A DNA stretch of 62,449 bases, filler included. It is 3 parts of 3 records of this genome, joined end to end, with 100 filler letters (N's around TTAATTAATTAA, not from the genome) between each part and the next. Parts side by side here need not be neighbours in the genome. Positions count along the whole stretch, not along the records: positions 45,597 to 62,449 come from DRR723986_4704; 2 more parts are not named here. The stretch is one strand, 5' to 3'. Below the pieces are notes generated by a model. That model saw only the letters and a list, made by a program, of their open reading frames with translations, was not told the origin of the DNA and did not search any database. Below, one piece after another: positions 1-62,449 of this stretch (its first letter is position 1; every line of letters starts with the position of its first letter). The position numbers and the translations under genes were made by a program.

Positions 1-2
1 AG

Positions 3-1472
<1,470 letters not shown>

Positions 1473-1495
1473 ACGCGACACTTTGTGACAAATTC

Positions 1496-1524
1496 CAAAG
1501 CCCCAGATCACCTCTGGGGCTTTG
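1496..1524 (+). terminator. hairpin / probable intrinsic terminator after acnA
   Basis: CAAAGCCCCAGA-tcacc-TCTGGGGCTTTG, perfect 12-bp stem just downstream of the acnA stop. Confidence 0.7.
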
Positions 1525-1589
1525 TCCGTTCTGGACCTTTTGACTGGACTTGGGCAAGCTCTACCCAAACCATGACGATGGAGAGTTAA

Positions 1590-3089
1590 ATGCCCAAAGC
1601 CAATGCTCTTTTACTTTGCTCGCTCAGCGTCATAACCGTCATTGGGGTTTGGGGCATAGCCGACATTGACGGGTTAGTGACCTGGGCAGGTGCAATTGTT
1701 CAACAAACCTTCCATAGCCGAGGATGGTTTGTGATGTTGGCTGCATCAACCATGCTCATCACCTGTCTGGCTCTGGCCTTTTCGCCTTATGGCCAAATCC
1801 GTTTGGGCAAAGACGATGACCGGCCCGAATTCTCAACCCCGTCTTGGATCGCAATGTTGTTCTCCGCAGGAATGGGGGTTGGTCTGTTGTTCTGGGCGGT
1901 GGCCGAACCGCTTACCCACTATAATTTCTTGGATGGTCACATGCCCGCCCCACAAGCGGCGCAGCAAGCCATGCTTGCTACCAACTTTCATTGGGGGTTA
2001 CATGCTTGGGCGATCTATGGATCGACAGCGCTGACCATTGCCTTTTTCAGCTTTCGCCGTGGCACCGGAATGATGGTTGGTGCACCGCTCGTTTCCTTGT
2101 TTCCAGGTGAAAAGTGGGCTCATGTGGTCAGTTGGCTGTCTGATTTCATGGCGATCATAGCAATTGCCATCGGCGTTGGCGGGTCCATGGCGATGGGTAT
2201 TTTTCAGGTGGCCGACGGAGTGTCCGCATTGGCAAATACCCAGGTCACGACCATGTTGATTTGGGGAATTCTCTTGGTCATGGTGGCCTGCTACATCCCT
2301 GCGCTATTGATCGACCTCGGGCAAGGCATGGCGCGCCTCTCGAACGCAGCGATGGCCATTGCAATTGCTTTGGTCGCCTATACCATCATCCTTGGACCAA
2401 CAGAGTTTTTGCTCAACACTGTGGTGCAAAGCTTTGGGGATTACGTCGCCAACGTCCTGCCCCGCGGCTTTCAAACATTCCCCTTCTACGGCACAAAAAT
2501 TCATCAATGGTTCAGCGATTGGACACTCACCTATATGGTGTGGTGGATCGCGTGGGGGCCATTTGTGGGTGTCTTTGTTGCCCGCATATCAAAAGGGCGC
2601 ACAATTCGAGAATTTGTCATCGGCGTTCTTTTCGCGCCCACTTTGTTCTCGATTGTCTGGTTCGGGGCATTTGGCGGCATCGGTCTCTTTGAAACTATCA
2701 ACGGAGCTGGCGAGCTGCTTCAAATGACACAAACCAATGTCGAACGTGTCACATTTGGTTTGCTGGATCGGTTGCCTTTTTCAGGCCTCACAACGCTTGC
2801 CACAGTGATCGCCGCCTTTTTGTTTATTGTGACCAGCGTTGTCAGCGCAGCTTTTGTACTTGGCACATTTTCAACCGGCGGGGATCCGAACCCACCGCCC
2901 AAAATCCGCCTCATCTGGGGTGTTTTGCTTGGGTTGCTAAGCGTGGCAATGATCCTGTCGGGGTCAGTGGACTCTGTTAAAATCCTGATCTCTCTTGGTG
3001 CCTTACCGTTTGTCTTTATTTCAGTTTTGCTGTTGGTGTGCCTGATCCGTGGCCTGCGAGAAGAAGGAATGCCACATGCTGATCGGTGA
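1590..3089 (+). CDS. BCCT (betaine/carnitine/choline) family transporter
   Basis: About 12 TM segments; SAGMGVGLLFW, FHWGLHAWAIY and WWIAWGPFVGVFVARISKGRTIREF signatures. Confidence 0.93.
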   Translation: MPKANALLLCSLSVITVIGVWGIADIDGLVTWAGAIVQQTFHSRGWFVMLAASTMLITCLALAFSPYGQIRLGKDDDRPEFSTPSWIAMLFSAGMGVGLLFWAVAEPLTHYNFLDGHMPAPQAAQQAMLATNFHWGLHAWAIYGSTALTIAFFSFRRGTGMMVGAPLVSLFPGEKWAHVVSWLSDFMAIIAIAIGVGGSMAMGIFQVADGVSALANTQVTTMLIWGILLVMVACYIPALLIDLGQGMARLSNAAMAIAIALVAYTIILGPTEFLLNTVVQSFGDYVANVLPRGFQTFPFYGTKIHQWFSDWTLTYMVWWIAWGPFVGVFVARISKGRTIREFVIGVLFAPTLFSIVWFGAFGGIGLFETINGAGELLQMTQTNVERVTFGLLDRLPFSGLTTLATVIAAFLFIVTSVVSAAFVLGTFSTGGDPNPPPKIRLIWGVLLGLLSVAMILSGSVDSVKILISLGALPFVFISVLLLVCLIRGLREEGMPHADR

Positions 3090-3162
3090 TCTGACTGATA
3101 CGCTTATGAATCTGACAACCTTTGCCTTTATCGGTGCAATGATTTGGATCTTGCTGCGTTAA
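3076..3162 (+). CDS. putative 28-aa single-pass membrane peptide (not in ORF track)
   Basis: MLIGDLTDTLMNLTTFAFIGAMIWILLR*; AAGAAGGA RBS at 3061-3068; overlaps the BCCT stop; fills the gap up to the ccmG stop. Confidence 0.55.
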   Translation: MLIGDLTDTLMNLTTFAFIGAMIWILLR

Positions 3163-3174
3163 GGGCTGGCGATG

Positions 3175-3714
3175 CTATTCGCCAGCCGCTTTTTCCAACG
3201 CAGGACGGAGTGTCTTTTCGATGACTCGCTGGGTGATTGGCCCCGCAAAACGCAGAATTATCGTGCCCTCACCATCGATCACGTAGGTCTCAGGAACGCC
3301 ATACACCCCCCAATCCAGCGCCATACGGCCCTTTTCGTCCCGGCCGATACCGGTATAGGGATCCCCGAGTTCCTGCAAGAACCCGTCAGCTTGCGCCACG
3401 GTGTCCTTGTAGTTCACTCCGTAAACCGGAATGCCCTCTTGCGACAGTAGCTCCAGATTTGGATGTTCCACCCGACAAGGTGCACACCAACTGGCCCAGT
3501 AATTCACAAGCTTGACGTTACCGTCACGCAGGGTTTCATCCGTAAATCCCACTTTGCCCGGAAAATCCGTCATCACGACCGGTGGCGCCGATTGTCCGGC
3601 ACGGGCAGACGGCAAAGATTCGGGGTCTTCGCGGAACATACCAACCGCGGCCAGCGCAACAAATGCCGCAAAAATCAGCGGAGGGGCCAACATCAGAGGC
3701 GATACTTTAGCCAT
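3175..3714 (-). CDS. ccmG: thiol:disulfide interchange protein DsbE/CcmG
   Basis: N-terminal TM, WASWCAPC, GVYGVPETY; last gene of the ccm cluster; ATG at 3714 overlaps the ccmD stop. Confidence 0.93.
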   Translation of the reverse strand: MAKVSPLMLAPPLIFAAFVALAAVGMFREDPESLPSARAGQSAPPVVMTDFPGKVGFTDETLRDGNVKLVNYWASWCAPCRVEHPNLELLSQEGIPVYGVNYKDTVAQADGFLQELGDPYTGIGRDEKGRMALDWGVYGVPETYVIDGEGTIILRFAGPITQRVIEKTLRPALEKAAGE

Positions 3715-3865
3715 TGCGCGACATCCTTTGTTCAACTTTGCTCAGCTCAGCCCGCACCCGGCGCCCTCGCCACAGGCTGAAGGCAACCAAAAGGATCAGC
3801 AATACAATCGAAGCCGCATAAGCTGACAGGACCGTATCACCATATTTTCCAAGATCCGGCATCAT
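3707..3865 (-). CDS. ccmD: heme exporter protein D (52 aa; not in ORF track)
   Basis: MMPDLGKYGDTVLSAYAASIVLLILLVAFSLWRGRRVRAELSKVEQRMSRNG: one TM plus basic tail, between ccmC and ccmG. Confidence 0.88.
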   Translation of the reverse strand: MMPDLGKYGDTVLSAYAASIVLLILLVAFSLWRGRRVRAELSKVEQRMSRNG

Positions 3866-4635
3866 GATCCAACCCTTTCACGTGCCAACAGTGCCTTGAT
3901 CCGACGGGCCCTAATTTCGGTCCCGGTCCGGTACAGCACCAATGCAATGAACAACAAAACAAAGCCGATCATGCAGATCAGCAACGGAAAGAAAAAGATA
4001 TTACTGACCTTTTCAGTCGTGTCAGATCCCGTGATGGCTCCTGCCCGCATGACCGAAGCGCCCTGATGCAAACCTTGATTCCAAAAATTCACAGCGTAGC
4101 GGCTTAGCAGAGCAAAAACGCTGCCCACCAAACACAGTACAGCCGTCAAGTCCGCGGCGGTATCAGAGTTTTCGATCGCTTCCCAAAGCGCCATGTAGCC
4201 CAAATAAAACAGAAACAGGATCAGAAAAGACGTAAGCCGTGGATCCCATTCCCACCAAGTGCCCCACATGGGTTGCCCCCATATGGCACCCGTCACTAAG
4301 GCGATAATCGTCATGACAGCCCCTACCGGTGCCGCAGCCCGCGCGGCAAGCGCGCTGACATGGTGACGCCGCACCAACCAAATCAAAGAGGTCAGCAACA
4401 TCATCAACCACGCATTGATCGCCATCAAAGCGGCTGGCACATGCAGATAAATGATCTTGACCGTAGACCCCTGACGGTAATCATCAGGCGTAAAGAAAAA
4501 ACCCCAGATCAGACCAACAGCCAGACAGGCTGCAGATAGGATCCAGAACACTGGCAAGACACGTTCGGTCGTTGCCAGGAATTTTTTCGGGTTGGCGTAT
4601 TCCCAAAAGGAATTGAGCTTGGATGAGATCGACAT
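3862..4635 (-). CDS. ccmC: heme exporter protein C
   Basis: YLHVP and WGQPMWGTWWEWDPRLTS (WWD motif). Confidence 0.96.
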   Translation of the reverse strand: MSISSKLNSFWEYANPKKFLATTERVLPVFWILSAACLAVGLIWGFFFTPDDYRQGSTVKIIYLHVPAALMAINAWLMMLLTSLIWLVRRHHVSALAARAAAPVGAVMTIIALVTGAIWGQPMWGTWWEWDPRLTSFLILFLFYLGYMALWEAIENSDTAADLTAVLCLVGSVFALLSRYAVNFWNQGLHQGASVMRAGAITGSDTTEKVSNIFFFPLLICMIGFVLLFIALVLYRTGTEIRARRIKALLARERVGS

Positions 4636-4679
4636 AGTTGGTTTCTAGCCCGTCTGACTGGGGTCTACAATTCACATCA

Positions 4680-5336
4680 TTAGCGCAGATTGACGCGCAA
4701 CACAGCCGCGCTGGCAAATGGCAACAATGCCACGCAAGCTGCGGTAATTCCTGCTAACATTAACAGGGGTGTGGAAAAATCCATCCCCAAAGCACCACGA
4801 CGCGCGGCTTCTGAGCCAAAGATTAGGGTCGGCACATAAAGGGGCAGCACCAACAACGACAGCAATAGCCCGCCCCGCTTTAACCCGACGGTCAACGCAG
4901 CCCCAAATGTGCCAATCACCGACAGGGCTGGCGTGCCCAGCAACAACGACATCACCAAAGCTCCGTATCCCGACGGTGACAGGTTAAGAAGCACCCCCAA
5001 AACCGGCGCCGCCAAGACCAATGGCAACCCCGTCGTGATCCAATGCGCCAAGGCTTTGATTGTTACCACCGCCTCCAGCGGCAGTGGCGCGGTCGCAAGC
5101 AAATCAAGCGATCCGTCTTCCCAATCCAAAGCGAGCAAGCGATCCAGCGACAACAGGCACGCCAGCAACGCCCCGAGCCACAACACCCCCGGCGCAATTG
5201 TTGACAGCAAACTGGATTCCGGCCCAACAGAAAATGGCACCATGACCGTCACGATCAAGAAAAAGGCCAACCCAAGGCCAAATCCGCCACCGGCCCGCAG
5301 CGCCAGTTTCAGGTCTCTGATTAACAACGCAATCAT
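4680..5336 (-). CDS. ccmB: heme exporter protein B
   Basis: Hydrophobic; [29 protein letters not shown]. Confidence 0.95.
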
Positions 5337-5947
5337 AGAAACCCCTCGTCGAAATCATCTAACGATTTGGGTTTCGCCTTATAGCGCCCGACATCCAGAA
5401 CATCGCCATCAAGGCCCAGATCAATGTGCGTCGCAATCAACGCTGACCCGCCATTGGAGAGGTGCGACCGAACCGTATCTGCAAACATCTGAACCGCAGA
5501 CACATCCAGTGACACGGTCGGTTCATCCAAGACCCAGATTGGGCGTTGCGTGACAAGCAATCGTGACAATCCCAAGCGCCGCTTTTGCCCTGCAGATAAA
5601 TTGCCAGCATGGCGATCCACCAAATCCGTGAGTGCAAAAGCCTGCACTGCAGCGTCGATACCTTTGGCCCCGAACACACTCGCCCAAAACCTTAGGTTTT
5701 CCGACACACTGAGGGTCGGTTTAATTCCATCGGAATGCCCTGCATAAGCAATCGTTTCTTCACCCCCTGTGATCGTTCCCGAAAGCGGGGGTTGCAACCC
5801 AGCTAGGGTACGCAGCAAGGTTGTCTTACCAACCCCATTGGGACCTCGCACGATCAACGCCCTGCCCGGTTGCAATGCAAACTCCACCCCTTCGAGCACG
5901 GGAATACCGCCGCGGGCGATAGCAAGATCAGAAACAGTCAGTGTCAT
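5333..5947 (-). CDS. ccmA: heme exporter ATP-binding protein
   Basis: Walker [18 protein letters not shown] signature, WVLDEP. Confidence 0.95.
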
Positions 5948-6042
5948 GATACGCGCTTATCCCATTGGGGCTAAGGGCAAAAGGCGGGATTTGCCGCAGG
6001 TTGGTGATCGCCGCCCCTAAAACCACCAATCTGGCGAGCCTC

Positions 6043-6396
6043 TTAAACTGGCAACATCGCCAAAGCGATCCGCCGCCCCTCTGATAGTAAAACATTATAG
6101 GTACGACAGGCCGCAGGTGTATTCATGGGTTCGACACCCAGTCCTGCCTCCTCCAAAACCTGACGCATCTGCGCAGGCAGATGCGCAACTTCGGCTCCGG
6201 TCCCGACAAAAAGAACATCAACTTGACCGATCAACGCCAGCAACACCTCGGTGTCTTCGTATCCGTTCCAGGGTTGCGTTCCGGCGGGTCCCGTCAGAAC
6301 TGCACCCTGCTGAACCTGCCCTCCGATACGAAAGAAACCTGGCCCGTAACCATCGATGGGCTGGGCATCTGTATACGTGACCTCATTCAGGCGCAT
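6043..6396 (-). CDS. Mth938-like domain protein
   Basis: IDGYGPGFFRI ... VGTG ... EPMNTPAACRTYNVLLSEGR. Confidence 0.9.
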   Translation of the reverse strand: MRLNEVTYTDAQPIDGYGPGFFRIGGQVQQGAVLTGPAGTQPWNGYEDTEVLLALIGQVDVLFVGTGAEVAHLPAQMRQVLEEAGLGVEPMNTPAACRTYNVLLSEGRRIALAMLPV

Positions 6397-6423
6397 TATT
6401 CAGTCCTTACTCTAACACGGGCC

Positions 6424-7179
6424 TTAATCCAGAACCGGCAATCCAGAAATCACAGCAATCCCTATCACAGAATAGGCCGCCACACGATAGATCCCCTCAA
6501 ACCCGGGTCGGAACAACGCCTGACCCACCATCGCAGTCGTCAAATAGGGAACGCATAGGATGGCCGAGACCCAGATCATTTCAAATCGGACTTCACCATT
6601 CCACAGCAGATTGCCCAGAATAATGACATCGGTTGCAGCCAAAAACAGGATCGTATTGGCGCGAACAGACTCAACACTGCGTCGAGCATTGGCAAGGTAA
6701 AAGATGATAACCACTGGACCTGTCATGCCACTCAGGCCACCAACAACCCCCGCACCGCCACCAATCGCCAAACGCCCCGGTAAACCAAGTCGACCTTCGT
6801 ATCGCCAACCTGTGATCACCGCTGTTAGTGTGACCGTAACGATCCCAGCAACAACCCAGCGCAAGGTTTCCGGGTCAAGCTGCCCAATGATCCAATACCC
6901 GATGGGGACGGTTAAAAGCGTCGCCAGGACCAAAATCGAAACTTCACTGTGGTCTGCTTTGCTCCAAGCACGCGGCAACAAAGCCGCAGCAGAGGCAATG
7001 CCAGTGAACACGATGATAGTGATGACATCCACCATCGGGATGAACTGTGTCGCCACGGGAACGAAAATCAAGGCTGACCCAAAGCCAGTGAACCCGCGCA
7101 CCATGCCTGCGACCAAAAAGGTCGCAGCCATCCATGCAAGTCCCGGCGTTGAAAGCGCTGCGGTTAACGCCTCAGGCAT
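6424..7179 (-). CDS. TauE/SafE (sulfite exporter) family membrane protein
   Basis: AGMVRGFTGFGSAL and GGLSGMTGP repeat motifs, multi-TM; ATG at 7179 overlaps the secF stop. Confidence 0.85.
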   Translation of the reverse strand: MPEALTAALSTPGLAWMAATFLVAGMVRGFTGFGSALIFVPVATQFIPMVDVITIIVFTGIASAAALLPRAWSKADHSEVSILVLATLLTVPIGYWIIGQLDPETLRWVVAGIVTVTLTAVITGWRYEGRLGLPGRLAIGGGAGVVGGLSGMTGPVVIIFYLANARRSVESVRANTILFLAATDVIILGNLLWNGEVRFEMIWVSAILCVPYLTTAMVGQALFRPGFEGIYRVAAYSVIGIAVISGLPVLD

Positions 7180-8140
7180 CAATGTTGGCAAACTGGTTGC
7201 CAGATGTATTTGATGGCTTAGACCAATCGCGCTTCACACCCAGCCTCAACAAGATTGTCGAAGCTACAAAAACCGAAGAATACGTCCCGACAATCACGCC
7301 CCAGATCATGGCAAAGACAAAGCCACGGATCACGTCGCCGCCCAAAATATAAAGAGAGATCAGCGCCAACAATGTTGTGACCGAGGTCATAACCGTCCGG
7401 CTTAGGGTTTCGTTGATCGAGATATTCAAAACCTCTTTCAGCTCTTTCTTTTTGTATTTGCGCAAGTTTTCCCGGACGCGGTCAAACACCACCACAGTAT
7501 CGTTGAGCGAATAGCCTACAATCGTCAAAAGCGCCGCAATAATGGCCAGATCAAAACGGATCTGAAGTTCAGAGAACACGCCAATCGTCAGCACCACGTC
7601 ATGCACAAGCGCCGCAACCGCGCCCAATGCAAACTGCCACTCAAAACGCAGCCAGATATAAATAAGAACCGCCCCTATCGCGAGCGCAACAGCCAAAACC
7701 GCGGTCTGGATCAATTCCCCCGATACCTTTGGCCCGACTGACTCGACTGAGATGAACTTGATGTCGGGCGCGACGGCTTTCAGCGCACCCTGAACGTCAC
7801 GCACCATATCCGCACTCGCGGACTCGGTGTCTGCCTGTGCCTGAATCCGGATCATCGCAACGTTTTCGTCTTCGCCGAATGTTGGATCAAACACTTCGGT
7901 GATCGTCACATCGCCCAAACCCAACGGTTCGATGGCACCGCGATAGGCGGACACATCCACCACTTGTGGGCTTTCGGTTCGGATCGTGGTCCCGCCCCGA
8001 AAGTCGATACCAAAATTCAGACCTTGATACATGAACGAGGCGAACCCCAACACCATCAGCAGCGCTGAAAGCCCAAGCCAGATTTTCCAGCCACTAAAGA
8101 AGTCGAAATTCGTTTCTTTGGGAACAAGTCTCAGACGCAT
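7172..8140 (-). CDS. secF: protein translocase subunit SecF
   Basis: GIDFRGG, VGPKVSGEL, GYSLNDTVVVFDRVREN. Confidence 0.97.
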   Translation of the reverse strand: MRLRLVPKETNFDFFSGWKIWLGLSALLMVLGFASFMYQGLNFGIDFRGGTTIRTESPQVVDVSAYRGAIEPLGLGDVTITEVFDPTFGEDENVAMIRIQAQADTESASADMVRDVQGALKAVAPDIKFISVESVGPKVSGELIQTAVLAVALAIGAVLIYIWLRFEWQFALGAVAALVHDVVLTIGVFSELQIRFDLAIIAALLTIVGYSLNDTVVVFDRVRENLRKYKKKELKEVLNISINETLSRTVMTSVTTLLALISLYILGGDVIRGFVFAMIWGVIVGTYSSVFVASTILLRLGVKRDWSKPSNTSGNQFANIDA

Positions 8141-8141
8141 A

Positions 8142-9803
8142 TCACACCTCGATCGTTTTTGGACGGCGGCGTTCGAACCAGATCACAATCATCAGCCGCG
8201 TGACGAAGATCGCTGTAAAGACCGAAGTCAAAATACCCAGGCCCAAAGTAATCGCAAAGCCGCGCACCGGGCCTGAGCCCATTGCAAACAAGATAACCGC
8301 AGTAATAAAGGTCGTGATGTTGGCATCCAGAATGGCGGACAAAGCCTTTTCATACCCCAGCTCGATGGCCCGGCTAGGGCCTTTGGCTGTCTTCAGCTCT
8401 TCGCGAATACGCTCAAAGATCAGCACGTTTGCATCAACAGCCATACCAACCGTCAACACGATACCAGCAATCCCCGGTAACGTCAGTGTCGCCCCGATTG
8501 CTGACAGCAAGCCAAAGATCAGCGCGACGTTCAGGATCAACGCCACATTGGCAAACAGTCCAAACAAACCGTAGCTGAGCGCCATAAACACAAGCACTGC
8601 CGCAAACGCGATGATCGTCGCGATTTTACCGGCATCAATGCTGTCTTGCCCCAACTCTGGGCCGATGGTGCGTTCTTCGAGGAAATTCAACCCCGCAGGC
8701 AAAGCCCCTGCCCGCAACAATACGGCCAAATTGGTGCTTTCTTCGACGGTAAAGTTTCCGGTAATGATCCCCGATCCACCCGGGATATGTGATTGGATAA
8801 CCGGGGCGGAAACCACCTCGTCATCCAGAACAATCGCAAACGGGCTGCCGATGTTTTCAAGTGTGTAGTCACCGAATTTACGCGCACCAGAGGTGTTAAA
8901 GCGGAAGTTCACCGCGGGTCGACCGTTTTGGTCAAACGCAGGCTGCGCATCAACCAATTCTTCGCCGGTCACCACTGGGGCCGCTTCGACAGTGTAAAAG
9001 ATCCCTGCATCATCCAGCGATGGGATCACCTTGTTACCGACGCCGGCAGCAGCATTTTCATCCGTGCCGCGCGACACAACGGGATTGAACGACAACTGCG
9101 CCGTTGTACCGATAATCTCTTTCAACTCCGAGGCACTACCGATGCCCGGAACCTGGATCAGGATGCGATCAGCACCTTGACGCTGGATCGTAGGTTCGCG
9201 TGTACCAACCTCATCGATCCGGCGTCGTACGATTTCTAGTGCTTGTCGTACAGTTCGGTCATCTGAGGCTAGCCTTTCAGCCTCGGACAGTTGAACCACA
9301 ATAATGGCTCCTTCGCTGCGTACTTCGATGTCATAGGACCCAACCCCGGAAAGGGACTGGATCGGACGGGCCAAGCCACGCACGATCTCCAAAGCCTTGG
9401 ACATACCTTCGGGCTTGGTTATCTTGATCCGAATCTCATCCGCTTCGGAGGGTTGCTTACGGATCGAGCCAACGGTTCCGCGCTCGGGGCGTAGTGCGTC
9501 ACGCACTTCGGGCCACATGGCCTCCATCCGGCTGGCGTAAACATCGTCGACCTGAACCTCGGCAAGCAAATGCGCGCCGCCGCGCAGATCTAACCCCAAA
9601 TTCACCAATGATGAGGGCATCCAGCTAGGCCATTGCCCGGCTTGTTCCGTCAACTCAGACGTTGCGCCGCCCAGCTCAATCGCTGAGACGGCATCGTTGC
9701 TCTGTTCTACACGCGTATAGAACGCATTCGGCAGGGCCATCGCCAAACCGGCCACACAGACCAGCCAGATGAGAACCCGCTTCCAGGTGTCAATATGCAG
9801 CAT
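8142..9803 (-). CDS. secD: protein translocase subunit SecD
   Basis: LGLDLRGG, RRRIDEVG, GMAVDANVLIFERIREE. Confidence 0.97.
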   Translation of the reverse strand: MLHIDTWKRVLIWLVCVAGLAMALPNAFYTRVEQSNDAVSAIELGGATSELTEQAGQWPSWMPSSLVNLGLDLRGGAHLLAEVQVDDVYASRMEAMWPEVRDALRPERGTVGSIRKQPSEADEIRIKITKPEGMSKALEIVRGLARPIQSLSGVGSYDIEVRSEGAIIVVQLSEAERLASDDRTVRQALEIVRRRIDEVGTREPTIQRQGADRILIQVPGIGSASELKEIIGTTAQLSFNPVVSRGTDENAAAGVGNKVIPSLDDAGIFYTVEAAPVVTGEELVDAQPAFDQNGRPAVNFRFNTSGARKFGDYTLENIGSPFAIVLDDEVVSAPVIQSHIPGGSGIITGNFTVEESTNLAVLLRAGALPAGLNFLEERTIGPELGQDSIDAGKIATIIAFAAVLVFMALSYGLFGLFANVALILNVALIFGLLSAIGATLTLPGIAGIVLTVGMAVDANVLIFERIREELKTAKGPSRAIELGYEKALSAILDANITTFITAVILFAMGSGPVRGFAITLGLGILTSVFTAIFVTRLMIVIWFERRRPKTIEV

Positions 9804-9836
9804 TACCCTGCCTTTTGAATGTGTTAGAGGACAGAG

Positions 9837-10121
9837 TTACTTGGCTGGTTCGGTCTTGCTGACAACCTGAGCAAGCGTGGCTTTGACCACACGCACTTTA
9901 ACGCCTTCGGCAATTTCCACTTCGATTTCGCCGTCTTCTTTGACCTTGGCAACTTTACCGATCAAACCACCCTGTGTGACAACCTGATCCCCACGACGCA
10001 CGGCATCGACCATCGCCTGATGCTCTTTTACTTTTTTCTGCTGGGGGCGGATCAGCAAGAAATACATGATCGCAAAGATAAGAATGAGCGGAAGAAACTG
10101 ACCGAGTGCGCCAACGTCCAT
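9837..10121 (-). CDS. yajC: preprotein translocase subunit YajC
   Basis: YFLLIRPQQKK ... GDQVVTQGGLIG; upstream of secD. Confidence 0.96.
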   Translation of the reverse strand: MDVGALGQFLPLILIFAIMYFLLIRPQQKKVKEHQAMVDAVRRGDQVVTQGGLIGKVAKVKEDGEIEVEIAEGVKVRVVKATLAQVVSKTEPAK

Positions 10122-10329
10122 GGGATATTCCTTTGTTCAGAGGCAAGGGGCATTCCCCCCGCAAATTTGCCGGGAACCTATGCGCTGATCCGGGGGTTTG
10201 CAAGAGAACCCGTGCGCGCGGATAAACTCATTGCACGACAGAAGTCCCACAATCGCAAAAAGTTCTGAAAGATAGCCATTGGCCCGTCTTCCGGCCGGGG
10301 TATAGTCCACTCATTACAGGAGGCCACCC

Positions 10330-11988
10330 ATGATCCAACTGCTTCGTTTTATGCTAACCTTAACGGCAGCAATTGCGGTATTTTCTAGCGGACCATCATG
10401 GGCACAAGACACGGCCCCGTCAGCCCCCACAACGCAAACTGAAGAAGTAGAGGGGGTCTTCAAATCTGCGGTTATTGTTGATGGGAATGAACTGTTCTAC
10501 TTGCGAGGCTCGAGTGCTCTTCCCGCCTCAGAACGGGTTGCACATGTGCAGGACCGTATCATCGCATTGGCCGAAACATCCAATACAGACACCGTTGTTA
10601 TTACTGAAGATATTACAGATGTCGGGATCGTCCTATTTGCCAATGGACAGGAAATCACGGTGGTCACTTCCTCGGATGCCGAACTGGAGAAAATGGAAAT
10701 AGTGGTTCTGGCGCAGTTGCAAGGCGAAGCAATCCGAAACGCCATTTTAAACTACCGAAGCGATAGATCCGACGAGGCCAGAGTTTCTGGAGCAATTGAC
10801 GCGATCCTTTGGATAGCTGGTTTTTCCCTCTTTTCGTTTACCTTGCTATGGCTACGGCGAAAACTGAAACACCGGATCACCAAAGTTGTTCATCGTCACT
10901 TTGCTGATGTTGAAACCGCCACCAACGCTCAGGTACAGGCCGAAGCAATTGCCGCCCTAATTCGGTTTGGTGTGAACTTTGTTCTCTTGGCAGTGTTCTT
11001 TCTGGGGACTTATTATTTCTTGTCCTTTGTTTTGTTGGCTTTTGCTGAAACACGTTACATCGCGCAAATATTGCTGACCTACGTCACCGTTCCTGTCCTG
11101 AACATCATTCTTGGGTTCATCAGATACATCCCGAATATAATCACTTTGGGCGTCATTGCCTTGATGACGCAGTACATTGTGAAAGGATTCCGAGTCTTTT
11201 TCGACGCGGTTGAGGCCGGCAGTTTTGATCTTGGGGATTTCGAACGCCATTGGATCAATCCAACGTTTAACATCATACGCGCAGTGGTCATCTTGATCGC
11301 GCTTGTTTTCTCTTTCCCATACATCCCAGGATCTGACAGTGCCGCCTTCCAAGGTTTGACCCTGCTCATCGGGGCAATGCTCTCTCTTGGGTCCAATTCG
11401 GTTGTCGGCAACATTCTATCAGGGCTCTTTGTAATCTATCGACGCTCGACCAGCATCGGCGATCGCATCCAGATCGGGGAACATGTTGGTGATGTTGTCC
11501 AAATCAAACTGATGGAAACACATCTTAAATCAATCAAGAATGAGCTCATATCGATCCCCAACGCCCAATTGTTGAATTCCGAAGTCATCAACTACACCAA
11601 AAAGGTCGACGGAAGTGGTCTGCTTGTCCACACGACTGTGGGCATTGGATACGAAGAGACCCCGGAAAAAGTTGATGCAATGCTCATTGAAGCCGCCCAC
11701 CGGACCAAGGGCCTCAAATCCCGACCAGAGCCATTTGTGTTGTGGTCAGCTTTGGCGGACTATGCGACGAATTACCAGATCAACGCCTACACCACGCGTG
11801 GCGCATCTATTCCGCGTATCAAATCGGATTTGCATCGCAACATTGTTGCGGTTTTCAACGAAAACAAAGTCCAAATCATGACACCTTCGTACATCGCCGA
11901 TCCCGCAGAGCCCAAAATACCGGATCACAAATGGAACGGGCAGCTTGCACACGAAGAACAGGTAGATCCGGCTGATAAAGCTGACTGA
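10330..11988 (+). CDS. MscS-family mechanosensitive channel with N-terminal periplasmic extension
   Basis: Signal-peptide-like N-terminus; NILSGL ... IGDRIQIGEHVGDV ... IPNAQL ... VGIGY ... VQIMTP. Confidence 0.88.
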   Translation: MIQLLRFMLTLTAAIAVFSSGPSWAQDTAPSAPTTQTEEVEGVFKSAVIVDGNELFYLRGSSALPASERVAHVQDRIIALAETSNTDTVVITEDITDVGIVLFANGQEITVVTSSDAELEKMEIVVLAQLQGEAIRNAILNYRSDRSDEARVSGAIDAILWIAGFSLFSFTLLWLRRKLKHRITKVVHRHFADVETATNAQVQAEAIAALIRFGVNFVLLAVFFLGTYYFLSFVLLAFAETRYIAQILLTYVTVPVLNIILGFIRYIPNIITLGVIALMTQYIVKGFRVFFDAVEAGSFDLGDFERHWINPTFNIIRAVVILIALVFSFPYIPGSDSAAFQGLTLLIGAMLSLGSNSVVGNILSGLFVIYRRSTSIGDRIQIGEHVGDVVQIKLMETHLKSIKNELISIPNAQLLNSEVINYTKKVDGSGLLVHTTVGIGYEETPEKVDAMLIEAAHRTKGLKSRPEPFVLWSALADYATNYQINAYTTRGASIPRIKSDLHRNIVAVFNENKVQIMTPSYIADPAEPKIPDHKWNGQLAHEEQVDPADKAD

Positions 11989-12069
11989 TGGGGCAATCAG
12001 GCGCTACCCCCCGGCTAAGAGATCAGGCATAACCGGGCGCAGTGAATCACACATTCAAGGACCCAAAAC

Positions 12070-13362
12070 ATGCATGACATCCGCGCTATTCGCGAAAACC
12101 CTGCCGCCTTTGACGCCGCCTTGGCGCGGCGTGGGGATGCGGCAATGTCAGAAGAGCTGTTGGCGCTGGACTCTGAGCGCCGCGCCAAGATTCAAGCCGC
12201 AGAAACGGCTCAGGCAGAACAAAACAAAGCATCGAAAGAAGTCGGTGCTGCCAAAGGACGTGGCGACGAGGATGAATTCCAGCGCCTGCGTGCGCTTGTT
12301 GCTGAGAAAAAGGCCGAGATTGCAGCCATGCAGTCCGACGCCAAGGAATTGGACGCACAGCTGACCGACAAACTGGCGCGTATCGCCAATGCCCCGGCTC
12401 AAGACGTGCCCGAAGGGGCCGACGAAGACGACAACGTCGAGGTGAACCGTTGGGGCACTCCCGCAGAGCTGGATTTCGACGCCAAGGAGCATTTCGATAT
12501 TCCAGCGGTATCCGCATCCATGGATTTCGAAACTGCGGCCAAGATTTCAGGCAGCCGGTTCGTGCTGCTCAAGGGCGCGGTGGCCCGGGTTCATCGGGCA
12601 CTGGCTCAGTTCATGATCGACACGCACGTGGACCAGAACGGCCTGACCGAAGTGCAAACACCAGTTTTGGTGCGCGATGAGGCGATGTACGGAACCGACA
12701 AGCTGCCCAAATTCGGTGAAGACAGCTATCAGACCACGAACGGCTGGTGGTTGGTTCCAACATCAGAGGTTCCCTTGACCTACTCGGTTGCTGGTGATGT
12801 GTTGGAAGCCAGCCAACTGCCGATCCGCATGACGGCGCACACGCTCTGCTTTCGGTCCGAAGCGGGGTCCGCAGGACGTGATACATCCGGCATGTTGCGC
12901 CAGCACCAATTCGAAAAAGTCGAAATGGTTTCGATCACTCACCCAGATGACTCTGACGCAGAACAAAAGCGCATGTTGCGTTGCGCCGAAGATCTGTTGG
13001 AGCAATTGGGCGTCCCCTATCGTACTGTGATCCTGTGCACAGGCGACATGGGATTTGGTGCGCGTCGCACATTTGATATCGAGGCTTGGTTGCCCGGCCA
13101 GAACGCCTATCGCGAAATTTCCTCCGTCTCAACCACAGGCGATTTTCAGGCCCGCCGCATGAATGCGCGGTTCCGTCCCGAAGAAGGGGCAAAACCTGAA
13201 TTCGTGCACAGCCTGAATGGATCTGGCCTTGCCGTTGGCCGGTGCTTGATCGCGGTTCTGGAAAATGGTCAGAACGCAGACGGATCCGTGACCTTACCAG
13301 ACGTTCTGGCACCCTATCTGGGTGGAAAACTGACGCTGACCGTTGAGGGCTGCCTTGCTTAA
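12070..13362 (+). CDS. serS: serine--tRNA ligase
   Basis: [43 protein letters not shown]. Confidence 0.98.
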
Positions 13363-13427
13363 CCTAAAAACGCCAAGCTCTTATCCAGAGCTTGGCGTTC
13401 CACGGCTTAGGGCGATGTACGATCGCC

Positions 13428-14090
13428 TTACTTTTTACTTTTAGACGATTTTTTCTTTGCTTTCGACTTATCGGATTTTTCTTGCTTGGCCTTGCCATTT
13501 GATTTGGTGGCTTTGTCAGACTTAGCCTTTTTGTCTGACTTCTTGACCTTACCAGCCTTTTCTTTTTTGGCATGGTCCTTTTTGGCCTTGGCTTTGGCCT
13601 TCACTTTTTCTTTTGCCTTTGAAAACTTCCGCTCCAGCTCGGCCGCTTGTTTGGCGGCTTTTGCGGCTTTGGATTTCGCCTTGGCCTTTTTCTTAGCTTT
13701 GGTTTTTTCCGCTTCACTCTGTGTCGACGAAGCTTCTTTCACGTCTGGTTTTTCTTCAGCCTTCAGAGGTTTCGCTTTTCCCGGGCCGGACTTAGCCTTG
13801 GCTATGGTCTGCGGCGCAACAGTAGATTTTGAAGTCGTCGCAGGATTAGGACGTGCACGAGGGGTTTTACGAACAGCGGGCGCGCGGCGCTTAGCAGCAG
13901 TCGACGATCCGGATGTAATTTCAACAGCCGCTGCAATCAGTGCAGGCGCACGCGCAGAACCAATGCCAGGTAACTTAATCAGCGACTCAAGGGGTGTTTT
14001 GGCCAATGCCTCAGCTGTTTTGATCCCATGCGCAATCAGCGAAGCGGCGAGTGTTGGTCCAACTCCACGTACGTCTTTAACTGAGCTCAT
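13428..14090 (-). CDS. helix-hairpin-helix domain protein with long Lys/Ala-rich tail
   Basis: Two HhH-like motifs (VRGVGPTLA, LPGIGSARA) then a KAK-rich low-complexity C-terminus; GAAAGGA RBS before ATG 14090. Confidence 0.75.
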   Translation of the reverse strand: MSSVKDVRGVGPTLAASLIAHGIKTAEALAKTPLESLIKLPGIGSARAPALIAAAVEITSGSSTAAKRRAPAVRKTPRARPNPATTSKSTVAPQTIAKAKSGPGKAKPLKAEEKPDVKEASSTQSEAEKTKAKKKAKAKSKAAKAAKQAAELERKFSKAKEKVKAKAKAKKDHAKKEKAGKVKKSDKKAKSDKATKSNGKAKQEKSDKSKAKKKSSKSKK

Positions 14091-14191
14091 CTCTCGTCCT
14101 TTCAAAGCGTGCTGATCAATTAGGATAAGTGTATATACACAAGATATACCAACCGCAAGCGCCGGCTCAAATTTGGGCTGTTTTCCTGGCT

Positions 14192-15148
14192 TTAGAGTGT
14201 TGGAAACGGCACTAGCCGCTTCTTTTCCTCATCCCACAGCTTGAGCCTGAGCGCCGCCACCGCCTCGGGGAACTTGATCCTACGTGGGGCGTATTCAGAC
14301 GGGAGACCATAATGACAGGCCCGTAGTCGGTAAGATGGGATACGGGCGTTGAAGTGGTGCATATCGTGCAGTGTGATGCAAGCGACTGCCAAATCAAAAG
14401 CCCAACCAAAATCGAGCGCCGAAGATCCCTGTAAAGCTGCGATTTGCGGATCCAGATCAGGGCGCCGATCCCAATAGGTATCTTCGAAATTGTGCTGTAG
14501 ATAGACCAGAAAGACGCCAAGCATCCCACCGATCAGCGAAAACGTGAGCCAAATCACCAGCCCTATCCAGCCTGCAAGCGCATAGAGAACGAATAGCCCG
14601 CTGACGATCACCACGTTATGCAAAAGAACCCCAACCACACCAAAACGCAGTGTATTCTTAGGCCAGCGATAGCGGATAAAGTAAGTGAACAACGCCCCAA
14701 CTGGCACAAGTATGAAAGGATTGCGATACAGCCGATACCATAGTCGTGTCCACGGTTTGGCAATGCGCCATTCCTTGACCGTCATCGTGTGAACCTCACC
14801 CGTTTCACGATGATCCAGATTCCCAATCCCTGCATGATGCAGGTTGTGGTTTTGTTTCATCACCTCAAATGGGGCGAAGGTGAAAGGTGATAGAATATGC
14901 CCTGCAATTTCGTTTTGGTATCGTGTTTCAAAGAGGGAATGGTGGCCACAGTCATGCTGAAGTACATAAAGTCGCACTGCCGCAATCGCGAAGATTGCCC
15001 CGGCTGGAATCAAAACAAACCAAAGATCTGAAAACCGGATTGCCACTGCGAGGGCTGCAAAATAGACTGCGAACGTTCCAAAAAAGCTGAGCGCTGCCAG
15101 CCTGTTATCTTTAATACAATATTGCCGTGTATATTCTCTTAGGTCCAC
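14192..15148 (-). CDS. membrane fatty acid desaturase
   Basis: Three His boxes HDCGH, HNLHH, HDMHH; GTG start at 15148 after GGAGG. Confidence 0.9.
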   Translation of the reverse strand: MDLREYTRQYCIKDNRLAALSFFGTFAVYFAALAVAIRFSDLWFVLIPAGAIFAIAAVRLYVLQHDCGHHSLFETRYQNEIAGHILSPFTFAPFEVMKQNHNLHHAGIGNLDHRETGEVHTMTVKEWRIAKPWTRLWYRLYRNPFILVPVGALFTYFIRYRWPKNTLRFGVVGVLLHNVVIVSGLFVLYALAGWIGLVIWLTFSLIGGMLGVFLVYLQHNFEDTYWDRRPDLDPQIAALQGSSALDFGWAFDLAVACITLHDMHHFNARIPSYRLRACHYGLPSEYAPRRIKFPEAVAALRLKLWDEEKKRLVPFPTL

Positions 15149-15264
15149 GCCTCCCCTCCCCGATTGGCCTGCTCCCAAAGGTCTGTCCCTAAAAATCTAG
15201 CAAGGTTCAAAGGTTATGCAAGACCTTCAAAGAAACCTCTACTTCCAGCCATTACTGAAAACAA

Positions 15265-15295
15265 AAAAACAGCCCTCGTTTTGAGAGCTGTTTTT
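15265..15295 (-). terminator. intrinsic terminator downstream of der
   Basis: AAAAACAGC.CTC-loop-GAG.GCTGTTTTT with A/T runs on both sides. Confidence 0.7.
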
Positions 15296-15314
15296 CCAAA
15301 TCATAACGAAAATC

Positions 15315-16781
15315 TTAGCGTCTGCGCCCGTCTGTGTGTTTCCGCAATTTGCTGGGTGCGTTTTTCTTTCGCCCTTTGTACGGGTTTTTGTCGTTCTGGG
15401 ACCGCAGCGTCAACCGGATCGGAGATCCCGGCATATCAAAATCCTGACGCAAACCATTCACAAGATAGCGGTTATAGCTTTCCGGCATTTTGTCGGGATG
15501 CGAACACATCACCACAAATCCAGGTGGACGCGTCTTGGCCTGGGTCATATAGCGCAGTTTGATGCGCTTGCCTTGTGGGGCTGGTGGTGGGTGCTGTTCC
15601 AGCATCCCGATCAACCACCGGTTCAACGCAGCGGTCGGAACGCGTCGGTTCCAGACATCATAAGATCGCAAGATAGCGTCATGCAATCGATCGAGCCCTC
15701 GGCCCGTCTTAGCAGATACAGTGATCAGAGGAGCGCCGCGCAATTGGGGTAGCAAACGTTCGAAAGACTCTTTCAAATCCTTCAACTTTTCCTGTTTTTC
15801 GTCTTCGATGTCCCACTTGTTGACGGCGATCACGACAGATCGCCCTTCGCGCTCGGCCAGATCTGCAATCCGCAAATCTTGTTGCTCAAACGGGATCGCG
15901 GCATCCAGCAAGACCACCACAACTTCGGCGAATTTTACGGCGCGCAAGCCATCCGAAACGGAAAGCTTTTCAAGCTTTTCCTGAACCTTGGCTTTTTTAC
16001 GCATACCCGCAGTGTCAAAGATCCGCATGGGGGTTTCCCCCCACGTGGTACGCAGACTGATCGCGTCTCGGGTAATTCCGGCCTCAGGGCCAGTGAGCAG
16101 ACGGTCCTCGCCAACGATCTTGTTGATCAGGGTCGATTTGCCCGCGTTGGGACGGCCGACAACGGCAACTTGCAAAGGCTTAGCGTTGGTGATTGGCGGG
16201 GCCTGAAAGAAACCGTTTTCATCCAGCTCGTCCTCGTCCAGATCCACGTCCGTCTCAGGGGCATCATCAACTTTGGTTTCGCTCAAAGTGTCGATGATGG
16301 GCATCAAATGGCTATAGAGATCATTCATCCCCTCGCCATGTTCCGCTGACAGTCGAATCGGTTCACCCAATCCAAGGGAATAGGCTTCGATCACTCCTGC
16401 GTCTGCGGCAGAGCCTTCGCCCTTGTTCGCAGCAAGGATGACGTGCGCCGACCGTTTGCGCAGAATCTCAGCGAAAATCTGATCCGTAGGTGTCACGCCT
16501 GTCCGCGCATCAATCATGAATAGGCAGATGTCTGCCATATCCACAGCACGTTCGGTCAAACGCCGCATACGGCCCTGCAGGCTATCGTCGTTTGCGTCCT
16601 CCAAACCAGCGGTATCAATCACGGTAAACCGGAGATCGCCGAGACGCGCCTCTCCCTCGCGCAAATCGCGCGTCACACCGGGTTGGTCGTCGACCAGAGC
16701 AAGGCGCTTACCTACAAGGCGGTTAAACAACGTGGATTTGCCCACATTAGGGCGCCCCACAATGGCGAGGGTCAGGGACAT
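15315..16781 (-). CDS. der: ribosome biogenesis GTPase Der (EngA)
   Basis: Two GTPase domains: [16 protein letters not shown] and [16 protein letters not shown]. Confidence 0.97.
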
Positions 16782-16829
16782 GGCACTATCTTTGTAAGAC
16801 TCAGACGCGCCGTGTAGCGCATCTTGGCG

Positions 16830-18155
16830 TCAACGGAAAGCGTACAGTTGACCTTTTGCACCGACAACGTACAAAGTGTTGCCTGCAACGACTGGTCCAC
16901 TCGTCGCCCCGTTAGGCACAGGGACCTGTGCTGTCATGGTACCATTTTCAGGATTGAAGAAACGAATATTGCCATCACCAGAGGCAACAATCACCCGACC
17001 ACCTGCAAGGATAGGACCATAATTCGCATAGCTTGCGCCCCGTTTACCGGGCTTGTCCTTGACAAAGCCGGGCAATTCCTTGGCCCAAATTACAGTCCCG
17101 TCTGAGGCATTCATCCGAACCAGCTGATTGCGGTCGCTCACTAGGAAAATACTGTCTCCAGCTGGCCAAATTGGCCCCAAAGCCCCCTCATCAGCGGTCC
17201 AAAACCGTTCGCCGGACACTGCATTCAACGCAACGGTTCGTCCAGAATGGTTGCCCACATAGACCCGTTTGCCAGAGACAACCGGGCTGCCGGTCACATC
17301 ACCGATCAAAGCCGATGCACGTCCTTTACGCTGACCAGAGACCGATGATGTCCAACGCCCAAGTCCACCCTTTTTGAAGCTGGCCGAGATATCGCCGGAT
17401 CCAAAAGCAAAGATTGCTAGATCAGAGGTCAAAGCAGGCGCCGGAGCCCCCAGAACATTCCCGACACTCGGGGTTCCCTGAATTTGCCAGGCAATACGGC
17501 CATCTTTGGTACGGATCGCCCAACCGGTGTCGTCGCCCGCCACCAAATAGATTAACCCATCACGGACCGTTGGCGTACCACTGCCCGTGGCATTCAGTTT
17601 TTGTTGCCAGCGTTGCTGGCCTGATTTGGCATCCAGTGCAGTTAGCAAACCGTACCCGGAGGATACGTAAAGAACACCATCAGCGTAGGCCATACCACCG
17701 CCAGTCGCCTGCCCTTCTTTTTCACCAGCTGGTACAAGGTCAGTTGACCACACTGCACCACCGCCAGATGAAATCGCGCTGACGCGGGCTGCGGAGTCCA
17801 GTGTGTAAATCAGGCCGGCCGCGACGACAGGGCTTGCCGTGATGCGTTGCCGACGTGAGTTCCCCTCACCGATATCTGCGGACCAAACCAGTTGAGGGGC
17901 GGGTCGCAAGGCAGGATGCGCAACGCGAAAAGACTCTGTCCCGAAACTCTGCGACCAGCTTTTGTTCGATGTGGGTGTCGCCAGTCGAATTGGCTTGGAT
18001 TCGGCAGGCAACCCCAAAGTGGCTGTTTCATCCGAGCCCCGGATATTCTCTCGTTCGCCGGGCAGAATGATTTCAGGTTCGCCACAGGCGCCAAGCATCA
18101 ACAAAGTCGTCCCCATCAAGGCGAGGCCGCCACGCGTGAGAGAAAAATATGCCAT
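16830..18155 (-). CDS. PQQ-like beta-propeller lipoprotein (BamB-like)
   Basis: Lipobox LGAC, repeated A..G...W propeller motifs, position between yfgM-like gene and der. Confidence 0.85.
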   Translation of the reverse strand: MAYFSLTRGGLALMGTTLLMLGACGEPEIILPGERENIRGSDETATLGLPAESKPIRLATPTSNKSWSQSFGTESFRVAHPALRPAPQLVWSADIGEGNSRRQRITASPVVAAGLIYTLDSAARVSAISSGGGAVWSTDLVPAGEKEGQATGGGMAYADGVLYVSSGYGLLTALDAKSGQQRWQQKLNATGSGTPTVRDGLIYLVAGDDTGWAIRTKDGRIAWQIQGTPSVGNVLGAPAPALTSDLAIFAFGSGDISASFKKGGLGRWTSSVSGQRKGRASALIGDVTGSPVVSGKRVYVGNHSGRTVALNAVSGERFWTADEGALGPIWPAGDSIFLVSDRNQLVRMNASDGTVIWAKELPGFVKDKPGKRGASYANYGPILAGGRVIVASGDGNIRFFNPENGTMTAQVPVPNGATSGPVVAGNTLYVVGAKGQLYAFR

Positions 18156-18219
18156 ATTCAAGTCGCCTGTCTTTTTATTCTAACCGTTCTACTAGCTCCA
18201 AGCCGCGATGCCTACTGGA

Positions 18220-18891
18220 TCACCCCTGTTGCCCCGGAAGCGCTTCGGGCGTTCCACCCAATGCCACAATCAACTGACTGGCGCGTTGTTGCAAGTCTGC
18301 GGTCACTTCGGAGTCCTGCAAGATATTTTGCAAACGTTCCTCAGCGGCATCGGCATCCCCTTCAGAGATATCAATCAGAGCAAGCTGTTCTTCTGCAAGC
18401 AAGCGCAAAGGTGCGCCCGGCTGGGCCAAAGCGTCGAACTGTTGGCGTCGGTCATTGACTGACAGGCTGTCCCCTTGCAACGTCAGTGCCTTAAAGCTGG
18501 CAATTTGACGGTAAATCACAGGAAGATCCCCGTCCGAGGCGACCTTGTTCAGACCAGCGATAGCGGCCTCTACCTGCTCAGAGTTGGATTGTGCTGTTGC
18601 AACAAGCATCTCAACAACTGCGGCTCCCCCCGGGGTTCCCGCCTGAACCTGTGACAGAGTGGAGGCGCGACCTGCTGCGTCGTTCTCGGCCAAAGCCGAG
18701 ATGATATCATCGCCCAACTTCTGAGATTGCGCGGCTGCCTGCGATTTGCTGTACTCATTGTAGGCGGCACCACCCACAATTGCGACAACCGCAAAGGCGC
18801 CAATCCACCCATATCGACGCAGCATCAGGAACATACGGTCGCGCCGTACTTCTTCGGTCACCTCATCAATGAAGCTGTCGGTGTCGCTCAT
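18220..18891 (-). CDS. YfgM-like TPR membrane protein
   Basis: MSDTDSFIDEVTEEVRRDR + TM + helical repeats; ORF-track extension to 19074 is probably non-coding. Confidence 0.82.
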   Translation of the reverse strand: MSDTDSFIDEVTEEVRRDRMFLMLRRYGWIGAFAVVAIVGGAAYNEYSKSQAAAQSQKLGDDIISALAENDAAGRASTLSQVQAGTPGGAAVVEMLVATAQSNSEQVEAAIAGLNKVASDGDLPVIYRQIASFKALTLQGDSLSVNDRRQQFDALAQPGAPLRLLAEEQLALIDISEGDADAAEERLQNILQDSEVTADLQQRASQLIVALGGTPEALPGQQG

Positions 18892-19125
18892 GGCTGCCCT
18901 CGGTTCGATACAGTTTCTTGGCCCCTCATACCGCGCCCCATGCCGCAAGCCAAGGGCTGCTGGGCGTTCAATTGAACGGCTGAGGCGTAACAGCTTAAAA
19001 AAATATTTCTGAACTGGTTGGTTTAGTATAGACATCTGGCAGGTCAAACCCCATGTCACAGTCCCATATGGCACTGAAATTTTCTACAAATGCCGTTTGA
19101 ATAAGACACTCTAGAAAGGCGCGTC

Positions 19126-20367
19126 ATGCGATTGATCCCACTCCTTACGGCCATTTTGGTCTCTGTAGGTTTGTATTTTCTCGTGTTCGATCGGGAAACA
19201 TTGCTTGCGTTTGCCAAAAGTGATGCGGCTGAAACCTCGATAGACGCCTCTTCTGGTAAAGATGAAAGTGCCGCACCTGAGATCGCACAGAAGGATGCCA
19301 TTCGCGTGGTGGTTCTGCGATCCACGGCCCGAGAGGTCGACAATGCTGTTGTTCTGCGTGGCCAAACCAAAGCTGTGCGCCAAGTGGAAGTTCGCGCGGA
19401 AACATCCTCGACCGTGATTTCTGAACCCAAACGCAAAGGTGCGTTTGTCGAAGCAGGTGATCTGTTGTGTGAACTTGATCCCGGCACACGGTTTGCAAGT
19501 TTAGCCGAGGCAAAGGCCCGCAAGATCGAAGCCATGAGCCGCGTCCCTGAATCCCAAGCCCGTTTGGATGAAGCCAAGGCGCGGTTGGACGAAGCCCTGA
19601 TTAACAATAACGCCGCAAAGAAACTGTCAGAAGGCGGATATGGGTCTGAAACTCGCCGTATCGCAAGCGAAGCTGCGGTTCGCTCTGCCGAAGCAGGTAT
19701 CGCCACCGCAGAATCTGGATTGGAAGCCACCAAAGCGGGCATCGAAGCCGCCACTGCCGAAGTCGCTGCAGCGCAACGCGAAATCGACCGCATGACGATC
19801 ACCGCACCATTCCGAGGGCTTTTGGAAAGTGACACCGCTGAGTTGGGCAGCCTGATGCAGCCCGGGTCACTTTGTGGCACGATCATTCAATTGAACCCGA
19901 TCAAGGTCGTTGGCTTTGTTCCGGAAACCTCGGTGAACAGGGTTATTGTCGGATCGCTGGCAGGTGCCGAGCTGGTGACCGGCTTGCAGGTCCAAGGGCG
20001 TGTGACTTTCCTCAGCCGCTCGGCCGATGAAACAACCCGCACGTTTGAAGTAGAAGTAACCGTGCCGAACGACGAGTTGATTATCCGGGACGGCCAAACA
20101 GCGACAATCGCGATTTCGGCCGCCGGGGCCAAAGCGCACCAAGTACCGCAATCCGCACTGACACTGAACACCGATGGGCAACTGGGCATCCGTACAGTCG
20201 GCGCTGACAACATTGTGGATTTCATGCCCGTTAAACTGCTGCGTGACGACACCAAGGGGGTCTGGTTGGACGGGTTGCCCGAAACCGTAGACGTCATTGT
20301 GATGGGGCAAGACTTCGTTACCAAGGGCGTGTCTGTCGCGCCAACCTATCGGGAGGCCAACCAATGA
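19126..20367 (+). CDS. RND efflux periplasmic adaptor subunit
   Basis: N-terminal anchor, lipoyl-like motifs, coiled coil, ITAPFRG, TRTFEVEV. Confidence 0.9.
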   Translation: MRLIPLLTAILVSVGLYFLVFDRETLLAFAKSDAAETSIDASSGKDESAAPEIAQKDAIRVVVLRSTAREVDNAVVLRGQTKAVRQVEVRAETSSTVISEPKRKGAFVEAGDLLCELDPGTRFASLAEAKARKIEAMSRVPESQARLDEAKARLDEALINNNAAKKLSEGGYGSETRRIASEAAVRSAEAGIATAESGLEATKAGIEAATAEVAAAQREIDRMTITAPFRGLLESDTAELGSLMQPGSLCGTIIQLNPIKVVGFVPETSVNRVIVGSLAGAELVTGLQVQGRVTFLSRSADETTRTFEVEVTVPNDELIIRDGQTATIAISAAGAKAHQVPQSALTLNTDGQLGIRTVGADNIVDFMPVKLLRDDTKGVWLDGLPETVDVIVMGQDFVTKGVSVAPTYREANQ

Positions 20368-20936
20368 TCGGAATGGTCGATTGGGCCGCCGCGCGTGCGC
20401 GGATGGTCCTTGCCTTTATCTTACTATCTCTGCTGATAGGTGGTTTTGCCTATGTGAACCTACCCAAAGAAGGTGAGCCGGACATTGAGATTCCAGCGCT
20501 GTTTGTATCGGTTCAGTTTCCGGGCATTTCGGCGGAAGACAGCGAAAGTTTGTTGGTCAAACCAATGGAAACCGAGCTCGCCGATCTCGATGGATTGAAA
20601 AAAATGTCCTCAACTGCGGCCGAAGGCTATGCCGGGGTCGCTTTGGAATTCGAATTCGGGTGGAATAAGACCGCCATCACGGCCGATGTGCGCGATGCGA
20701 TGAACTCTGCCCAGGCCGAGTTTCCCGAAGGCGCTGAACAATACAGCCTGGCAGAGCTTAACTTTTCCGAGTTTCCAATCGTCATCGTCAATCTGACCGG
20801 GGCAGTCCCCGAACGCACCATGGCGCGCATTGCCAAAAACCTGCAGGATGATCTTGAGGCGTTGGATTCAGTGCTAGAGGCGGGCATCGCGGGCAATCGG
20901 GATGAAATGCTCGAAGTGGTGATCGACCCGCTGCGG
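20364..20936 (+). CDS. RND efflux permease (3'-truncated at contig end)
   Basis: LPKEGEPDIEIP ... FPGISAEDSESLLVKPME, AcrB-like N-terminus. Confidence 0.9.
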
Positions 20937-21036
20937 NNNNNNNNNNNNNNNNNNNNNNNNNNNNNNNNNNNNNNNNNNNNTTAATTAATTAANNNNNNNN
21001 NNNNNNNNNNNNNNNNNNNNNNNNNNNNNNNNNNNN
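20937..21036. other. artificial contig-joining spacer
   Basis: N run - TTAATTAATTAA (stops in all frames) - N run. Confidence 0.98.
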
Positions 21037-21228
21037 AAGATCAACTACAAGGTCCGCGAGCATTCGCTGCAGAAAGTACCGGTGATTGCTGTCGTCGGCG
21101 GGCGTGAGGCGGAAGAGCGGACGCTGGCGCTGCGCCGGCTCGGCTCGAACGGCCAGCAGATCATTGCGCTGGACGAAGCGGCCACGCTCTTGTCGCAGGA
21201 AGGCCTTGCGCCGGACCTGAAGGCCTGA
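21037..21228 (+). CDS. thrS: threonine--tRNA ligase, C-terminal fragment (not in ORF track)
   Basis: [37 protein letters not shown], anticodon-binding domain end. Confidence 0.9.
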
Positions 21229-21293
21229 GACGATTCAGACCAGCTGGATCTGGGCAGCTGACAAACGGGGCGAGTAGAAGAAGAGTGCGACTC

Positions 21294-22538
21294 ATGTCCT
21301 ACGCGCCCGTGCTTGCAGCTGCCTTTGTGCTCTGGCCGCTCATGGGCCTGCTCGGCGGGCAGGGGTATGCCCCGCTTCTGGGGCTGGCCGCCCTGCCGGC
21401 CTTGGCGCTCGCCCGGCCGAAATGGCCGCCGGCCGTCTATGCCATTCCGGCCATCCTGTTCGTGATCTGGGTCGTCGTGGGGGAGGCATGGTCGCCGGTC
21501 TCCACCGGCCTTGTCAGCGGCAGTCTCATGGAAGGCAATTTTGCCGTGAAGGCCTCTAGCCTGCGGATCTTCCTGACTGCCGCCTTCGCCCTTCTGGCGG
21601 TGGGCGGCGCGTTGCGTATTGCCGAGGGCGGCGCGCAGGTCACCACGCGCGTGATGCTGGGCGCCTTCGCCGCGCAGGGGTTGATCCTGGCGATCTCGGT
21701 GATTTTCTCCGGCCCGCTGCTGAGGGCGGTCTATGGGACGGACCCGAACGAACTGAACTCTGGCATCCAGAATCTGGGGCGCAATGCGAATGTGTTCGCG
21801 CTCATCCTGCCGATCCTGATTGCTTATCTCTCGGCCCGTCCGCAATTCTTCTGGAAGCCGGTGGTGGCCCTTCTCGTGGTGACCAGCCTGCTGATCTTCA
21901 CCCGCCTCGATGCCCAGAGCCCCATCATCGGGCTGGTCTTCATGATGGCAGCAATCGGCCTGGTGCAGGCCATGCCGAAGCTCGGTTTCCGGGTCCTGTT
22001 AACCGGTCTTGGCGCCTATGTGGCGGCCGCCCCGATGCTGATCGGGACCGTGCTGAAGCTGCTGGAGGCATACAATATTCACCTGCCGGGCTCGTTCCAG
22101 TCGCGCGCCTGGGCGTGGCATGTCGTGGTCGACAAGATCTCCGAACGGTCGGTGATTGGGCATGGCATCTCCGCCTCGAAGACCTGGAACGAGACTTATG
22201 CCGACTATCCGGAGTGGGCCGCCCACTTGCCGGACAATTGGCAGTACTACCCGGTCGTGCCGGGACACCCGCATAATATGGCGCTGCAGATCTGGGCCGA
22301 AACCGGCATGATCGGCGCGGTGCTGGTGGCCTTCTCGCTCGTTCTTCTTGGCTTCCGCCTGCCGGAGCCGGGGAAATTGCGGGCAGATGTCCGCTTCGCC
22401 ATTGCCGGTGTCACGGGCGTGGCGTTCAGCGTGTTCAACTTCGCCTACAATATGTGGAACGAGGCTTTCTGGTCGAGCCTGGTGCTGGCCGGCATTGCGA
22501 TCATCCTCCTGGCAAAACGCCGCCGGGAGTCGCTGTGA
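21294..22538 (+). CDS. O-antigen ligase / Wzy-like membrane protein
   Basis: Multi-TM; R..AW ... GHG ... HPHNMALQIWAETG motif. Confidence 0.82.
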   Translation: MSYAPVLAAAFVLWPLMGLLGGQGYAPLLGLAALPALALARPKWPPAVYAIPAILFVIWVVVGEAWSPVSTGLVSGSLMEGNFAVKASSLRIFLTAAFALLAVGGALRIAEGGAQVTTRVMLGAFAAQGLILAISVIFSGPLLRAVYGTDPNELNSGIQNLGRNANVFALILPILIAYLSARPQFFWKPVVALLVVTSLLIFTRLDAQSPIIGLVFMMAAIGLVQAMPKLGFRVLLTGLGAYVAAAPMLIGTVLKLLEAYNIHLPGSFQSRAWAWHVVVDKISERSVIGHGISASKTWNETYADYPEWAAHLPDNWQYYPVVPGHPHNMALQIWAETGMIGAVLVAFSLVLLGFRLPEPGKLRADVRFAIAGVTGVAFSVFNFAYNMWNEAFWSSLVLAGIAIILLAKRRRESL

Positions 22539-23347
22539 GTGCGCTGCCCACCATCAGCGCGCTTGTCGTGTCCTACCGCACCGGGCCGCGCCTGCACGAA
22601 TGCCTCTACGCCTTGAAGGGCGATCCCGACATCACCGAGATCGTCATTGTCGATAATGGCAACCCGCCCGCTGACGAAGCCTGGATCGACCGGTTCGTGG
22701 CCGATTGTCCGAAGGCGTCCCTGATCCGCAAGGGGGACAATCCTGGCTTCGGCACGGCGATGAACCGGGCGGCGGAAAAAGCCAGTGGCGACCTGCTGCT
22801 CGCCTGCAATCCGGACTGCGTGATCAAGCGCGGTGCGATGGGACTGCTGGTGGAGGCGCTGCAAGGTGCGCCCCGGCCTGCCATCGTCGGGGGACGGATA
22901 TTCGATCTCAAAGGTCGGGAAGAGCGCGGCGCGCGGCGCAATACGCTCACCCTTTGGAACGCGATTGGCCTTGCCAAATGGGCGCTGGACGGGACGCCGG
23001 AACCGGATGGACCGGTGCGCGTTGGCGCGATCACCGGCGCCTTCTTCCTGATCCGCCGGGAAGACTATGAAAAGCTCGGCGGGTTCGATGAAGCCTATTT
23101 CCTGCATGTCGAGGATGTGGATTTGTGCCGCCGGGCGATTGAGGCAGGCGGCTCGGTCACCTACCAGCCCAGGGCTGGGGCATTGCACTATTCGCACACG
23201 TCAGACGCGCCGCGGGGCAGGGTACAGGCGCACAAGGTGGTGAGCCTGAAGCGCTATTTCCGGAAGTTCGCCAAGACGCCGGGGGAGAAGCTGGCGACTG
23301 CTCTTCTGGTGCCGCTGATTGGGCTTGCCATGCGGCTGCGCGGCTAG
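22535..23347 (+). CDS. glycosyltransferase family 2
   Basis: VVSY, IVDNGN, NPGFG.A.N, NPD, GGFDEAYFLHVEDVDLC; GTG start overlaps upstream TGA. Confidence 0.9.
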   Translation: MSALPTISALVVSYRTGPRLHECLYALKGDPDITEIVIVDNGNPPADEAWIDRFVADCPKASLIRKGDNPGFGTAMNRAAEKASGDLLLACNPDCVIKRGAMGLLVEALQGAPRPAIVGGRIFDLKGREERGARRNTLTLWNAIGLAKWALDGTPEPDGPVRVGAITGAFFLIRREDYEKLGGFDEAYFLHVEDVDLCRRAIEAGGSVTYQPRAGALHYSHTSDAPRGRVQAHKVVSLKRYFRKFAKTPGEKLATALLVPLIGLAMRLRG

Positions 23348-23790
23348 GCTTTTGGGCGCCAGTTTTCCGGCGCGAGTTCAAAGCCCGCAAAGTCAAAGCC
23401 CGGCGCCACCACGCACGAGACCAGCGTCCATGCGCCCAATGTTTCGGCGGCTTGCCAGTGATGCGCGGGTACCACGCCTTGCAGGGCCTGACCGGCACGA
23501 AGATCCGGCCCGAGCGTGACGGCGCGGGGCTCATTTCCTTCCGGTGTGGCGGTTGTCAGCACCAGCGGTCCGCCTGCCTGCCACAGCCAGATCTCGTCGG
23601 CATCCACCCGGTGCCAGGCGGAGACTTCATCGGCCTGCAGCAGGAAATGGATCAGCGTCGAAGCCGGGCGCTCCCCGTCTGGGGCAGCGGCGCGGAACGT
23701 CTCCACATAGTGGCCGCCCTCCGGATGCGGCGCCATGTTCAGAAGGCGGATCACCTCCCGCGCGCCAAGATCGCCGGAGATGGCCTGCAT
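23344..23790 (-). CDS. cupin domain protein (DUF985-like)
   Basis: PHPEGGHY, WHRVDADEIW, VSCVVAPGFDF. Confidence 0.88.
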   Translation of the reverse strand: MQAISGDLGAREVIRLLNMAPHPEGGHYVETFRAAAPDGERPASTLIHFLLQADEVSAWHRVDADEIWLWQAGGPLVLTTATPEGNEPRAVTLGPDLRAGQALQGVVPAHHWQAAETLGAWTLVSCVVAPGFDFAGFELAPENWRPKA

Positions 23791-24563
23791 CAGAAACTGT
23801 CCTTGCGCCCGCGGATTTCGGCGAAGGTCGCGACGGTATCGCCCGGGTGGCCCATGGCCGCCTGAAGCTCCGGCACATCGGCGCGGAGGAAGGGGTTGGT
23901 GGCGAGTTCTTTTGCCAGCCGGGTCGGCACGGTCGGCTGGCCCTTGGCCCGGCGCGCGTCGATCTCTTCCACATAGGCGGCGAGATCCGCATTGTCGGTT
24001 TCGACGGTTTCGGCGAAGCGGGCATTGGCCTGCGTGTATTCATGCGCGCAATAGACCATCGTCTCCGGCGGCAGGGCCTTCAGCTTGGAGAGACTGTTCC
24101 ACATCATCTCCATCGTGCCTTCGAAGACGCGTCCGCAGCCGAGTGCGAAGATGGCGTCGCCGACAAAGGCCTTGTACTGCTCTGCAAAATGATAGGCGAT
24201 GTGTCCGAGCGTGTGGCCCGGCACGTCCAGCACGCGGGCGGTGGCGCGCCCGAACTCTACCGTGTCGCCTTCGGTCAGCTTCACATCGATGCCGGGGATC
24301 TTTTCGGCCTCCCCCGCCGGGCCGTAGATGGTGCAGCCGGTGGCTTCCTTGATCTTCATGTTCCCGCCGGCATGGTCCGGATGCCAGTGCGTGTTCAGGA
24401 TATGGGTGATGGTCCAGCCCATCCGCTTCGCCTCGGCCAGGTATTTCTCGGCGTCGGGCGTGTCGATGGCGGCTGTCTCGCCTGAATAGGCTTCATGGAC
24501 GAGATAGCCGTAATTATCGTTCAGGCAGGGAAATTGGTGTACGTCGAGGGTGATCTTGGTCAT
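23790..24563 (-). CDS. gloB: hydroxyacylglutathione hydrolase (glyoxalase II)
   Basis: DNYGY, THWHPDHAGG, PGHTLGH, GCGRVFEG, CAHEYT; true start ATG 24563 after AGGAG. Confidence 0.94.
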   Translation of the reverse strand: MTKITLDVHQFPCLNDNYGYLVHEAYSGETAAIDTPDAEKYLAEAKRMGWTITHILNTHWHPDHAGGNMKIKEATGCTIYGPAGEAEKIPGIDVKLTEGDTVEFGRATARVLDVPGHTLGHIAYHFAEQYKAFVGDAIFALGCGRVFEGTMEMMWNSLSKLKALPPETMVYCAHEYTQANARFAETVETDNADLAAYVEEIDARRAKGQPTVPTRLAKELATNPFLRADVPELQAAMGHPGDTVATFAEIRGRKDSF

Positions 24564-24614
24564 CTGTGTCTCCTGTAGACGCCTCCTGAAGACTGGCCTA
24601 GCACAGGGAAATCC

Positions 24615-25358
24615 ATGCGTCAGGATGCTGTCACGCTCGAACGCTTTTACTCCGCTCCGCTGGGGCAGGCGGCGGCGCGTATCCTGTCCGGCAAACTGAC
24701 GGATCTGTGGGGCGAGGCTCGGGGCCTGTCCCTGCTGGGGCTCGGCTTTGCCATTCCCGTGCTGGACGCGTTCGGCGACGCGCCGTCGCGGATCGTCGCT
24801 GCCGTGCCGCTCGAACATGGCCCAGTGAAGTGGGATTATTCCGGCCGCGGCAATGACAGCGTCGGTGTGGGCGACGACCGGCTGCCCTTTCCGGACGGCC
24901 TGTTCGACCGGGTGATCGTGCTGCACGGGCTGGAGGAGACGGGCAATCCGCGGACCTATCTGCGTGAGATCTGGCGCATTACAGCGCCGGAAGGGCGGAT
25001 CGTGCTGGCGGCGGCGAACCGGGGCGGGCTGTGGTCGCGGGCGACGCGCACCCCGTTCGGTCAGGGCCGGCCGTGGACCCGGTCGCAGCTGATGAACCTG
25101 CTGTCTTCCGGCCTGTTTCAGGTGACCGCCTCGACCAGTGCGCTCTACATGCCACCTGTGTCGGCGGGGCTCGTCACCTCGGCGGCGGAAGGCTGGGAAG
25201 CGATCGGCAGCCTGATCACGCCCGGCTTTGGCGGAGTCGTCCTGGTTGAAGCGGTCAAGCGACTCTATGCCCAGCCGGGCGGCGGGGCGCCCGCACCTGT
25301 TACCGAAAAGGTACGGATTCCCCGTCCTGTGCCTTCCCCGAAACGCGAAAGTCATTGA
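24615..25358 (+). CDS. class I SAM-dependent methyltransferase domain protein (YafS-like)
   Basis: LGLGFA, LPFPDGLFDRV; divergent from gloB, a conserved arrangement. Confidence 0.82.
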   Translation: MRQDAVTLERFYSAPLGQAAARILSGKLTDLWGEARGLSLLGLGFAIPVLDAFGDAPSRIVAAVPLEHGPVKWDYSGRGNDSVGVGDDRLPFPDGLFDRVIVLHGLEETGNPRTYLREIWRITAPEGRIVLAAANRGGLWSRATRTPFGQGRPWTRSQLMNLLSSGLFQVTASTSALYMPPVSAGLVTSAAEGWEAIGSLITPGFGGVVLVEAVKRLYAQPGGGAPAPVTEKVRIPRPVPSPKRESH

Positions 25359-25414
25359 CGTGTCATATAAGCGGCAGATACTTCGCAACTGCAGCAACGA
25401 CTAGGGGAAGCGCC

Positions 25415-25759
25415 ATGAAGCTTGTCACAGCCATTTTCAAGCCTAGCCGGCTCGACGCGGTGATCGACGCGCTTTCCGAAGTCGGGGCTACCGGATTGAC
25501 CGTTTCAGAAGTCCGCGGGTATGGCCGCCAGCTCGGCAAGACCGAGGTCTACCGCGGCGCCGAATACGAGGTGCGCCTGCTTCCGAAAGTGAAGGTTGAG
25601 GTTGCCTGTCCGGACGATGCCGCCGAACGGTTTGCCGATGCCATCACCCAGGCGGCCAACACTGGCACGATCGGCGACGGCAAGATCTTCATCCTGGATC
25701 TCGGCTCCGTCATCCGCATCCGCACGGGCGAACGCGACGAACTGGCCGTTTCAGGCTAG
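25415..25759 (+). CDS. PII-family nitrogen regulator
   Basis: YRGAEY T-loop, LPKVKVE, TGTIGDGKIF, RIRTGE. Confidence 0.93.
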   Translation: MKLVTAIFKPSRLDAVIDALSEVGATGLTVSEVRGYGRQLGKTEVYRGAEYEVRLLPKVKVEVACPDDAAERFADAITQAANTGTIGDGKIFILDLGSVIRIRTGERDELAVSG

Positions 25760-25769
25760 GGCAAACGCC

Positions 25770-26174
25770 TCAGGACGCGTTTGCATCCGCGTCGACATCG
25801 TTTGCTTTGACATCGGTCGCTTTGACCTCAGTCGCGCCGTGGTGCAGCTGCAGGTTCAGCAGGATCGCCTTTGCGATGGGCAGTAGCGCCAGGATCAGGC
25901 CGATCATGATGCCGGACATCACGAGAAAAGCCAGGATCTTGTAGCCCAGCGGCATCGGGATCAGCGGCACGATGAACATGAACGGCGCAGCCAGGATCAG
26001 CACGCCGAACCCGACGAAGAAGGCCGGGCCGTCCGCGGTGTCGTCATTGCTCATTTCCCGTCCGCAGACAGGGCAGGCGTCGTTGAGCTTCAAATAGCTT
26101 TTGAACAGCTTGCCTTCGCCGCAATTGCCGCATTTCAGCTTCAGGCCGGACAGGATGGGGGACGGTTTGGACAT
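25770..26174 (-). CDS. DUF983-like protein
   Basis: C..CGEGKLF..YLK....C..CG ... DGPA followed by two TMs. Confidence 0.85.
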   Translation of the reverse strand: MSKPSPILSGLKLKCGNCGEGKLFKSYLKLNDACPVCGREMSNDDTADGPAFFVGFGVLILAAPFMFIVPLIPMPLGYKILAFLVMSGIMIGLILALLPIAKAILLNLQLHHGATEVKATDVKANDVDADANAS

Positions 26175-26324
26175 GGGCGGTCTCCGGGGGGCTCGGCCGA
26201 CACATCGTGCCCAGAGGCTTAGACTTCAATGCGACAGATGGCACGCGAGGCCGGGCGGCCCTTGACGGGCAGGGCCCGATTGCCCACCAGAGCGGGCTGT
26301 AATTCGCAAGACGGAATACCCCAG

Positions 26325-27266
26325 ATGCCTGACCCCATATTCGAGCGGATCGCCATTGTCGGCGTTGGCCTTATTGGTTCTTCCATCGCGCGGGCCGCAA
26401 CGGCTTATGGCGCGGCCGGGGCCGTCTCGCTCTATGATGCCAGCGACGATGTACGGGCCCGGGCGGAGGGGCTCGATCTCGGAAATGTGACCGGAACGCT
26501 CGCCGATGCCGTGAAGGATGCGGACTGCGTGTTCCTCTGCGTGCCGGTTGGCGCACTGGCGCCGGTGGCGCAGGCAACCGTGCCGCACATGAGGGCCGGA
26601 GCGATCCTCACCGATGTCGGCTCGGTCAAGAAACAGGCTGCCGAAGCGCTCTGTTCTGCCGACAATGGGAAAGTGCAGATCATTCCGGGCCACCCGATTG
26701 CGGGCACGGAACAGTCCGGTCCGGAAGCCGGCTTCCCGACCCTGTTCACGAATGCCTGGCATATCCTGACCCCGCAGGATGGCAAGGACGAGGCCTATGG
26801 CGAAGCGGTGCAACGCCTGACGGACTTCTGGACCGCACTTGGCGCAAAGGTCGAGACGATGGATCCCGCCCGCCATGACCGCGTGCTGGCGATCACTTCG
26901 CACCTGCCGCACCTGATCGCCTTCAACATCGTCTCCACCGCCTTCGACATGGAAACGGTGGAGCAGGGGGAAGTCGTGAAATTTTCGGCCGGCGGTTTCC
27001 GGGACTTCACGCGCATCGCAGCCTCTGACCCCGTGATGTGGCGCGATGTGTTCCTGAACAACAAGGAAGCCGTCCTCGAATGCCTTGGCCGGTTCTCCGA
27101 AGACCTTGCCGCCCTGCAGCGGGCGATCCGCTGGGGTGATGGCGACCTGCTGATGCAGGAGTTCACCCGTGCCCGGACAATCCGCAAGGCCATCATCGAT
27201 GCCGGACAGGATTCCGGCGCGGTGAACTTCGGCCGGAACCAGAATGGTGCTAAACCGGACGCATGA
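26325..27266 (+). CDS. tyrA: prephenate/cyclohexadienyl dehydrogenase
   Basis: GVGLIG, TDVGSVK, HPIAGTE.SG, HD....TSHLPH, FRDFTRIAASDP. Confidence 0.9.
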   Translation: MPDPIFERIAIVGVGLIGSSIARAATAYGAAGAVSLYDASDDVRARAEGLDLGNVTGTLADAVKDADCVFLCVPVGALAPVAQATVPHMRAGAILTDVGSVKKQAAEALCSADNGKVQIIPGHPIAGTEQSGPEAGFPTLFTNAWHILTPQDGKDEAYGEAVQRLTDFWTALGAKVETMDPARHDRVLAITSHLPHLIAFNIVSTAFDMETVEQGEVVKFSAGGFRDFTRIAASDPVMWRDVFLNNKEAVLECLGRFSEDLAALQRAIRWGDGDLLMQEFTRARTIRKAIIDAGQDSGAVNFGRNQNGAKPDA

Positions 27267-27502
27267 AACCGCTAACCCTCTCGGACGATCGGCGCGCGGC
27301 GCTTGCAGGCCACCTGCAGCGCCTGTTCGCGGAGGATTTCGACGAGGACCTCAGCGGTTTCCGCGCCGAAGCCATTATCGAACTGATGCTGAAACAGCTC
27401 GGCCCGGCGGTCTATAACCAGGCCGTGGAAGACGTGCGGGCGCATTTCCAGGACAAGCTGGACGATCTCTCAGGCGAGGTCTGGGTCGATGGCGGCGTCT
27501 GA
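27263..27502 (+). CDS. DUF2164-like small protein
   Basis: F.AE ... LGPAVYNQAVED pattern; ATGA overlap with tyrA. Confidence 0.75.
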   Translation: MKPLTLSDDRRAALAGHLQRLFAEDFDEDLSGFRAEAIIELMLKQLGPAVYNQAVEDVRAHFQDKLDDLSGEVWVDGGV

Positions 27503-27569
27503 CGCCACTCACACATTCTCACGTGAATTTGTGTCGCCTGCCAGGGCGCTTCGGATGTAGGGAAGGGGC

Positions 27570-28106
27570 ATGAAACCGACGACTTCCATGCTGTCCCGCC
27601 GCGGCCTCCTGTTTGCAGGCACCGCTTCTCTCGTGATCGCTGCCTGTTCCGGCGGCTCCAGCAATGCGGTTGCAGAGCCCGAAGCGAAGGGCGAGGGCGG
27701 CGACCCTTATGCCAGCAGCGAATGGCGCAAAGTGACGGAGGGGGAGTGGAAAGAACGGCTGGACCCTAAGGCATTCGCCGTGCTGCGCCAGGAAAGCACC
27801 GAACGCCCGTTCACCTCACCGCTGGAGCATGAGAAACGCGAAGGCACTTATCACTGCGCCGGATGTGACTTGCCGCTCTTCTCGTCAGAAACGAAGTTCG
27901 ATTCCGGCACGGGCTGGCCAAGTTTCTGGAAGCCGCTGCCGGGTGCCATGGGCACCAAGGACGACCACACGCTGTTCTATACGCGCACGGAATATCATTG
28001 CGCGCGCTGCCTTGGCCATCAGGGGCATGTCTTCAATGACGGGCCTGCCCCGACGGGTCAGCGCTGGTGCAATAATGGCGTGGCGCTGGCTTTCCGGCCC
28101 GCTTGA
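27570..28106 (+). CDS. msrB: peptide-methionine (R)-S-oxide reductase with Tat/lipoprotein signal
   Basis: TERPF, CAGC, KFDSGTGWPSF, CARC, GHVFNDGP, RWCNN; N-terminal SRRGLL and IAAC. Confidence 0.93.
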   Translation: MKPTTSMLSRRGLLFAGTASLVIAACSGGSSNAVAEPEAKGEGGDPYASSEWRKVTEGEWKERLDPKAFAVLRQESTERPFTSPLEHEKREGTYHCAGCDLPLFSSETKFDSGTGWPSFWKPLPGAMGTKDDHTLFYTRTEYHCARCLGHQGHVFNDGPAPTGQRWCNNGVALAFRPA

Positions 28107-28128
28107 GGCGGCCTGTCTGAATCAGACC

Positions 28129-29331
28129 CTATTCGATGATCTCGACACCCTCGGGAATCACGAAGGCCGGCACGGATGCAATCGCGACGTCGCCGTCGTC
28201 GATCAGTTCGCCGGGGCCGTTCTCGCGTCGTTCGTAGGCAGCGACCAGTGACGTGTAGGGCGGGACATAATCCCAGCCGCCATTGCCATTGTTTTGCGTG
28301 ATCTCGAAATGAAGGTGCAGCACCGTCGGCGTGCCGCCGAAATCGTTCGAGACATAGCCGATCGTGTCGCCCGCCTGCACTGTGTCACCGATGGAGACGG
28401 AGAGCTTCTTCATGTTGAGATGCAGGTATTTGTAGACCCGCCCGCCGGAGCGGAGGTTCACGCTGTAGGAGCCGACATTGGAGATGACGCCGTCTTCCAC
28501 GGCCACGACTTCATGGGCATCGCGATCCGCTGCGGATGTGGAGCGCTCAGACTGGCAACTGGCGGGCGTGCCGACACGGATGTCCTGTCCCTGGTGGATC
28601 TTGCTGCGCGGGCAATAGGCCGAATTCCGGTTGGATGTGCGTGTTTCGCAGAAATTGTCCCGCCACGGATATTCGAAGTTCCGTTCGTCGCACTGGTCGC
28701 CGCCGACCATGCCGCCGCCAAAGGTGAAGACCATGGATTGCAAATAGGCCGGGGAATCCTTGATCGGGAAAACCATGTCCGGCGCGAAGATCGTTTCGTC
28801 TCCGGCCCCTTCACCGGTGCCTGGCAGCAGCGCGCCCGGACCATAGAATGAGAAGGCGGGTTCGACAGGCGCTGGCGGCTCGGTCGGATCCGGTGTGTCT
28901 GCTGGCGGGGCAGTATCGGTGTCAGCCGTATCTGTTGAATCGTCCGGTGTATCTGCGGGCGTGTCGGTCGGCGTGTCCGTGTCCACGCCGGGATCGGTAT
29001 CAGGCGTACTCGTGTCTGGCACATCTGTATCTGGCGTGCCGGTATCGGGTGTGCCTGCGTCCGGCGTATCCGTACTGGCATCTGTATCCGTATCAACCGG
29101 CCCTGTGTCCGGTGTGTCTGTGTCCGTATCGGTCGGCTGGTCGCCCGTGCCGTATGGGTCCGTCACCGGCGTGCCGGGCGGCGGAGGGCCGGGCGCACCG
29201 GGTGGCACCGCAGGACCTGCCTCCGGCGTTGCCGGCGGCGGGCCGCCGTCACCGGGAAAGCGGATGAAATCGCAGGCCGAAAGGGTCAGCAGCGCGGCGG
29301 CGCCAAGCAGGAGGGAACGCATCCGGGTCAT
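28129..29331 (-). CDS. M23 family metallopeptidase lipoprotein with Pro/Asp/Thr-rich linker
   Basis: Lipobox LSAC; Zn motifs HQGQD (HxxxD) and HLH; YKYLHL; start ATG 29331 in TGATG overlap. Confidence 0.85.
   Translation of the reverse strand: MTRMRSLLLGAAALLTLSACDFIRFPGDGGPPPATPEAGPAVPPGAPGPPPPGTPVTDPYGTGDQPTDTDTDTPDTGPVDTDTDASTDTPDAGTPDTGTPDTDVPDTSTPDTDPGVDTDTPTDTPADTPDDSTDTADTDTAPPADTPDPTEPPAPVEPAFSFYGPGALLPGTGEGAGDETIFAPDMVFPIKDSPAYLQSMVFTFGGGMVGGDQCDERNFEYPWRDNFCETRTSNRNSAYCPRSKIHQGQDIRVGTPASCQSERSTSAADRDAHEVVAVEDGVISNVGSYSVNLRSGGRVYKYLHLNMKKLSVSIGDTVQAGDTIGYVSNDFGGTPTVLHLHFEITQNNGNGGWDYVPPYTSLVAAYERRENGPGELIDDGDVAIASVPAFVIPEGVEIIE
28890..29140 (-). repeat. degenerate coding repeats encoding PDT/DT units
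   Basis: DTPDAGTPDTGTPDTDVPDTSTPDTDP..., roughly 5-residue period; boundaries approximate. Confidence 0.7.
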
Positions 29332-29975
29332 CAGCGCGACCTCACCGCAACAAGGGAGTCTGCAATGGAGAGGGCGTCTTCTTCGCTGATGCAGTCGGCA
29401 TGCGCGCCCTCGGCGGCCGTGCATTCAAACTCGATCAGATAGTCGGCGCCATATTTGGTGAAGGCGACTTGTGCGCCGCTCATGGTCGGGATGAAGCGCA
29501 TCGGCGTTTCGGTCGTGCCGGGCGTGCGGTCTCCGATAATCTCGTTCGTACCATTGACGACGATATTGTAATCCGTGCCAGGATAGAAGGCGAAATAGCC
29601 ATCGCTGAGCGGCTGGAATTTCACGTCCGATTCTGCACCTTGCGGCAGGACGATGCCGGTAGGCAGCATGACAGGCACCGGCGGCGGGTCGCCTTCCTGC
29701 GATGCGGCCATGAAATTCCCGCTGGTGCCGGAATTGGATGCAACATCGTCGCGGGCAGCCAGCCAGTCGATGGTGGCTTCCTGGCTCATGGCCTGCGTGT
29801 AGACCGGCTTGTCCACTGCAGCGGCAGGAACGGTTTCTTCCGCCGGGGCCGTGTCCACCGGTTTGGAAATTTCGGTGCCGGCATCGTCTCCCATGCCCCG
29901 GATGAACTTGTCACAGCCAGCAAGACCCAGCAGGGCACAGGCGGGCACCAATGCAATGGCAATCCGCTTCCTCAT
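29331..29975 (-). CDS. hypothetical lipoprotein
   Basis: Lipobox LAGC; C-terminal domain PVPVMLP ... FTKYGADYLIEFEC ... C; coupled to neighbours. Confidence 0.78.
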   Translation of the reverse strand: MRKRIAIALVPACALLGLAGCDKFIRGMGDDAGTEISKPVDTAPAEETVPAAAVDKPVYTQAMSQEATIDWLAARDDVASNSGTSGNFMAASQEGDPPPVPVMLPTGIVLPQGAESDVKFQPLSDGYFAFYPGTDYNIVVNGTNEIIGDRTPGTTETPMRFIPTMSGAQVAFTKYGADYLIEFECTAAEGAHADCISEEDALSIADSLVAVRSR

Positions 29976-29980
29976 GGCAT

Positions 29981-30577
29981 TTATTCCTTTCCGGGTTGGG
30001 CCACATAGTCCGGATCGGCATAGGCGACGCTGTCGACCTGCATGATCCGGCTCTGGATTTCGTTTATGGTTGCGCGCGTCGGCTCAAGGCCGGGCGGCAG
30101 GCGGTATCCCAGCCGGATCTCGCCTGAATAGCTGGCCCCGACGAGCCGGAAATCCTGCAGCACGGGATAGCGCGACTGCAGATTGGCCCAGGCGATATCG
30201 GCGGCGGCGCGGTCACGCTTGAAATTGCGGGAGATCACATCGATCTCAGGCTCGCCCTTGATGCGGACGATGTAGACGATTTCCGTCCCGTCCGCGCTGA
30301 TCTGGGCAAGCTTCGTCTCTGCCGGCGTTCTCGTTTCAGCCGAAGCAGGCAGTTCCGCAGGGCGGACCACCGGCAATGCGTCGCCGGGGCGGAGTTCCGG
30401 AACAGGGTCGATCTTTGCGCGGGCGGGCGTCTGGACGGCCGCTTGCTGTGCGATCGGGGCATGGGCCGGTCCGCCGGACCCGGCCATGACGAAGATACCG
30501 GTTGCCCCGGCCAGCATGGCGAGGCCCACCAGCCCCAGCGGGCCGCCAAGATGGGGAGGGGGCTGGCCGCCGCTCAT
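29981..30577 (-). CDS. membrane-anchored protein with subtilisin-propeptide (inhibitor I9)-like C-terminal domain
   Basis: N-terminal TM, Pro/Ala linker, then YIVRIK ... DSVAYADPDYVA, matching the two conserved subtilase propeptide motifs. Confidence 0.65.
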   Translation of the reverse strand: MSGGQPPPHLGGPLGLVGLAMLAGATGIFVMAGSGGPAHAPIAQQAAVQTPARAKIDPVPELRPGDALPVVRPAELPASAETRTPAETKLAQISADGTEIVYIVRIKGEPEIDVISRNFKRDRAAADIAWANLQSRYPVLQDFRLVGASYSGEIRLGYRLPPGLEPTRATINEIQSRIMQVDSVAYADPDYVAQPGKE

Positions 30578-32857
30578 TCAGTCTCCACCGCCGGAGGTGC
30601 CAACAGGGTCCGGCACGTTTGCAAGGTTCAGGATGCGCCCGCCGCAGGGGCGGCGGCACATGCCGTCAGAGCCTTCGATCGGGGTCGTTCCCGGATAGTC
30701 CGAGCAGAGGCCCGCACATTGCAGGTCCGTACGCGGATCGGTGGCGGCGAGCAGCTCTGACACAAGCTCGTCCGATGTGGCATCCGGGGCGCGGGCCTTC
30801 AGCAGTGCGAGCGCTGCCGAGACGTGTGGGGCCGCCATCGAAGTGCCCTGCTCATAGGCGTAGTAGCAATCCTGCACCGCTTCGCCGGTGACCGGGTCGT
30901 AGCAATCGGTCGAGGCCTTGGTGGAGAGGATACCGTCCGGGCGGGAGTCATTGTCGTCGTCCCGGGCCATTTCTCCGCCGGGGGCGAGAATGTCGACGCC
31001 GTCGCCGAAATTCGAATAGGCGGTGATCTCGCCGAGGGCGTTCCCGGCCGCAACGGAGATGACATTGTCACACCCGCCGGGGGCGTAATAGGCGGTGTCG
31101 ATACGGGCGTTGCCAGCTGCGGAGACGACGACTGCGCCGCGGTCGGTCACCGAGTCGATCGCATCCTGCAGCGAGGCCGGGCAGTATTCGAACAGGCCGA
31201 TCGACAAATTGATGATGTCGGCCGGATTGTCGTTCCAGACTTCGCTGCCGTCCTCGCCTTCGGCCGGGATGAGGCCGGCGGCCCAGCGGATGGCATCATT
31301 GATGTCGGACAGGCGCCCGCCGCATTTGCCGAGGGCGCGGACCGGCACGATCTTCACGTTCCATGCGCCGCCTGCAACGCCTGCGCCATTGTTGGAGGCA
31401 GCGGCGCCGATGGTGCCGGCGACATGTGTGCCGTGGAAGGAGTCAGCAGAACCCGGAACGGCTGGATTACACAGATCACCCGGATCGTTCGGATCGGAAT
31501 CCCGTCCATCCCCGTCATTGCCCATACGTGGATCGGAGACCATGTCCCAGCCCGGTGCAATATTGGCCGAAGCGGCAATGTCCGGATGGGTCATCTGCAG
31601 GCCGGTATCGACCACGGCGACGACGACATCGGAGGAGCCTTCGATGCCCTGTTTTGTCCAGAACTCCTGGAAGCCTGCGCCGCCCAGCGACTGGCCTTCA
31701 CCGGAGCCTCTTGGTTTCATGTCCCATTGCAGGTCCCAGAGCGGATCGTTCGGGGTCACTTCCACTTTCACCGGCGTGGTGGAGCCGGTCGTGGGGGTAA
31801 CGCCGCCCGAGGTCGATGGAGAGCCTTCTGGCGGACGGCGCACGAACTGGTTCTCGAAGATGAAGTCCTTCTCGACATATTCGAACTGGCCTGAGGCGCG
31901 CAGGTCATCGACGAAGCAATTCGTTGCGAGCACCGGGTCCGCCTCGATCGCTTCCAGATCGTTCGGGTCAGGACATCCGGTGCCTTCGTCGATCGCAAGG
32001 AAGCTCAATGACGGATCCTTGGCATCTTCCGGTGAAAAGAGGGTCGGCCCGGCGCCGGCCACCTGGATCACCATCTGGCCTTCGCGCGACAGGGTCACTT
32101 CGGCGTTCATCTTGTACTTTGCCAATGTGTCCAGCATCACGGCATTGGCATCGCGCTGCGCGACGATGGCATCGCGGGTCACGAGCGAACGGCGGGCGAT
32201 CTTGCGCGCGGCCATCTGTTCCTCGACCGGGGCAGATTCCAGCGAGCGGGGCTGCAGCGAGCGGGTTCTCTTGACCGGGGCGGGCTGGACTTCCGCCCGT
32301 GTCTCCATCGCCTGAGTCGCTTCCTCGACCCGCTGCAGGGACTGCTCACGCGCTTTCGGGTCAAGCTTTACACGCGGGGAGATCCCCACTTGCGGCTGGA
32401 ACATTTCCAGCGAGCGGGAGGCCGGGGCGCGGGCTCTCGAATCCGGGGCCGGGGCAGCCGCCACCGGCGCGTCCAGCGCCTCTTCCAAGGCAGCGTCATC
32501 TTCGATGTACAGCGCGTCGCCTTCGATTTCCGCCGCGGTTTCGGCAGGGGGGATGTCGGCCGGCTTCGCGATGACGGACAGGACGGCGAAGGCTGGCTTG
32601 TTTGTCGGCTGGCCGGAAATGTCGCTGATCACCTTGCCAGCGATGGCACGGGCCTCCACCGGCACGGACCGCATCGGATCCTTCTTGTCGGCCTGATCGA
32701 CGATGGTCTCGCCGGTAATCTGCTTGAGGGAGGCATCTGCGATCTCCCGGGCGCGTTCGAGCCGTTCGCTCTGGCGGTCGCAAGCCGAGACGAGCAGCAG
32801 GCTGGCCAGCGCTGCCCCGAACAGGAGACGAGCTGATTTGGTGGACTGGTTCGACAT
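30578..32857 (-). CDS. S8 (subtilisin-family) serine protease lipoprotein
   Basis: Lipobox VSAC; catalytic triad VAVVDTG, HGTHVAG, GTSMAAPHV; oxyanion AAGN; start ATG 32857 (TTG/ATG upstream possible). Confidence 0.92.
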   Translation of the reverse strand: MSNQSTKSARLLFGAALASLLLVSACDRQSERLERAREIADASLKQITGETIVDQADKKDPMRSVPVEARAIAGKVISDISGQPTNKPAFAVLSVIAKPADIPPAETAAEIEGDALYIEDDAALEEALDAPVAAAPAPDSRARAPASRSLEMFQPQVGISPRVKLDPKAREQSLQRVEEATQAMETRAEVQPAPVKRTRSLQPRSLESAPVEEQMAARKIARRSLVTRDAIVAQRDANAVMLDTLAKYKMNAEVTLSREGQMVIQVAGAGPTLFSPEDAKDPSLSFLAIDEGTGCPDPNDLEAIEADPVLATNCFVDDLRASGQFEYVEKDFIFENQFVRRPPEGSPSTSGGVTPTTGSTTPVKVEVTPNDPLWDLQWDMKPRGSGEGQSLGGAGFQEFWTKQGIEGSSDVVVAVVDTGLQMTHPDIAASANIAPGWDMVSDPRMGNDGDGRDSDPNDPGDLCNPAVPGSADSFHGTHVAGTIGAAASNNGAGVAGGAWNVKIVPVRALGKCGGRLSDINDAIRWAAGLIPAEGEDGSEVWNDNPADIINLSIGLFEYCPASLQDAIDSVTDRGAVVVSAAGNARIDTAYYAPGGCDNVISVAAGNALGEITAYSNFGDGVDILAPGGEMARDDDNDSRPDGILSTKASTDCYDPVTGEAVQDCYYAYEQGTSMAAPHVSAALALLKARAPDATSDELVSELLAATDPRTDLQCAGLCSDYPGTTPIEGSDGMCRRPCGGRILNLANVPDPVGTSGGGD

Positions 32858-33082
32858 GAGAACGTTCCCCGTGAATTTCTCAAACAACATACCAGCCTGC
32901 CTAAATTAACCCTGTGGAAAGATTATGACGCCGTTTCCGTCCTGTCCAATCCAAAGGCATTTATTGGCAGGCCAATGTGGCGAATGATCGTCCCGCAGGC
33001 CGCCTGGCTGACCCCGGGTGATGAGCCCGCCAGATCGTTTTCCTGTCTGGACAAGCCCGATGACGCGGCAGATGAAGAGAGA

Positions 33083-34360
33083 ATGAGCGAGGGGAGCAAG
33101 GAGCCGCCAGACCTGTCGCGCCCGGACCGCCGTGGCGCGTTTTTCCTGTTGTTCTTCTGCCTGATGGCCATCGGCGCCGGCAACACGATGCTGATCGCTG
33201 CTGTGCTGCCACCGCTTTCGCGCGAAGTCGGCCTGCCGGACTGGATGGCCGGGGCCGTGTTTGCCCTCTCGGCCTTCTTCTGGTCGGCCTTTTCCCCGGT
33301 CTGGGGGAAACAGTCGAACCGGATCGGACGGCGGCCCATCGCGGCGCTGGGCCTGGCCGGGTATTCGGTCTCCATGCTGCTGCTCTACCTGTCCGGCCTT
33401 GCGGCCATGACGGGTGCGATCACCAGCACGCTGCTGATCTTCGCATGCCTAGCCATTTCAAGGTCCTTCTTCGGCATTTTCGGTTCGGGCACGAACCCGG
33501 CGGCGCAGGCCTATGTCGCCGACCGGACGAGCCAGGCCGAGCGGCGCGACGAGATCGCCTTCATTTCCTCGGGTTTCAGCGTTGGCACCGTGGTGGGCCC
33601 GGCCTTCGCGGCAGCGCTGGTCGCAACGGCAGGGATCCTCAGCCCGCTTCTGCTGACGGCGGTGATCGCTGCGATCATGGCGGCGCTCATCTGGTTCCGC
33701 CTGCCGGAACAGCGCGAGCCGATCACGGATGCCACGCATCTGGATATGGAGACCAATGCCCGGGGGCTCTGGCATTCGCGGGATGTGATGCCCTTCCTCG
33801 TCTTTGCGGTCTGCCTGTCGCTGGCAACCGGTATCCTGACGCAGGTCTTCGTCTTTTCGGTGATGGACAAGCTGAATGTCGGCGGGCCGCAGGCGGCGCA
33901 ATATACCGGGCCGGCCTTCACCGTTGGCGCGATGGCGGTGCTTCTGGCGCAGCTCGTGCTGATTCCGCGCATGAAGATGCGCAACAAGACCCTGATGGTC
34001 GTCGGCTGTGTGCCGCTGGTCCTCGGCGCGCTGCTGATGATCCTGGCGAAGGATTTTGCGACGCTTGTGATGGTGCAGTTCCTGTTGGGGCTCGGGCAGG
34101 GGCTCGCCCGGCCGGGTTTCTCCAGCGGTGCTTCGCTGGCGGTGTCGCCCCAGCTGCAGGGCAATGTCGCCGGCCTTGTCATTTCGGCGAACGGGATGGG
34201 CTATATCGTGACGCCCTTCTTCGGCCTGTTCGTCTACCAGTATGTCGGCGCGAACATCCCGTTCATGATCGCGGCTGGTCTGCTGGTGTTCATGGCGCTC
34301 TATGCCTGGTTCGCCCTGCGCGACGGCGTGGGCGAATTCGACCCCGACGAAGACCTCTGA
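33083..34360 (+). CDS. MFS transporter (DHA1/TetA-like)
   Basis: 12 TM; WGKQSNRIGRRP motif A; AQAYVADRT. Confidence 0.88.
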   Translation: MSEGSKEPPDLSRPDRRGAFFLLFFCLMAIGAGNTMLIAAVLPPLSREVGLPDWMAGAVFALSAFFWSAFSPVWGKQSNRIGRRPIAALGLAGYSVSMLLLYLSGLAAMTGAITSTLLIFACLAISRSFFGIFGSGTNPAAQAYVADRTSQAERRDEIAFISSGFSVGTVVGPAFAAALVATAGILSPLLLTAVIAAIMAALIWFRLPEQREPITDATHLDMETNARGLWHSRDVMPFLVFAVCLSLATGILTQVFVFSVMDKLNVGGPQAAQYTGPAFTVGAMAVLLAQLVLIPRMKMRNKTLMVVGCVPLVLGALLMILAKDFATLVMVQFLLGLGQGLARPGFSSGASLAVSPQLQGNVAGLVISANGMGYIVTPFFGLFVYQYVGANIPFMIAAGLLVFMALYAWFALRDGVGEFDPDEDL

Positions 34361-34364
34361 GGGC

Positions 34365-35711
34365 CTAGTTGGTCGAGGCTGTGCCGACGGTCTGGCTTGT
34401 GAGCAGCGTCAGCATGCCTTTGGTCGGATAACCGTCTGCCACGACGCCTTGCGACTTCTGGAAGCCCTGCAGCGCGGTACGGGTCTTGCGGCCCGGAATG
34501 CCGTCCACCACGCCCGCATCGAAGCCGCGAGAATTGAGGTTGGCCTGCAGAACCTTGATCTCGGCCACGGTCAGCGGCTCGATGTCCGTCGGCCAGACGG
34601 CGACCGGTACTTTCTTGCCGGTGAAGGCATCGCCCGACAGGCCGACCGCGAGGGCGTAGGAGTCGGCATTGTTGTATCGCTTGAACACCTTGAAATTGTT
34701 GAAAATAAGGTATTTCGGCCCGGTCGCGCCGGCGGGCAGCCAGAGTTCGGCATATTCGGCGCCGCCGGTGTCGAAGTCGCCGCCGCGGATCGGAATGATG
34801 CCATAGCCGCGCCAGGTATCCATCCGGCGCTCGTTTCCGTCTGCCAGCGAGAAGTCGAACCCGGTCGGCACGATCACCTCGATGCCCCAGGGCTGGCCGG
34901 GCGACCAGCCGGAAGATTTCAGGTAATTGGCGGCCGAGGCGAGGGCGTCGCCCTCATTCTTCCAGACATCCTTTTCGCCGTCGCCGTCGAAATCCTGTGC
35001 ATAGGCATAATAGGTCGACGGCATGAACTGGGTCTGGCCCATGGCCCCGGCCCAGCCGGCGATCAGGTCATCCCGGTGGGCATCGCCGCGTTCGACGATT
35101 TTCATCAGGGTCAGCAATTCGCCTTCGGCAAAGGATTTGCGGCGGCCTTCCACGGCCATGTTGGCCAGCGTGTTCGGGCCGTCGAAATTGCCGATGACCG
35201 CGCCAAAGGAAGATTCCATCCCCCAGATGGCGGCGATGTATTCGGCATCGACACCGTATTTGGCCTCGATAGCATCGAACAGGTCGGCTTCATTCTGAAG
35301 GTGGGACGCGCCATTCGACACGCGGCTGCTGCCGAGCGGGACTTTCAGATAGTCCCAGATCGGCTTTGCGAATTCGGCCTGGTCGCCGATGCCGACGGCC
35401 GCCGCCTGGAAGGACGAGCCGAGGTAAAGGTCCAGCGGCTTGATGTTCTCCAGGAAGGATTTGACGATGGCCCGATCATGACCCGCAGCGACGGCGCGGG
35501 CGGAAAAATCCGCGCGCCAGGCATCCATGTCACTGTTTCCAGTGGGTTTGTAGCTGATCGGCCCGGAGTCGGGCGCCGGCTGGCTGGGTGCTGGCGGCGG
35601 AACGGACGGCGCACCGGGCGAAGCCTGCGGACTGTGGGCGCAGGAAACCAGCAGGCCGGCCAGAATTGCCGCACCGGCGATATGCGAGCGCGCGATCGCG
35701 TAGCGTGCCAC
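34365..35711 (-). CDS. lytic murein transglycosylase (MltB-like) lipoprotein with PG-binding domain
   Basis: Lipobox LVSC, AIWGMESSFG, WAGAMGQTQFMP, YNNADSY, DGIPGRKT; GTG start 35711 after AGGAG. Confidence 0.9.
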   Translation of the reverse strand: MARYAIARSHIAGAAILAGLLVSCAHSPQASPGAPSVPPPAPSQPAPDSGPISYKPTGNSDMDAWRADFSARAVAAGHDRAIVKSFLENIKPLDLYLGSSFQAAAVGIGDQAEFAKPIWDYLKVPLGSSRVSNGASHLQNEADLFDAIEAKYGVDAEYIAAIWGMESSFGAVIGNFDGPNTLANMAVEGRRKSFAEGELLTLMKIVERGDAHRDDLIAGWAGAMGQTQFMPSTYYAYAQDFDGDGEKDVWKNEGDALASAANYLKSSGWSPGQPWGIEVIVPTGFDFSLADGNERRMDTWRGYGIIPIRGGDFDTGGAEYAELWLPAGATGPKYLIFNNFKVFKRYNNADSYALAVGLSGDAFTGKKVPVAVWPTDIEPLTVAEIKVLQANLNSRGFDAGVVDGIPGRKTRTALQGFQKSQGVVADGYPTKGMLTLLTSQTVGTASTN

Positions 35712-35822
35712 TTGATATGCTCCTGAAAACAGCCGCGCATGACAGCGCGTGTCCTTGACTCTGATGACCGGATTCATTACTCGCACCGCTTTCCAATTCC
35801 TTATGACCCACGGGGCCATCCC

Positions 35823-35948
35823 ATGAAAGTCCGTTCGTCTCTCAAATCGCTCAAGTCGCGTCACCGCGATTGCAAGGTCGTGCGCCGCAAGGGCAAGGTC
35901 TATGTGATCAACAAGACCGATCCCCGCTTCAAAGCAAAGCAAGGCTGA
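35823..35948 (+). CDS. rpmJ: 50S ribosomal protein L36 (type B, Zn-independent)
   Basis: [41 protein letters not shown]. Confidence 0.96.
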
Positions 35949-35979
35949 GCGGAACGTGAATGGGCAATAAGGCGGGAAA

Positions 35980-36588
35980 ATGACCGCCCGGATTGCTCTT
36001 TTCGATCTTGGACGGGTCGTGCTCGACTGGGAGCCGGCCCGTTTATATTCTCGCCTCCTGCCTGACGCGGAAGAGCGCGAGCGATTTCTCTCCGAAATCT
36101 GTACGATGGCCTGGCACACCCGCCACGACGCGGGCGTGAGCTTTGCCGACAACGCGCTGCCGCTGATCGCGCGATACCCACAATACGAAACTGAAATCCG
36201 GGCCTGGAGCGGCTGCTGGATGGAAATGTTCGACGGCTATATCGACGGCACGCCCGCCCTGATCGACCGCCTCGAGGAACGCGGCGTGCCGCTGTTCGCC
36301 CTCTCCAACATGCCGTCAGAACCCTGGCCGATGATGCAGGAGCATTTCCCCCTGCTGAAACGCTTCCGCCACACGGTCGTCTCCGGCGATATCGGCCTTG
36401 TAAAGCCGGACCCGGCGATCTTCGCGCATACGCTGGAGAAACTGGGCAGCCCGCCTCCGGGCGAGGTGTTTTTCATCGATGACAGCGAGAAGAACATCCA
36501 TGCCGCCGATACGCTCGGCTTCCGGACTCACCTGTTCCGCACCGCGGAAGGGCTGGAGACTGCCCTGGAGGCAGAAGGCCTTCTCTGA
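35980..36588 (+). CDS. HAD-family hydrolase
   Basis: FDLGRV, LSN, KPDPAIF, FIDDSEKN. Confidence 0.88.
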   Translation: MTARIALFDLGRVVLDWEPARLYSRLLPDAEERERFLSEICTMAWHTRHDAGVSFADNALPLIARYPQYETEIRAWSGCWMEMFDGYIDGTPALIDRLEERGVPLFALSNMPSEPWPMMQEHFPLLKRFRHTVVSGDIGLVKPDPAIFAHTLEKLGSPPPGEVFFIDDSEKNIHAADTLGFRTHLFRTAEGLETALEAEGLL

Positions 36589-36644
36589 CAGTCTGACAGA
36601 AAGAGGACATTGCCCGGCCGTATTGGACGGGTAGTATCGCACCC

Positions 36645-37181
36645 ATGCTGAGAGCCCTTCTCCTTGCCCTTGCTTTTTTGACTGCCAGCCTGCCCGCGCT
36701 GGCGGTGCCGACGGACGAGATGTTCGACAAGCTGAAGGCTGCGCCCAGCGAGAGCGAAGCCAATGACATCGCGCAGGACATCTGGGCGTCCTGGATGGAA
36801 TCGGGCTCGGCCACGGTGGACATGATCATGCAGCGCGGCGTTGAGGCGCAGATGATCGGTGACACCGAGACCGCGCGGACGTTTTACGACCGCGCCATCA
36901 TGATCAAGCCGGACAATCCGCAAGCCTGGTTCCGCCGCGCAGGGATCTTCCTGGCCGAAGAGAATTTCCCCGAAGCCCTGCGCGACCTGAACGAGACATT
37001 GAAGCTGGAGCCCCGCCATTTCGGGGCCTGGGCCGGGCTTGGCTCCATGTTCGAGACGATGGGCGCCAACGACCAGGCGCTGGAAGCCTGGCGTGAGGCT
37101 CTGGCAATCTATCCCTATATGCGGGACGGGCTGCAGGCGGAGAAACGCCTCGCCAAGATCGCCGAAGGGCAGGGGCTCTGA
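36645..37181 (+). CDS. exported TPR protein
   Basis: Signal peptide, TPR motifs, LEPRHFGAWAGLG. Confidence 0.82.
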   Translation: MLRALLLALAFLTASLPALAVPTDEMFDKLKAAPSESEANDIAQDIWASWMESGSATVDMIMQRGVEAQMIGDTETARTFYDRAIMIKPDNPQAWFRRAGIFLAEENFPEALRDLNETLKLEPRHFGAWAGLGSMFETMGANDQALEAWREALAIYPYMRDGLQAEKRLAKIAEGQGL

Positions 37182-37185
37182 GGCC

Positions 37186-38127
37186 TTGCTGACGGCTGCT
37201 GCCATCACGCTGGCAGGCCTTGGTGCCGCCGTGGGTTTTACTTCGGGTGCTTACACGTCCCGCATTCAAAAGGCGCATCCGGCGTCCGGGCGGCGGATCG
37301 AAGTCGGCGGCTATGGCGTGCACGTGCTGGAGGCCGGACAGGCTGGCCCGCCGGTCCTGATGATCCATGGTGCAAGCGCCAATGCGCGCGAATTCACATG
37401 GACGCTGGCGCCGAAACTGGAACAGGATTTCCGTGTGCTGATGGCTGACCGGCCGGGGCATGGCCATTCCCGCCGCCCGCCGGGGGCTGAGGCGCTGGGT
37501 GTGCAGGCCGCGCAGATGGCAGGCGTGCTGGAGAAGCTCGCGCCGGATGAGCAGGCGGTCGTCGTCGGCCATTCCTTTGGTGGCGCGGTGGCATTGCGCC
37601 TCGCGCTCGACCGGCCGGAGCTGGTCAAGGGCCTCGTCCTGCTGGCGCCGGTCACGCATGACTGGGGCGGGAACGGCCATGCCTGGTACAACCGTTTTGC
37701 CGCCTCGCGCCTGATCGGGCCGGCCTTCAGCCAGGTCGTGCCGCTGGTGGGCCCGGCGCAAGTTGGGGCGGGGATTGGCGGCGTGTTCGACCCGTCGCCC
37801 GCGCCGGAGGGCTATTTCGAGAAGTCCGGCATCGGCCTCCTGTTCCGCCCGCCCGCCTTCCGGGCCAATGCCCGCGACGTGCGCGTGCTGGACCGGGAAC
37901 TGGCCGCCCAGTCGAAGCGCTATGGCGAGCTGGCCATGCCGATCACGGTCTTCTCAGGTAGCAAGGACACGGTGATCACGCCCGCCAAACACACCGCCCG
38001 CCTGAAGAAGCAGGCCGACATTGATCTGGTCATCCTGCCGGAGGAAGGCCACATGCCTCACCACAATCACGGAGCCGATGTCGCCGATGCCATACGGCGT
38101 CTGGCCAGCTTGCCCGGGAGCCGCTAA
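37186..38127 (+). CDS. alpha/beta-fold hydrolase
   Basis: IHGAS, DRPGHG, GHSFGG nucleophile elbow, GHMPH; start codon uncertain (TTG 37186 chosen). Confidence 0.85.
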   Translation: MLTAAAITLAGLGAAVGFTSGAYTSRIQKAHPASGRRIEVGGYGVHVLEAGQAGPPVLMIHGASANAREFTWTLAPKLEQDFRVLMADRPGHGHSRRPPGAEALGVQAAQMAGVLEKLAPDEQAVVVGHSFGGAVALRLALDRPELVKGLVLLAPVTHDWGGNGHAWYNRFAASRLIGPAFSQVVPLVGPAQVGAGIGGVFDPSPAPEGYFEKSGIGLLFRPPAFRANARDVRVLDRELAAQSKRYGELAMPITVFSGSKDTVITPAKHTARLKKQADIDLVILPEEGHMPHHNHGADVADAIRRLASLPGSR

Positions 38128-38192
38128 GACGCGGCTCCTTTTCCTTTCCAATTCCGATTCTGCCGCCCGCCGGCCAATAACTGGAGTTCCTC

Positions 38193-38453
38193 ATGGACGA
38201 CGCCCCGATCGAGAACCTCACCGAAGCCAGCCGCGAGAAACTGCGCCAGACGGTCGCCAAGATCGAGCGCCTGGAAGAAGAGAAGAAAGAGGTCGCCGAG
38301 CAGATCAAGGAGATCTATGCCGAGGCCAAGGCGTTCGGCTTCGACACCAAGGCGCTGCGCCAGGTGGTACGTCTGCGCAAGATCGACAAGTCCGATCGTG
38401 AAGAGCAGGAAATGATGCTCGAAACCTACCTCATCGCGCTCGGCGAAGCCTGA
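38193..38453 (+). CDS. gapR: nucleoid-associated protein GapR (DUF2312)
   Basis: IERLEEEKKEVAEQIKEIYAEAKAFGFDTKALRQVVRLRK ... Y..ALG. Confidence 0.88.
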   Translation: MDDAPIENLTEASREKLRQTVAKIERLEEEKKEVAEQIKEIYAEAKAFGFDTKALRQVVRLRKIDKSDREEQEMMLETYLIALGEA

Positions 38454-38491
38454 GGCTTTCTAGAACCCGCTGATCGGCTTAAACTGCGCCG

Positions 38492-39052
38492 ATGGGCCGG
38501 GATGTCGACGAACGGAAGAAGCGAGCCGCGCTGCGCAAACTGCGCAAGGCGGCCGAGCTTGCCGAACAGGGCAAGGGTCCGCCTCTGTCCGACTGGGAAC
38601 GAGAGTTCCTGGAAGAAGTCGAAGAGCGGATCGAGAAATACGGTTCGGCCTTTGCCGATCCGATGAAGGGCGATGAGGGCGAGGCGCTCTCCGCCCTGCA
38701 GCAGCTGAAGCTGAAAGAGATCGACAAGAAAGCCCGTGGCAAGGCCCGCAAGGGCTTCAGCCAGAAATCCGCCTCCGGAAAGAAGACGCCGAAAGGCAGC
38801 TTTGCAAAGCGCGCCCCGCCGCGCGTGCGTCAGATCGATGACGATATCGAGGAGGACGTTGCGGATGAAGCTGTGAAGACGCCGCCGCCTGCGCCGGTGC
38901 CTCGGGGCAAGCCCGTGTTGAAGACGGTTCCAAAAAACGAATCGTCTGAACCGGTCCCTGATGCGTACAAGGACAACACGCCCGCACCGCGCCCCGCCGG
39001 GCGACCGGTTTTCCGCGTGATCGAAGGGGGCAAGACGGAGCCTGACACCTAG
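38492..39052 (+). CDS. hypothetical protein
   Basis: High-GC3 ORF; helical N-terminal half (LSDWEREFLEEVEERIEKYGSAF), Pro/Lys-rich tail. Confidence 0.7.
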   Translation: MGRDVDERKKRAALRKLRKAAELAEQGKGPPLSDWEREFLEEVEERIEKYGSAFADPMKGDEGEALSALQQLKLKEIDKKARGKARKGFSQKSASGKKTPKGSFAKRAPPRVRQIDDDIEEDVADEAVKTPPPAPVPRGKPVLKTVPKNESSEPVPDAYKDNTPAPRPAGRPVFRVIEGGKTEPDT

Positions 39053-39075
39053 CTCCGTATTCTGGGAGCAAGGCC

Positions 39076-39930
39076 ATGAAGACTGTCGTCATTACAGGTG
39101 CCTCCACAGGGATCGGGGCAGGGGCTGCACGGTACCTGGCCGCAGAAGGCTGGCGTGTCTTTGCGGGCGTGCGCAAGCATGCTGATGGTGAAATGCTGAA
39201 GGTGAAGGCGACAGGAGACCTGCGCCCGGTCATCCTTGATGTGACAAAACCTGACCAGGTGGCACAGGCCGTGGAGACAGTTTCGGCTGCGCTGGCGGGC
39301 GAGCGCCTGGCGGGTCTCGTCAACAATGCGGGCATCGCGAAGATGGGCCCACTGGCGATCCAGCCGATGGAGGATTTCCGCGCGCATTTCGAGGTCAATG
39401 TGTTCGGCCTTCTGGCCATGACGCAGGCCTTCGTACCGCTGCTGGGGTCGGATCCCGCGCGTACAGGACCAGCCGGCCGCATCGTCAACATCACCAGCGT
39501 CGGCGGACGGCTCTCTTCGCCCTTCCTCGGGGCCTATACGGCCACCAAGCACGCGGTGGAGGCGATGACGGATACGCTGCGCCGCGAACTCGTTATCTAT
39601 GGCATCGATGCGATCGCCATCGGGCCGGGCTCTGTGAAGACGCCGATCTGGGACAAGGCTGAGCAGGACAACACGGAAGGTCCCTATGCGTCCAGTGATT
39701 GGAGCGAGTCCCTGAAACAGTTCGAGCAGGTCATGCTGTCCGGCGGGCGCTCCGGCCTGACGCCGGAGGAAATTGCCGGCTACATCGAAACCGCACTTGC
39801 CGCAGACAAGCCGAAAGCGCGCTACGCCCCGGTGCCGGACAAGCTGACCAATTGGACCATTCCGACCCGTCTGCCCAAGCGGATGCTGGATGGCATTTTC
39901 TGGAAACGCTTCGGATTGAAAAAATCGTGA
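39076..39930 (+). CDS. short-chain dehydrogenase/reductase
   Basis: TGASTGIG, NNAG, YTATK. Confidence 0.9.
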   Translation: MKTVVITGASTGIGAGAARYLAAEGWRVFAGVRKHADGEMLKVKATGDLRPVILDVTKPDQVAQAVETVSAALAGERLAGLVNNAGIAKMGPLAIQPMEDFRAHFEVNVFGLLAMTQAFVPLLGSDPARTGPAGRIVNITSVGGRLSSPFLGAYTATKHAVEAMTDTLRRELVIYGIDAIAIGPGSVKTPIWDKAEQDNTEGPYASSDWSESLKQFEQVMLSGGRSGLTPEEIAGYIETALAADKPKARYAPVPDKLTNWTIPTRLPKRMLDGIFWKRFGLKKS

Positions 39931-40008
39931 CGCCCCTGTCAGGTTTCGCTTGACGGACCGCACGGAACCCCCGTGCATGATGCCTTTCACGATAAGGGAG
40001 GAAACATC

Positions 40009-40887
40009 ATGGCGGATCTCAGCGGCAAGGTTGCCGTAATCACGGGTGCAGCAAGCGGCATTGGCCTGGCAGGCGTGGAGACCTTTGTGGAGGCCGGCGC
40101 GAAAGTCATCGCGGCCGACATCCAGGACGAAAAGGGCCGCGCGCTGGAAGCGCGCTTCGGAACGGATAAAGTCCGCTACATCCATTGCGACGTGATGGAC
40201 CTCGCTGAGCTCGAAGCCTTGATGGAGGGCGCGGTCAGCCATTTCGGCAAGATCGATGTGGTGTGGAACAATGCCGGCAGCGGCGGCACGCCGGCCACCA
40301 TCGAGGAGCTGGACGAAGAGGGCTATGACATGACGATGGACCTGCTGCTGAAGCAGGTCTTCTTCGGCACCAAATTCGCCGTCGAGCGCATGAAGGAGTC
40401 CGGCGGCTCCATCATCAACACGTCCTCGATCAGCGCGCTGGAAGCAGGCTGGGCCCCGATCACCTATTCCGTGGCCAAGATCGGCGTGGCGCACTTCTCG
40501 CGCATCGCCGCGGCGCAGGTCGCCAAATACAAGATCCGCGTGAATGCGATCCTGCCGGGCTTCATCGCAACCTCCATCTTCGGGGCGTCCCTCGGCATGC
40601 CCAGACAAGTGGCTGACCAGATGGCGGAGATGCTGGCCCAGCAGGGCGGCTCAATGCAGCCGGCCGGACGGACGGGCCAGGGCAGGGATATCGCCCAGAT
40701 GGCGGCCTTCCTCGCCTCCGATGCGGCCGAGTTCATCACGGGCAGCCAGTTCACCGTCGATGGCGGCATCACGGTCGGTCCGCGTCATTCCTGGGACGAG
40801 ACGGCCGGCGGTCCGGTCCTCGAAGCCCTGGGCATCACACCGGAACAGGCCGAGCAGATGGCCGCCGCGATGCAGGCCCAGAAGTAA
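40009..40887 (+). CDS. short-chain dehydrogenase/reductase
   Basis: TGAASGIG, NNAG, YSVAK; GGAGG RBS before ATG 40009. Confidence 0.9.
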   Translation: MADLSGKVAVITGAASGIGLAGVETFVEAGAKVIAADIQDEKGRALEARFGTDKVRYIHCDVMDLAELEALMEGAVSHFGKIDVVWNNAGSGGTPATIEELDEEGYDMTMDLLLKQVFFGTKFAVERMKESGGSIINTSSISALEAGWAPITYSVAKIGVAHFSRIAAAQVAKYKIRVNAILPGFIATSIFGASLGMPRQVADQMAEMLAQQGGSMQPAGRTGQGRDIAQMAAFLASDAAEFITGSQFTVDGGITVGPRHSWDETAGGPVLEALGITPEQAEQMAAAMQAQK

Positions 40888-40891
40888 GGGC

Positions 40892-41179
40892 TCAGCGTTG
40901 GCGCCGGTCCGGGTCGAGGCCGGGTATGGCCTCGACAGCGGACAGCAATTCCTGCAGGGAGTCGGCTCGGATCACCCGGCGGCCTTTCTCGTCCGACAGG
41001 GCATAGCCCTCATCGGCCTTGAACAGCGGGAAGCGCCGCCAGTGGGCGCGGGTGCGGAAGATCCAGATCTGGTCGGGGGATTCGCCCGCAGCGGCCCATC
41101 CGGTCCACATGTGATCCGGCGGCAGGCTGCGCCACAGGGCGTCGATCTCGTCGACTTCGGAAGGCGTAAAGGCGGTCAT
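40892..41179 (-). CDS. hypothetical protein
   Basis: 95-aa ORF with host-like codon bias filling the gap between the SDR and DMT genes. Confidence 0.6.
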   Translation of the reverse strand: MTAFTPSEVDEIDALWRSLPPDHMWTGWAAAGESPDQIWIFRTRAHWRRFPLFKADEGYALSDEKGRRVIRADSLQELLSAVEAIPGLDPDRRQR

Positions 41180-42113
41180 GGCAGTCAGTCCAGATCAATC
41201 AGGTATCGCCGAGGTTAGTGCGGCTGAAGCGCCCCGCAACCTGGAAGGTGCACTCTGGATGACGGCTTCGGGCCTCGTCTTCACCGTGTTCCTGACCCTG
41301 TCCAAGGTTCAGTCGGCCGAATACGACCCAGGCTTCCTCGCCTTCTTCCGCTCTTTCATTGCCCTCATCCTGACCCTGCCGGTGATCATGCAGCAGGGCT
41401 GGGGCATCATGCGCATCCACCAGCCGGGCATGGTGCTGCTGCGCAGCCTGTTCGGCACGATGGGCTTCATCTTCGGCTTCTACGCGGTGTCGGCCCAGTT
41501 CGGCCTGCCTCTGTCGGAGTTCAACGCGATCAGCTTCTCGCGCGCCATGTTCATCACGGTGCTGGCGGCGGGGCTGCTGAAAGAGACAGTCGGCTGGCAC
41601 CGCTGGGGCGCGACGCTGGCAGGGTTCATCGGCGTCCTCATCATGACGCAGCCGCAGGCAGGCGTCAGCCTCGGCACATTGCTGGCGCTGGCGGCGGCCT
41701 TCTGTATGGCAGGGGCGATCACACTGGTGAAGCTGCTCTCCCGCAATCACCGGCCGGTTACGCTGCTGATCTGGGCGAATTTGCTCTCCTCGGCGATGCT
41801 GTTGCCGCTGGCTCTCTGGAAGATGCCGGAGGTGATGCCCTCCTGGCAGGACTGGGCCATGATCACACTGATGGGCGGCTGCGGTGTGGCCGGGCAGTAT
41901 TTCTACATCCGCGGCATGGCGATCGGGGACGCCTCGTTCCTGTCGCCGATCGACTATTTGCGCCTGCCCATGGCCGCGACAGTGGACTGGCTGCTGTTCA
42001 AGGCGCTGCCGGGGCCGTGGACCTGGGTCGGTACATTCATCATCATCGGTGCGACGGCTTATATCACCTTACGGGAACGCCAGGTGCGGCGGCGGCAGTC
42101 CGGAGGCGCCTGA
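41178..42113 (+). CDS. DMT/EamA family transporter
   Basis: About 10 TM; LKETVGWHRW ... GFIGVLIM, two-fold internal repeat. Confidence 0.88.
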   Translation: MAVSPDQSGIAEVSAAEAPRNLEGALWMTASGLVFTVFLTLSKVQSAEYDPGFLAFFRSFIALILTLPVIMQQGWGIMRIHQPGMVLLRSLFGTMGFIFGFYAVSAQFGLPLSEFNAISFSRAMFITVLAAGLLKETVGWHRWGATLAGFIGVLIMTQPQAGVSLGTLLALAAAFCMAGAITLVKLLSRNHRPVTLLIWANLLSSAMLLPLALWKMPEVMPSWQDWAMITLMGGCGVAGQYFYIRGMAIGDASFLSPIDYLRLPMAATVDWLLFKALPGPWTWVGTFIIIGATAYITLRERQVRRRQSGGA

Positions 42114-42188
42114 AGGTCCTTTTCGAAGTCTTCCCTTGTGAATAATGGTGAAATCGTTCATTGATCACGCCTGAAAAGGGAGGCTCGC

Positions 42189-43211
42189 ATGGCCAAAGTT
42201 CTTGTCACCGGTGCCACCGGCTTCATCGCCGGTCATGTCATCCACCAGTTGCTGGAAGCCGGACACGAAGTGAGGGGTACGGCCCGTTCCGTTTCGAGGG
42301 AAACCCCCCTGAACACGATTTTGAGCGACTATGCCGGCAAGCCGGTCCATATCGAGATCGTCGAGGCGGACCTGACCAGCGATGCCGGCTGGGCGGAGGC
42401 CGTCAAGGGCATGGACTATGTCCAGCATCTCGCCTCACCCTTTCTGGCCGTGATGCCGAAAGACCATGAGGAGCTGATCCGCCCGGCCCGCGACGGCGCC
42501 CTGCGTGTGCTGAAGGCCTCCAAAGCGGCCGGTGTGAAGCGGGTGGTGATGACCTCCTCCATGGCGGCGATCGCCTATGGCTGGGGCGACGCCCGGCCCA
42601 ATCCGCTGACCGAGGAACACTGGTCCAATCCGGACAATCTGAAAGACAATACGGCCTACACCCGCTCCAAGACGATCGCCGAGAAGGCTGCATGGGACTA
42701 TATGGCCGGGGAGGGCGCCGGCATGGAGCTCTCCGTCATCAACCCGTCTGCCGTGCTCGGCCCGGCGATGAGCGCGGATGTCTCCACCTCGCTCCAGATC
42801 ATTACCCAGCTGATGACGGGCAAGGCGCCGGCCTCGCCGCGGGTCGGCTTCTGCGTGGTCGACGTGCGCGATGTCGCCGATGCGCATGTGAAGGCGATGA
42901 CGGTGCCGGAAGCCGCTGGCGAGCGCTTCCTGGCGTCCGGCCGCTTCATGTGGATGGGCGAAGTGGCCGACGTACTGCGCGAGCAATTCCCGGACTACCG
43001 CAAGAAACTGCCGAAGGGCGAACTGCCGGACTGGCTGCTGAAGGCGTTGACGCTGGTGAACCCGCCCCTGAAAGCCGTTGTGCCGGAGCTCGGCCGGGAG
43101 CGGCATTGTTCGAACGAGAAGGCCCGCCGCATTCTGGGCTGGACGCCGCGGACCGAGGAAGAAGCGATCATCGAAAGCGCGCAGACCCTGATCGACCTGA
43201 ACATGATCTAG
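42189..43211 (+). CDS. NAD(P)-dependent aldehyde reductase / dihydroflavonol-reductase-like extended SDR
   Basis: TGATGFIA, HLASP, TSS, YTRSKTIAE, VDVRDVA. Confidence 0.88.
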   Translation: MAKVLVTGATGFIAGHVIHQLLEAGHEVRGTARSVSRETPLNTILSDYAGKPVHIEIVEADLTSDAGWAEAVKGMDYVQHLASPFLAVMPKDHEELIRPARDGALRVLKASKAAGVKRVVMTSSMAAIAYGWGDARPNPLTEEHWSNPDNLKDNTAYTRSKTIAEKAAWDYMAGEGAGMELSVINPSAVLGPAMSADVSTSLQIITQLMTGKAPASPRVGFCVVDVRDVADAHVKAMTVPEAAGERFLASGRFMWMGEVADVLREQFPDYRKKLPKGELPDWLLKALTLVNPPLKAVVPELGRERHCSNEKARRILGWTPRTEEEAIIESAQTLIDLNMI

Positions 43212-43726
43212 GCCTCGTTGCGGCCCCGGAACGTGGCGCCAGCGGCGATAAAGCTGGCGGCGGCCAGGAACGCCGAGACCAGGCCGTTCCACCCGGCCAT
43301 GGACAGGCCCAAAATATAGAACGGCGCATCGGTACAGGACGGCACGGTCATGGGGCGGTCCAGCGAGTCCATGTTCATGAGATCGATTTCACCGCCACCG
43401 ACACAACCGGTCGGGGGCGGGAAGATCTTCCATTCGACGCCGGAATGATAGAAGGCAACGACCACGCCGACGCCGAAGACAAGCCCGATCAGCACATTCA
43501 GCGCCACGAGGAACCGCCGGGTCGGCCGCAGTTTCCATAAGGCGAGCCCTGTCAGGGTCATGGCGATGAGGGCCCAGTAAACCTCCCGCTGGCGCAGGCA
43601 GAGCGGGCAGGGATACAGCTTGCCGAAAGTTTCGAAGGCGTGGGCCGCAGCAAGCATCAGGGCGGACACCACAACCGCGGCGACCGGCCATTTCCAGTCC
43701 TTGAGAAGACTTTGAAGGATGCTCAT
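43208..43726 (-). CDS. DsbB-family disulfide bond formation protein
   Basis: PCPLCLRQR, YHSGVEW, second Cys pair, GLSMAGWN. Confidence 0.85.
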   Translation of the reverse strand: MSILQSLLKDWKWPVAAVVVSALMLAAAHAFETFGKLYPCPLCLRQREVYWALIAMTLTGLALWKLRPTRRFLVALNVLIGLVFGVGVVVAFYHSGVEWKIFPPPTGCVGGGEIDLMNMDSLDRPMTVPSCTDAPFYILGLSMAGWNGLVSAFLAAASFIAAGATFRGRNEA

Positions 43727-43774
43727 CGCCGGCACGCTAGCATGCAGTCCCGCCAGCAAAAGTGCGGCGCAGCG

Positions 43775-44416
43775 TCACGAGCTGAAATTTCCCAGGACCC
43801 ACATCAGGGCGAAGTGGATGGCCGCCAGCGCCACCGGCAGGGCCAGGACGAGCAGCATCGATACCCAGAGGATCCCGAGAATACATCCGATGATGACAAG
43901 AATGCCATCCCGGTTGATGAGGCCGAAGGCAGCCAGTGCCACCGCAAATCCGGGAACCGTGTTGGTCATCGGCAGCGGCACCAGGATGGACGCGCAGAAG
44001 ATGCAAAGCACGAAGCCTAGCAGGCGTTCGGAGCGCGGACCCGTAATCTTGGCGAAGCGGGGTTTAGAGAAGGTCTCGATCCAACCCAGCCATTTGCGGC
44101 CGCCCTGTGCCATGGCGGTCAGGCCATTTCGGTCGATCTTGCGATTTCCAAGGGCATCCGGCAGCCAGGGCTGCTCGTGGCCGAGGGCCATTTGCGCCGC
44201 CAGCGCCATCATCGGCAGCGAAACGATTTGCGGCACGCCATAGAGGAAGGGAATGCAGCAAGGCAGGGCCAGCAGGAACAGGCCTGCGCCGAACGCGCTT
44301 TCATCCAGGCGGTCGAAGATTTCCCGCAGCGTATACCCGTCTTTCGGTGCGCCGGCGGCCATCGCCTCGACGATCTGAAGCAGGGTTTTTTCGGTTCCGG
44401 CGTCGGTGACACTCAT
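43775..44416 (-). CDS. exoD: exopolysaccharide synthesis ExoD family protein
   Basis: LLALP, PWLP, PLPMTNTVPG, RDG motifs. Confidence 0.82.
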   Translation of the reverse strand: MSVTDAGTEKTLLQIVEAMAAGAPKDGYTLREIFDRLDESAFGAGLFLLALPCCIPFLYGVPQIVSLPMMALAAQMALGHEQPWLPDALGNRKIDRNGLTAMAQGGRKWLGWIETFSKPRFAKITGPRSERLLGFVLCIFCASILVPLPMTNTVPGFAVALAAFGLINRDGILVIIGCILGILWVSMLLVLALPVALAAIHFALMWVLGNFSS

Positions 44417-44502
44417 GTGCGCTCAGTACGTCCTGTTAATATGCCGCCCGGGGTAGATTGACGGACAGGCCCGGCTCGGGCAGGAGAGCCTTCCCGATAA
44501 GG

Positions 44503-44589
44503 GCCTCTGTGGCGGAATTGGTAGACGCGACGGATTCAAAATCCGTTTCTGGCAACAGAGTGCCGGTTCGAGTCCGGCCAGAGGTACCA
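44503..44589 (+). tRNA. tRNA-Leu (anticodon CAA)
   Basis: Acceptor GCCTCTG/CAGAGGT, D-arm GGCGGAATTGGTAGACGC, anticodon arm ACGGA-TTCAAAA-TCCGT, long variable arm, GGTTCGAGTCC, encoded CCA; TTGACG -35 at 44458. Confidence 0.97.
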
Positions 44590-44672
44590 AAAATCAAGGG
44601 ATAACCTGCTGAAACCACTGTGTTTATTGGACTTCTGGCGATCCAGAAGGTACACAAAAGGAACACAGTGCC

Positions 44673-45020
44673 ATGAAATTCTCCAATCAAACCGCCGCTG
44701 CGAATGCTTCCACCATTACCGCAGCATATGATACTAAGCTAGCCGCAGACTCCTACGCGGCTGTGCGTTCTGCATCTACGTTGTACGTGGTTCTCAGGGC
44801 CCCGTGGCGGCGCTTCGCCATCCCGCAGGCATTGGCCATCGTGGGCACCATGGACGAAGCGTGCACGGTACAGGACGCCCTCATTGCTGACGCCGTGCAG
44901 CACATCGGGAACTTTCCAGAGGGCGACTATGAGGTGGCCGCTGAGCGTCTCGTGACGATCATGGATTGGGAGTGGTTCGAAGATGCTCACCATGAGCTTC
45001 TGATGACGCCGACCGCCTAA
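44673..45020 (+). CDS. hypothetical protein
   Basis: 115-aa ORF with AAGGA RBS and a downstream hairpin. Confidence 0.55.
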   Translation: MKFSNQTAAANASTITAAYDTKLAADSYAAVRSASTLYVVLRAPWRRFAIPQALAIVGTMDEACTVQDALIADAVQHIGNFPEGDYEVAAERLVTIMDWEWFEDAHHELLMTPTA

Positions 45021-45040
45021 CCCACCAGCCCAACTCTAAG

Positions 45041-45092
45041 AGCCCTCGAGTTCCACCTGCAACGGGTGGACTCGGGGGCTTCCTTTCGTTTT
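45041..45092 (+). terminator. long hairpin with T-rich tail
   Basis: AGCCCTCGAGTTCCACC-loop-GGTGGACTCGGGGGCT then TCCTTTCGTTTT. Confidence 0.6.
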
Positions 45093-45107
45093 CGGGGAGG
45101 CTACACC

Positions 45108-45482
45108 GTGCGCATGACGATCAAGTATCTACAGCGGAAGGGGAAGAGCCTCCGCTACCGCCGCCGTGTCCGGGAAGACCTAAGGCCGTACTTCGGTGGA
45201 GTCAGAGAGATCACTCGCGGGCTGGGGCTCAGCGTAGGTGAAGAGCACAAGGCACTCGGGCCGATACGGCGCATTGATGCGGATGTGTCCCGGCTCTTCC
45301 TTGAGGCTGAGCGTGCCCTTGCTCGGAAGGACGATCCTGAAACCCTAGCGGCCATCGCTGAGCAGTGGGCGTTGCAAGAGAAGTACATTGGCATTGATCG
45401 CGCTGGCATGGGTGACGGCTCAGCGCAGGAGCACACGCCCTTTGACCAGTGGGTGGATGAACTGATTGTTGATTTCTGCTGA
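45108..45482 (+). pseudogene. DUF6538-like (integrase-associated) protein, apparently truncated by an IS
   Basis: YLQRKGKSLRYRRRVREDLRPYFGGVREITRGLG; GGAGG RBS; last codons and stop come from the IS-like end. Confidence 0.6.
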
Positions 45483-45496
45483 GAACTGACCCGGGG
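45467..45496. mobile_element. terminal inverted repeat of an IS21-family-like element at the contig end
   Basis: TGTTGATTTCTGCTGAGAACTGACCCGGGG resembles IS21-family ends (TGTTGA ... AAYTGACCC); the assembly breaks here. Confidence 0.6.
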
Positions 45497-45596
45497 NNNN
45501 NNNNNNNNNNNNNNNNNNNNNNNNNNNNNNNNNNNNNNNNTTAATTAATTAANNNNNNNNNNNNNNNNNNNNNNNNNNNNNNNNNNNNNNNNNNNN
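45497..45596. other. artificial contig-joining spacer
   Basis: N run - TTAATTAATTAA - N run. Confidence 0.98.
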
Positions 45597-45936
45597 CCCT
45601 CGCGCAGGGCATTACGTTTGATATCTAAAGAGAGGTAGTCGCCAATCCTGTTGCGCCCCAGATCGTGGAAACATGTCTTGGGGCGCAGCAAAACCAGCCC
45701 GCTGCTGAGGTGCAGAATACCCCAATGCACTGAGTCAAAGAGGGGTGACATTTAAGTTTCTATAAATTTCCATTAATTATTCGATATTTGGCTGGGGCTT
45801 GTCAGATGCCCAATTTCAGAGGCATAATTTCCTAAAAGAACAAGTCTTGTGTCGTTCAGGCCCGGTTAGAGGTCACCAAAGAGCAGTTTGGTCGAAGCAA
45901 GCTTAGTTCGAAAAAACGATACAGGCTTTTGGTTCC

Positions 45937-46752
45937 ATGACCACAGAACTTCCCGAGAACATCATCTCGAATGCCTATTCAGGCATGTCCGAACGAAAAA
46001 TTCGGGGTCGCATTCCTGTGTTCATCAATTCCTACAATCAGCTGACCTATTTGCGCGATACCCTTCATTGGTTCTGTCAAAATGGGTTTCGTAACATCAC
46101 GGTGGTGGATAATGAATCCGACCACCCGGATCTATTGGCTTACTTTGAAAGCCGGGCTTTTCAGCGCCGCGCCACCCTGCACCGCATGGGGGTGAATGCC
46201 GGACCGCGCAGAACGTTGCAAAAGATGTCGGCCTTGCCGGAAACCTATGATGGCTTCATTTTTACAGACCCTGATTTGTTGTTGCCAGAAAACCCTGATC
46301 CCATGCTTGTGACCAATATGTTCCGTATCGGGCGTTGGTATCGGCGTCTCAAAGTTGGTCTGGCGCTGGATCTTAACCCTGACTACATCGACATTGATCG
46401 CCGTGTTTACTTGCACCGAACGGTGCAGGAAGTAGAACGGAAGAACTGGAAACGAGAGCTGGAGCCGGGCGTTTTCAAGGCCGTCATAGATACGACCTTT
46501 TTCTTGTATGTGCCGCCTTATGGCCCACACAAGTGTTTCAGTTTACATGGCCGCAGACAAACGCGGCTGCCGTCGATCCGTGTCGCCAAAGAAGGCTATG
46601 CAGCGCTCCACAGACCCTGGTTGAAGGATGGTGATTTAAACGCCTCTGAGCGCAATTATTATACGGACACGGCGTCTAAGGTGTATTCGACAGTGAGTGG
46701 TGCCGCTGCCCTAGAACGTGGCGACACGCATCTCTTGAGACGACAGGCCTGA
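45937..46752 (+). CDS. GT-A fold (GT2-like) glycosyltransferase-like protein
   Basis: PVFINSYN, VVDNES, FTDPD (DxD), KVGLAL, IDTTF, HRPW. Confidence 0.65.
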   Translation: MTTELPENIISNAYSGMSERKIRGRIPVFINSYNQLTYLRDTLHWFCQNGFRNITVVDNESDHPDLLAYFESRAFQRRATLHRMGVNAGPRRTLQKMSALPETYDGFIFTDPDLLLPENPDPMLVTNMFRIGRWYRRLKVGLALDLNPDYIDIDRRVYLHRTVQEVERKNWKRELEPGVFKAVIDTTFFLYVPPYGPHKCFSLHGRRQTRLPSIRVAKEGYAALHRPWLKDGDLNASERNYYTDTASKVYSTVSGAAALERGDTHLLRRQA

Positions 46753-46789
46753 GACCGACTGGACCGGATCGTCCGACATGTCTTGGCTT

Positions 46790-47674
46790 CTAATCGCGTG
46801 TTGATTTCTGGTTTTGTGACACCAGCCAATCTATGACATCTTGGGTTTCGCGGCGCGTCTGTACCCGGTCCCGGCTCTCGACAAAATACCCATGCGTGGG
46901 CGTGATCGTCTCGTTAAACAGACGCATGACACGACCCTCTCTCAGGTCTTGATCGATCAGGGGCAGCCAGCCAACAACCGCCCCTTGGCCTTCGGCAGCG
47001 CCGCGCAATAGAATATTGGCATCTTCAAAAACGGGCCCCCGCAACGGGGTCTTTGGATGCACATCCATCGCGGTAAACCAATCCAGCCATCCCCAATGGT
47101 TGCGCTGGTGTAAAATGGGTTTGTTCAGCAGCTCGGCAGGGTCGTGTATCGGGCCATGCTGTTGAATATAGCCCTCGCTTGCGATGGCCACTGGACGCAG
47201 CTCAAGCAGCTTATCGGCCCGCTCGGGCATGTCTCCCAAACGTTCCCAGCTGATCACGATATCCGCATGGGTCTGATCCCCCATACGTGGGCGATAGGAT
47301 GGCACCACCTCCAGTTCGATCTTGGGATGCTGGTCCCATAGATCGCTGATCCGGGGCATAAGCCAGCGCGCGGTAAAGATGGGCCCCGCCGCAAGGCGTA
47401 CCACCCTGCGCGATGTGCGCCGTAATGCGCGCACCGTATCGTCGAGCATCCCAAACGCTTGCTGGGTGGTGTCCGCCAGACGTCTGCCATCCTCGGTCAG
47501 CGTCACCTCGCGACCAGCCCGTTCAAACAGCTTGACGCCCAGTTGATCCTCAAGCCCGCGAATGTGGTGGCTAATGGCCGTCGGCGTGACGGACAGATGA
47601 TCCGCTGCGGCCCGAAAGCTGCCGCGCTTGGCGGCCGCGTCAAACGCCCGCAGCGCTGAGAGGGAGGGTAACAC
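46790..47674 (-). CDS. LysR-family regulator (GcvA-like)
   Basis: LPSLSALRAFDAAAKRGSFRAAADHLSVTPTAISHHIRGLE HTH; WLMPR. Confidence 0.93.
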   Translation of the reverse strand: MLPSLSALRAFDAAAKRGSFRAAADHLSVTPTAISHHIRGLEDQLGVKLFERAGREVTLTEDGRRLADTTQQAFGMLDDTVRALRRTSRRVVRLAAGPIFTARWLMPRISDLWDQHPKIELEVVPSYRPRMGDQTHADIVISWERLGDMPERADKLLELRPVAIASEGYIQQHGPIHDPAELLNKPILHQRNHWGWLDWFTAMDVHPKTPLRGPVFEDANILLRGAAEGQGAVVGWLPLIDQDLREGRVMRLFNETITPTHGYFVESRDRVQTRRETQDVIDWLVSQNQKSTRD

Positions 47675-47682
47675 ATAAACCT

Positions 47683-47707
47683 CATTGATGAGTTCAACTC
47701 ATCAATG
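47683..47707. promoter_or_regulatory. palindromic LysR-type operator
   Basis: CATTGATGAGTT-C-AACTCATCAATG, perfect 12-bp arms containing T-N11-A, between the divergent LysR gene and operon. Confidence 0.75.
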
Positions 47708-47782
47708 CTTGAGGAATGACCATTTGTAAACTGGCTCTCGTCTTTGCATCGTGGAACAGCAACAAGTTGGACTCATGAGACA

Positions 47783-49327
47783 ATGGCAGCAACAACCCGA
47801 CGGCGAGGCCGCAAGGAACGCCTGATCCAAGCGGATACCCCCGATGATAACCCCCCGGTGTGGCCCGGCGTTTTAGGCGCTCGGCTCAAGCCTTTATCCC
47901 CACAAGAGGTCGCACTGGTCGAAGAAACTGCGCTGTCGTTGCTGGAAACCTTGGGGCTGAGCCAGGCCATTCCCTCCATGATCGAAAAGGTGACTGCCGT
48001 CGGGGGCGCGCTGACCGATGACGGCAGGTTGTTATTCCCGCGCGATCTGGTGCAGGGCGCGATAGAGCGTGCGCAAAGGGGATTTACCCTGTGCGGCCAA
48101 ACCCCTGACCGGGATCTGCGGATCGACGGGGCTCGCGTACATATGTCCACGGGCGGGGCGGCTCCGGGTGTGTTTGACCTTGAAACCGGGGACTATCGGG
48201 ATTCAACGCTGGGCGATCTTTATGATGCGGCCCGCATTGTCGATCAGATGGACAACATCCACCATTTCAGCCGTTCTGTGGTCGCGCGTGATATTCCCGA
48301 CAACGCTGAGATGGATCTTAACACCGCCTATGCCTGCTTGATGGGCACGTCGAAACATGTGTCGATCTCGATCAGTGAACCCGAAAACGTACCCGCCATT
48401 GCTGCGCTATGTTATGCTATTGCCGGCGGCGAAGCAGCGTTTCGCGCCCGTCCGTTCCTGACAGTGATGGTTTGCCATGTGGTGCCACCGATGCGCTTCG
48501 CCGAAGAAGCCTGCGAGGTGTTAGAGGCCGCGATCGAGGCCGGATTTCCGGTTCAATTGATCAGCGCCGGACAGGCAGGGGCCACAAGTCCGGCCACCAT
48601 CGCCGGGTCTTTGGTGCAGGCTGTGGCGGAAACCTTGGCGGGTTTAGTGTTTGCACAGCTGGTCGATCCTGCAGTCAAAGCGATCTTTGCCCCCAAGCCA
48701 CTTGTCGCGGATTTGCGCACGGGGTCGATGTGTGGCGGCGGCGGTGAGCAGGCAATCTTGATGGCAGGGGCGGCGCAGATGGGGCGTCATTTCGATCTGC
48801 CAACCTCGTCCATCGCGGGGATTACCGATTCCAAATGCCTAGATGCGCAATACGGTGCGGAAAAATCGCTTGCGGTGGCCATGGCGGCCCATGCGGGATC
48901 GAACATTGTCACACAGGCTGCTGGCATGCAGGCCAGCCTGCTGGGGGTCAGCCACGCCGCCTATGTCAGTGACAACGATCTGCTCGGAAACATCCTGCGC
49001 ACCATCCGCGGTGTCGAAGCAACGCCAGAAAACATCGCAGCCGACGTGATCGCGCAGGTGTGCCGTGGCCAAGGTCACTATCTGGGTGAAAAACACACCT
49101 TTAATCGTATGAAATCAGACTATTACTACCCCGATATCGGTGATCGCCGCACCCCGCGTGAATGGCAGGAAGACGGGGCAAAACCGATTGGGGATGTCGC
49201 GCGCCATAAGGCACGTGATATCTTAGCCAGTCATTTCCCAACCCACATTCCGGATGACATCGACCGCGCCCTGCGTGCCGGGTTCGACATCCGTCTGACA
49301 CGCGAACAGATCGGCAGATCGGCATGA
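47783..49327 (+). CDS. trimethylamine methyltransferase (MttB/MtgB) family protein, non-pyrrolysine
   Basis: GATSPATIAGSLVQ..AE.LAG, DLRTG, DSK..DAQ.G.EK, GHYLG; no in-frame TAG. Confidence 0.9.
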   Translation: MAATTRRRGRKERLIQADTPDDNPPVWPGVLGARLKPLSPQEVALVEETALSLLETLGLSQAIPSMIEKVTAVGGALTDDGRLLFPRDLVQGAIERAQRGFTLCGQTPDRDLRIDGARVHMSTGGAAPGVFDLETGDYRDSTLGDLYDAARIVDQMDNIHHFSRSVVARDIPDNAEMDLNTAYACLMGTSKHVSISISEPENVPAIAALCYAIAGGEAAFRARPFLTVMVCHVVPPMRFAEEACEVLEAAIEAGFPVQLISAGQAGATSPATIAGSLVQAVAETLAGLVFAQLVDPAVKAIFAPKPLVADLRTGSMCGGGGEQAILMAGAAQMGRHFDLPTSSIAGITDSKCLDAQYGAEKSLAVAMAAHAGSNIVTQAAGMQASLLGVSHAAYVSDNDLLGNILRTIRGVEATPENIAADVIAQVCRGQGHYLGEKHTFNRMKSDYYYPDIGDRRTPREWQEDGAKPIGDVARHKARDILASHFPTHIPDDIDRALRAGFDIRLTREQIGRSA

Positions 49328-50613
49328 CCAACACAGATCTCTCTATACGCAGCCGGGCCGCGCTGCCCGGCGGCGTCAGTCACGAATTGCGATATCGCGC
49401 CCCACATCCCGTCTTTATCGACCACGCCAAGGGCGCGGAAAAATGGGATGTAGAAGGGCGCCGTTACATCGATTTCAAGATGGGATCGGCCAGCCAGATG
49501 CTGGGTCATTGCCACCCCGCCATCGTTGAAGCCATCCAAAAAAAGGCCGAAAGGTCGATCTTTTCCGCAGATTGTCATGCTGCCGAAGCGACGTGGGCGG
49601 AATGGGTCAATCACCTGTATCCTTCGGCAGAGCGCACCCGCTTTACCGCCTCGGGGACCGAAGCCACGATGTTGGCCCTGCGACTGGGGCGGGCATGGTC
49701 GGGTAGGGACCATGTATTGCGCATTGATGGCCATTTTCATGGCTGGCATGACCACGCCTTGAAAGGCGCAAAACCGGGCAGTGATCGGGCCTTGTCGCTT
49801 GGTATTCCGGATACGGTGAATGATCTGATCCATGTGTGCAACCCAGACCCCAAAGCGATGGAAACCGCATTGCAAGACACCCGCATCGGGACGGTTATTA
49901 TCGAGGCATCAGGGGCAAACTATGGCTGTGTGCCGCTTGCAACCGACACCCTGCGCGCCTTGCATGACGTTGCACGCGCCGCTGGGGTGGTGTTGATCTT
50001 TGATGAGATCATTACCGGGTTTCGCTGGTCCCCCGGTGGGCGTCAAGCACGGGATGGGATCGTTCCGGACCTGACCACGCTTGCGAAAACCGTGACCGGC
50101 GGTCTGCCCGGCGGGGCTGTCTGTGGTCGCGCTGAGATCATGGAGCTGATGAACAACGAAACCGAGCGGCAGGGACTTGCTCCCGCCGTCAGCCACAAGG
50201 GGACATTCAATGGCTCCCCATTGGTCGCCGCCGCCGCTTGCGCCGCGATGCCGCTGCTGGCAACGGGCGAGGCACAGGCGCAGGCCGATGCCATGGCAAC
50301 CCGCATGCGTGATGGCATGAACAAGACCCTGTATGACCTTGGCGTCGTCGGTCTGGCCTATGGGGAAAGCTCCATCTTTCATCTGTATTTCGGGCGGAGC
50401 AATCTGGACGGGTTGTCCGCCGCTCAGATCCGCAGCCTGCCCAAGCCACAGGTCAAAGCTTATCGCGATGGGATGTTGAAACATGGCGTTGACCTGATGG
50501 CCTACACCTCTGGCCTGACGTCTGCAGCGCATACCCCAGACCTGATTGACGAGGCGCTGGATGGGTTCCGCGCCACCCTGACCACCATGATCCACAAAGG
50601 AGTGCTGTCATGA
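49324..50613 (+). CDS. class III PLP aminotransferase (GSA-aminomutase-like subgroup)
   Basis: DVEGRRYID, SGTEAT, FHGWHD, FDEIITGFR, AKTVTGGLPGGA, GTFNG. Confidence 0.88.
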   Translation: MTNTDLSIRSRAALPGGVSHELRYRAPHPVFIDHAKGAEKWDVEGRRYIDFKMGSASQMLGHCHPAIVEAIQKKAERSIFSADCHAAEATWAEWVNHLYPSAERTRFTASGTEATMLALRLGRAWSGRDHVLRIDGHFHGWHDHALKGAKPGSDRALSLGIPDTVNDLIHVCNPDPKAMETALQDTRIGTVIIEASGANYGCVPLATDTLRALHDVARAAGVVLIFDEIITGFRWSPGGRQARDGIVPDLTTLAKTVTGGLPGGAVCGRAEIMELMNNETERQGLAPAVSHKGTFNGSPLVAAAACAAMPLLATGEAQAQADAMATRMRDGMNKTLYDLGVVGLAYGESSIFHLYFGRSNLDGLSAAQIRSLPKPQVKAYRDGMLKHGVDLMAYTSGLTSAAHTPDLIDEALDGFRATLTTMIHKGVLS

Positions 50614-53009
50614 CTTTGCCTACGCATGCGCGGACCGTCATCATCGGCGGCGGTGTCATCGGGTGTTCCATCGCCTATCATCTCGCCCGCGAAGGGCGCA
50701 CAGACATCGTTGTTCTGGAACGGTCGAAACTCACCAGCGGAACCACGTGGCATGCCGCCGGACTGGTACGACGATTGCGCCCCTCGGCCACTCTGACCAA
50801 GCTTATCAATTATTCCATTGATCTGTATGGCGAATTGGAACGCGAAACAGGGCAGGCGACCGGGTGGACCCAAACCGGGTCACTGACGCTTGCAACAAAC
50901 CCGGACCGACTGACGAACATCAAACGTCAGGTCTCATTAGGTCGTGCCTTTGGGCTCGAAGCCGAGGTGGTAGATGCCGCCCGCGCCAAAGACCTCTGGC
51001 CGCTGATCGAAGTGGACGATGTGATCGGTGCTGTCTGGTCGCCATCCGATGGTCGGGTCAATCCCTCTGACGTGGCGCTTGCGCTGTCCAAGGGGGCGAA
51101 ATCGCGGGGTGTTCAGATCTTTGAAGACACCGCCGTGACGGGGCTGCAAAAGACAGGCGGTCGGATATCTGGCGTTGAAATCGGGTCGCATGTGATCGAT
51201 GCCGACGAAGTGGTGATCGCTTGCGGGCTGTGGTCACGCGAAGTGGCCGAGATGGCAGGCGCGCACATGCCGCTCTATGCCTGTGAACATTTCTATATTC
51301 TGACCAAACCGCTGGCCGAGGTGCAGGCGCTGGGCAAAGGCGCGCATCTGCCAACGTTGAACGATCAGGATGCATTTCTATACGCCCGCGATGACGTCGA
51401 AGGCTTGCTGGTCGGCTCGTTTGAACCCCATGCCAAGGGGCTGCCAATGAGCCGGTTGCCCGCCGATTTTTCGTTCGACCTGCTCGACGAAGATTGGGAC
51501 CATTTTATGCCCATGATGGAAAACGCATTGCGCCGAATTCCTGCCTTGGAACAGGCCGAGGTCCGTATGTTGCTGAATGGGCCGGAAAGCTTCACGCTGG
51601 ATAGTCAGTTCATGCTTGGCGAAAGCCCCGAAGTGCCCGGCCTGTTTCTGATGGGCGGGATGAACTCGACGGGGATCGCCTTGGCCGGTGGGGCTGGCAA
51701 AGCGATGGCGGAATGGATCATCGCAGGTGAACCCACAATGGAGTTGAACGAGGCTGATATTCGCCGCTTCAGTCCGGAAATGAATGTGCTTGGCGCGCTC
51801 GAGGCGCGTATCCCCGAGGTTCTGGGCCGTCACTACGACAACCCCTATCCGGGCCGATCGATGGAGACGGCACGTGGGCAACGCCGGTCCCCGATCCATA
51901 CCGGGCTTGTCGCCGCTGGTGCGCGATTTGAGGCGCGCGGTGGATGGGAACGGGTCGTACACTTTGGCGGTGAAAACGTACATTTACCGCTTAGCTTCGG
52001 TATCCCAGCGTGGCGCGCCCAAGTCGAGCAAGAGGTCGAGGTGTGCAAAACCGGTGCCGCCATTCTGGACCAAAGTGCCTTTGGCAAGATCATGGTGCAG
52101 GGGCCTGATGCCTGTGCGTTTCTCAATCACCTGTGCGCGGCCCAGATGGATATCGCACCGGGCCGCATTGCCTATACGCAGATCTTGAACGCGCAAGGCG
52201 GCGTGGAAAGCGACCTGACCGTGCAGCGGCACGGGGCGGACTGCTATCTGCTTGTTGTAGGCGCTGCTGAGGTCGTTCGCGTGCTTAAGCGGATGCGGGA
52301 AACCAAAGGTGCTCATCATGTTGAATTCACGGATGTGACCAGCGGCTACGCCATCCTCGGCTTGGCTGGGGCGGACGCCAAACGTGTTTTGCAAGCGACC
52401 ACAAATGTGCCCCTGCCTGCGTTAAAGCGGTTCCAGTTTGCACCGTTTGAAATCGGTCTTGCGCGCTGTTGGGTTGGGAAACTGTCGTTTACCGGCGAAG
52501 AGGGGTACGAGTTGTACATCCCATCCGACATGGCCATGGCCGCACACGAGGCGCTTGTCGCTGCCGGTGCCTCGCACGCCGGGCTGTATGCCAGCGGCAG
52601 CCTGCGGATCGAAAGCGGATATCGCGCGTTTGGGCATGAACTGTCCCCCGGTACAACACCGCAAGAGGCGGGTCTGGGTGCGTTCTGTGCCTTTGGAACA
52701 GGATTTGTTGGCGAAGAGGCAGTCAAGGGTCGGGCCGTCAATCGCCGCATTGTGTCGATCCTGTTTGACGACCCGGATGCAATCCCGATCCACGATGAAC
52801 CGATCTATTTCGACGGGCAGGTCGTTGGACAGATTACCTCAGCGGCGTGGAGCTATCGCTTTGGCCGCTCGGTCGCGCTTGCGATGGTCACCGCGCCTTT
52901 GGATCAGTTGGACACAAACACCGTTGTGGATGGGTTTGAGGTGGAAATCGCCTGCACCCGCTTCAGTGCAAAAGCTTCACTCAAACCCGCAAAGGAGGCG
53001 TTCGCATGA
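50610..53009 (+). CDS. FAD-dependent oxidoreductase with GcvT domain (dimethylglycine/sarcosine dehydrogenase-like)
   Basis: IIGGGVIG, SGTTWHAAG, NGPESFT, GWER, FTGEEGYE, LRIESGY. Confidence 0.92.
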   Translation: MTLPTHARTVIIGGGVIGCSIAYHLAREGRTDIVVLERSKLTSGTTWHAAGLVRRLRPSATLTKLINYSIDLYGELERETGQATGWTQTGSLTLATNPDRLTNIKRQVSLGRAFGLEAEVVDAARAKDLWPLIEVDDVIGAVWSPSDGRVNPSDVALALSKGAKSRGVQIFEDTAVTGLQKTGGRISGVEIGSHVIDADEVVIACGLWSREVAEMAGAHMPLYACEHFYILTKPLAEVQALGKGAHLPTLNDQDAFLYARDDVEGLLVGSFEPHAKGLPMSRLPADFSFDLLDEDWDHFMPMMENALRRIPALEQAEVRMLLNGPESFTLDSQFMLGESPEVPGLFLMGGMNSTGIALAGGAGKAMAEWIIAGEPTMELNEADIRRFSPEMNVLGALEARIPEVLGRHYDNPYPGRSMETARGQRRSPIHTGLVAAGARFEARGGWERVVHFGGENVHLPLSFGIPAWRAQVEQEVEVCKTGAAILDQSAFGKIMVQGPDACAFLNHLCAAQMDIAPGRIAYTQILNAQGGVESDLTVQRHGADCYLLVVGAAEVVRVLKRMRETKGAHHVEFTDVTSGYAILGLAGADAKRVLQATTNVPLPALKRFQFAPFEIGLARCWVGKLSFTGEEGYELYIPSDMAMAAHEALVAAGASHAGLYASGSLRIESGYRAFGHELSPGTTPQEAGLGAFCAFGTGFVGEEAVKGRAVNRRIVSILFDDPDAIPIHDEPIYFDGQVVGQITSAAWSYRFGRSVALAMVTAPLDQLDTNTVVDGFEVEIACTRFSAKASLKPAKEAFA

Positions 53010-55417
53010 GCGAGGTCACCCGAACCACTCAGGTCGCGATCATTGGCGGGGGTATCATGGGTGTCGCCGCCCAATTCCAACTGGCCGAAAACGGCTGGAC
53101 CGATAGCATCCTGTTTGAAAAGGCCGAACTGACCAGCGGCTCGACATGGCACGCGGCGGGGCAGATTGCCCATGCGGTGGGCAGTCGGGTGATGGGCTGG
53201 ATCAACAAAACATCGATCGAGACCTACAAACGGGTTGAAAAAGAGACCGGGCAAAGCATTGGCTGGCACGAGGTCGGAGGCCTACGCATTGCCACGACAG
53301 ATGCCGAAGTCGACTGGATGAAATCGATCATGGGGGTGGGTAAACTCTTGGACCTGCCAATGGATCTGGTCGGCCCGGAAGAAGTGGCAAAAGCCAATCC
53401 GTTCTACAAGGTCGATGACGTAAAGGCGGCGATCCACACGCATGCAGACGGGCATATCGACCCCTCGGGTGTGACCATGGCGCTGGCGGCGGCGACGCGT
53501 GCACGGGGCGCTGTGATTGAGCGGAACAACCGCGTTATCGGGGCTTCTCGCAAGGGGGACATGTGGCTGCTGAAAACCGAAAAGGGCGATGTGCTGGCCG
53601 AGCATGTTGTCATCGCAGCCGGGTCTTATGCCAATCAGGTTGGCGAATGGTTTGGGCTCAAAATCCCCAGCGTGTCCTGCCTGCACCACTATCTGGTCAC
53701 CGACACAGTCCCCGAATTCGAAGGGCGCCCGGAATTGCCCGTGATGCGGGACAATGCCTTTGGTGGGTATATCCGGCAGGAACAGAAATCTGGGCTGATC
53801 GGTATTTATGAGGGCCATGTCTGCCCCACCGTTTGGGAAATGCCCAAAGGTGCACCTTGGGCGGCTGAGAACGAGTTGTTTCAGGCGGATTACGACTCGA
53901 TCGGTGACTTTCTCATGGTGGCGTTCGACAAAATGCCAATTCTGGCCGAGCTAGGGATTAAGCGCGTCGTGCGTGGTGCGATCACCCATACGCCGGATGG
54001 CGGGATGTTGGTTGGCCCATCTGGCGCGCCGAATGTCTGGCTGTCTTGCGGGTCGTCCATCGGGCTGGCCTGGGGCGGCGGCGCTGGCAAAGTGTTGGCG
54101 GATTGGATGGTGCACGGCGAGACCGACATCAACACACGTGGGTTCGATCCCCGGCGGTACGGCGACTTTGCGAGCGATACGTTCATCGTGGAGCGCACCA
54201 AAGATGAATTCATGCGCCGCCACGATACGCCCAGTCCGGGGCAGCAGTTCCACAGCTTGCGCCCGTTGAAACGTCACCCGCTGTATGATCGTCTCGCCGC
54301 CAAAGGTGCGGCGTTTGGCGAAATCTCAGGATGGGAACGCCCCCGGTACTTTGGCGCGATTGGTGAGGTCGAACAGATCGGATGGGGGCACCAGTCTTGG
54401 CATGAAAACGCTATGGCCGAGGCAAAAGCCACCCGCTCTGCTGCGGGGGTGATTGATCTCTGTGCTTTTGCGCAATTCGAAATCAGCGGCAAGGATGCAG
54501 GCGCTGTTTTGGATCGTCTTTCAGCCAATCGCATCCCATCCAAGGACGGGCGGATGAGCCTGAACCATTTGCTGACGGACCATGGCAAGTTCGAAACTGA
54601 AATCACCATCTGGCGCATGGCTGAGGATCGGTATTTCACCGGCTCCCCGATTGCGCGTGCCACCCCAGATTTTGAATGGATCAAATCGCATATTCGGGAT
54701 GGCGAAAGCGTTCAGATGATCAATCGCTCGGGCGATTGGGGCATGTTGGCCATGTCCGGTCCAGCGTCGCGTCGCATTCTGTCAGAGCTGACGGATGTTG
54801 ATCTGACGAACAAAGCATTCCCATGGCTATCGGGTCAAGAAATCACCGTGGCAGGGATTGATTGCTATGCGTTGCGGGTTTCGTTTGTGGGTGAGCTGGG
54901 CTGGGAACTGCACGCGCCGCTGGATCAGATTGGCGCGCTGTATGACGCGCTGTTTGTGGCGGGGGAACCGCATGGCTTAACCGATATCGGGTCTTATGCC
55001 TTCAATGGGATGCGTATGGAAAAAGCATATCGCGCCAGTGGCGAATTGACCACGGATGTTGGCCCGTTGGACGTTGGATTGGACCGCTTTGTCGCCAGCG
55101 AAGGGCGTGAGTTCACAGGGCGTGAGACGCTGCTCAACCGCAAGCCAGACTGGGAGCTATTCTACGCCGAGCTCCATGCCGATGACATCGATATCCACGG
55201 CGGCGAACCTGTTTTGTTGAATGGGGTACCGGTCGGTCTGACCACGTCAGGTGGGTATGGGTACACAATCGGAAAATCTTTGGGCTGGTTGTTTGTGCGC
55301 AAAGGCACGCCGCCCACTGGCTTGAGTGTTCAAATCCAGAACCGCGATATTCCCGTGACTGTTCACCCCGATGCCCTGTTTGACCCCGAAAACCACTGCC
55401 CCCGATCCGAGGACTGA
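53006..55417 (+). CDS. second FAD-dependent oxidoreductase with GcvT domain (dimethylglycine dehydrogenase-like)
   Basis: IIGGGIMG, SGSTWHAAG, DGHIDP, GWERP, SFVGELGWE, MRMEKAY. Confidence 0.92.
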   Translation: MSEVTRTTQVAIIGGGIMGVAAQFQLAENGWTDSILFEKAELTSGSTWHAAGQIAHAVGSRVMGWINKTSIETYKRVEKETGQSIGWHEVGGLRIATTDAEVDWMKSIMGVGKLLDLPMDLVGPEEVAKANPFYKVDDVKAAIHTHADGHIDPSGVTMALAAATRARGAVIERNNRVIGASRKGDMWLLKTEKGDVLAEHVVIAAGSYANQVGEWFGLKIPSVSCLHHYLVTDTVPEFEGRPELPVMRDNAFGGYIRQEQKSGLIGIYEGHVCPTVWEMPKGAPWAAENELFQADYDSIGDFLMVAFDKMPILAELGIKRVVRGAITHTPDGGMLVGPSGAPNVWLSCGSSIGLAWGGGAGKVLADWMVHGETDINTRGFDPRRYGDFASDTFIVERTKDEFMRRHDTPSPGQQFHSLRPLKRHPLYDRLAAKGAAFGEISGWERPRYFGAIGEVEQIGWGHQSWHENAMAEAKATRSAAGVIDLCAFAQFEISGKDAGAVLDRLSANRIPSKDGRMSLNHLLTDHGKFETEITIWRMAEDRYFTGSPIARATPDFEWIKSHIRDGESVQMINRSGDWGMLAMSGPASRRILSELTDVDLTNKAFPWLSGQEITVAGIDCYALRVSFVGELGWELHAPLDQIGALYDALFVAGEPHGLTDIGSYAFNGMRMEKAYRASGELTTDVGPLDVGLDRFVASEGREFTGRETLLNRKPDWELFYAELHADDIDIHGGEPVLLNGVPVGLTTSGGYGYTIGKSLGWLFVRKGTPPTGLSVQIQNRDIPVTVHPDALFDPENHCPRSED

Positions 55418-55422
55418 AAATC

Positions 55423-57093
55423 ATGACAACTATCAATGGCGGCGAAGCCGTATACCGCGTCCTAAAGGCCAACGGCATCGACACGGTGTTTGGCCTGTTG
55501 GGCGGGTCGATGCTGGAACTCTACGATGCGATGTATCAAGGGGGAGAGATCGCCTATGTCGGTGCGCGGGATGAACGCGCCGCCGGGCACATGGCGGATG
55601 CATGGGCCCGGATGACGGGCAAACCGGGTGTGGTTTTGGGGGCGCAAGCTGGACCCGGCGTGGTGAATATTGTGACCGCAGTGGCCGAGGCACAGCTGGC
55701 GTATTCGCCGCTTGTGGTGATCGCAGGTGCGATTACCCGGTCGGATCAGTGCAAGGATACGTTTCAGGAAATCGATCAGGTTGCGTTGTTCGCGCCGATT
55801 TCAAAGCGAACGGTCATGGTCACCGACCCATCGCGGTTGGTGCCCATGCTCGAAGATGCGATCCGGCTTGCCAATACAGGCCGACGCGGTCCTGTGGTGC
55901 TGCATATCCCGCGGGATCTGTTTGCCACGGATATCCCCGAGGTTACGCCACAGCCGGTGAACATCGCCCGCTCCGGTCCCGCCGCGCCATCTGATGTGGA
56001 GGCTATGGCCGATCTTTTGGCCCAAGCGGAACGCCCGGTGATCTTTGCCGGGGGTGGTTTTAAATGGGGCGCTGGGCGGCAGGCGCTGACGGCGTTAGCT
56101 GAAAGGCTTGAGGTTCCTGTCGTGGCCTCGACCGGACACGCGGATGTAATGTGTCACGGTCACCCTTGGTTTGCAGGGCAGGCAGGACCGCGTGGCAATC
56201 GAGTGGCCAGTCGTTTGACGAAAGAAGCCGACGTTATGGTCGTGCTGGGCGCGCGTCTGGGTTTCAATTCGACCTTTCATTCCAATGATTATGTTGGGGC
56301 AGACACGCGCATCGCCCATGTAGATATCGAAGGATCAGCGGTGGGCCGTTATTTCCCGGCCGAGATCGCAGCGCAGGGGGATGCCCGTCTGACCGCCGAG
56401 GCGCTGACCAAGGTTGCCACGCGCCCGTCATGTGATGATTGGCGCGCGGCGTTTCAGGCGGATGTGGCCAGCCTTACCGCTGAGCGAGAGGTCGAAGCGG
56501 CGATTGAAACGCTGCCGACACATCCGCGCCGGGCTTTGGCTGAAATTCGCGTGACATTGCCCAAAGACGCGATTGTAACGTTGGACACCGGCAACACATG
56601 TCTGCAGGCCGCTGATCGCTTGGCGCACTATGCGCCGATGTCGCTGATCACACCGTTGGATTTTGGTCTCGTGGGGTTTGGGCTGGCTGCGGCCATCGGT
56701 GCCAAAGCAGCGGCGCCCCAGCGGCCCGTTGTTGCAATCATGGGCGACGGCGCCGTTGGGTATACGATGATCGAAATCCAGACCGCCATTCAGAACAATT
56801 TGCCCATCGTGTTGATCGTTTTGGACAATCAGGCCTGGGGGGCTGAGAAAGCGTATCAGCAAGAATTCTATGGTGGCCGTCTGCTGGGGGCGGAAATTCA
56901 ATCCCCTCGCTATGACAAGTTCGCCGAACTGTGTGGCGGCAAAGGGATCTGGGTTGATGGACCGGGGGGCATGGGCCCGGCGCTTGAGGCCGCTTTTGCG
57001 TCGAATGAGACCACCGTCATTCAAACCCGGATTGATCCCGGCGCGCTGATGACATTGCGCAAGGATTTGTTCAAAGCACCACAGAAAGACTGA
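55423..57093 (+). CDS. ThDP-dependent enzyme, sulfoacetaldehyde acetyltransferase (Xsc)-like / ALS superfamily
   Basis: RDE..AGHMAD, AQAGPGVVN, FQEIDQ, IPRD, GDGA ... NQAWGAEK. Confidence 0.82.
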   Translation: MTTINGGEAVYRVLKANGIDTVFGLLGGSMLELYDAMYQGGEIAYVGARDERAAGHMADAWARMTGKPGVVLGAQAGPGVVNIVTAVAEAQLAYSPLVVIAGAITRSDQCKDTFQEIDQVALFAPISKRTVMVTDPSRLVPMLEDAIRLANTGRRGPVVLHIPRDLFATDIPEVTPQPVNIARSGPAAPSDVEAMADLLAQAERPVIFAGGGFKWGAGRQALTALAERLEVPVVASTGHADVMCHGHPWFAGQAGPRGNRVASRLTKEADVMVVLGARLGFNSTFHSNDYVGADTRIAHVDIEGSAVGRYFPAEIAAQGDARLTAEALTKVATRPSCDDWRAAFQADVASLTAEREVEAAIETLPTHPRRALAEIRVTLPKDAIVTLDTGNTCLQAADRLAHYAPMSLITPLDFGLVGFGLAAAIGAKAAAPQRPVVAIMGDGAVGYTMIEIQTAIQNNLPIVLIVLDNQAWGAEKAYQQEFYGGRLLGAEIQSPRYDKFAELCGGKGIWVDGPGGMGPALEAAFASNETTVIQTRIDPGALMTLRKDLFKAPQKD

Positions 57094-57098
57094 GAGAT

Positions 57099-57130
57099 CA
57101 GCGATCCGAGGCCAACGCCTCGGATCGCTG
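57099..57130. terminator. hairpin between convergent genes
   Basis: CAGCGATCCGAGGC-caac-GCCTCGGATCGCTG, perfect 14-bp stem 5 nt after the stop; no U-tract. Confidence 0.65.
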
Positions 57131-57175
57131 CAATGTGCGTTTTGGCCGTCCCAAACGGATGTTCGGCAGGGCGGT

Positions 57176-57883
57176 TTAAACCGAACGGGTGATGCCGCCG
57201 TCGACTCGAATGTTCTGCCCTGTGATATAGGCGCCGCCCTCTGACGCGAGGAATCCGACGGTGGCCGCGATCTCGTCATAGGATTTGCCGTATCGACCCA
57301 TCGGGATCTTAGCTTTGAAATCAGCGTTTTCTGGCAGGCTGTCGATAAAGCCCGGCAGAACGTTATTCATGCGGACGTTGTCAGCGGCGTATTTGTCCGA
57401 GAACAGTTTCGAGAAAGCAGCCAAGCCTGCGCGCATCACGCCAGAGGTGGGGAAAACCGGGTCGGGTTCAAAGGCTGCAAAGGTGGAAATGTTGATGATC
57501 GTTCCCGATTTTTGCGCAATCATGATTGGCGCAACCAGACGGGTTGGCCGGACCGCATTCAGGAAATAGACGTCCATGCCCACGTGCCAATCCTCATCGG
57601 TTAGCTCCAACACCGGCGCGCGCGGGCCGTGCCCGGCAGAGTTGACCAGCACATCGATACGCCCCCATTTTTCCATGGTGGCATCGACCAAGCGGGTCAG
57701 GTCGGCGTTTGATTGATTTGATCCTGTGATGCCAATGCCGCCCAACTCTGCTGCCAAAGCCTCGCCCTTGCCTGAGGAGGATAGGATGGCAACTTTGAAC
57801 CCATCTGCGGCCAACCTGCGTGCGCTGTCTGCCCCCATGCCACTGCCACCGGCCGTGATAATCGCTACTTTTGTGTCAGCCAT
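57176..57883 (-). CDS. SDR-family oxidoreductase (atypical active site)
   Basis: TAGGSGMG, NSAG, VLPGFID, ITGQNIRVDGG; SGVMR where YxxxK is expected. Confidence 0.88.
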   Translation of the reverse strand: MADTKVAIITAGGSGMGADSARRLAADGFKVAILSSSGKGEALAAELGGIGITGSNQSNADLTRLVDATMEKWGRIDVLVNSAGHGPRAPVLELTDEDWHVGMDVYFLNAVRPTRLVAPIMIAQKSGTIINISTFAAFEPDPVFPTSGVMRAGLAAFSKLFSDKYAADNVRMNNVLPGFIDSLPENADFKAKIPMGRYGKSYDEIAATVGFLASEGGAYITGQNIRVDGGITRSV

Positions 57884-57970
57884 GTCTATCTCCGTTGATG
57901 CTAAGCGTGCTTCGGTGCCTAACTTGCGCCCGTTTCGCGGCTTTGACCAATCAGTAATTCTGCGTTATTC

Positions 57971-57985
57971 CTGTAGAAAAACTAT
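57971..57985. promoter_or_regulatory. possible LysR-type site between divergent SDR and LysR genes
   Basis: CTGTAG-AAAAA-CTAT imperfect dyad. Confidence 0.35.
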
Positions 57986-58004
57986 TACCTGTAGGAGCCT
58001 TCTA

Positions 58005-58907
58005 TTGCGCGACATGCCGCCGCTCAACTCATTGAAAGCGTTCGAAGCCTCGGGGCGACACCTGAATTTCAGCCGCGCGGCGCAGGAACTGGGGGTGACG
58101 CAGGGGGCAATTGCGCAACATGTGCGCGCGCTTGAGGCCCTGTTGAAGCTCAAACTGTTTGATCGTCACGCGCGGGGCCTGTCTTTGACCGATGAGGGGC
58201 GGCGATACCTTACGCCAGTGCGCCGTGCTTTTGATTTGATTGCTGAGGCTACAGAAAACCTCTCTCCTCGGGCGGCTGTGGTAACCATCAGCACAACACC
58301 GTCTTTTGCCACGAAATGGCTGGTGCCGCGCCTTGGGGTATTTTCAGATGAATACCCTGATATCCGGGTCCGGCTTGATGCCTCGAACACGTTGTCCAAC
58401 TTTCAAACCGATGGCGTGGACATTGCAATTCGGCAAGGAACACCGCCGTTTGGGCCGGGCTTGGTTGCAGAGCCTCTTTTTGCGTCCGACGTGATTGCGG
58501 TGTGCCATCCCGATCTGTGCAGGGGGCGGTATCCGATCGCTGCCGTTCAGGATTTGCGCCATCATGTGCTGCTTGAGGACACGCACGGGCGGTGGCCCTT
58601 GTTTCTTGAAAAAGCGCTGGGTGACAGGTCGGATACAGAGATAAGAACCACAACGTTCAGTCAAACATCGCTGGCGATTGATGCAGCACTTGCGGGGCAG
58701 GGGGTTGCCCTGACCAACCGCGCGTTTGTCGATGCAGATCTTAAGGCGAACCGCCTGTGTCAGCCGTTCCCGTTTTCGATAACCACGGATGAGGGGTTTT
58801 ATACCGTCGCGCCGCGCGCACCGCGCGACCCTGCTATCGTGTCTGATGTGCGACAGTGGCTGGCCCGTCAGATCCGTGATGACAACCAAGGCCGCACTAG
58901 GTCGTAA
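58005..58907 (+). CDS. LysR-family regulator (GcvA-like)
   Basis: MPPLNSLKAFEASGRHLNFSRAAQELGVTQGA HTH; start TTG 58005 after AGGAG (or ATG 58014). Confidence 0.92.
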   Translation: MRDMPPLNSLKAFEASGRHLNFSRAAQELGVTQGAIAQHVRALEALLKLKLFDRHARGLSLTDEGRRYLTPVRRAFDLIAEATENLSPRAAVVTISTTPSFATKWLVPRLGVFSDEYPDIRVRLDASNTLSNFQTDGVDIAIRQGTPPFGPGLVAEPLFASDVIAVCHPDLCRGRYPIAAVQDLRHHVLLEDTHGRWPLFLEKALGDRSDTEIRTTTFSQTSLAIDAALAGQGVALTNRAFVDADLKANRLCQPFPFSITTDEGFYTVAPRAPRDPAIVSDVRQWLARQIRDDNQGRTRS

Positions 58908-58941
58908 AGGGCGAGGTGCAGAATATGCAGGTGACCGGTCG

Positions 58942-60102
58942 CTACCGCGCGCCTGCCAGCTTGTGGCCCAGTTTTTCCAGCACCGTCAGGCATTGGGCCA
59001 ATTGATCGAGCGCCAGATATTCATCCGCTTTGTGCGCCTGATTGATCGACCCGGGCCCACAGACGACGACATCCATCCCAAGGGATTGGAAAATACCCGC
59101 CTCTGTTCCGAAGGGAACCAGATCTGTACCATTCGCCCCGGTGAGTTCTAGCATGATTTGCCGGGCTTCGTTTACATCTGTTGGGACAAGGCCGGCAACC
59201 TCGCCAATCACCTCGGTCTCGATGGTGGCATCTGGATGCACCCGGCGCATTGCAGGCAACAAAACGTCGTCGCAATAGCGGGTCATGGCGTCTTTGACAA
59301 AATCCGCATCCGAGGTTTGCACAGGGCGCATTTCCCAGTCAATCTGTGCCTTGGGTGGGATCACATTATGCACGCTGCCACTGTGGAGTGCGCCGACATT
59401 GATGGTGGTCCAAGGTGGTTCAAAGCGGCTGGTTTCCGGGGCCATGCCTTGCAGCCGGTCGCGCAGGTCCAGCAATCGCGACACATAGCGCACGGCGTAT
59501 TCGGCGGCATTTACCCCAAGATCCGGGGCCGATCCGTGCCCCTCAAGCCCTTGAAACCGTGTGGTATATTCACAGCAGCCTTTGTGCCCCTCAATAATTC
59601 GCATGCTTGTGGGTTCGCCGATGATTGCCAACCGCGGTTTGATTTCGCGTGCGATAAGGGATTTGGCCAATTGACCCGCGCCGATACAGCCCGTTTCCTC
59701 ATCATAAGTAAATGCAAAATGCACAGGCCTGTCCTGCACCTGTTTCGCGAATGTCGGGGCCATGGCCAAGGTCGCGGCGATGAACCCTTTCATGTCGCAG
59801 GTGCCGCGCCCGTACAGACGCCCGTCGCGTTCAGTCATCACAAATGGATCAGTGGTCCAATCCTGATCGCTGACCGGGACAACATCGCTGTGACCTGACA
59901 ACACGATGCCCCCGTCGCAGTCCGGCCCAAGCGTGGCAAACAGGTTGGCTTTGCGTCCCGTCTCATCCGTCTGAATGTCGACCTTGGCCCCGCACCCTGC
60001 GAGACGATCCGCCAGATAGGCGATCATCTCGAGGTTGCTGTCCGCTGACACCGTTGGAAAGGCGATCAGGTCGGACAGGATGCGCTTGGTGTCTTCGATC
60101 AT
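58942..60102 (-). CDS. argE: acetylornithine deacetylase (ArgE/M20) family protein
   Basis: SGHSDVVP, GRGTCDMKGF, YDEE, GEPT, HKG, AHKADE. Confidence 0.88.
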   Translation of the reverse strand: MIEDTKRILSDLIAFPTVSADSNLEMIAYLADRLAGCGAKVDIQTDETGRKANLFATLGPDCDGGIVLSGHSDVVPVSDQDWTTDPFVMTERDGRLYGRGTCDMKGFIAATLAMAPTFAKQVQDRPVHFAFTYDEETGCIGAGQLAKSLIAREIKPRLAIIGEPTSMRIIEGHKGCCEYTTRFQGLEGHGSAPDLGVNAAEYAVRYVSRLLDLRDRLQGMAPETSRFEPPWTTINVGALHSGSVHNVIPPKAQIDWEMRPVQTSDADFVKDAMTRYCDDVLLPAMRRVHPDATIETEVIGEVAGLVPTDVNEARQIMLELTGANGTDLVPFGTEAGIFQSLGMDVVVCGPGSINQAHKADEYLALDQLAQCLTVLEKLGHKLAGAR

Positions 60103-60105
60103 CTC

Positions 60106-61290
60106 TTAGCCTTTGACAAACAGCTTGCGCTCAACATTGCACAGGGGCTCTGCTGCGCCAGTGTCGTTGATCAGAATGGTTTCGGTGGTTTCCAATCCCC
60201 AGCTGTCCATCCAAAGGGCAGGCATGAAATGGAACACCATGCCCGGCACCAATTCGGTTTCATCTTCGCTGCGGATGGATGCGGTGCGTTCGCCCCAGTC
60301 GGGCGGGTAGCTGAGCCCGATAGGATAGCCCATGCGGCCCGTGCGTTCGATCCCATGCTTGGCGATGACCTGCATAAAGGCATTTGCGATATCGCAGGTG
60401 CGATTGCCCGCACGCGCCGCCTCTAACCCGGCGTTGATGCCTTCGATCTGGGCCTCTTCTGCGCGGCGCATCTCATCCGAGGGGGTGCCCAGAAAAATGG
60501 TTCGACAAATCGGCGCATGATATCGGCGATAGCAGCCCGACAGTTCAAAAAACGTGGCTTCGCCTTCGCGCATGGGCGTACCGTTCCATGTCAGGTGGGC
60601 GGCAGTCGCGTCCAGACCAGACGGCGTCAGGGGAACGATGGCGGGGTAATCGCCCCAATCATCATCAACACCAGTGATCCCGGCATGCATGATATCTGCG
60701 ACCAGATCATTTTTGCGTACCCCCGGTGCGGCGCGGTCCATGGCGGTGTGGATCACCTTTTCTGAGATGCGGGCGGCCTTTCGAATAAAACCGATTTCGT
60801 CGTCTGATTTGATCAGGCGTTGCCAATTCACCAATGCGGTTGCATCCACCAGCGACGCATTTGGCAGCTCTTCGGCCAAGACCGCGTGGGCCTTGGCCGA
60901 GTAGTAGTAGTTTTCCATTTCCACGCCGATGCGCGCCTGTGCCAGCCCCCGCGACGCGAGCTGCTGCGCCAAATCCTGCATCGGGTGAACGACAGTGGAT
61001 TGTATATAGTGATCGCCGTACCCAAGGATGTTTTCGTGTGCCATCCAGCAGGTGCGGCGACCGCCCATCATATCCATGTAACGACCCCACCAGATGGGTT
61101 CGCCTTCCACGGTGAGGATCACGCCTTGGTGCACATAAAAGGACCACCCGTCATACCCGGTGAGCCAAGCTTGGTTGGATGGGTCTGTCACAAACAGCGC
61201 ATCCAGACCCGCAGCCGCCATGGCGGCGCGGGTCTTTTTCAATCTGCGGTCATATTCAGCAAGGCCAAAAGGCGCATTGGACGTGGTCAT
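60106..61290 (-). CDS. doeA: ectoine hydrolase (DoeA/EutD; M24 fold)
   Basis: WLTGYDGWSFYVHQ, LVNWQR..KS, GDYPAIVPL, AAHLTW, YPPDWGE. Confidence 0.85.
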   Translation of the reverse strand: MTTSNAPFGLAEYDRRLKKTRAAMAAAGLDALFVTDPSNQAWLTGYDGWSFYVHQGVILTVEGEPIWWGRYMDMMGGRRTCWMAHENILGYGDHYIQSTVVHPMQDLAQQLASRGLAQARIGVEMENYYYSAKAHAVLAEELPNASLVDATALVNWQRLIKSDDEIGFIRKAARISEKVIHTAMDRAAPGVRKNDLVADIMHAGITGVDDDWGDYPAIVPLTPSGLDATAAHLTWNGTPMREGEATFFELSGCYRRYHAPICRTIFLGTPSDEMRRAEEAQIEGINAGLEAARAGNRTCDIANAFMQVIAKHGIERTGRMGYPIGLSYPPDWGERTASIRSEDETELVPGMVFHFMPALWMDSWGLETTETILINDTGAAEPLCNVERKLFVKG

Positions 61291-61311
61291 GGGGTGGCTC
61301 CTTTTGTGATG

Positions 61312-62448
61312 TTAGCCCAGAACGGATGTGACAGCGCGCACGGTTGCGGCAACCACTTGGTCTGCCTCGGCGCGGGTCAGGCAGAAAGGGGGGGCAAACC
61401 CAAGGATGTCGCCCTGTGGCATGGCCCGCGCAATCACCTTGTCCTGTTCCAGCAGTTTGCCGGCAATCTGTGGCCCGATCTTGTCGCTTGCGTCAAAGAA
61501 AGTGCCCTTTTCCTTGTCCGCCATAAACTCAACTGCGCACAGCATCCCTTCGCCGCGTATGTCGCCAACATTGGGGTGGTTGGCCAAGGCGTCTTGCATC
61601 GTGGTGTTCAGGTAGGTGCCGACAGATCCTGCGTTTTCGATCAGGCCAAGCGTGTCGATCAGCTGCAGGTTGGCCACCCCGGCTGCTGCCCCGATGGGGT
61701 GGGCCGAGTAGGTCCAGCCATGCCCGATTGGTCCGTTTTCATCGGTGCCACGTTCAAGAACCGCCCACATTTTGTCTGACACAATGGACCCTGACAGCGG
61801 CGCATAGGCCGAGGTCAAACCCTTGGCGATGGTGATCAGATCAGGGCGCATGCCGTAATGATCGGACCCAAACATGGACCCCAATCGGCCAAACCCGGTG
61901 ACGACTTCGTCAGCAACCAAAAGGATGTCGTGCTTGTCCAGCACAGCCTGAATTGCGGGCCAGTAGCCAGCAGGCGGGGGCACAATGCCGCCGGTTCCCA
62001 GCACCGGTTCACCGATAAAGGCGGCGATGGTATTTGCACCTTCGCGCGCGATCATCGCCTCCAATTCAGCGACACAATGAGCGACGAATTCAGCCTCGGT
62101 CTGGTTCTGATCCGCGCGACGGAAATAATAGGGGGCTTCGGTGTGAAGCACCTGTGCCAACGGCAGATCGAACTTCTTATGAAACAGTTCCAGCCCGGTC
62201 AGGGACCCGGTCATCAGGCCTGATCCGTGATACCCCCGCCAGCGCGAGATGATCTTTTTCTTTTCCGGGCGACCAAGGATGTTGTTGTAATACCAGATCA
62301 ATTTGATGTTGGTTTCATTCGCATCCGAGCCGGATAGGCCAAAATAAACTTTGGACATTTGATCGGGTGCCCGGTCCAGAACCATTTTGGCCAAGGTGAT
62401 CGAGGCCTCGGTGCCGTGGCCCACATAGGAATGGTAATAGGCCAGTTC
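61312..62448 (-). CDS. class III aminotransferase, probably diaminobutyrate transaminase DoeD/Atf (5'-truncated)
   Basis: LAYYHSYVGHG, SGSDANET, GYHGS, DEVVTGFGR, AKGLTS; directly upstream of doeA. Confidence 0.82.
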   Translation of the reverse strand, partial: ELAYYHSYVGHGTEASITLAKMVLDRAPDQMSKVYFGLSGSDANETNIKLIWYYNNILGRPEKKKIISRWRGYHGSGLMTGSLTGLELFHKKFDLPLAQVLHTEAPYYFRRADQNQTEAEFVAHCVAELEAMIAREGANTIAAFIGEPVLGTGGIVPPPAGYWPAIQAVLDKHDILLVADEVVTGFGRLGSMFGSDHYGMRPDLITIAKGLTSAYAPLSGSIVSDKMWAVLERGTDENGPIGHGWTYSAHPIGAAAGVANLQLIDTLGLIENAGSVGTYLNTTMQDALANHPNVGDIRGEGMLCAVEFMADKEKGTFFDASDKIGPQIAGKLLEQDKVIARAMPQGDILGFAPPFCLTRAEADQVVAATVRAVTSVLG

Positions 62449-62449
62449 C

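Follow-up and report, generated by a model that had tools for sequence, protein, structure and literature searches.

Which compound feeds an operon that joins a methyltransferase homologue of the MttB superfamily to an aminotransferase, two predicted N-demethylating dehydrogenases and a ThDP enzyme? Methylated amines serve marine algae, invertebrates and bacteria as major currencies of carbon, nitrogen and energy, and the preliminary description of this locus had proposed a stepwise route for an N-methylated amine, possibly taurine betaine or an N-methyltaurine-type sulfonate. The analysis reported here points to a catabolic operon under LysR control that is horizontally mobile and serves a methylated, probably quaternary amine, which would be processed by demethylation, deamination and a ThDP-dependent step. 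Judging from the sequences, the probability of this reading is put at about 0.5.

Architecture and conservation of the operon

The window, that is the whole stretch of 62,449 nucleotides that was analysed, derives in this part from a marine Roseobacter-type bacterium. ORF calling delineated five co-oriented genes on the plus strand (47744-57093), whose products were assigned to families by Pfam and NCBIfam profiles. The first encodes an MttB-superfamily protein that lacks pyrrolysine and belongs to a divergent subgroup (47744-49327; PF06253, 467.7 bits), with a probable start at ATG 47783. It is followed by a class III PLP aminotransferase resembling GSAM and D-phenylglycine aminotransferase (49324-50613; Aminotran_3, 164 bits), by two predicted FAD/tetrahydrofolate N-demethylating dehydrogenases of the DMGDH family, DH1 (50610-53009) and DH2 (53006-55417), and by a ThDP enzyme from a clade of its own that is sister to Xsc (55423-57093; TPP_enzyme_N/M/C). 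The first three junctions are ATGA overlaps (49324, 50610, 53006) and the last is a gap of 5 nt (55418-55422); ORFs and junction sequences thereby bear out the layout described beforehand. The earlier remark that the operon holds neither a transporter nor a corrinoid protein is also correct, as none occurs among the domain matches of the window.

Divergent from the operon lies the gene for a GcvA-like LysR-family regulator (46790-47674, minus strand; HTH_1, 78.8 bits; LysR_substrate, 76.6 bits), whose top NCBIfam match is GcvA at 228.6 bits, below the cut-off of 288. Between the two genes, 9 nt from the LysR start codon, a 25-nt perfect palindrome (47683-47707) with 100% complementary 12-nt arms (47683-47694 and 47696-47707) constitutes a putative LysR operator. 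It holds a T-N11-A type LysR box with the core ATGAG-N5-CTCAT, and the locus thus combines an HTH_1 and LysR_substrate protein with a T-N11-A inverted repeat in the intergenic region, as is typical of LysR-type divergent operons. A LysR orthologue occupies the equivalent place in 37 of 72 related loci. Of 35 orthologous intergenic regions, 13 hold an exact copy of the core and 28 hold it with at most one mismatch per arm, about three of these in a different position. The divergent regulator and this conservation of the operator core sustain the earlier view of a LysR-controlled unit. A CCATTTGTAAA box on the plus strand (47720-47730) is conserved in orthologues, with TTTGTA[AT]A present in 33 of the 35 regions, and is a candidate promoter element or second regulator site. 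Downstream, a hairpin with a perfect 14-bp stem (57099-57130, plus strand; -28.8 kcal/mol) starts 5 nt past the ThDP stop codon; it has no T-run, was not called by the terminator scan and likely marks the operon end. Both proposed boundaries, the palindromic operator and the hairpin, were recovered with perfect arms and stem.

All five genes were found in 61 of 72 related loci, in 59 of these 61 in the same order and on the same strand, which argues that their grouping exceeds chance and establishes the conserved unit for which a synteny check had been suggested. Of the 11 loci without the full set, ten break off within 6.2 kb upstream of the ThDP gene; the aminotransferase is missing from locus L024. 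Carriers are mostly Roseobacteraceae or Paracoccaceae, with a few Gammaproteobacteria, Rhizobiaceae and Rhodospirillales (ThDP identity 75-97%), and the operon is rare, being present in 13 of 401 sampled genomes from the family of G001, the closest related genome searched. It is horizontally mobile, has been exchanged between bacterial classes and is very well conserved. Variants contain an inserted amino-aldehyde-type (aminobutyraldehyde/betaine-aldehyde-type) ALDH (12 of 72 loci), an amidase (7), TcuA-like proteins (20 + 9) or TcuB-like proteins (9), and these accessory genes are not accounted for by a simple demethylate-deaminate-ThDP scheme. In the literature searched, no characterised operon of such composition was found, in agreement with the preliminary description.

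A second architecture was detected in five other loci (L126-L130), where members of the same MttB subgroup (51-68% identical) and ThDP clade (58-69%) flank a FadH/OYE-type Fe-S flavoenzyme. This single 649-aa protein replaces the aminotransferase and both DMGDH-type enzymes, and a divergent LysR gene is present in two of three annotated flanks (L129 and L130). The recurrence of the pair around a different middle enzyme suggests that the two end enzymes are functionally coupled. The middle enzyme matches dienoyl-CoA reductase (279 bits) better than it does trimethylamine or histamine dehydrogenase (161-171 bits), so that the triad does not prove an amine-to-aldehyde step.

The predicted methyl-removing enzymes and corrinoid supply

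The PF06253 match covers profile positions 1-490 of 500 in an ORF free of internal stops, as expected of a full-length non-pyrrolysine protein, and the pyrrolysine position of MttB aligns to Ile360. In an alignment with MtgB, all four glycine-betaine-binding residues are replaced (Y97/R312/H348/F356 by G138/S355/Q391/L399); neither the Arg312 salt bridge nor the aromatic pair Y97/F356 is retained, with S355, G138 and L399 in their places. The four positions read GSQL in 46 of 53 orthologues, GTQL in 4 and GTLI in 3, so that the R312 position is Ser or Thr in every one; the true TMA methyltransferase has Tyr there. Identity to nine G001 paralogues that keep the basic pair is 21-23%, and two further subgroup members in G001 stand alone next to unrelated genes.

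As published, MtgB, MtcB, MtpB, MtyB and MthB share with this protein the PF06253 fold, the absence of pyrrolysine and an expected role in methylating a corrinoid protein, whereas they keep R312 and take acidic quaternary amines (PMC13080624, PMC12155760). One of these accounts describes R312 as conserved in the MttB members whose function is known, and these all use such substrates (PMC13080624). Because the operon's homologue lacks this acid-binding Arg, its substrate is more likely a non-acidic amine of the choline type than a betaine, sulfonate or phosphonate; from the residues it is possibly choline itself.

No corrinoid (B12-binding) protein is encoded within the window. Each of five related genomes has 8-21 MTTB matches and exactly one stand-alone B12-binding_2 match, whose open frame spans 247-352 aa. 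In the roseobacter study, MtgC/MtgD are shared with methionine synthesis, and the MtgB-like ORFs, as many as seven in a genome, are suggested to serve other methylated compounds (PMC12478193). That MtgBCD(E) system, as presented there, likewise belongs to aerobic marine Alphaproteobacteria; its MttB-superfamily substrate module is encoded separately from the one shared corrinoid protein and from a methyl-cobalamin:THF methyltransferase, and enzymes of the DMGDH type carry out the downstream demethylation (PMC12478193). Unlike MtgB, the homologue described here lacks Y97, R312, H348 and F356 and shares its operon with aminotransferase and ThDP enzyme genes. By analogy, and judged from the five related genomes, the operon's missing corrinoid protein is probably explained by a shared MtgC/MtgD module encoded elsewhere.

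DH1 and DH2 both display the DAO, FAO_M, GCV_T and GCV_T_C domains of DMGDH/SARDH proteins, the same FAD and folate architecture as the dimethylglycine and sarcosine dehydrogenases of choline/betaine catabolism, and DMGDH is their best solved relative (412 and 492 bits, respectively). Both contain the motif SG(T/S)TWHAAG, which we take to be the covalent flavin site. In contrast to those dehydrogenases, they are mutually distant paralogues (30% identity) and reach the cut-off of no NCBIfam model.

The aminotransferase and the ThDP enzyme

The best solved relative of the aminotransferase is D-phenylglycine aminotransferase (244 bits); among NCBIfam models it stays below both HemL (GSAM) cut-offs (275.8 against 398 and 263.2 against 527.3) and has no match of the taurine-pyruvate type. 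Its orthologues fall into two types, about 72-95% and about 58-62% identical. In view of these relatives, its substrate could be an amino acid instead of a terminal amine, in which case the ThDP enzyme would be a 2-oxo-acid decarboxylase.

The ThDP enzyme, with a GDG-X25-DN motif at residue 441, had been described as Xsc-like. This holds in so far as two Xsc models are its top NCBIfam matches and Xsc is its sister clade, but by score and tree it lies outside canonical Xsc. Both matches are below cut-off (404.1 against 620 for NF005713, 391.1 against 676.4 for TIGR03457), its orthologues score 381-395 bits compared to 895-1015 bits for canonical copies, and its identity to the canonical Xsc present elsewhere in all five related genomes is about 31%. 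In a tree that took in the paralogues of these five genomes, the clade is separate from Xsc (SH-aLRT 90 for the sister grouping), and the two stems measure 1.44 and 2.09 changes per site. In a search of 1.84 billion representatives, the full-length relatives that come next share 39-44% identity. The taurine pathway Tpa-Xsc-Pta also places a ThDP enzyme after a class III aminotransferase; the operon differs from it by this distance to Xsc and by the lack of Pta and sulfite genes alongside in annotated loci.

Proposed route and competing explanations

Pieced together from families and synteny, the route would begin with the transfer of one methyl group by the MttB homologue to the cell's single shared MtgC-type corrinoid protein, encoded elsewhere, and from there to tetrahydrofolate. 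DH1 and DH2 would strip the two remaining N-methyls as methylene-tetrahydrofolate, and the aminotransferase would convert the resulting primary amine into an aldehyde or ketone. This carbonyl would be the substrate of the ThDP enzyme, which by analogy to Xsc may turn a 2-substituted acetaldehyde into an acyl phosphate or acyl product. The general order of demethylation, deamination and ThDP step is likely on these grounds, and to this extent the parts list fits the stepwise route proposed at the outset; its sulfonate substrate is not supported.

A rather unlikely specific form of this route would bypass glycine betaine: the Arg-less MttB homologue would directly take a non-acidic quaternary amine, for which choline is the foremost candidate, the dehydrogenases would lead to ethanolamine, the aminotransferase to glycolaldehyde, and the ThDP enzyme would dehydrate the latter to acetyl phosphate, acting as a natural 'acetyl-phosphate synthase' with chemistry of the Xsc/phosphoketolase type. 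The five related genomes lack the known ethanolamine lyase, as EutB was found in none of them, and the presence of BetA for choline in all five counts against the proposal. Taurine betaine or N-methyltaurine, degraded via taurine and sulfoacetaldehyde to acetyl phosphate and sulfite by an Xsc-type enzyme, is very unlikely. Three methyl-removing enzymes would match a trimethylated nitrogen, and Xsc provides both the top NCBIfam matches and the nearest clade among the paralogues of the five genomes. However, every one of these genomes already has a canonical copy of at least 895 bits, to which the operon's enzyme is only about 31% identical, both Xsc cut-offs are missed and the tree stems are long and separate. 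A sulfonate is acidic and the MttB homologue has Ser in place of the acid-binding R312; moreover, the aminotransferase is not matched by the taurine-pyruvate type in NCBIfam, and no Pta, sulfite exporter or sulfite dehydrogenase is found in or abutting the operon among annotated flanking ORFs. Ordinary glycine betaine catabolism through dimethylglycine, sarcosine and glycine to glyoxylate, followed by a condensation in the manner of glyoxylate carboligase, is equally unlikely. It would suit the GcvA-like regulator and the kinship of DH1 and DH2 to DMGDH, but the betaine-binding residues of MtgB are all replaced, nine other G001 paralogues keep the basic pair, and glyoxylate carboligase (176 bits) matches the ThDP enzyme less well than acetolactate synthase (235 bits).

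It is unlikely, too, that the substrate is of the amino-acid type with a distant methylated nitrogen, such as N-epsilon-trimethyllysine. Following the logic of the arginine transaminase pathway, transamination would yield a 2-oxo acid, which after ThDP-dependent decarboxylation and oxidation by an ALDH would give an omega-betaine to be demethylated by the MttB homologue, DH1 and DH2. Such a net-cationic substrate would suit the Arg-less MttB homologue, the best solved relative of the aminotransferase works on an alpha-amino acid, 12 loci carry the inserted ALDH, and a TcuA-like dehydrogenase could take a dicarboxylate end product. Yet the operon in the window has no ALDH, its ThDP enzyme clusters with Xsc, away from the AruI-like decarboxylases that the five related genomes also encode, the operon has no linked transporter of the lysine type, and the scheme as a whole is one that we infer. 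Finally, the parts list may mislead, either because the MttB homologue is no methyltransferase of the pathway or because the five genes do not serve one substrate, which we regard as quite unlikely. No member of the subgroup is characterised, and the four known binding residues are missing from it, so the protein may not be a quaternary-amine methyltransferase, and the two solitary subgroup members in G001 point the same way. Translational coupling, the order kept in 59 of 61 loci and the recurrence of the MttB/ThDP pair in a second architecture argue against this.

The operon marks an unassigned branch of cobalamin-dependent methyl-amine catabolism, with both end enzymes from uncharacterised clades: an MttB subgroup without the acid-binding Arg and a ThDP clade sister to Xsc. 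Once the substrate is identified, many of the orphan MttB paralogues, 8-21 in each roseobacter genome, would gain an assigned function, and new ThDP chemistry might come to light.

Gene content, regulatory region and distribution

ORF listing and family scans bear out the coordinates and gene content given in the preliminary description. The operon is read from the plus strand and encodes an MttB-superfamily protein (47744-49327; PF06253, 467.7 bits), a class III aminotransferase (49324-50613), two four-domain DAO/FAO_M/GCV_T/GCV_T_C enzymes, DH1 (50610-53009) and DH2 (53006-55417), and a ThDP enzyme (55423-57093), while a GcvA-like LysR regulator lies on the minus strand (46790-47674). The three ATGA overlaps and the single 5-nt gap reported at the gene junctions are present in the sequence. 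DH1 and DH2 are no more than 30% identical to each other, and dimethylglycine dehydrogenase is the best solved relative of either. The intergenic palindrome described earlier is a perfect 12+12-nt inverted repeat (47683-47707) and the downstream hairpin a perfect 14-bp stem (57099-57130; folding energy -28.8 kcal/mol); the hairpin is not followed by a T-run and was not called by a simple terminator scan.

A divergent orthologue of the LysR gene is found in 37 loci. Across 35 aligned intergenic regions the core ATGAG-N5-CTCAT is kept without change in 13; when up to one mismatch per arm is allowed, 28 regions have it, about three of them off-register. A TTTGTA[AT]A box is retained in 33. The aligned orthologous upstream regions indicate that the MttB protein likely starts at the in-frame ATG at 47783. 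Directly 5' of this probable start codon, a small palindrome, CTCATGAG (47772-47779), carries the operator half-site CTCAT once more, and many of the orthologous upstream regions contain CTCATGA.

Searching one genome per species with the ThDP protein as query returned 72 distinct loci, in which this protein is 75-97% identical. Among the cultured carriers are Leisingera aquimarina DSM 24565, Aliisedimentitalea scapharcae KCTC 42119, Shimia abyssi DSM 100673 and Ruegeria halocynthiae. The gene set is conserved as a unit, a point on which the preliminary description had staked its proposal: 61 of the 72 loci hold the complete core set of five genes, and order and strand are unchanged in 59 of these 61, the MttB gene lying downstream in the other two. 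In ten of the 11 incomplete loci the contig breaks off within 6.2 kb upstream of the ThDP gene, so that they cannot be judged; the remaining one, L024 from Ruegeria atlantica HKCCD9103, lacks the aminotransferase gene, and DH1 directly follows the MttB gene. According to the NCBI labels, which may be imperfect for metagenome-assembled genomes, the loci belong to Roseobacteraceae (47), Paracoccaceae (14), Gammaproteobacteria (4), Rhizobiaceae (2), Rhodospirillales (2) and a few other groups. In the family of G001, the closest related genome searched, orthologues are carried by 13 of 401 sampled genomes, and the flanks of the operon vary between loci, with transposases among them. Such a patchy and rare gene set, still above 80% identical between classes, is indicative of horizontal spread.

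The operon also occurs in enlarged forms. An aldehyde dehydrogenase (ALDH) of the aminobutyraldehyde/betaine-aldehyde type follows the MttB gene in 12 of the 72 loci, an amidase precedes the ThDP gene in seven, and the ThDP gene is followed by one type of TcuA-like flavoprotein in 20 and by another, paired with a TcuB-like protein, in nine. Aminotransferases of two types occur, one about 72-95% and the other about 58-62% identical; the latter accompanies enlarged operons in the loci inspected. These accessory genes fit no simple scheme. In L010, L013, L022, L041 and L044, an extra MttB homologue (about 44% identical), a third DMGDH-type gene or both are found near the operon, suggesting that methyl-amine genes form islands there.

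Genomic surroundings

No conserved transporter was detected in the annotated flanks of about 20 loci, nor in up to 16 kb of additional upstream sequence from four genomes; the flanking contexts differ and contain TRAP, TTT or Liv-type ABC systems or transposases. Within the window, a BCCT betaine/carnitine/choline transporter (1590-3089) and a TauE/SafE-family membrane protein (6424-7191) are encoded 40-45 kb away from the operon. A 206-aa ORF (20364-20984), 3' of an HlyD-type gene, covers only the first ~190 of 1021 positions of the AcrB/AcrD/AcrF profile and may represent a truncated gene for an efflux pump.

To the right of the operon, family scans revealed a cluster of the ectoine-degradation type (57176-62424). 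It is composed of an SDR gene (57176-57883, minus), a second GcvA-like LysR gene (about 58020-58907, plus) and genes for an acetylornithine-deacetylase-like DoeB (58942-60102, minus), an ectoine hydrolase DoeA-like protein (60106-61290, minus; 574 bits, slightly below the cut-off of 613) and a class III aminotransferase running off the window edge (61312-62424, minus). Since these genes adjoin the operon only in loci L001 and L023, they were excluded from the system. Immediately left of the LysR gene, GC content drops to 0.49-0.53 (44600-46790), compared with 0.58-0.65 around it. The ORFs of this stretch (44673-45020, 45066-45482 and 45937-46752) gave zero Pfam or NCBIfam matches, and its 271-aa ORF recurs only in L001 and L023. 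The stretch could represent foreign DNA or the scar of an insertion.

The two end enzymes

The absence of a corrinoid protein gene from the operon is probably ordinary, because in related genomes one corrinoid module appears to serve the whole genome. Five related genomes carrying the operon have 8-21 MTTB matches each and a single B12-binding_2 match per genome, which lies in a short (247-352 aa) open frame. This is the same arrangement as in Ruegeria pomeroyi and Phaeobacter inhibens, for which one study describes a single MtgC/MtgD module used for methionine synthesis and betaine demethylation, together with as many as seven MtgB-like ORFs in a genome, whose targets the authors suggest to be other methylated compounds (PMC12478193).

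In MtgB, glycine betaine is contacted by Y97 and F356 through cation-pi interactions and by R312 and H348 at its carboxylate; R312 is reported to be conserved in every member with known function, and the substrates of these members are all acidic quaternary amines (PMC13080624). A gap-free HMMER alignment to MtgB structures places G138, S355, Q391 and L399 at the positions of Y97, R312, H348 and F356. The pattern in 53 orthologues is GSQL in 46, GTQL in four and GTLI in three. In G001, nine other MttB paralogues retain a basic residue plus His, and two more, with 42-47% identity to the protein studied here, show the same residue loss; the gene contexts of these two were uninformative. Trimethylamine methyltransferase, which acts on a non-acidic substrate, carries Tyr where MtgB has R312, and its pyrrolysine falls opposite Ile360 of the window protein. 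On residue comparison, the loss of the MtgB binding residues argues against glycine betaine as substrate and, more weakly, against any acidic substrate (sulfonate, phosphonate or phosphate ester). This MttB subgroup may have another function altogether.

The ThDP enzyme had been called Xsc-like, which holds in a loose sense only. Its best NCBIfam matches are two Xsc models and its clade is sister to Xsc (SH-aLRT 90), whereas its scores (404 and 391 bits) fall below the respective cut-offs of 620 and 676, with acetolactate synthase next at 356 bits. All five related genomes encode a canonical Xsc elsewhere (895-1015 bits, versus 381-395 bits for the operon copies), to which the operon enzyme is about 31% identical. 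The stems of the two clades measure 1.44 and 2.09 changes per site in a likelihood tree of 30 rows, which included the other ThDP paralogues of the five genomes and came from a quick search with several long branches. Among the 1.84 billion representatives of the library searched, the next full-length relatives are only 39-44% identical, and none bears an informative name. By these comparisons the protein represents a distinct family with Xsc as its nearest characterised relative. The nearest outgroup of the clade (L123-L125; 42-45% identical, 1952 members in the 90% cluster) has an alpha/beta hydrolase adjoining the ThDP gene at every locus and, in L123, also an OpuAC-type ABC system, an ALDH, a luciferase-like monooxygenase and a LysR gene. 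These contexts may reflect another quaternary-amine pathway, without pointing to a particular substrate.

The same MttB subgroup and ThDP clade recur in a second architecture. In L126-L130, a single 649-aa FadH/OYE-type Fe-S flavoenzyme lies between an MttB homologue and a ThDP enzyme, 51-68% and 58-69% identical, respectively, with start and stop codons overlapping or abutting and a divergent LysR gene in L129 and L130. This recurrence indicates that the two end enzymes are coupled, and suggests that the middle enzymes convert the MttB product to the ThDP substrate. Assignment of the flavoenzyme to the trimethylamine-dehydrogenase type was dropped, as dienoyl-CoA reductase (279 bits) is nearer among solved structures than histamine or trimethylamine dehydrogenase (161-171 bits); the flavoenzyme is therefore not evidence for an amine-to-aldehyde step.

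Candidate pathway and its meaning

The most likely reading, to which we assign a probability of about 0.5, is stepwise methyl removal followed by transamination and a ThDP step. One corrinoid-dependent and then two flavin/folate-dependent steps would remove the methyl groups, transamination would yield a carbonyl product, and the ThDP enzyme would act on it. The boldest reading, a route from choline through ethanolamine and glycolaldehyde to acetyl-phosphate, is unlikely: it fits the lack of EutB in all five related genomes, but all five have BetA and would not need another route for choline, even if one could exist. That the substrate is an amino acid with a distal methylated nitrogen and the ThDP enzyme a decarboxylase seems rather improbable, and there is a slightly smaller chance that the parts list is misleading.

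Ordinary betaine catabolism ending in glyoxylate is very doubtful, given the altered MttB site. The taurine betaine or N-methyltaurine-type sulfonate favoured in the preliminary description is equally hard to sustain: the enzyme that suggested it is only distantly related to the canonical Xsc that these genomes already possess, S355 replaces the arginine, and the annotated flanks show no gene for Pta or for sulfite handling next to the operon. In the open-access literature, no paper on the catabolism of methylated taurines was found, nor any description of the five-gene set, in agreement with the earlier statement that no characterised operon of this composition is known.

Cobalamin-dependent demethylation followed by DMGDH-type enzymes is already known from aerobic marine bacteria. 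The attractive substrate proposal is left without support; the operon itself is real, conserved and testable, and what is new in it are two uncharacterised enzyme clades alongside the known demethylation scheme.
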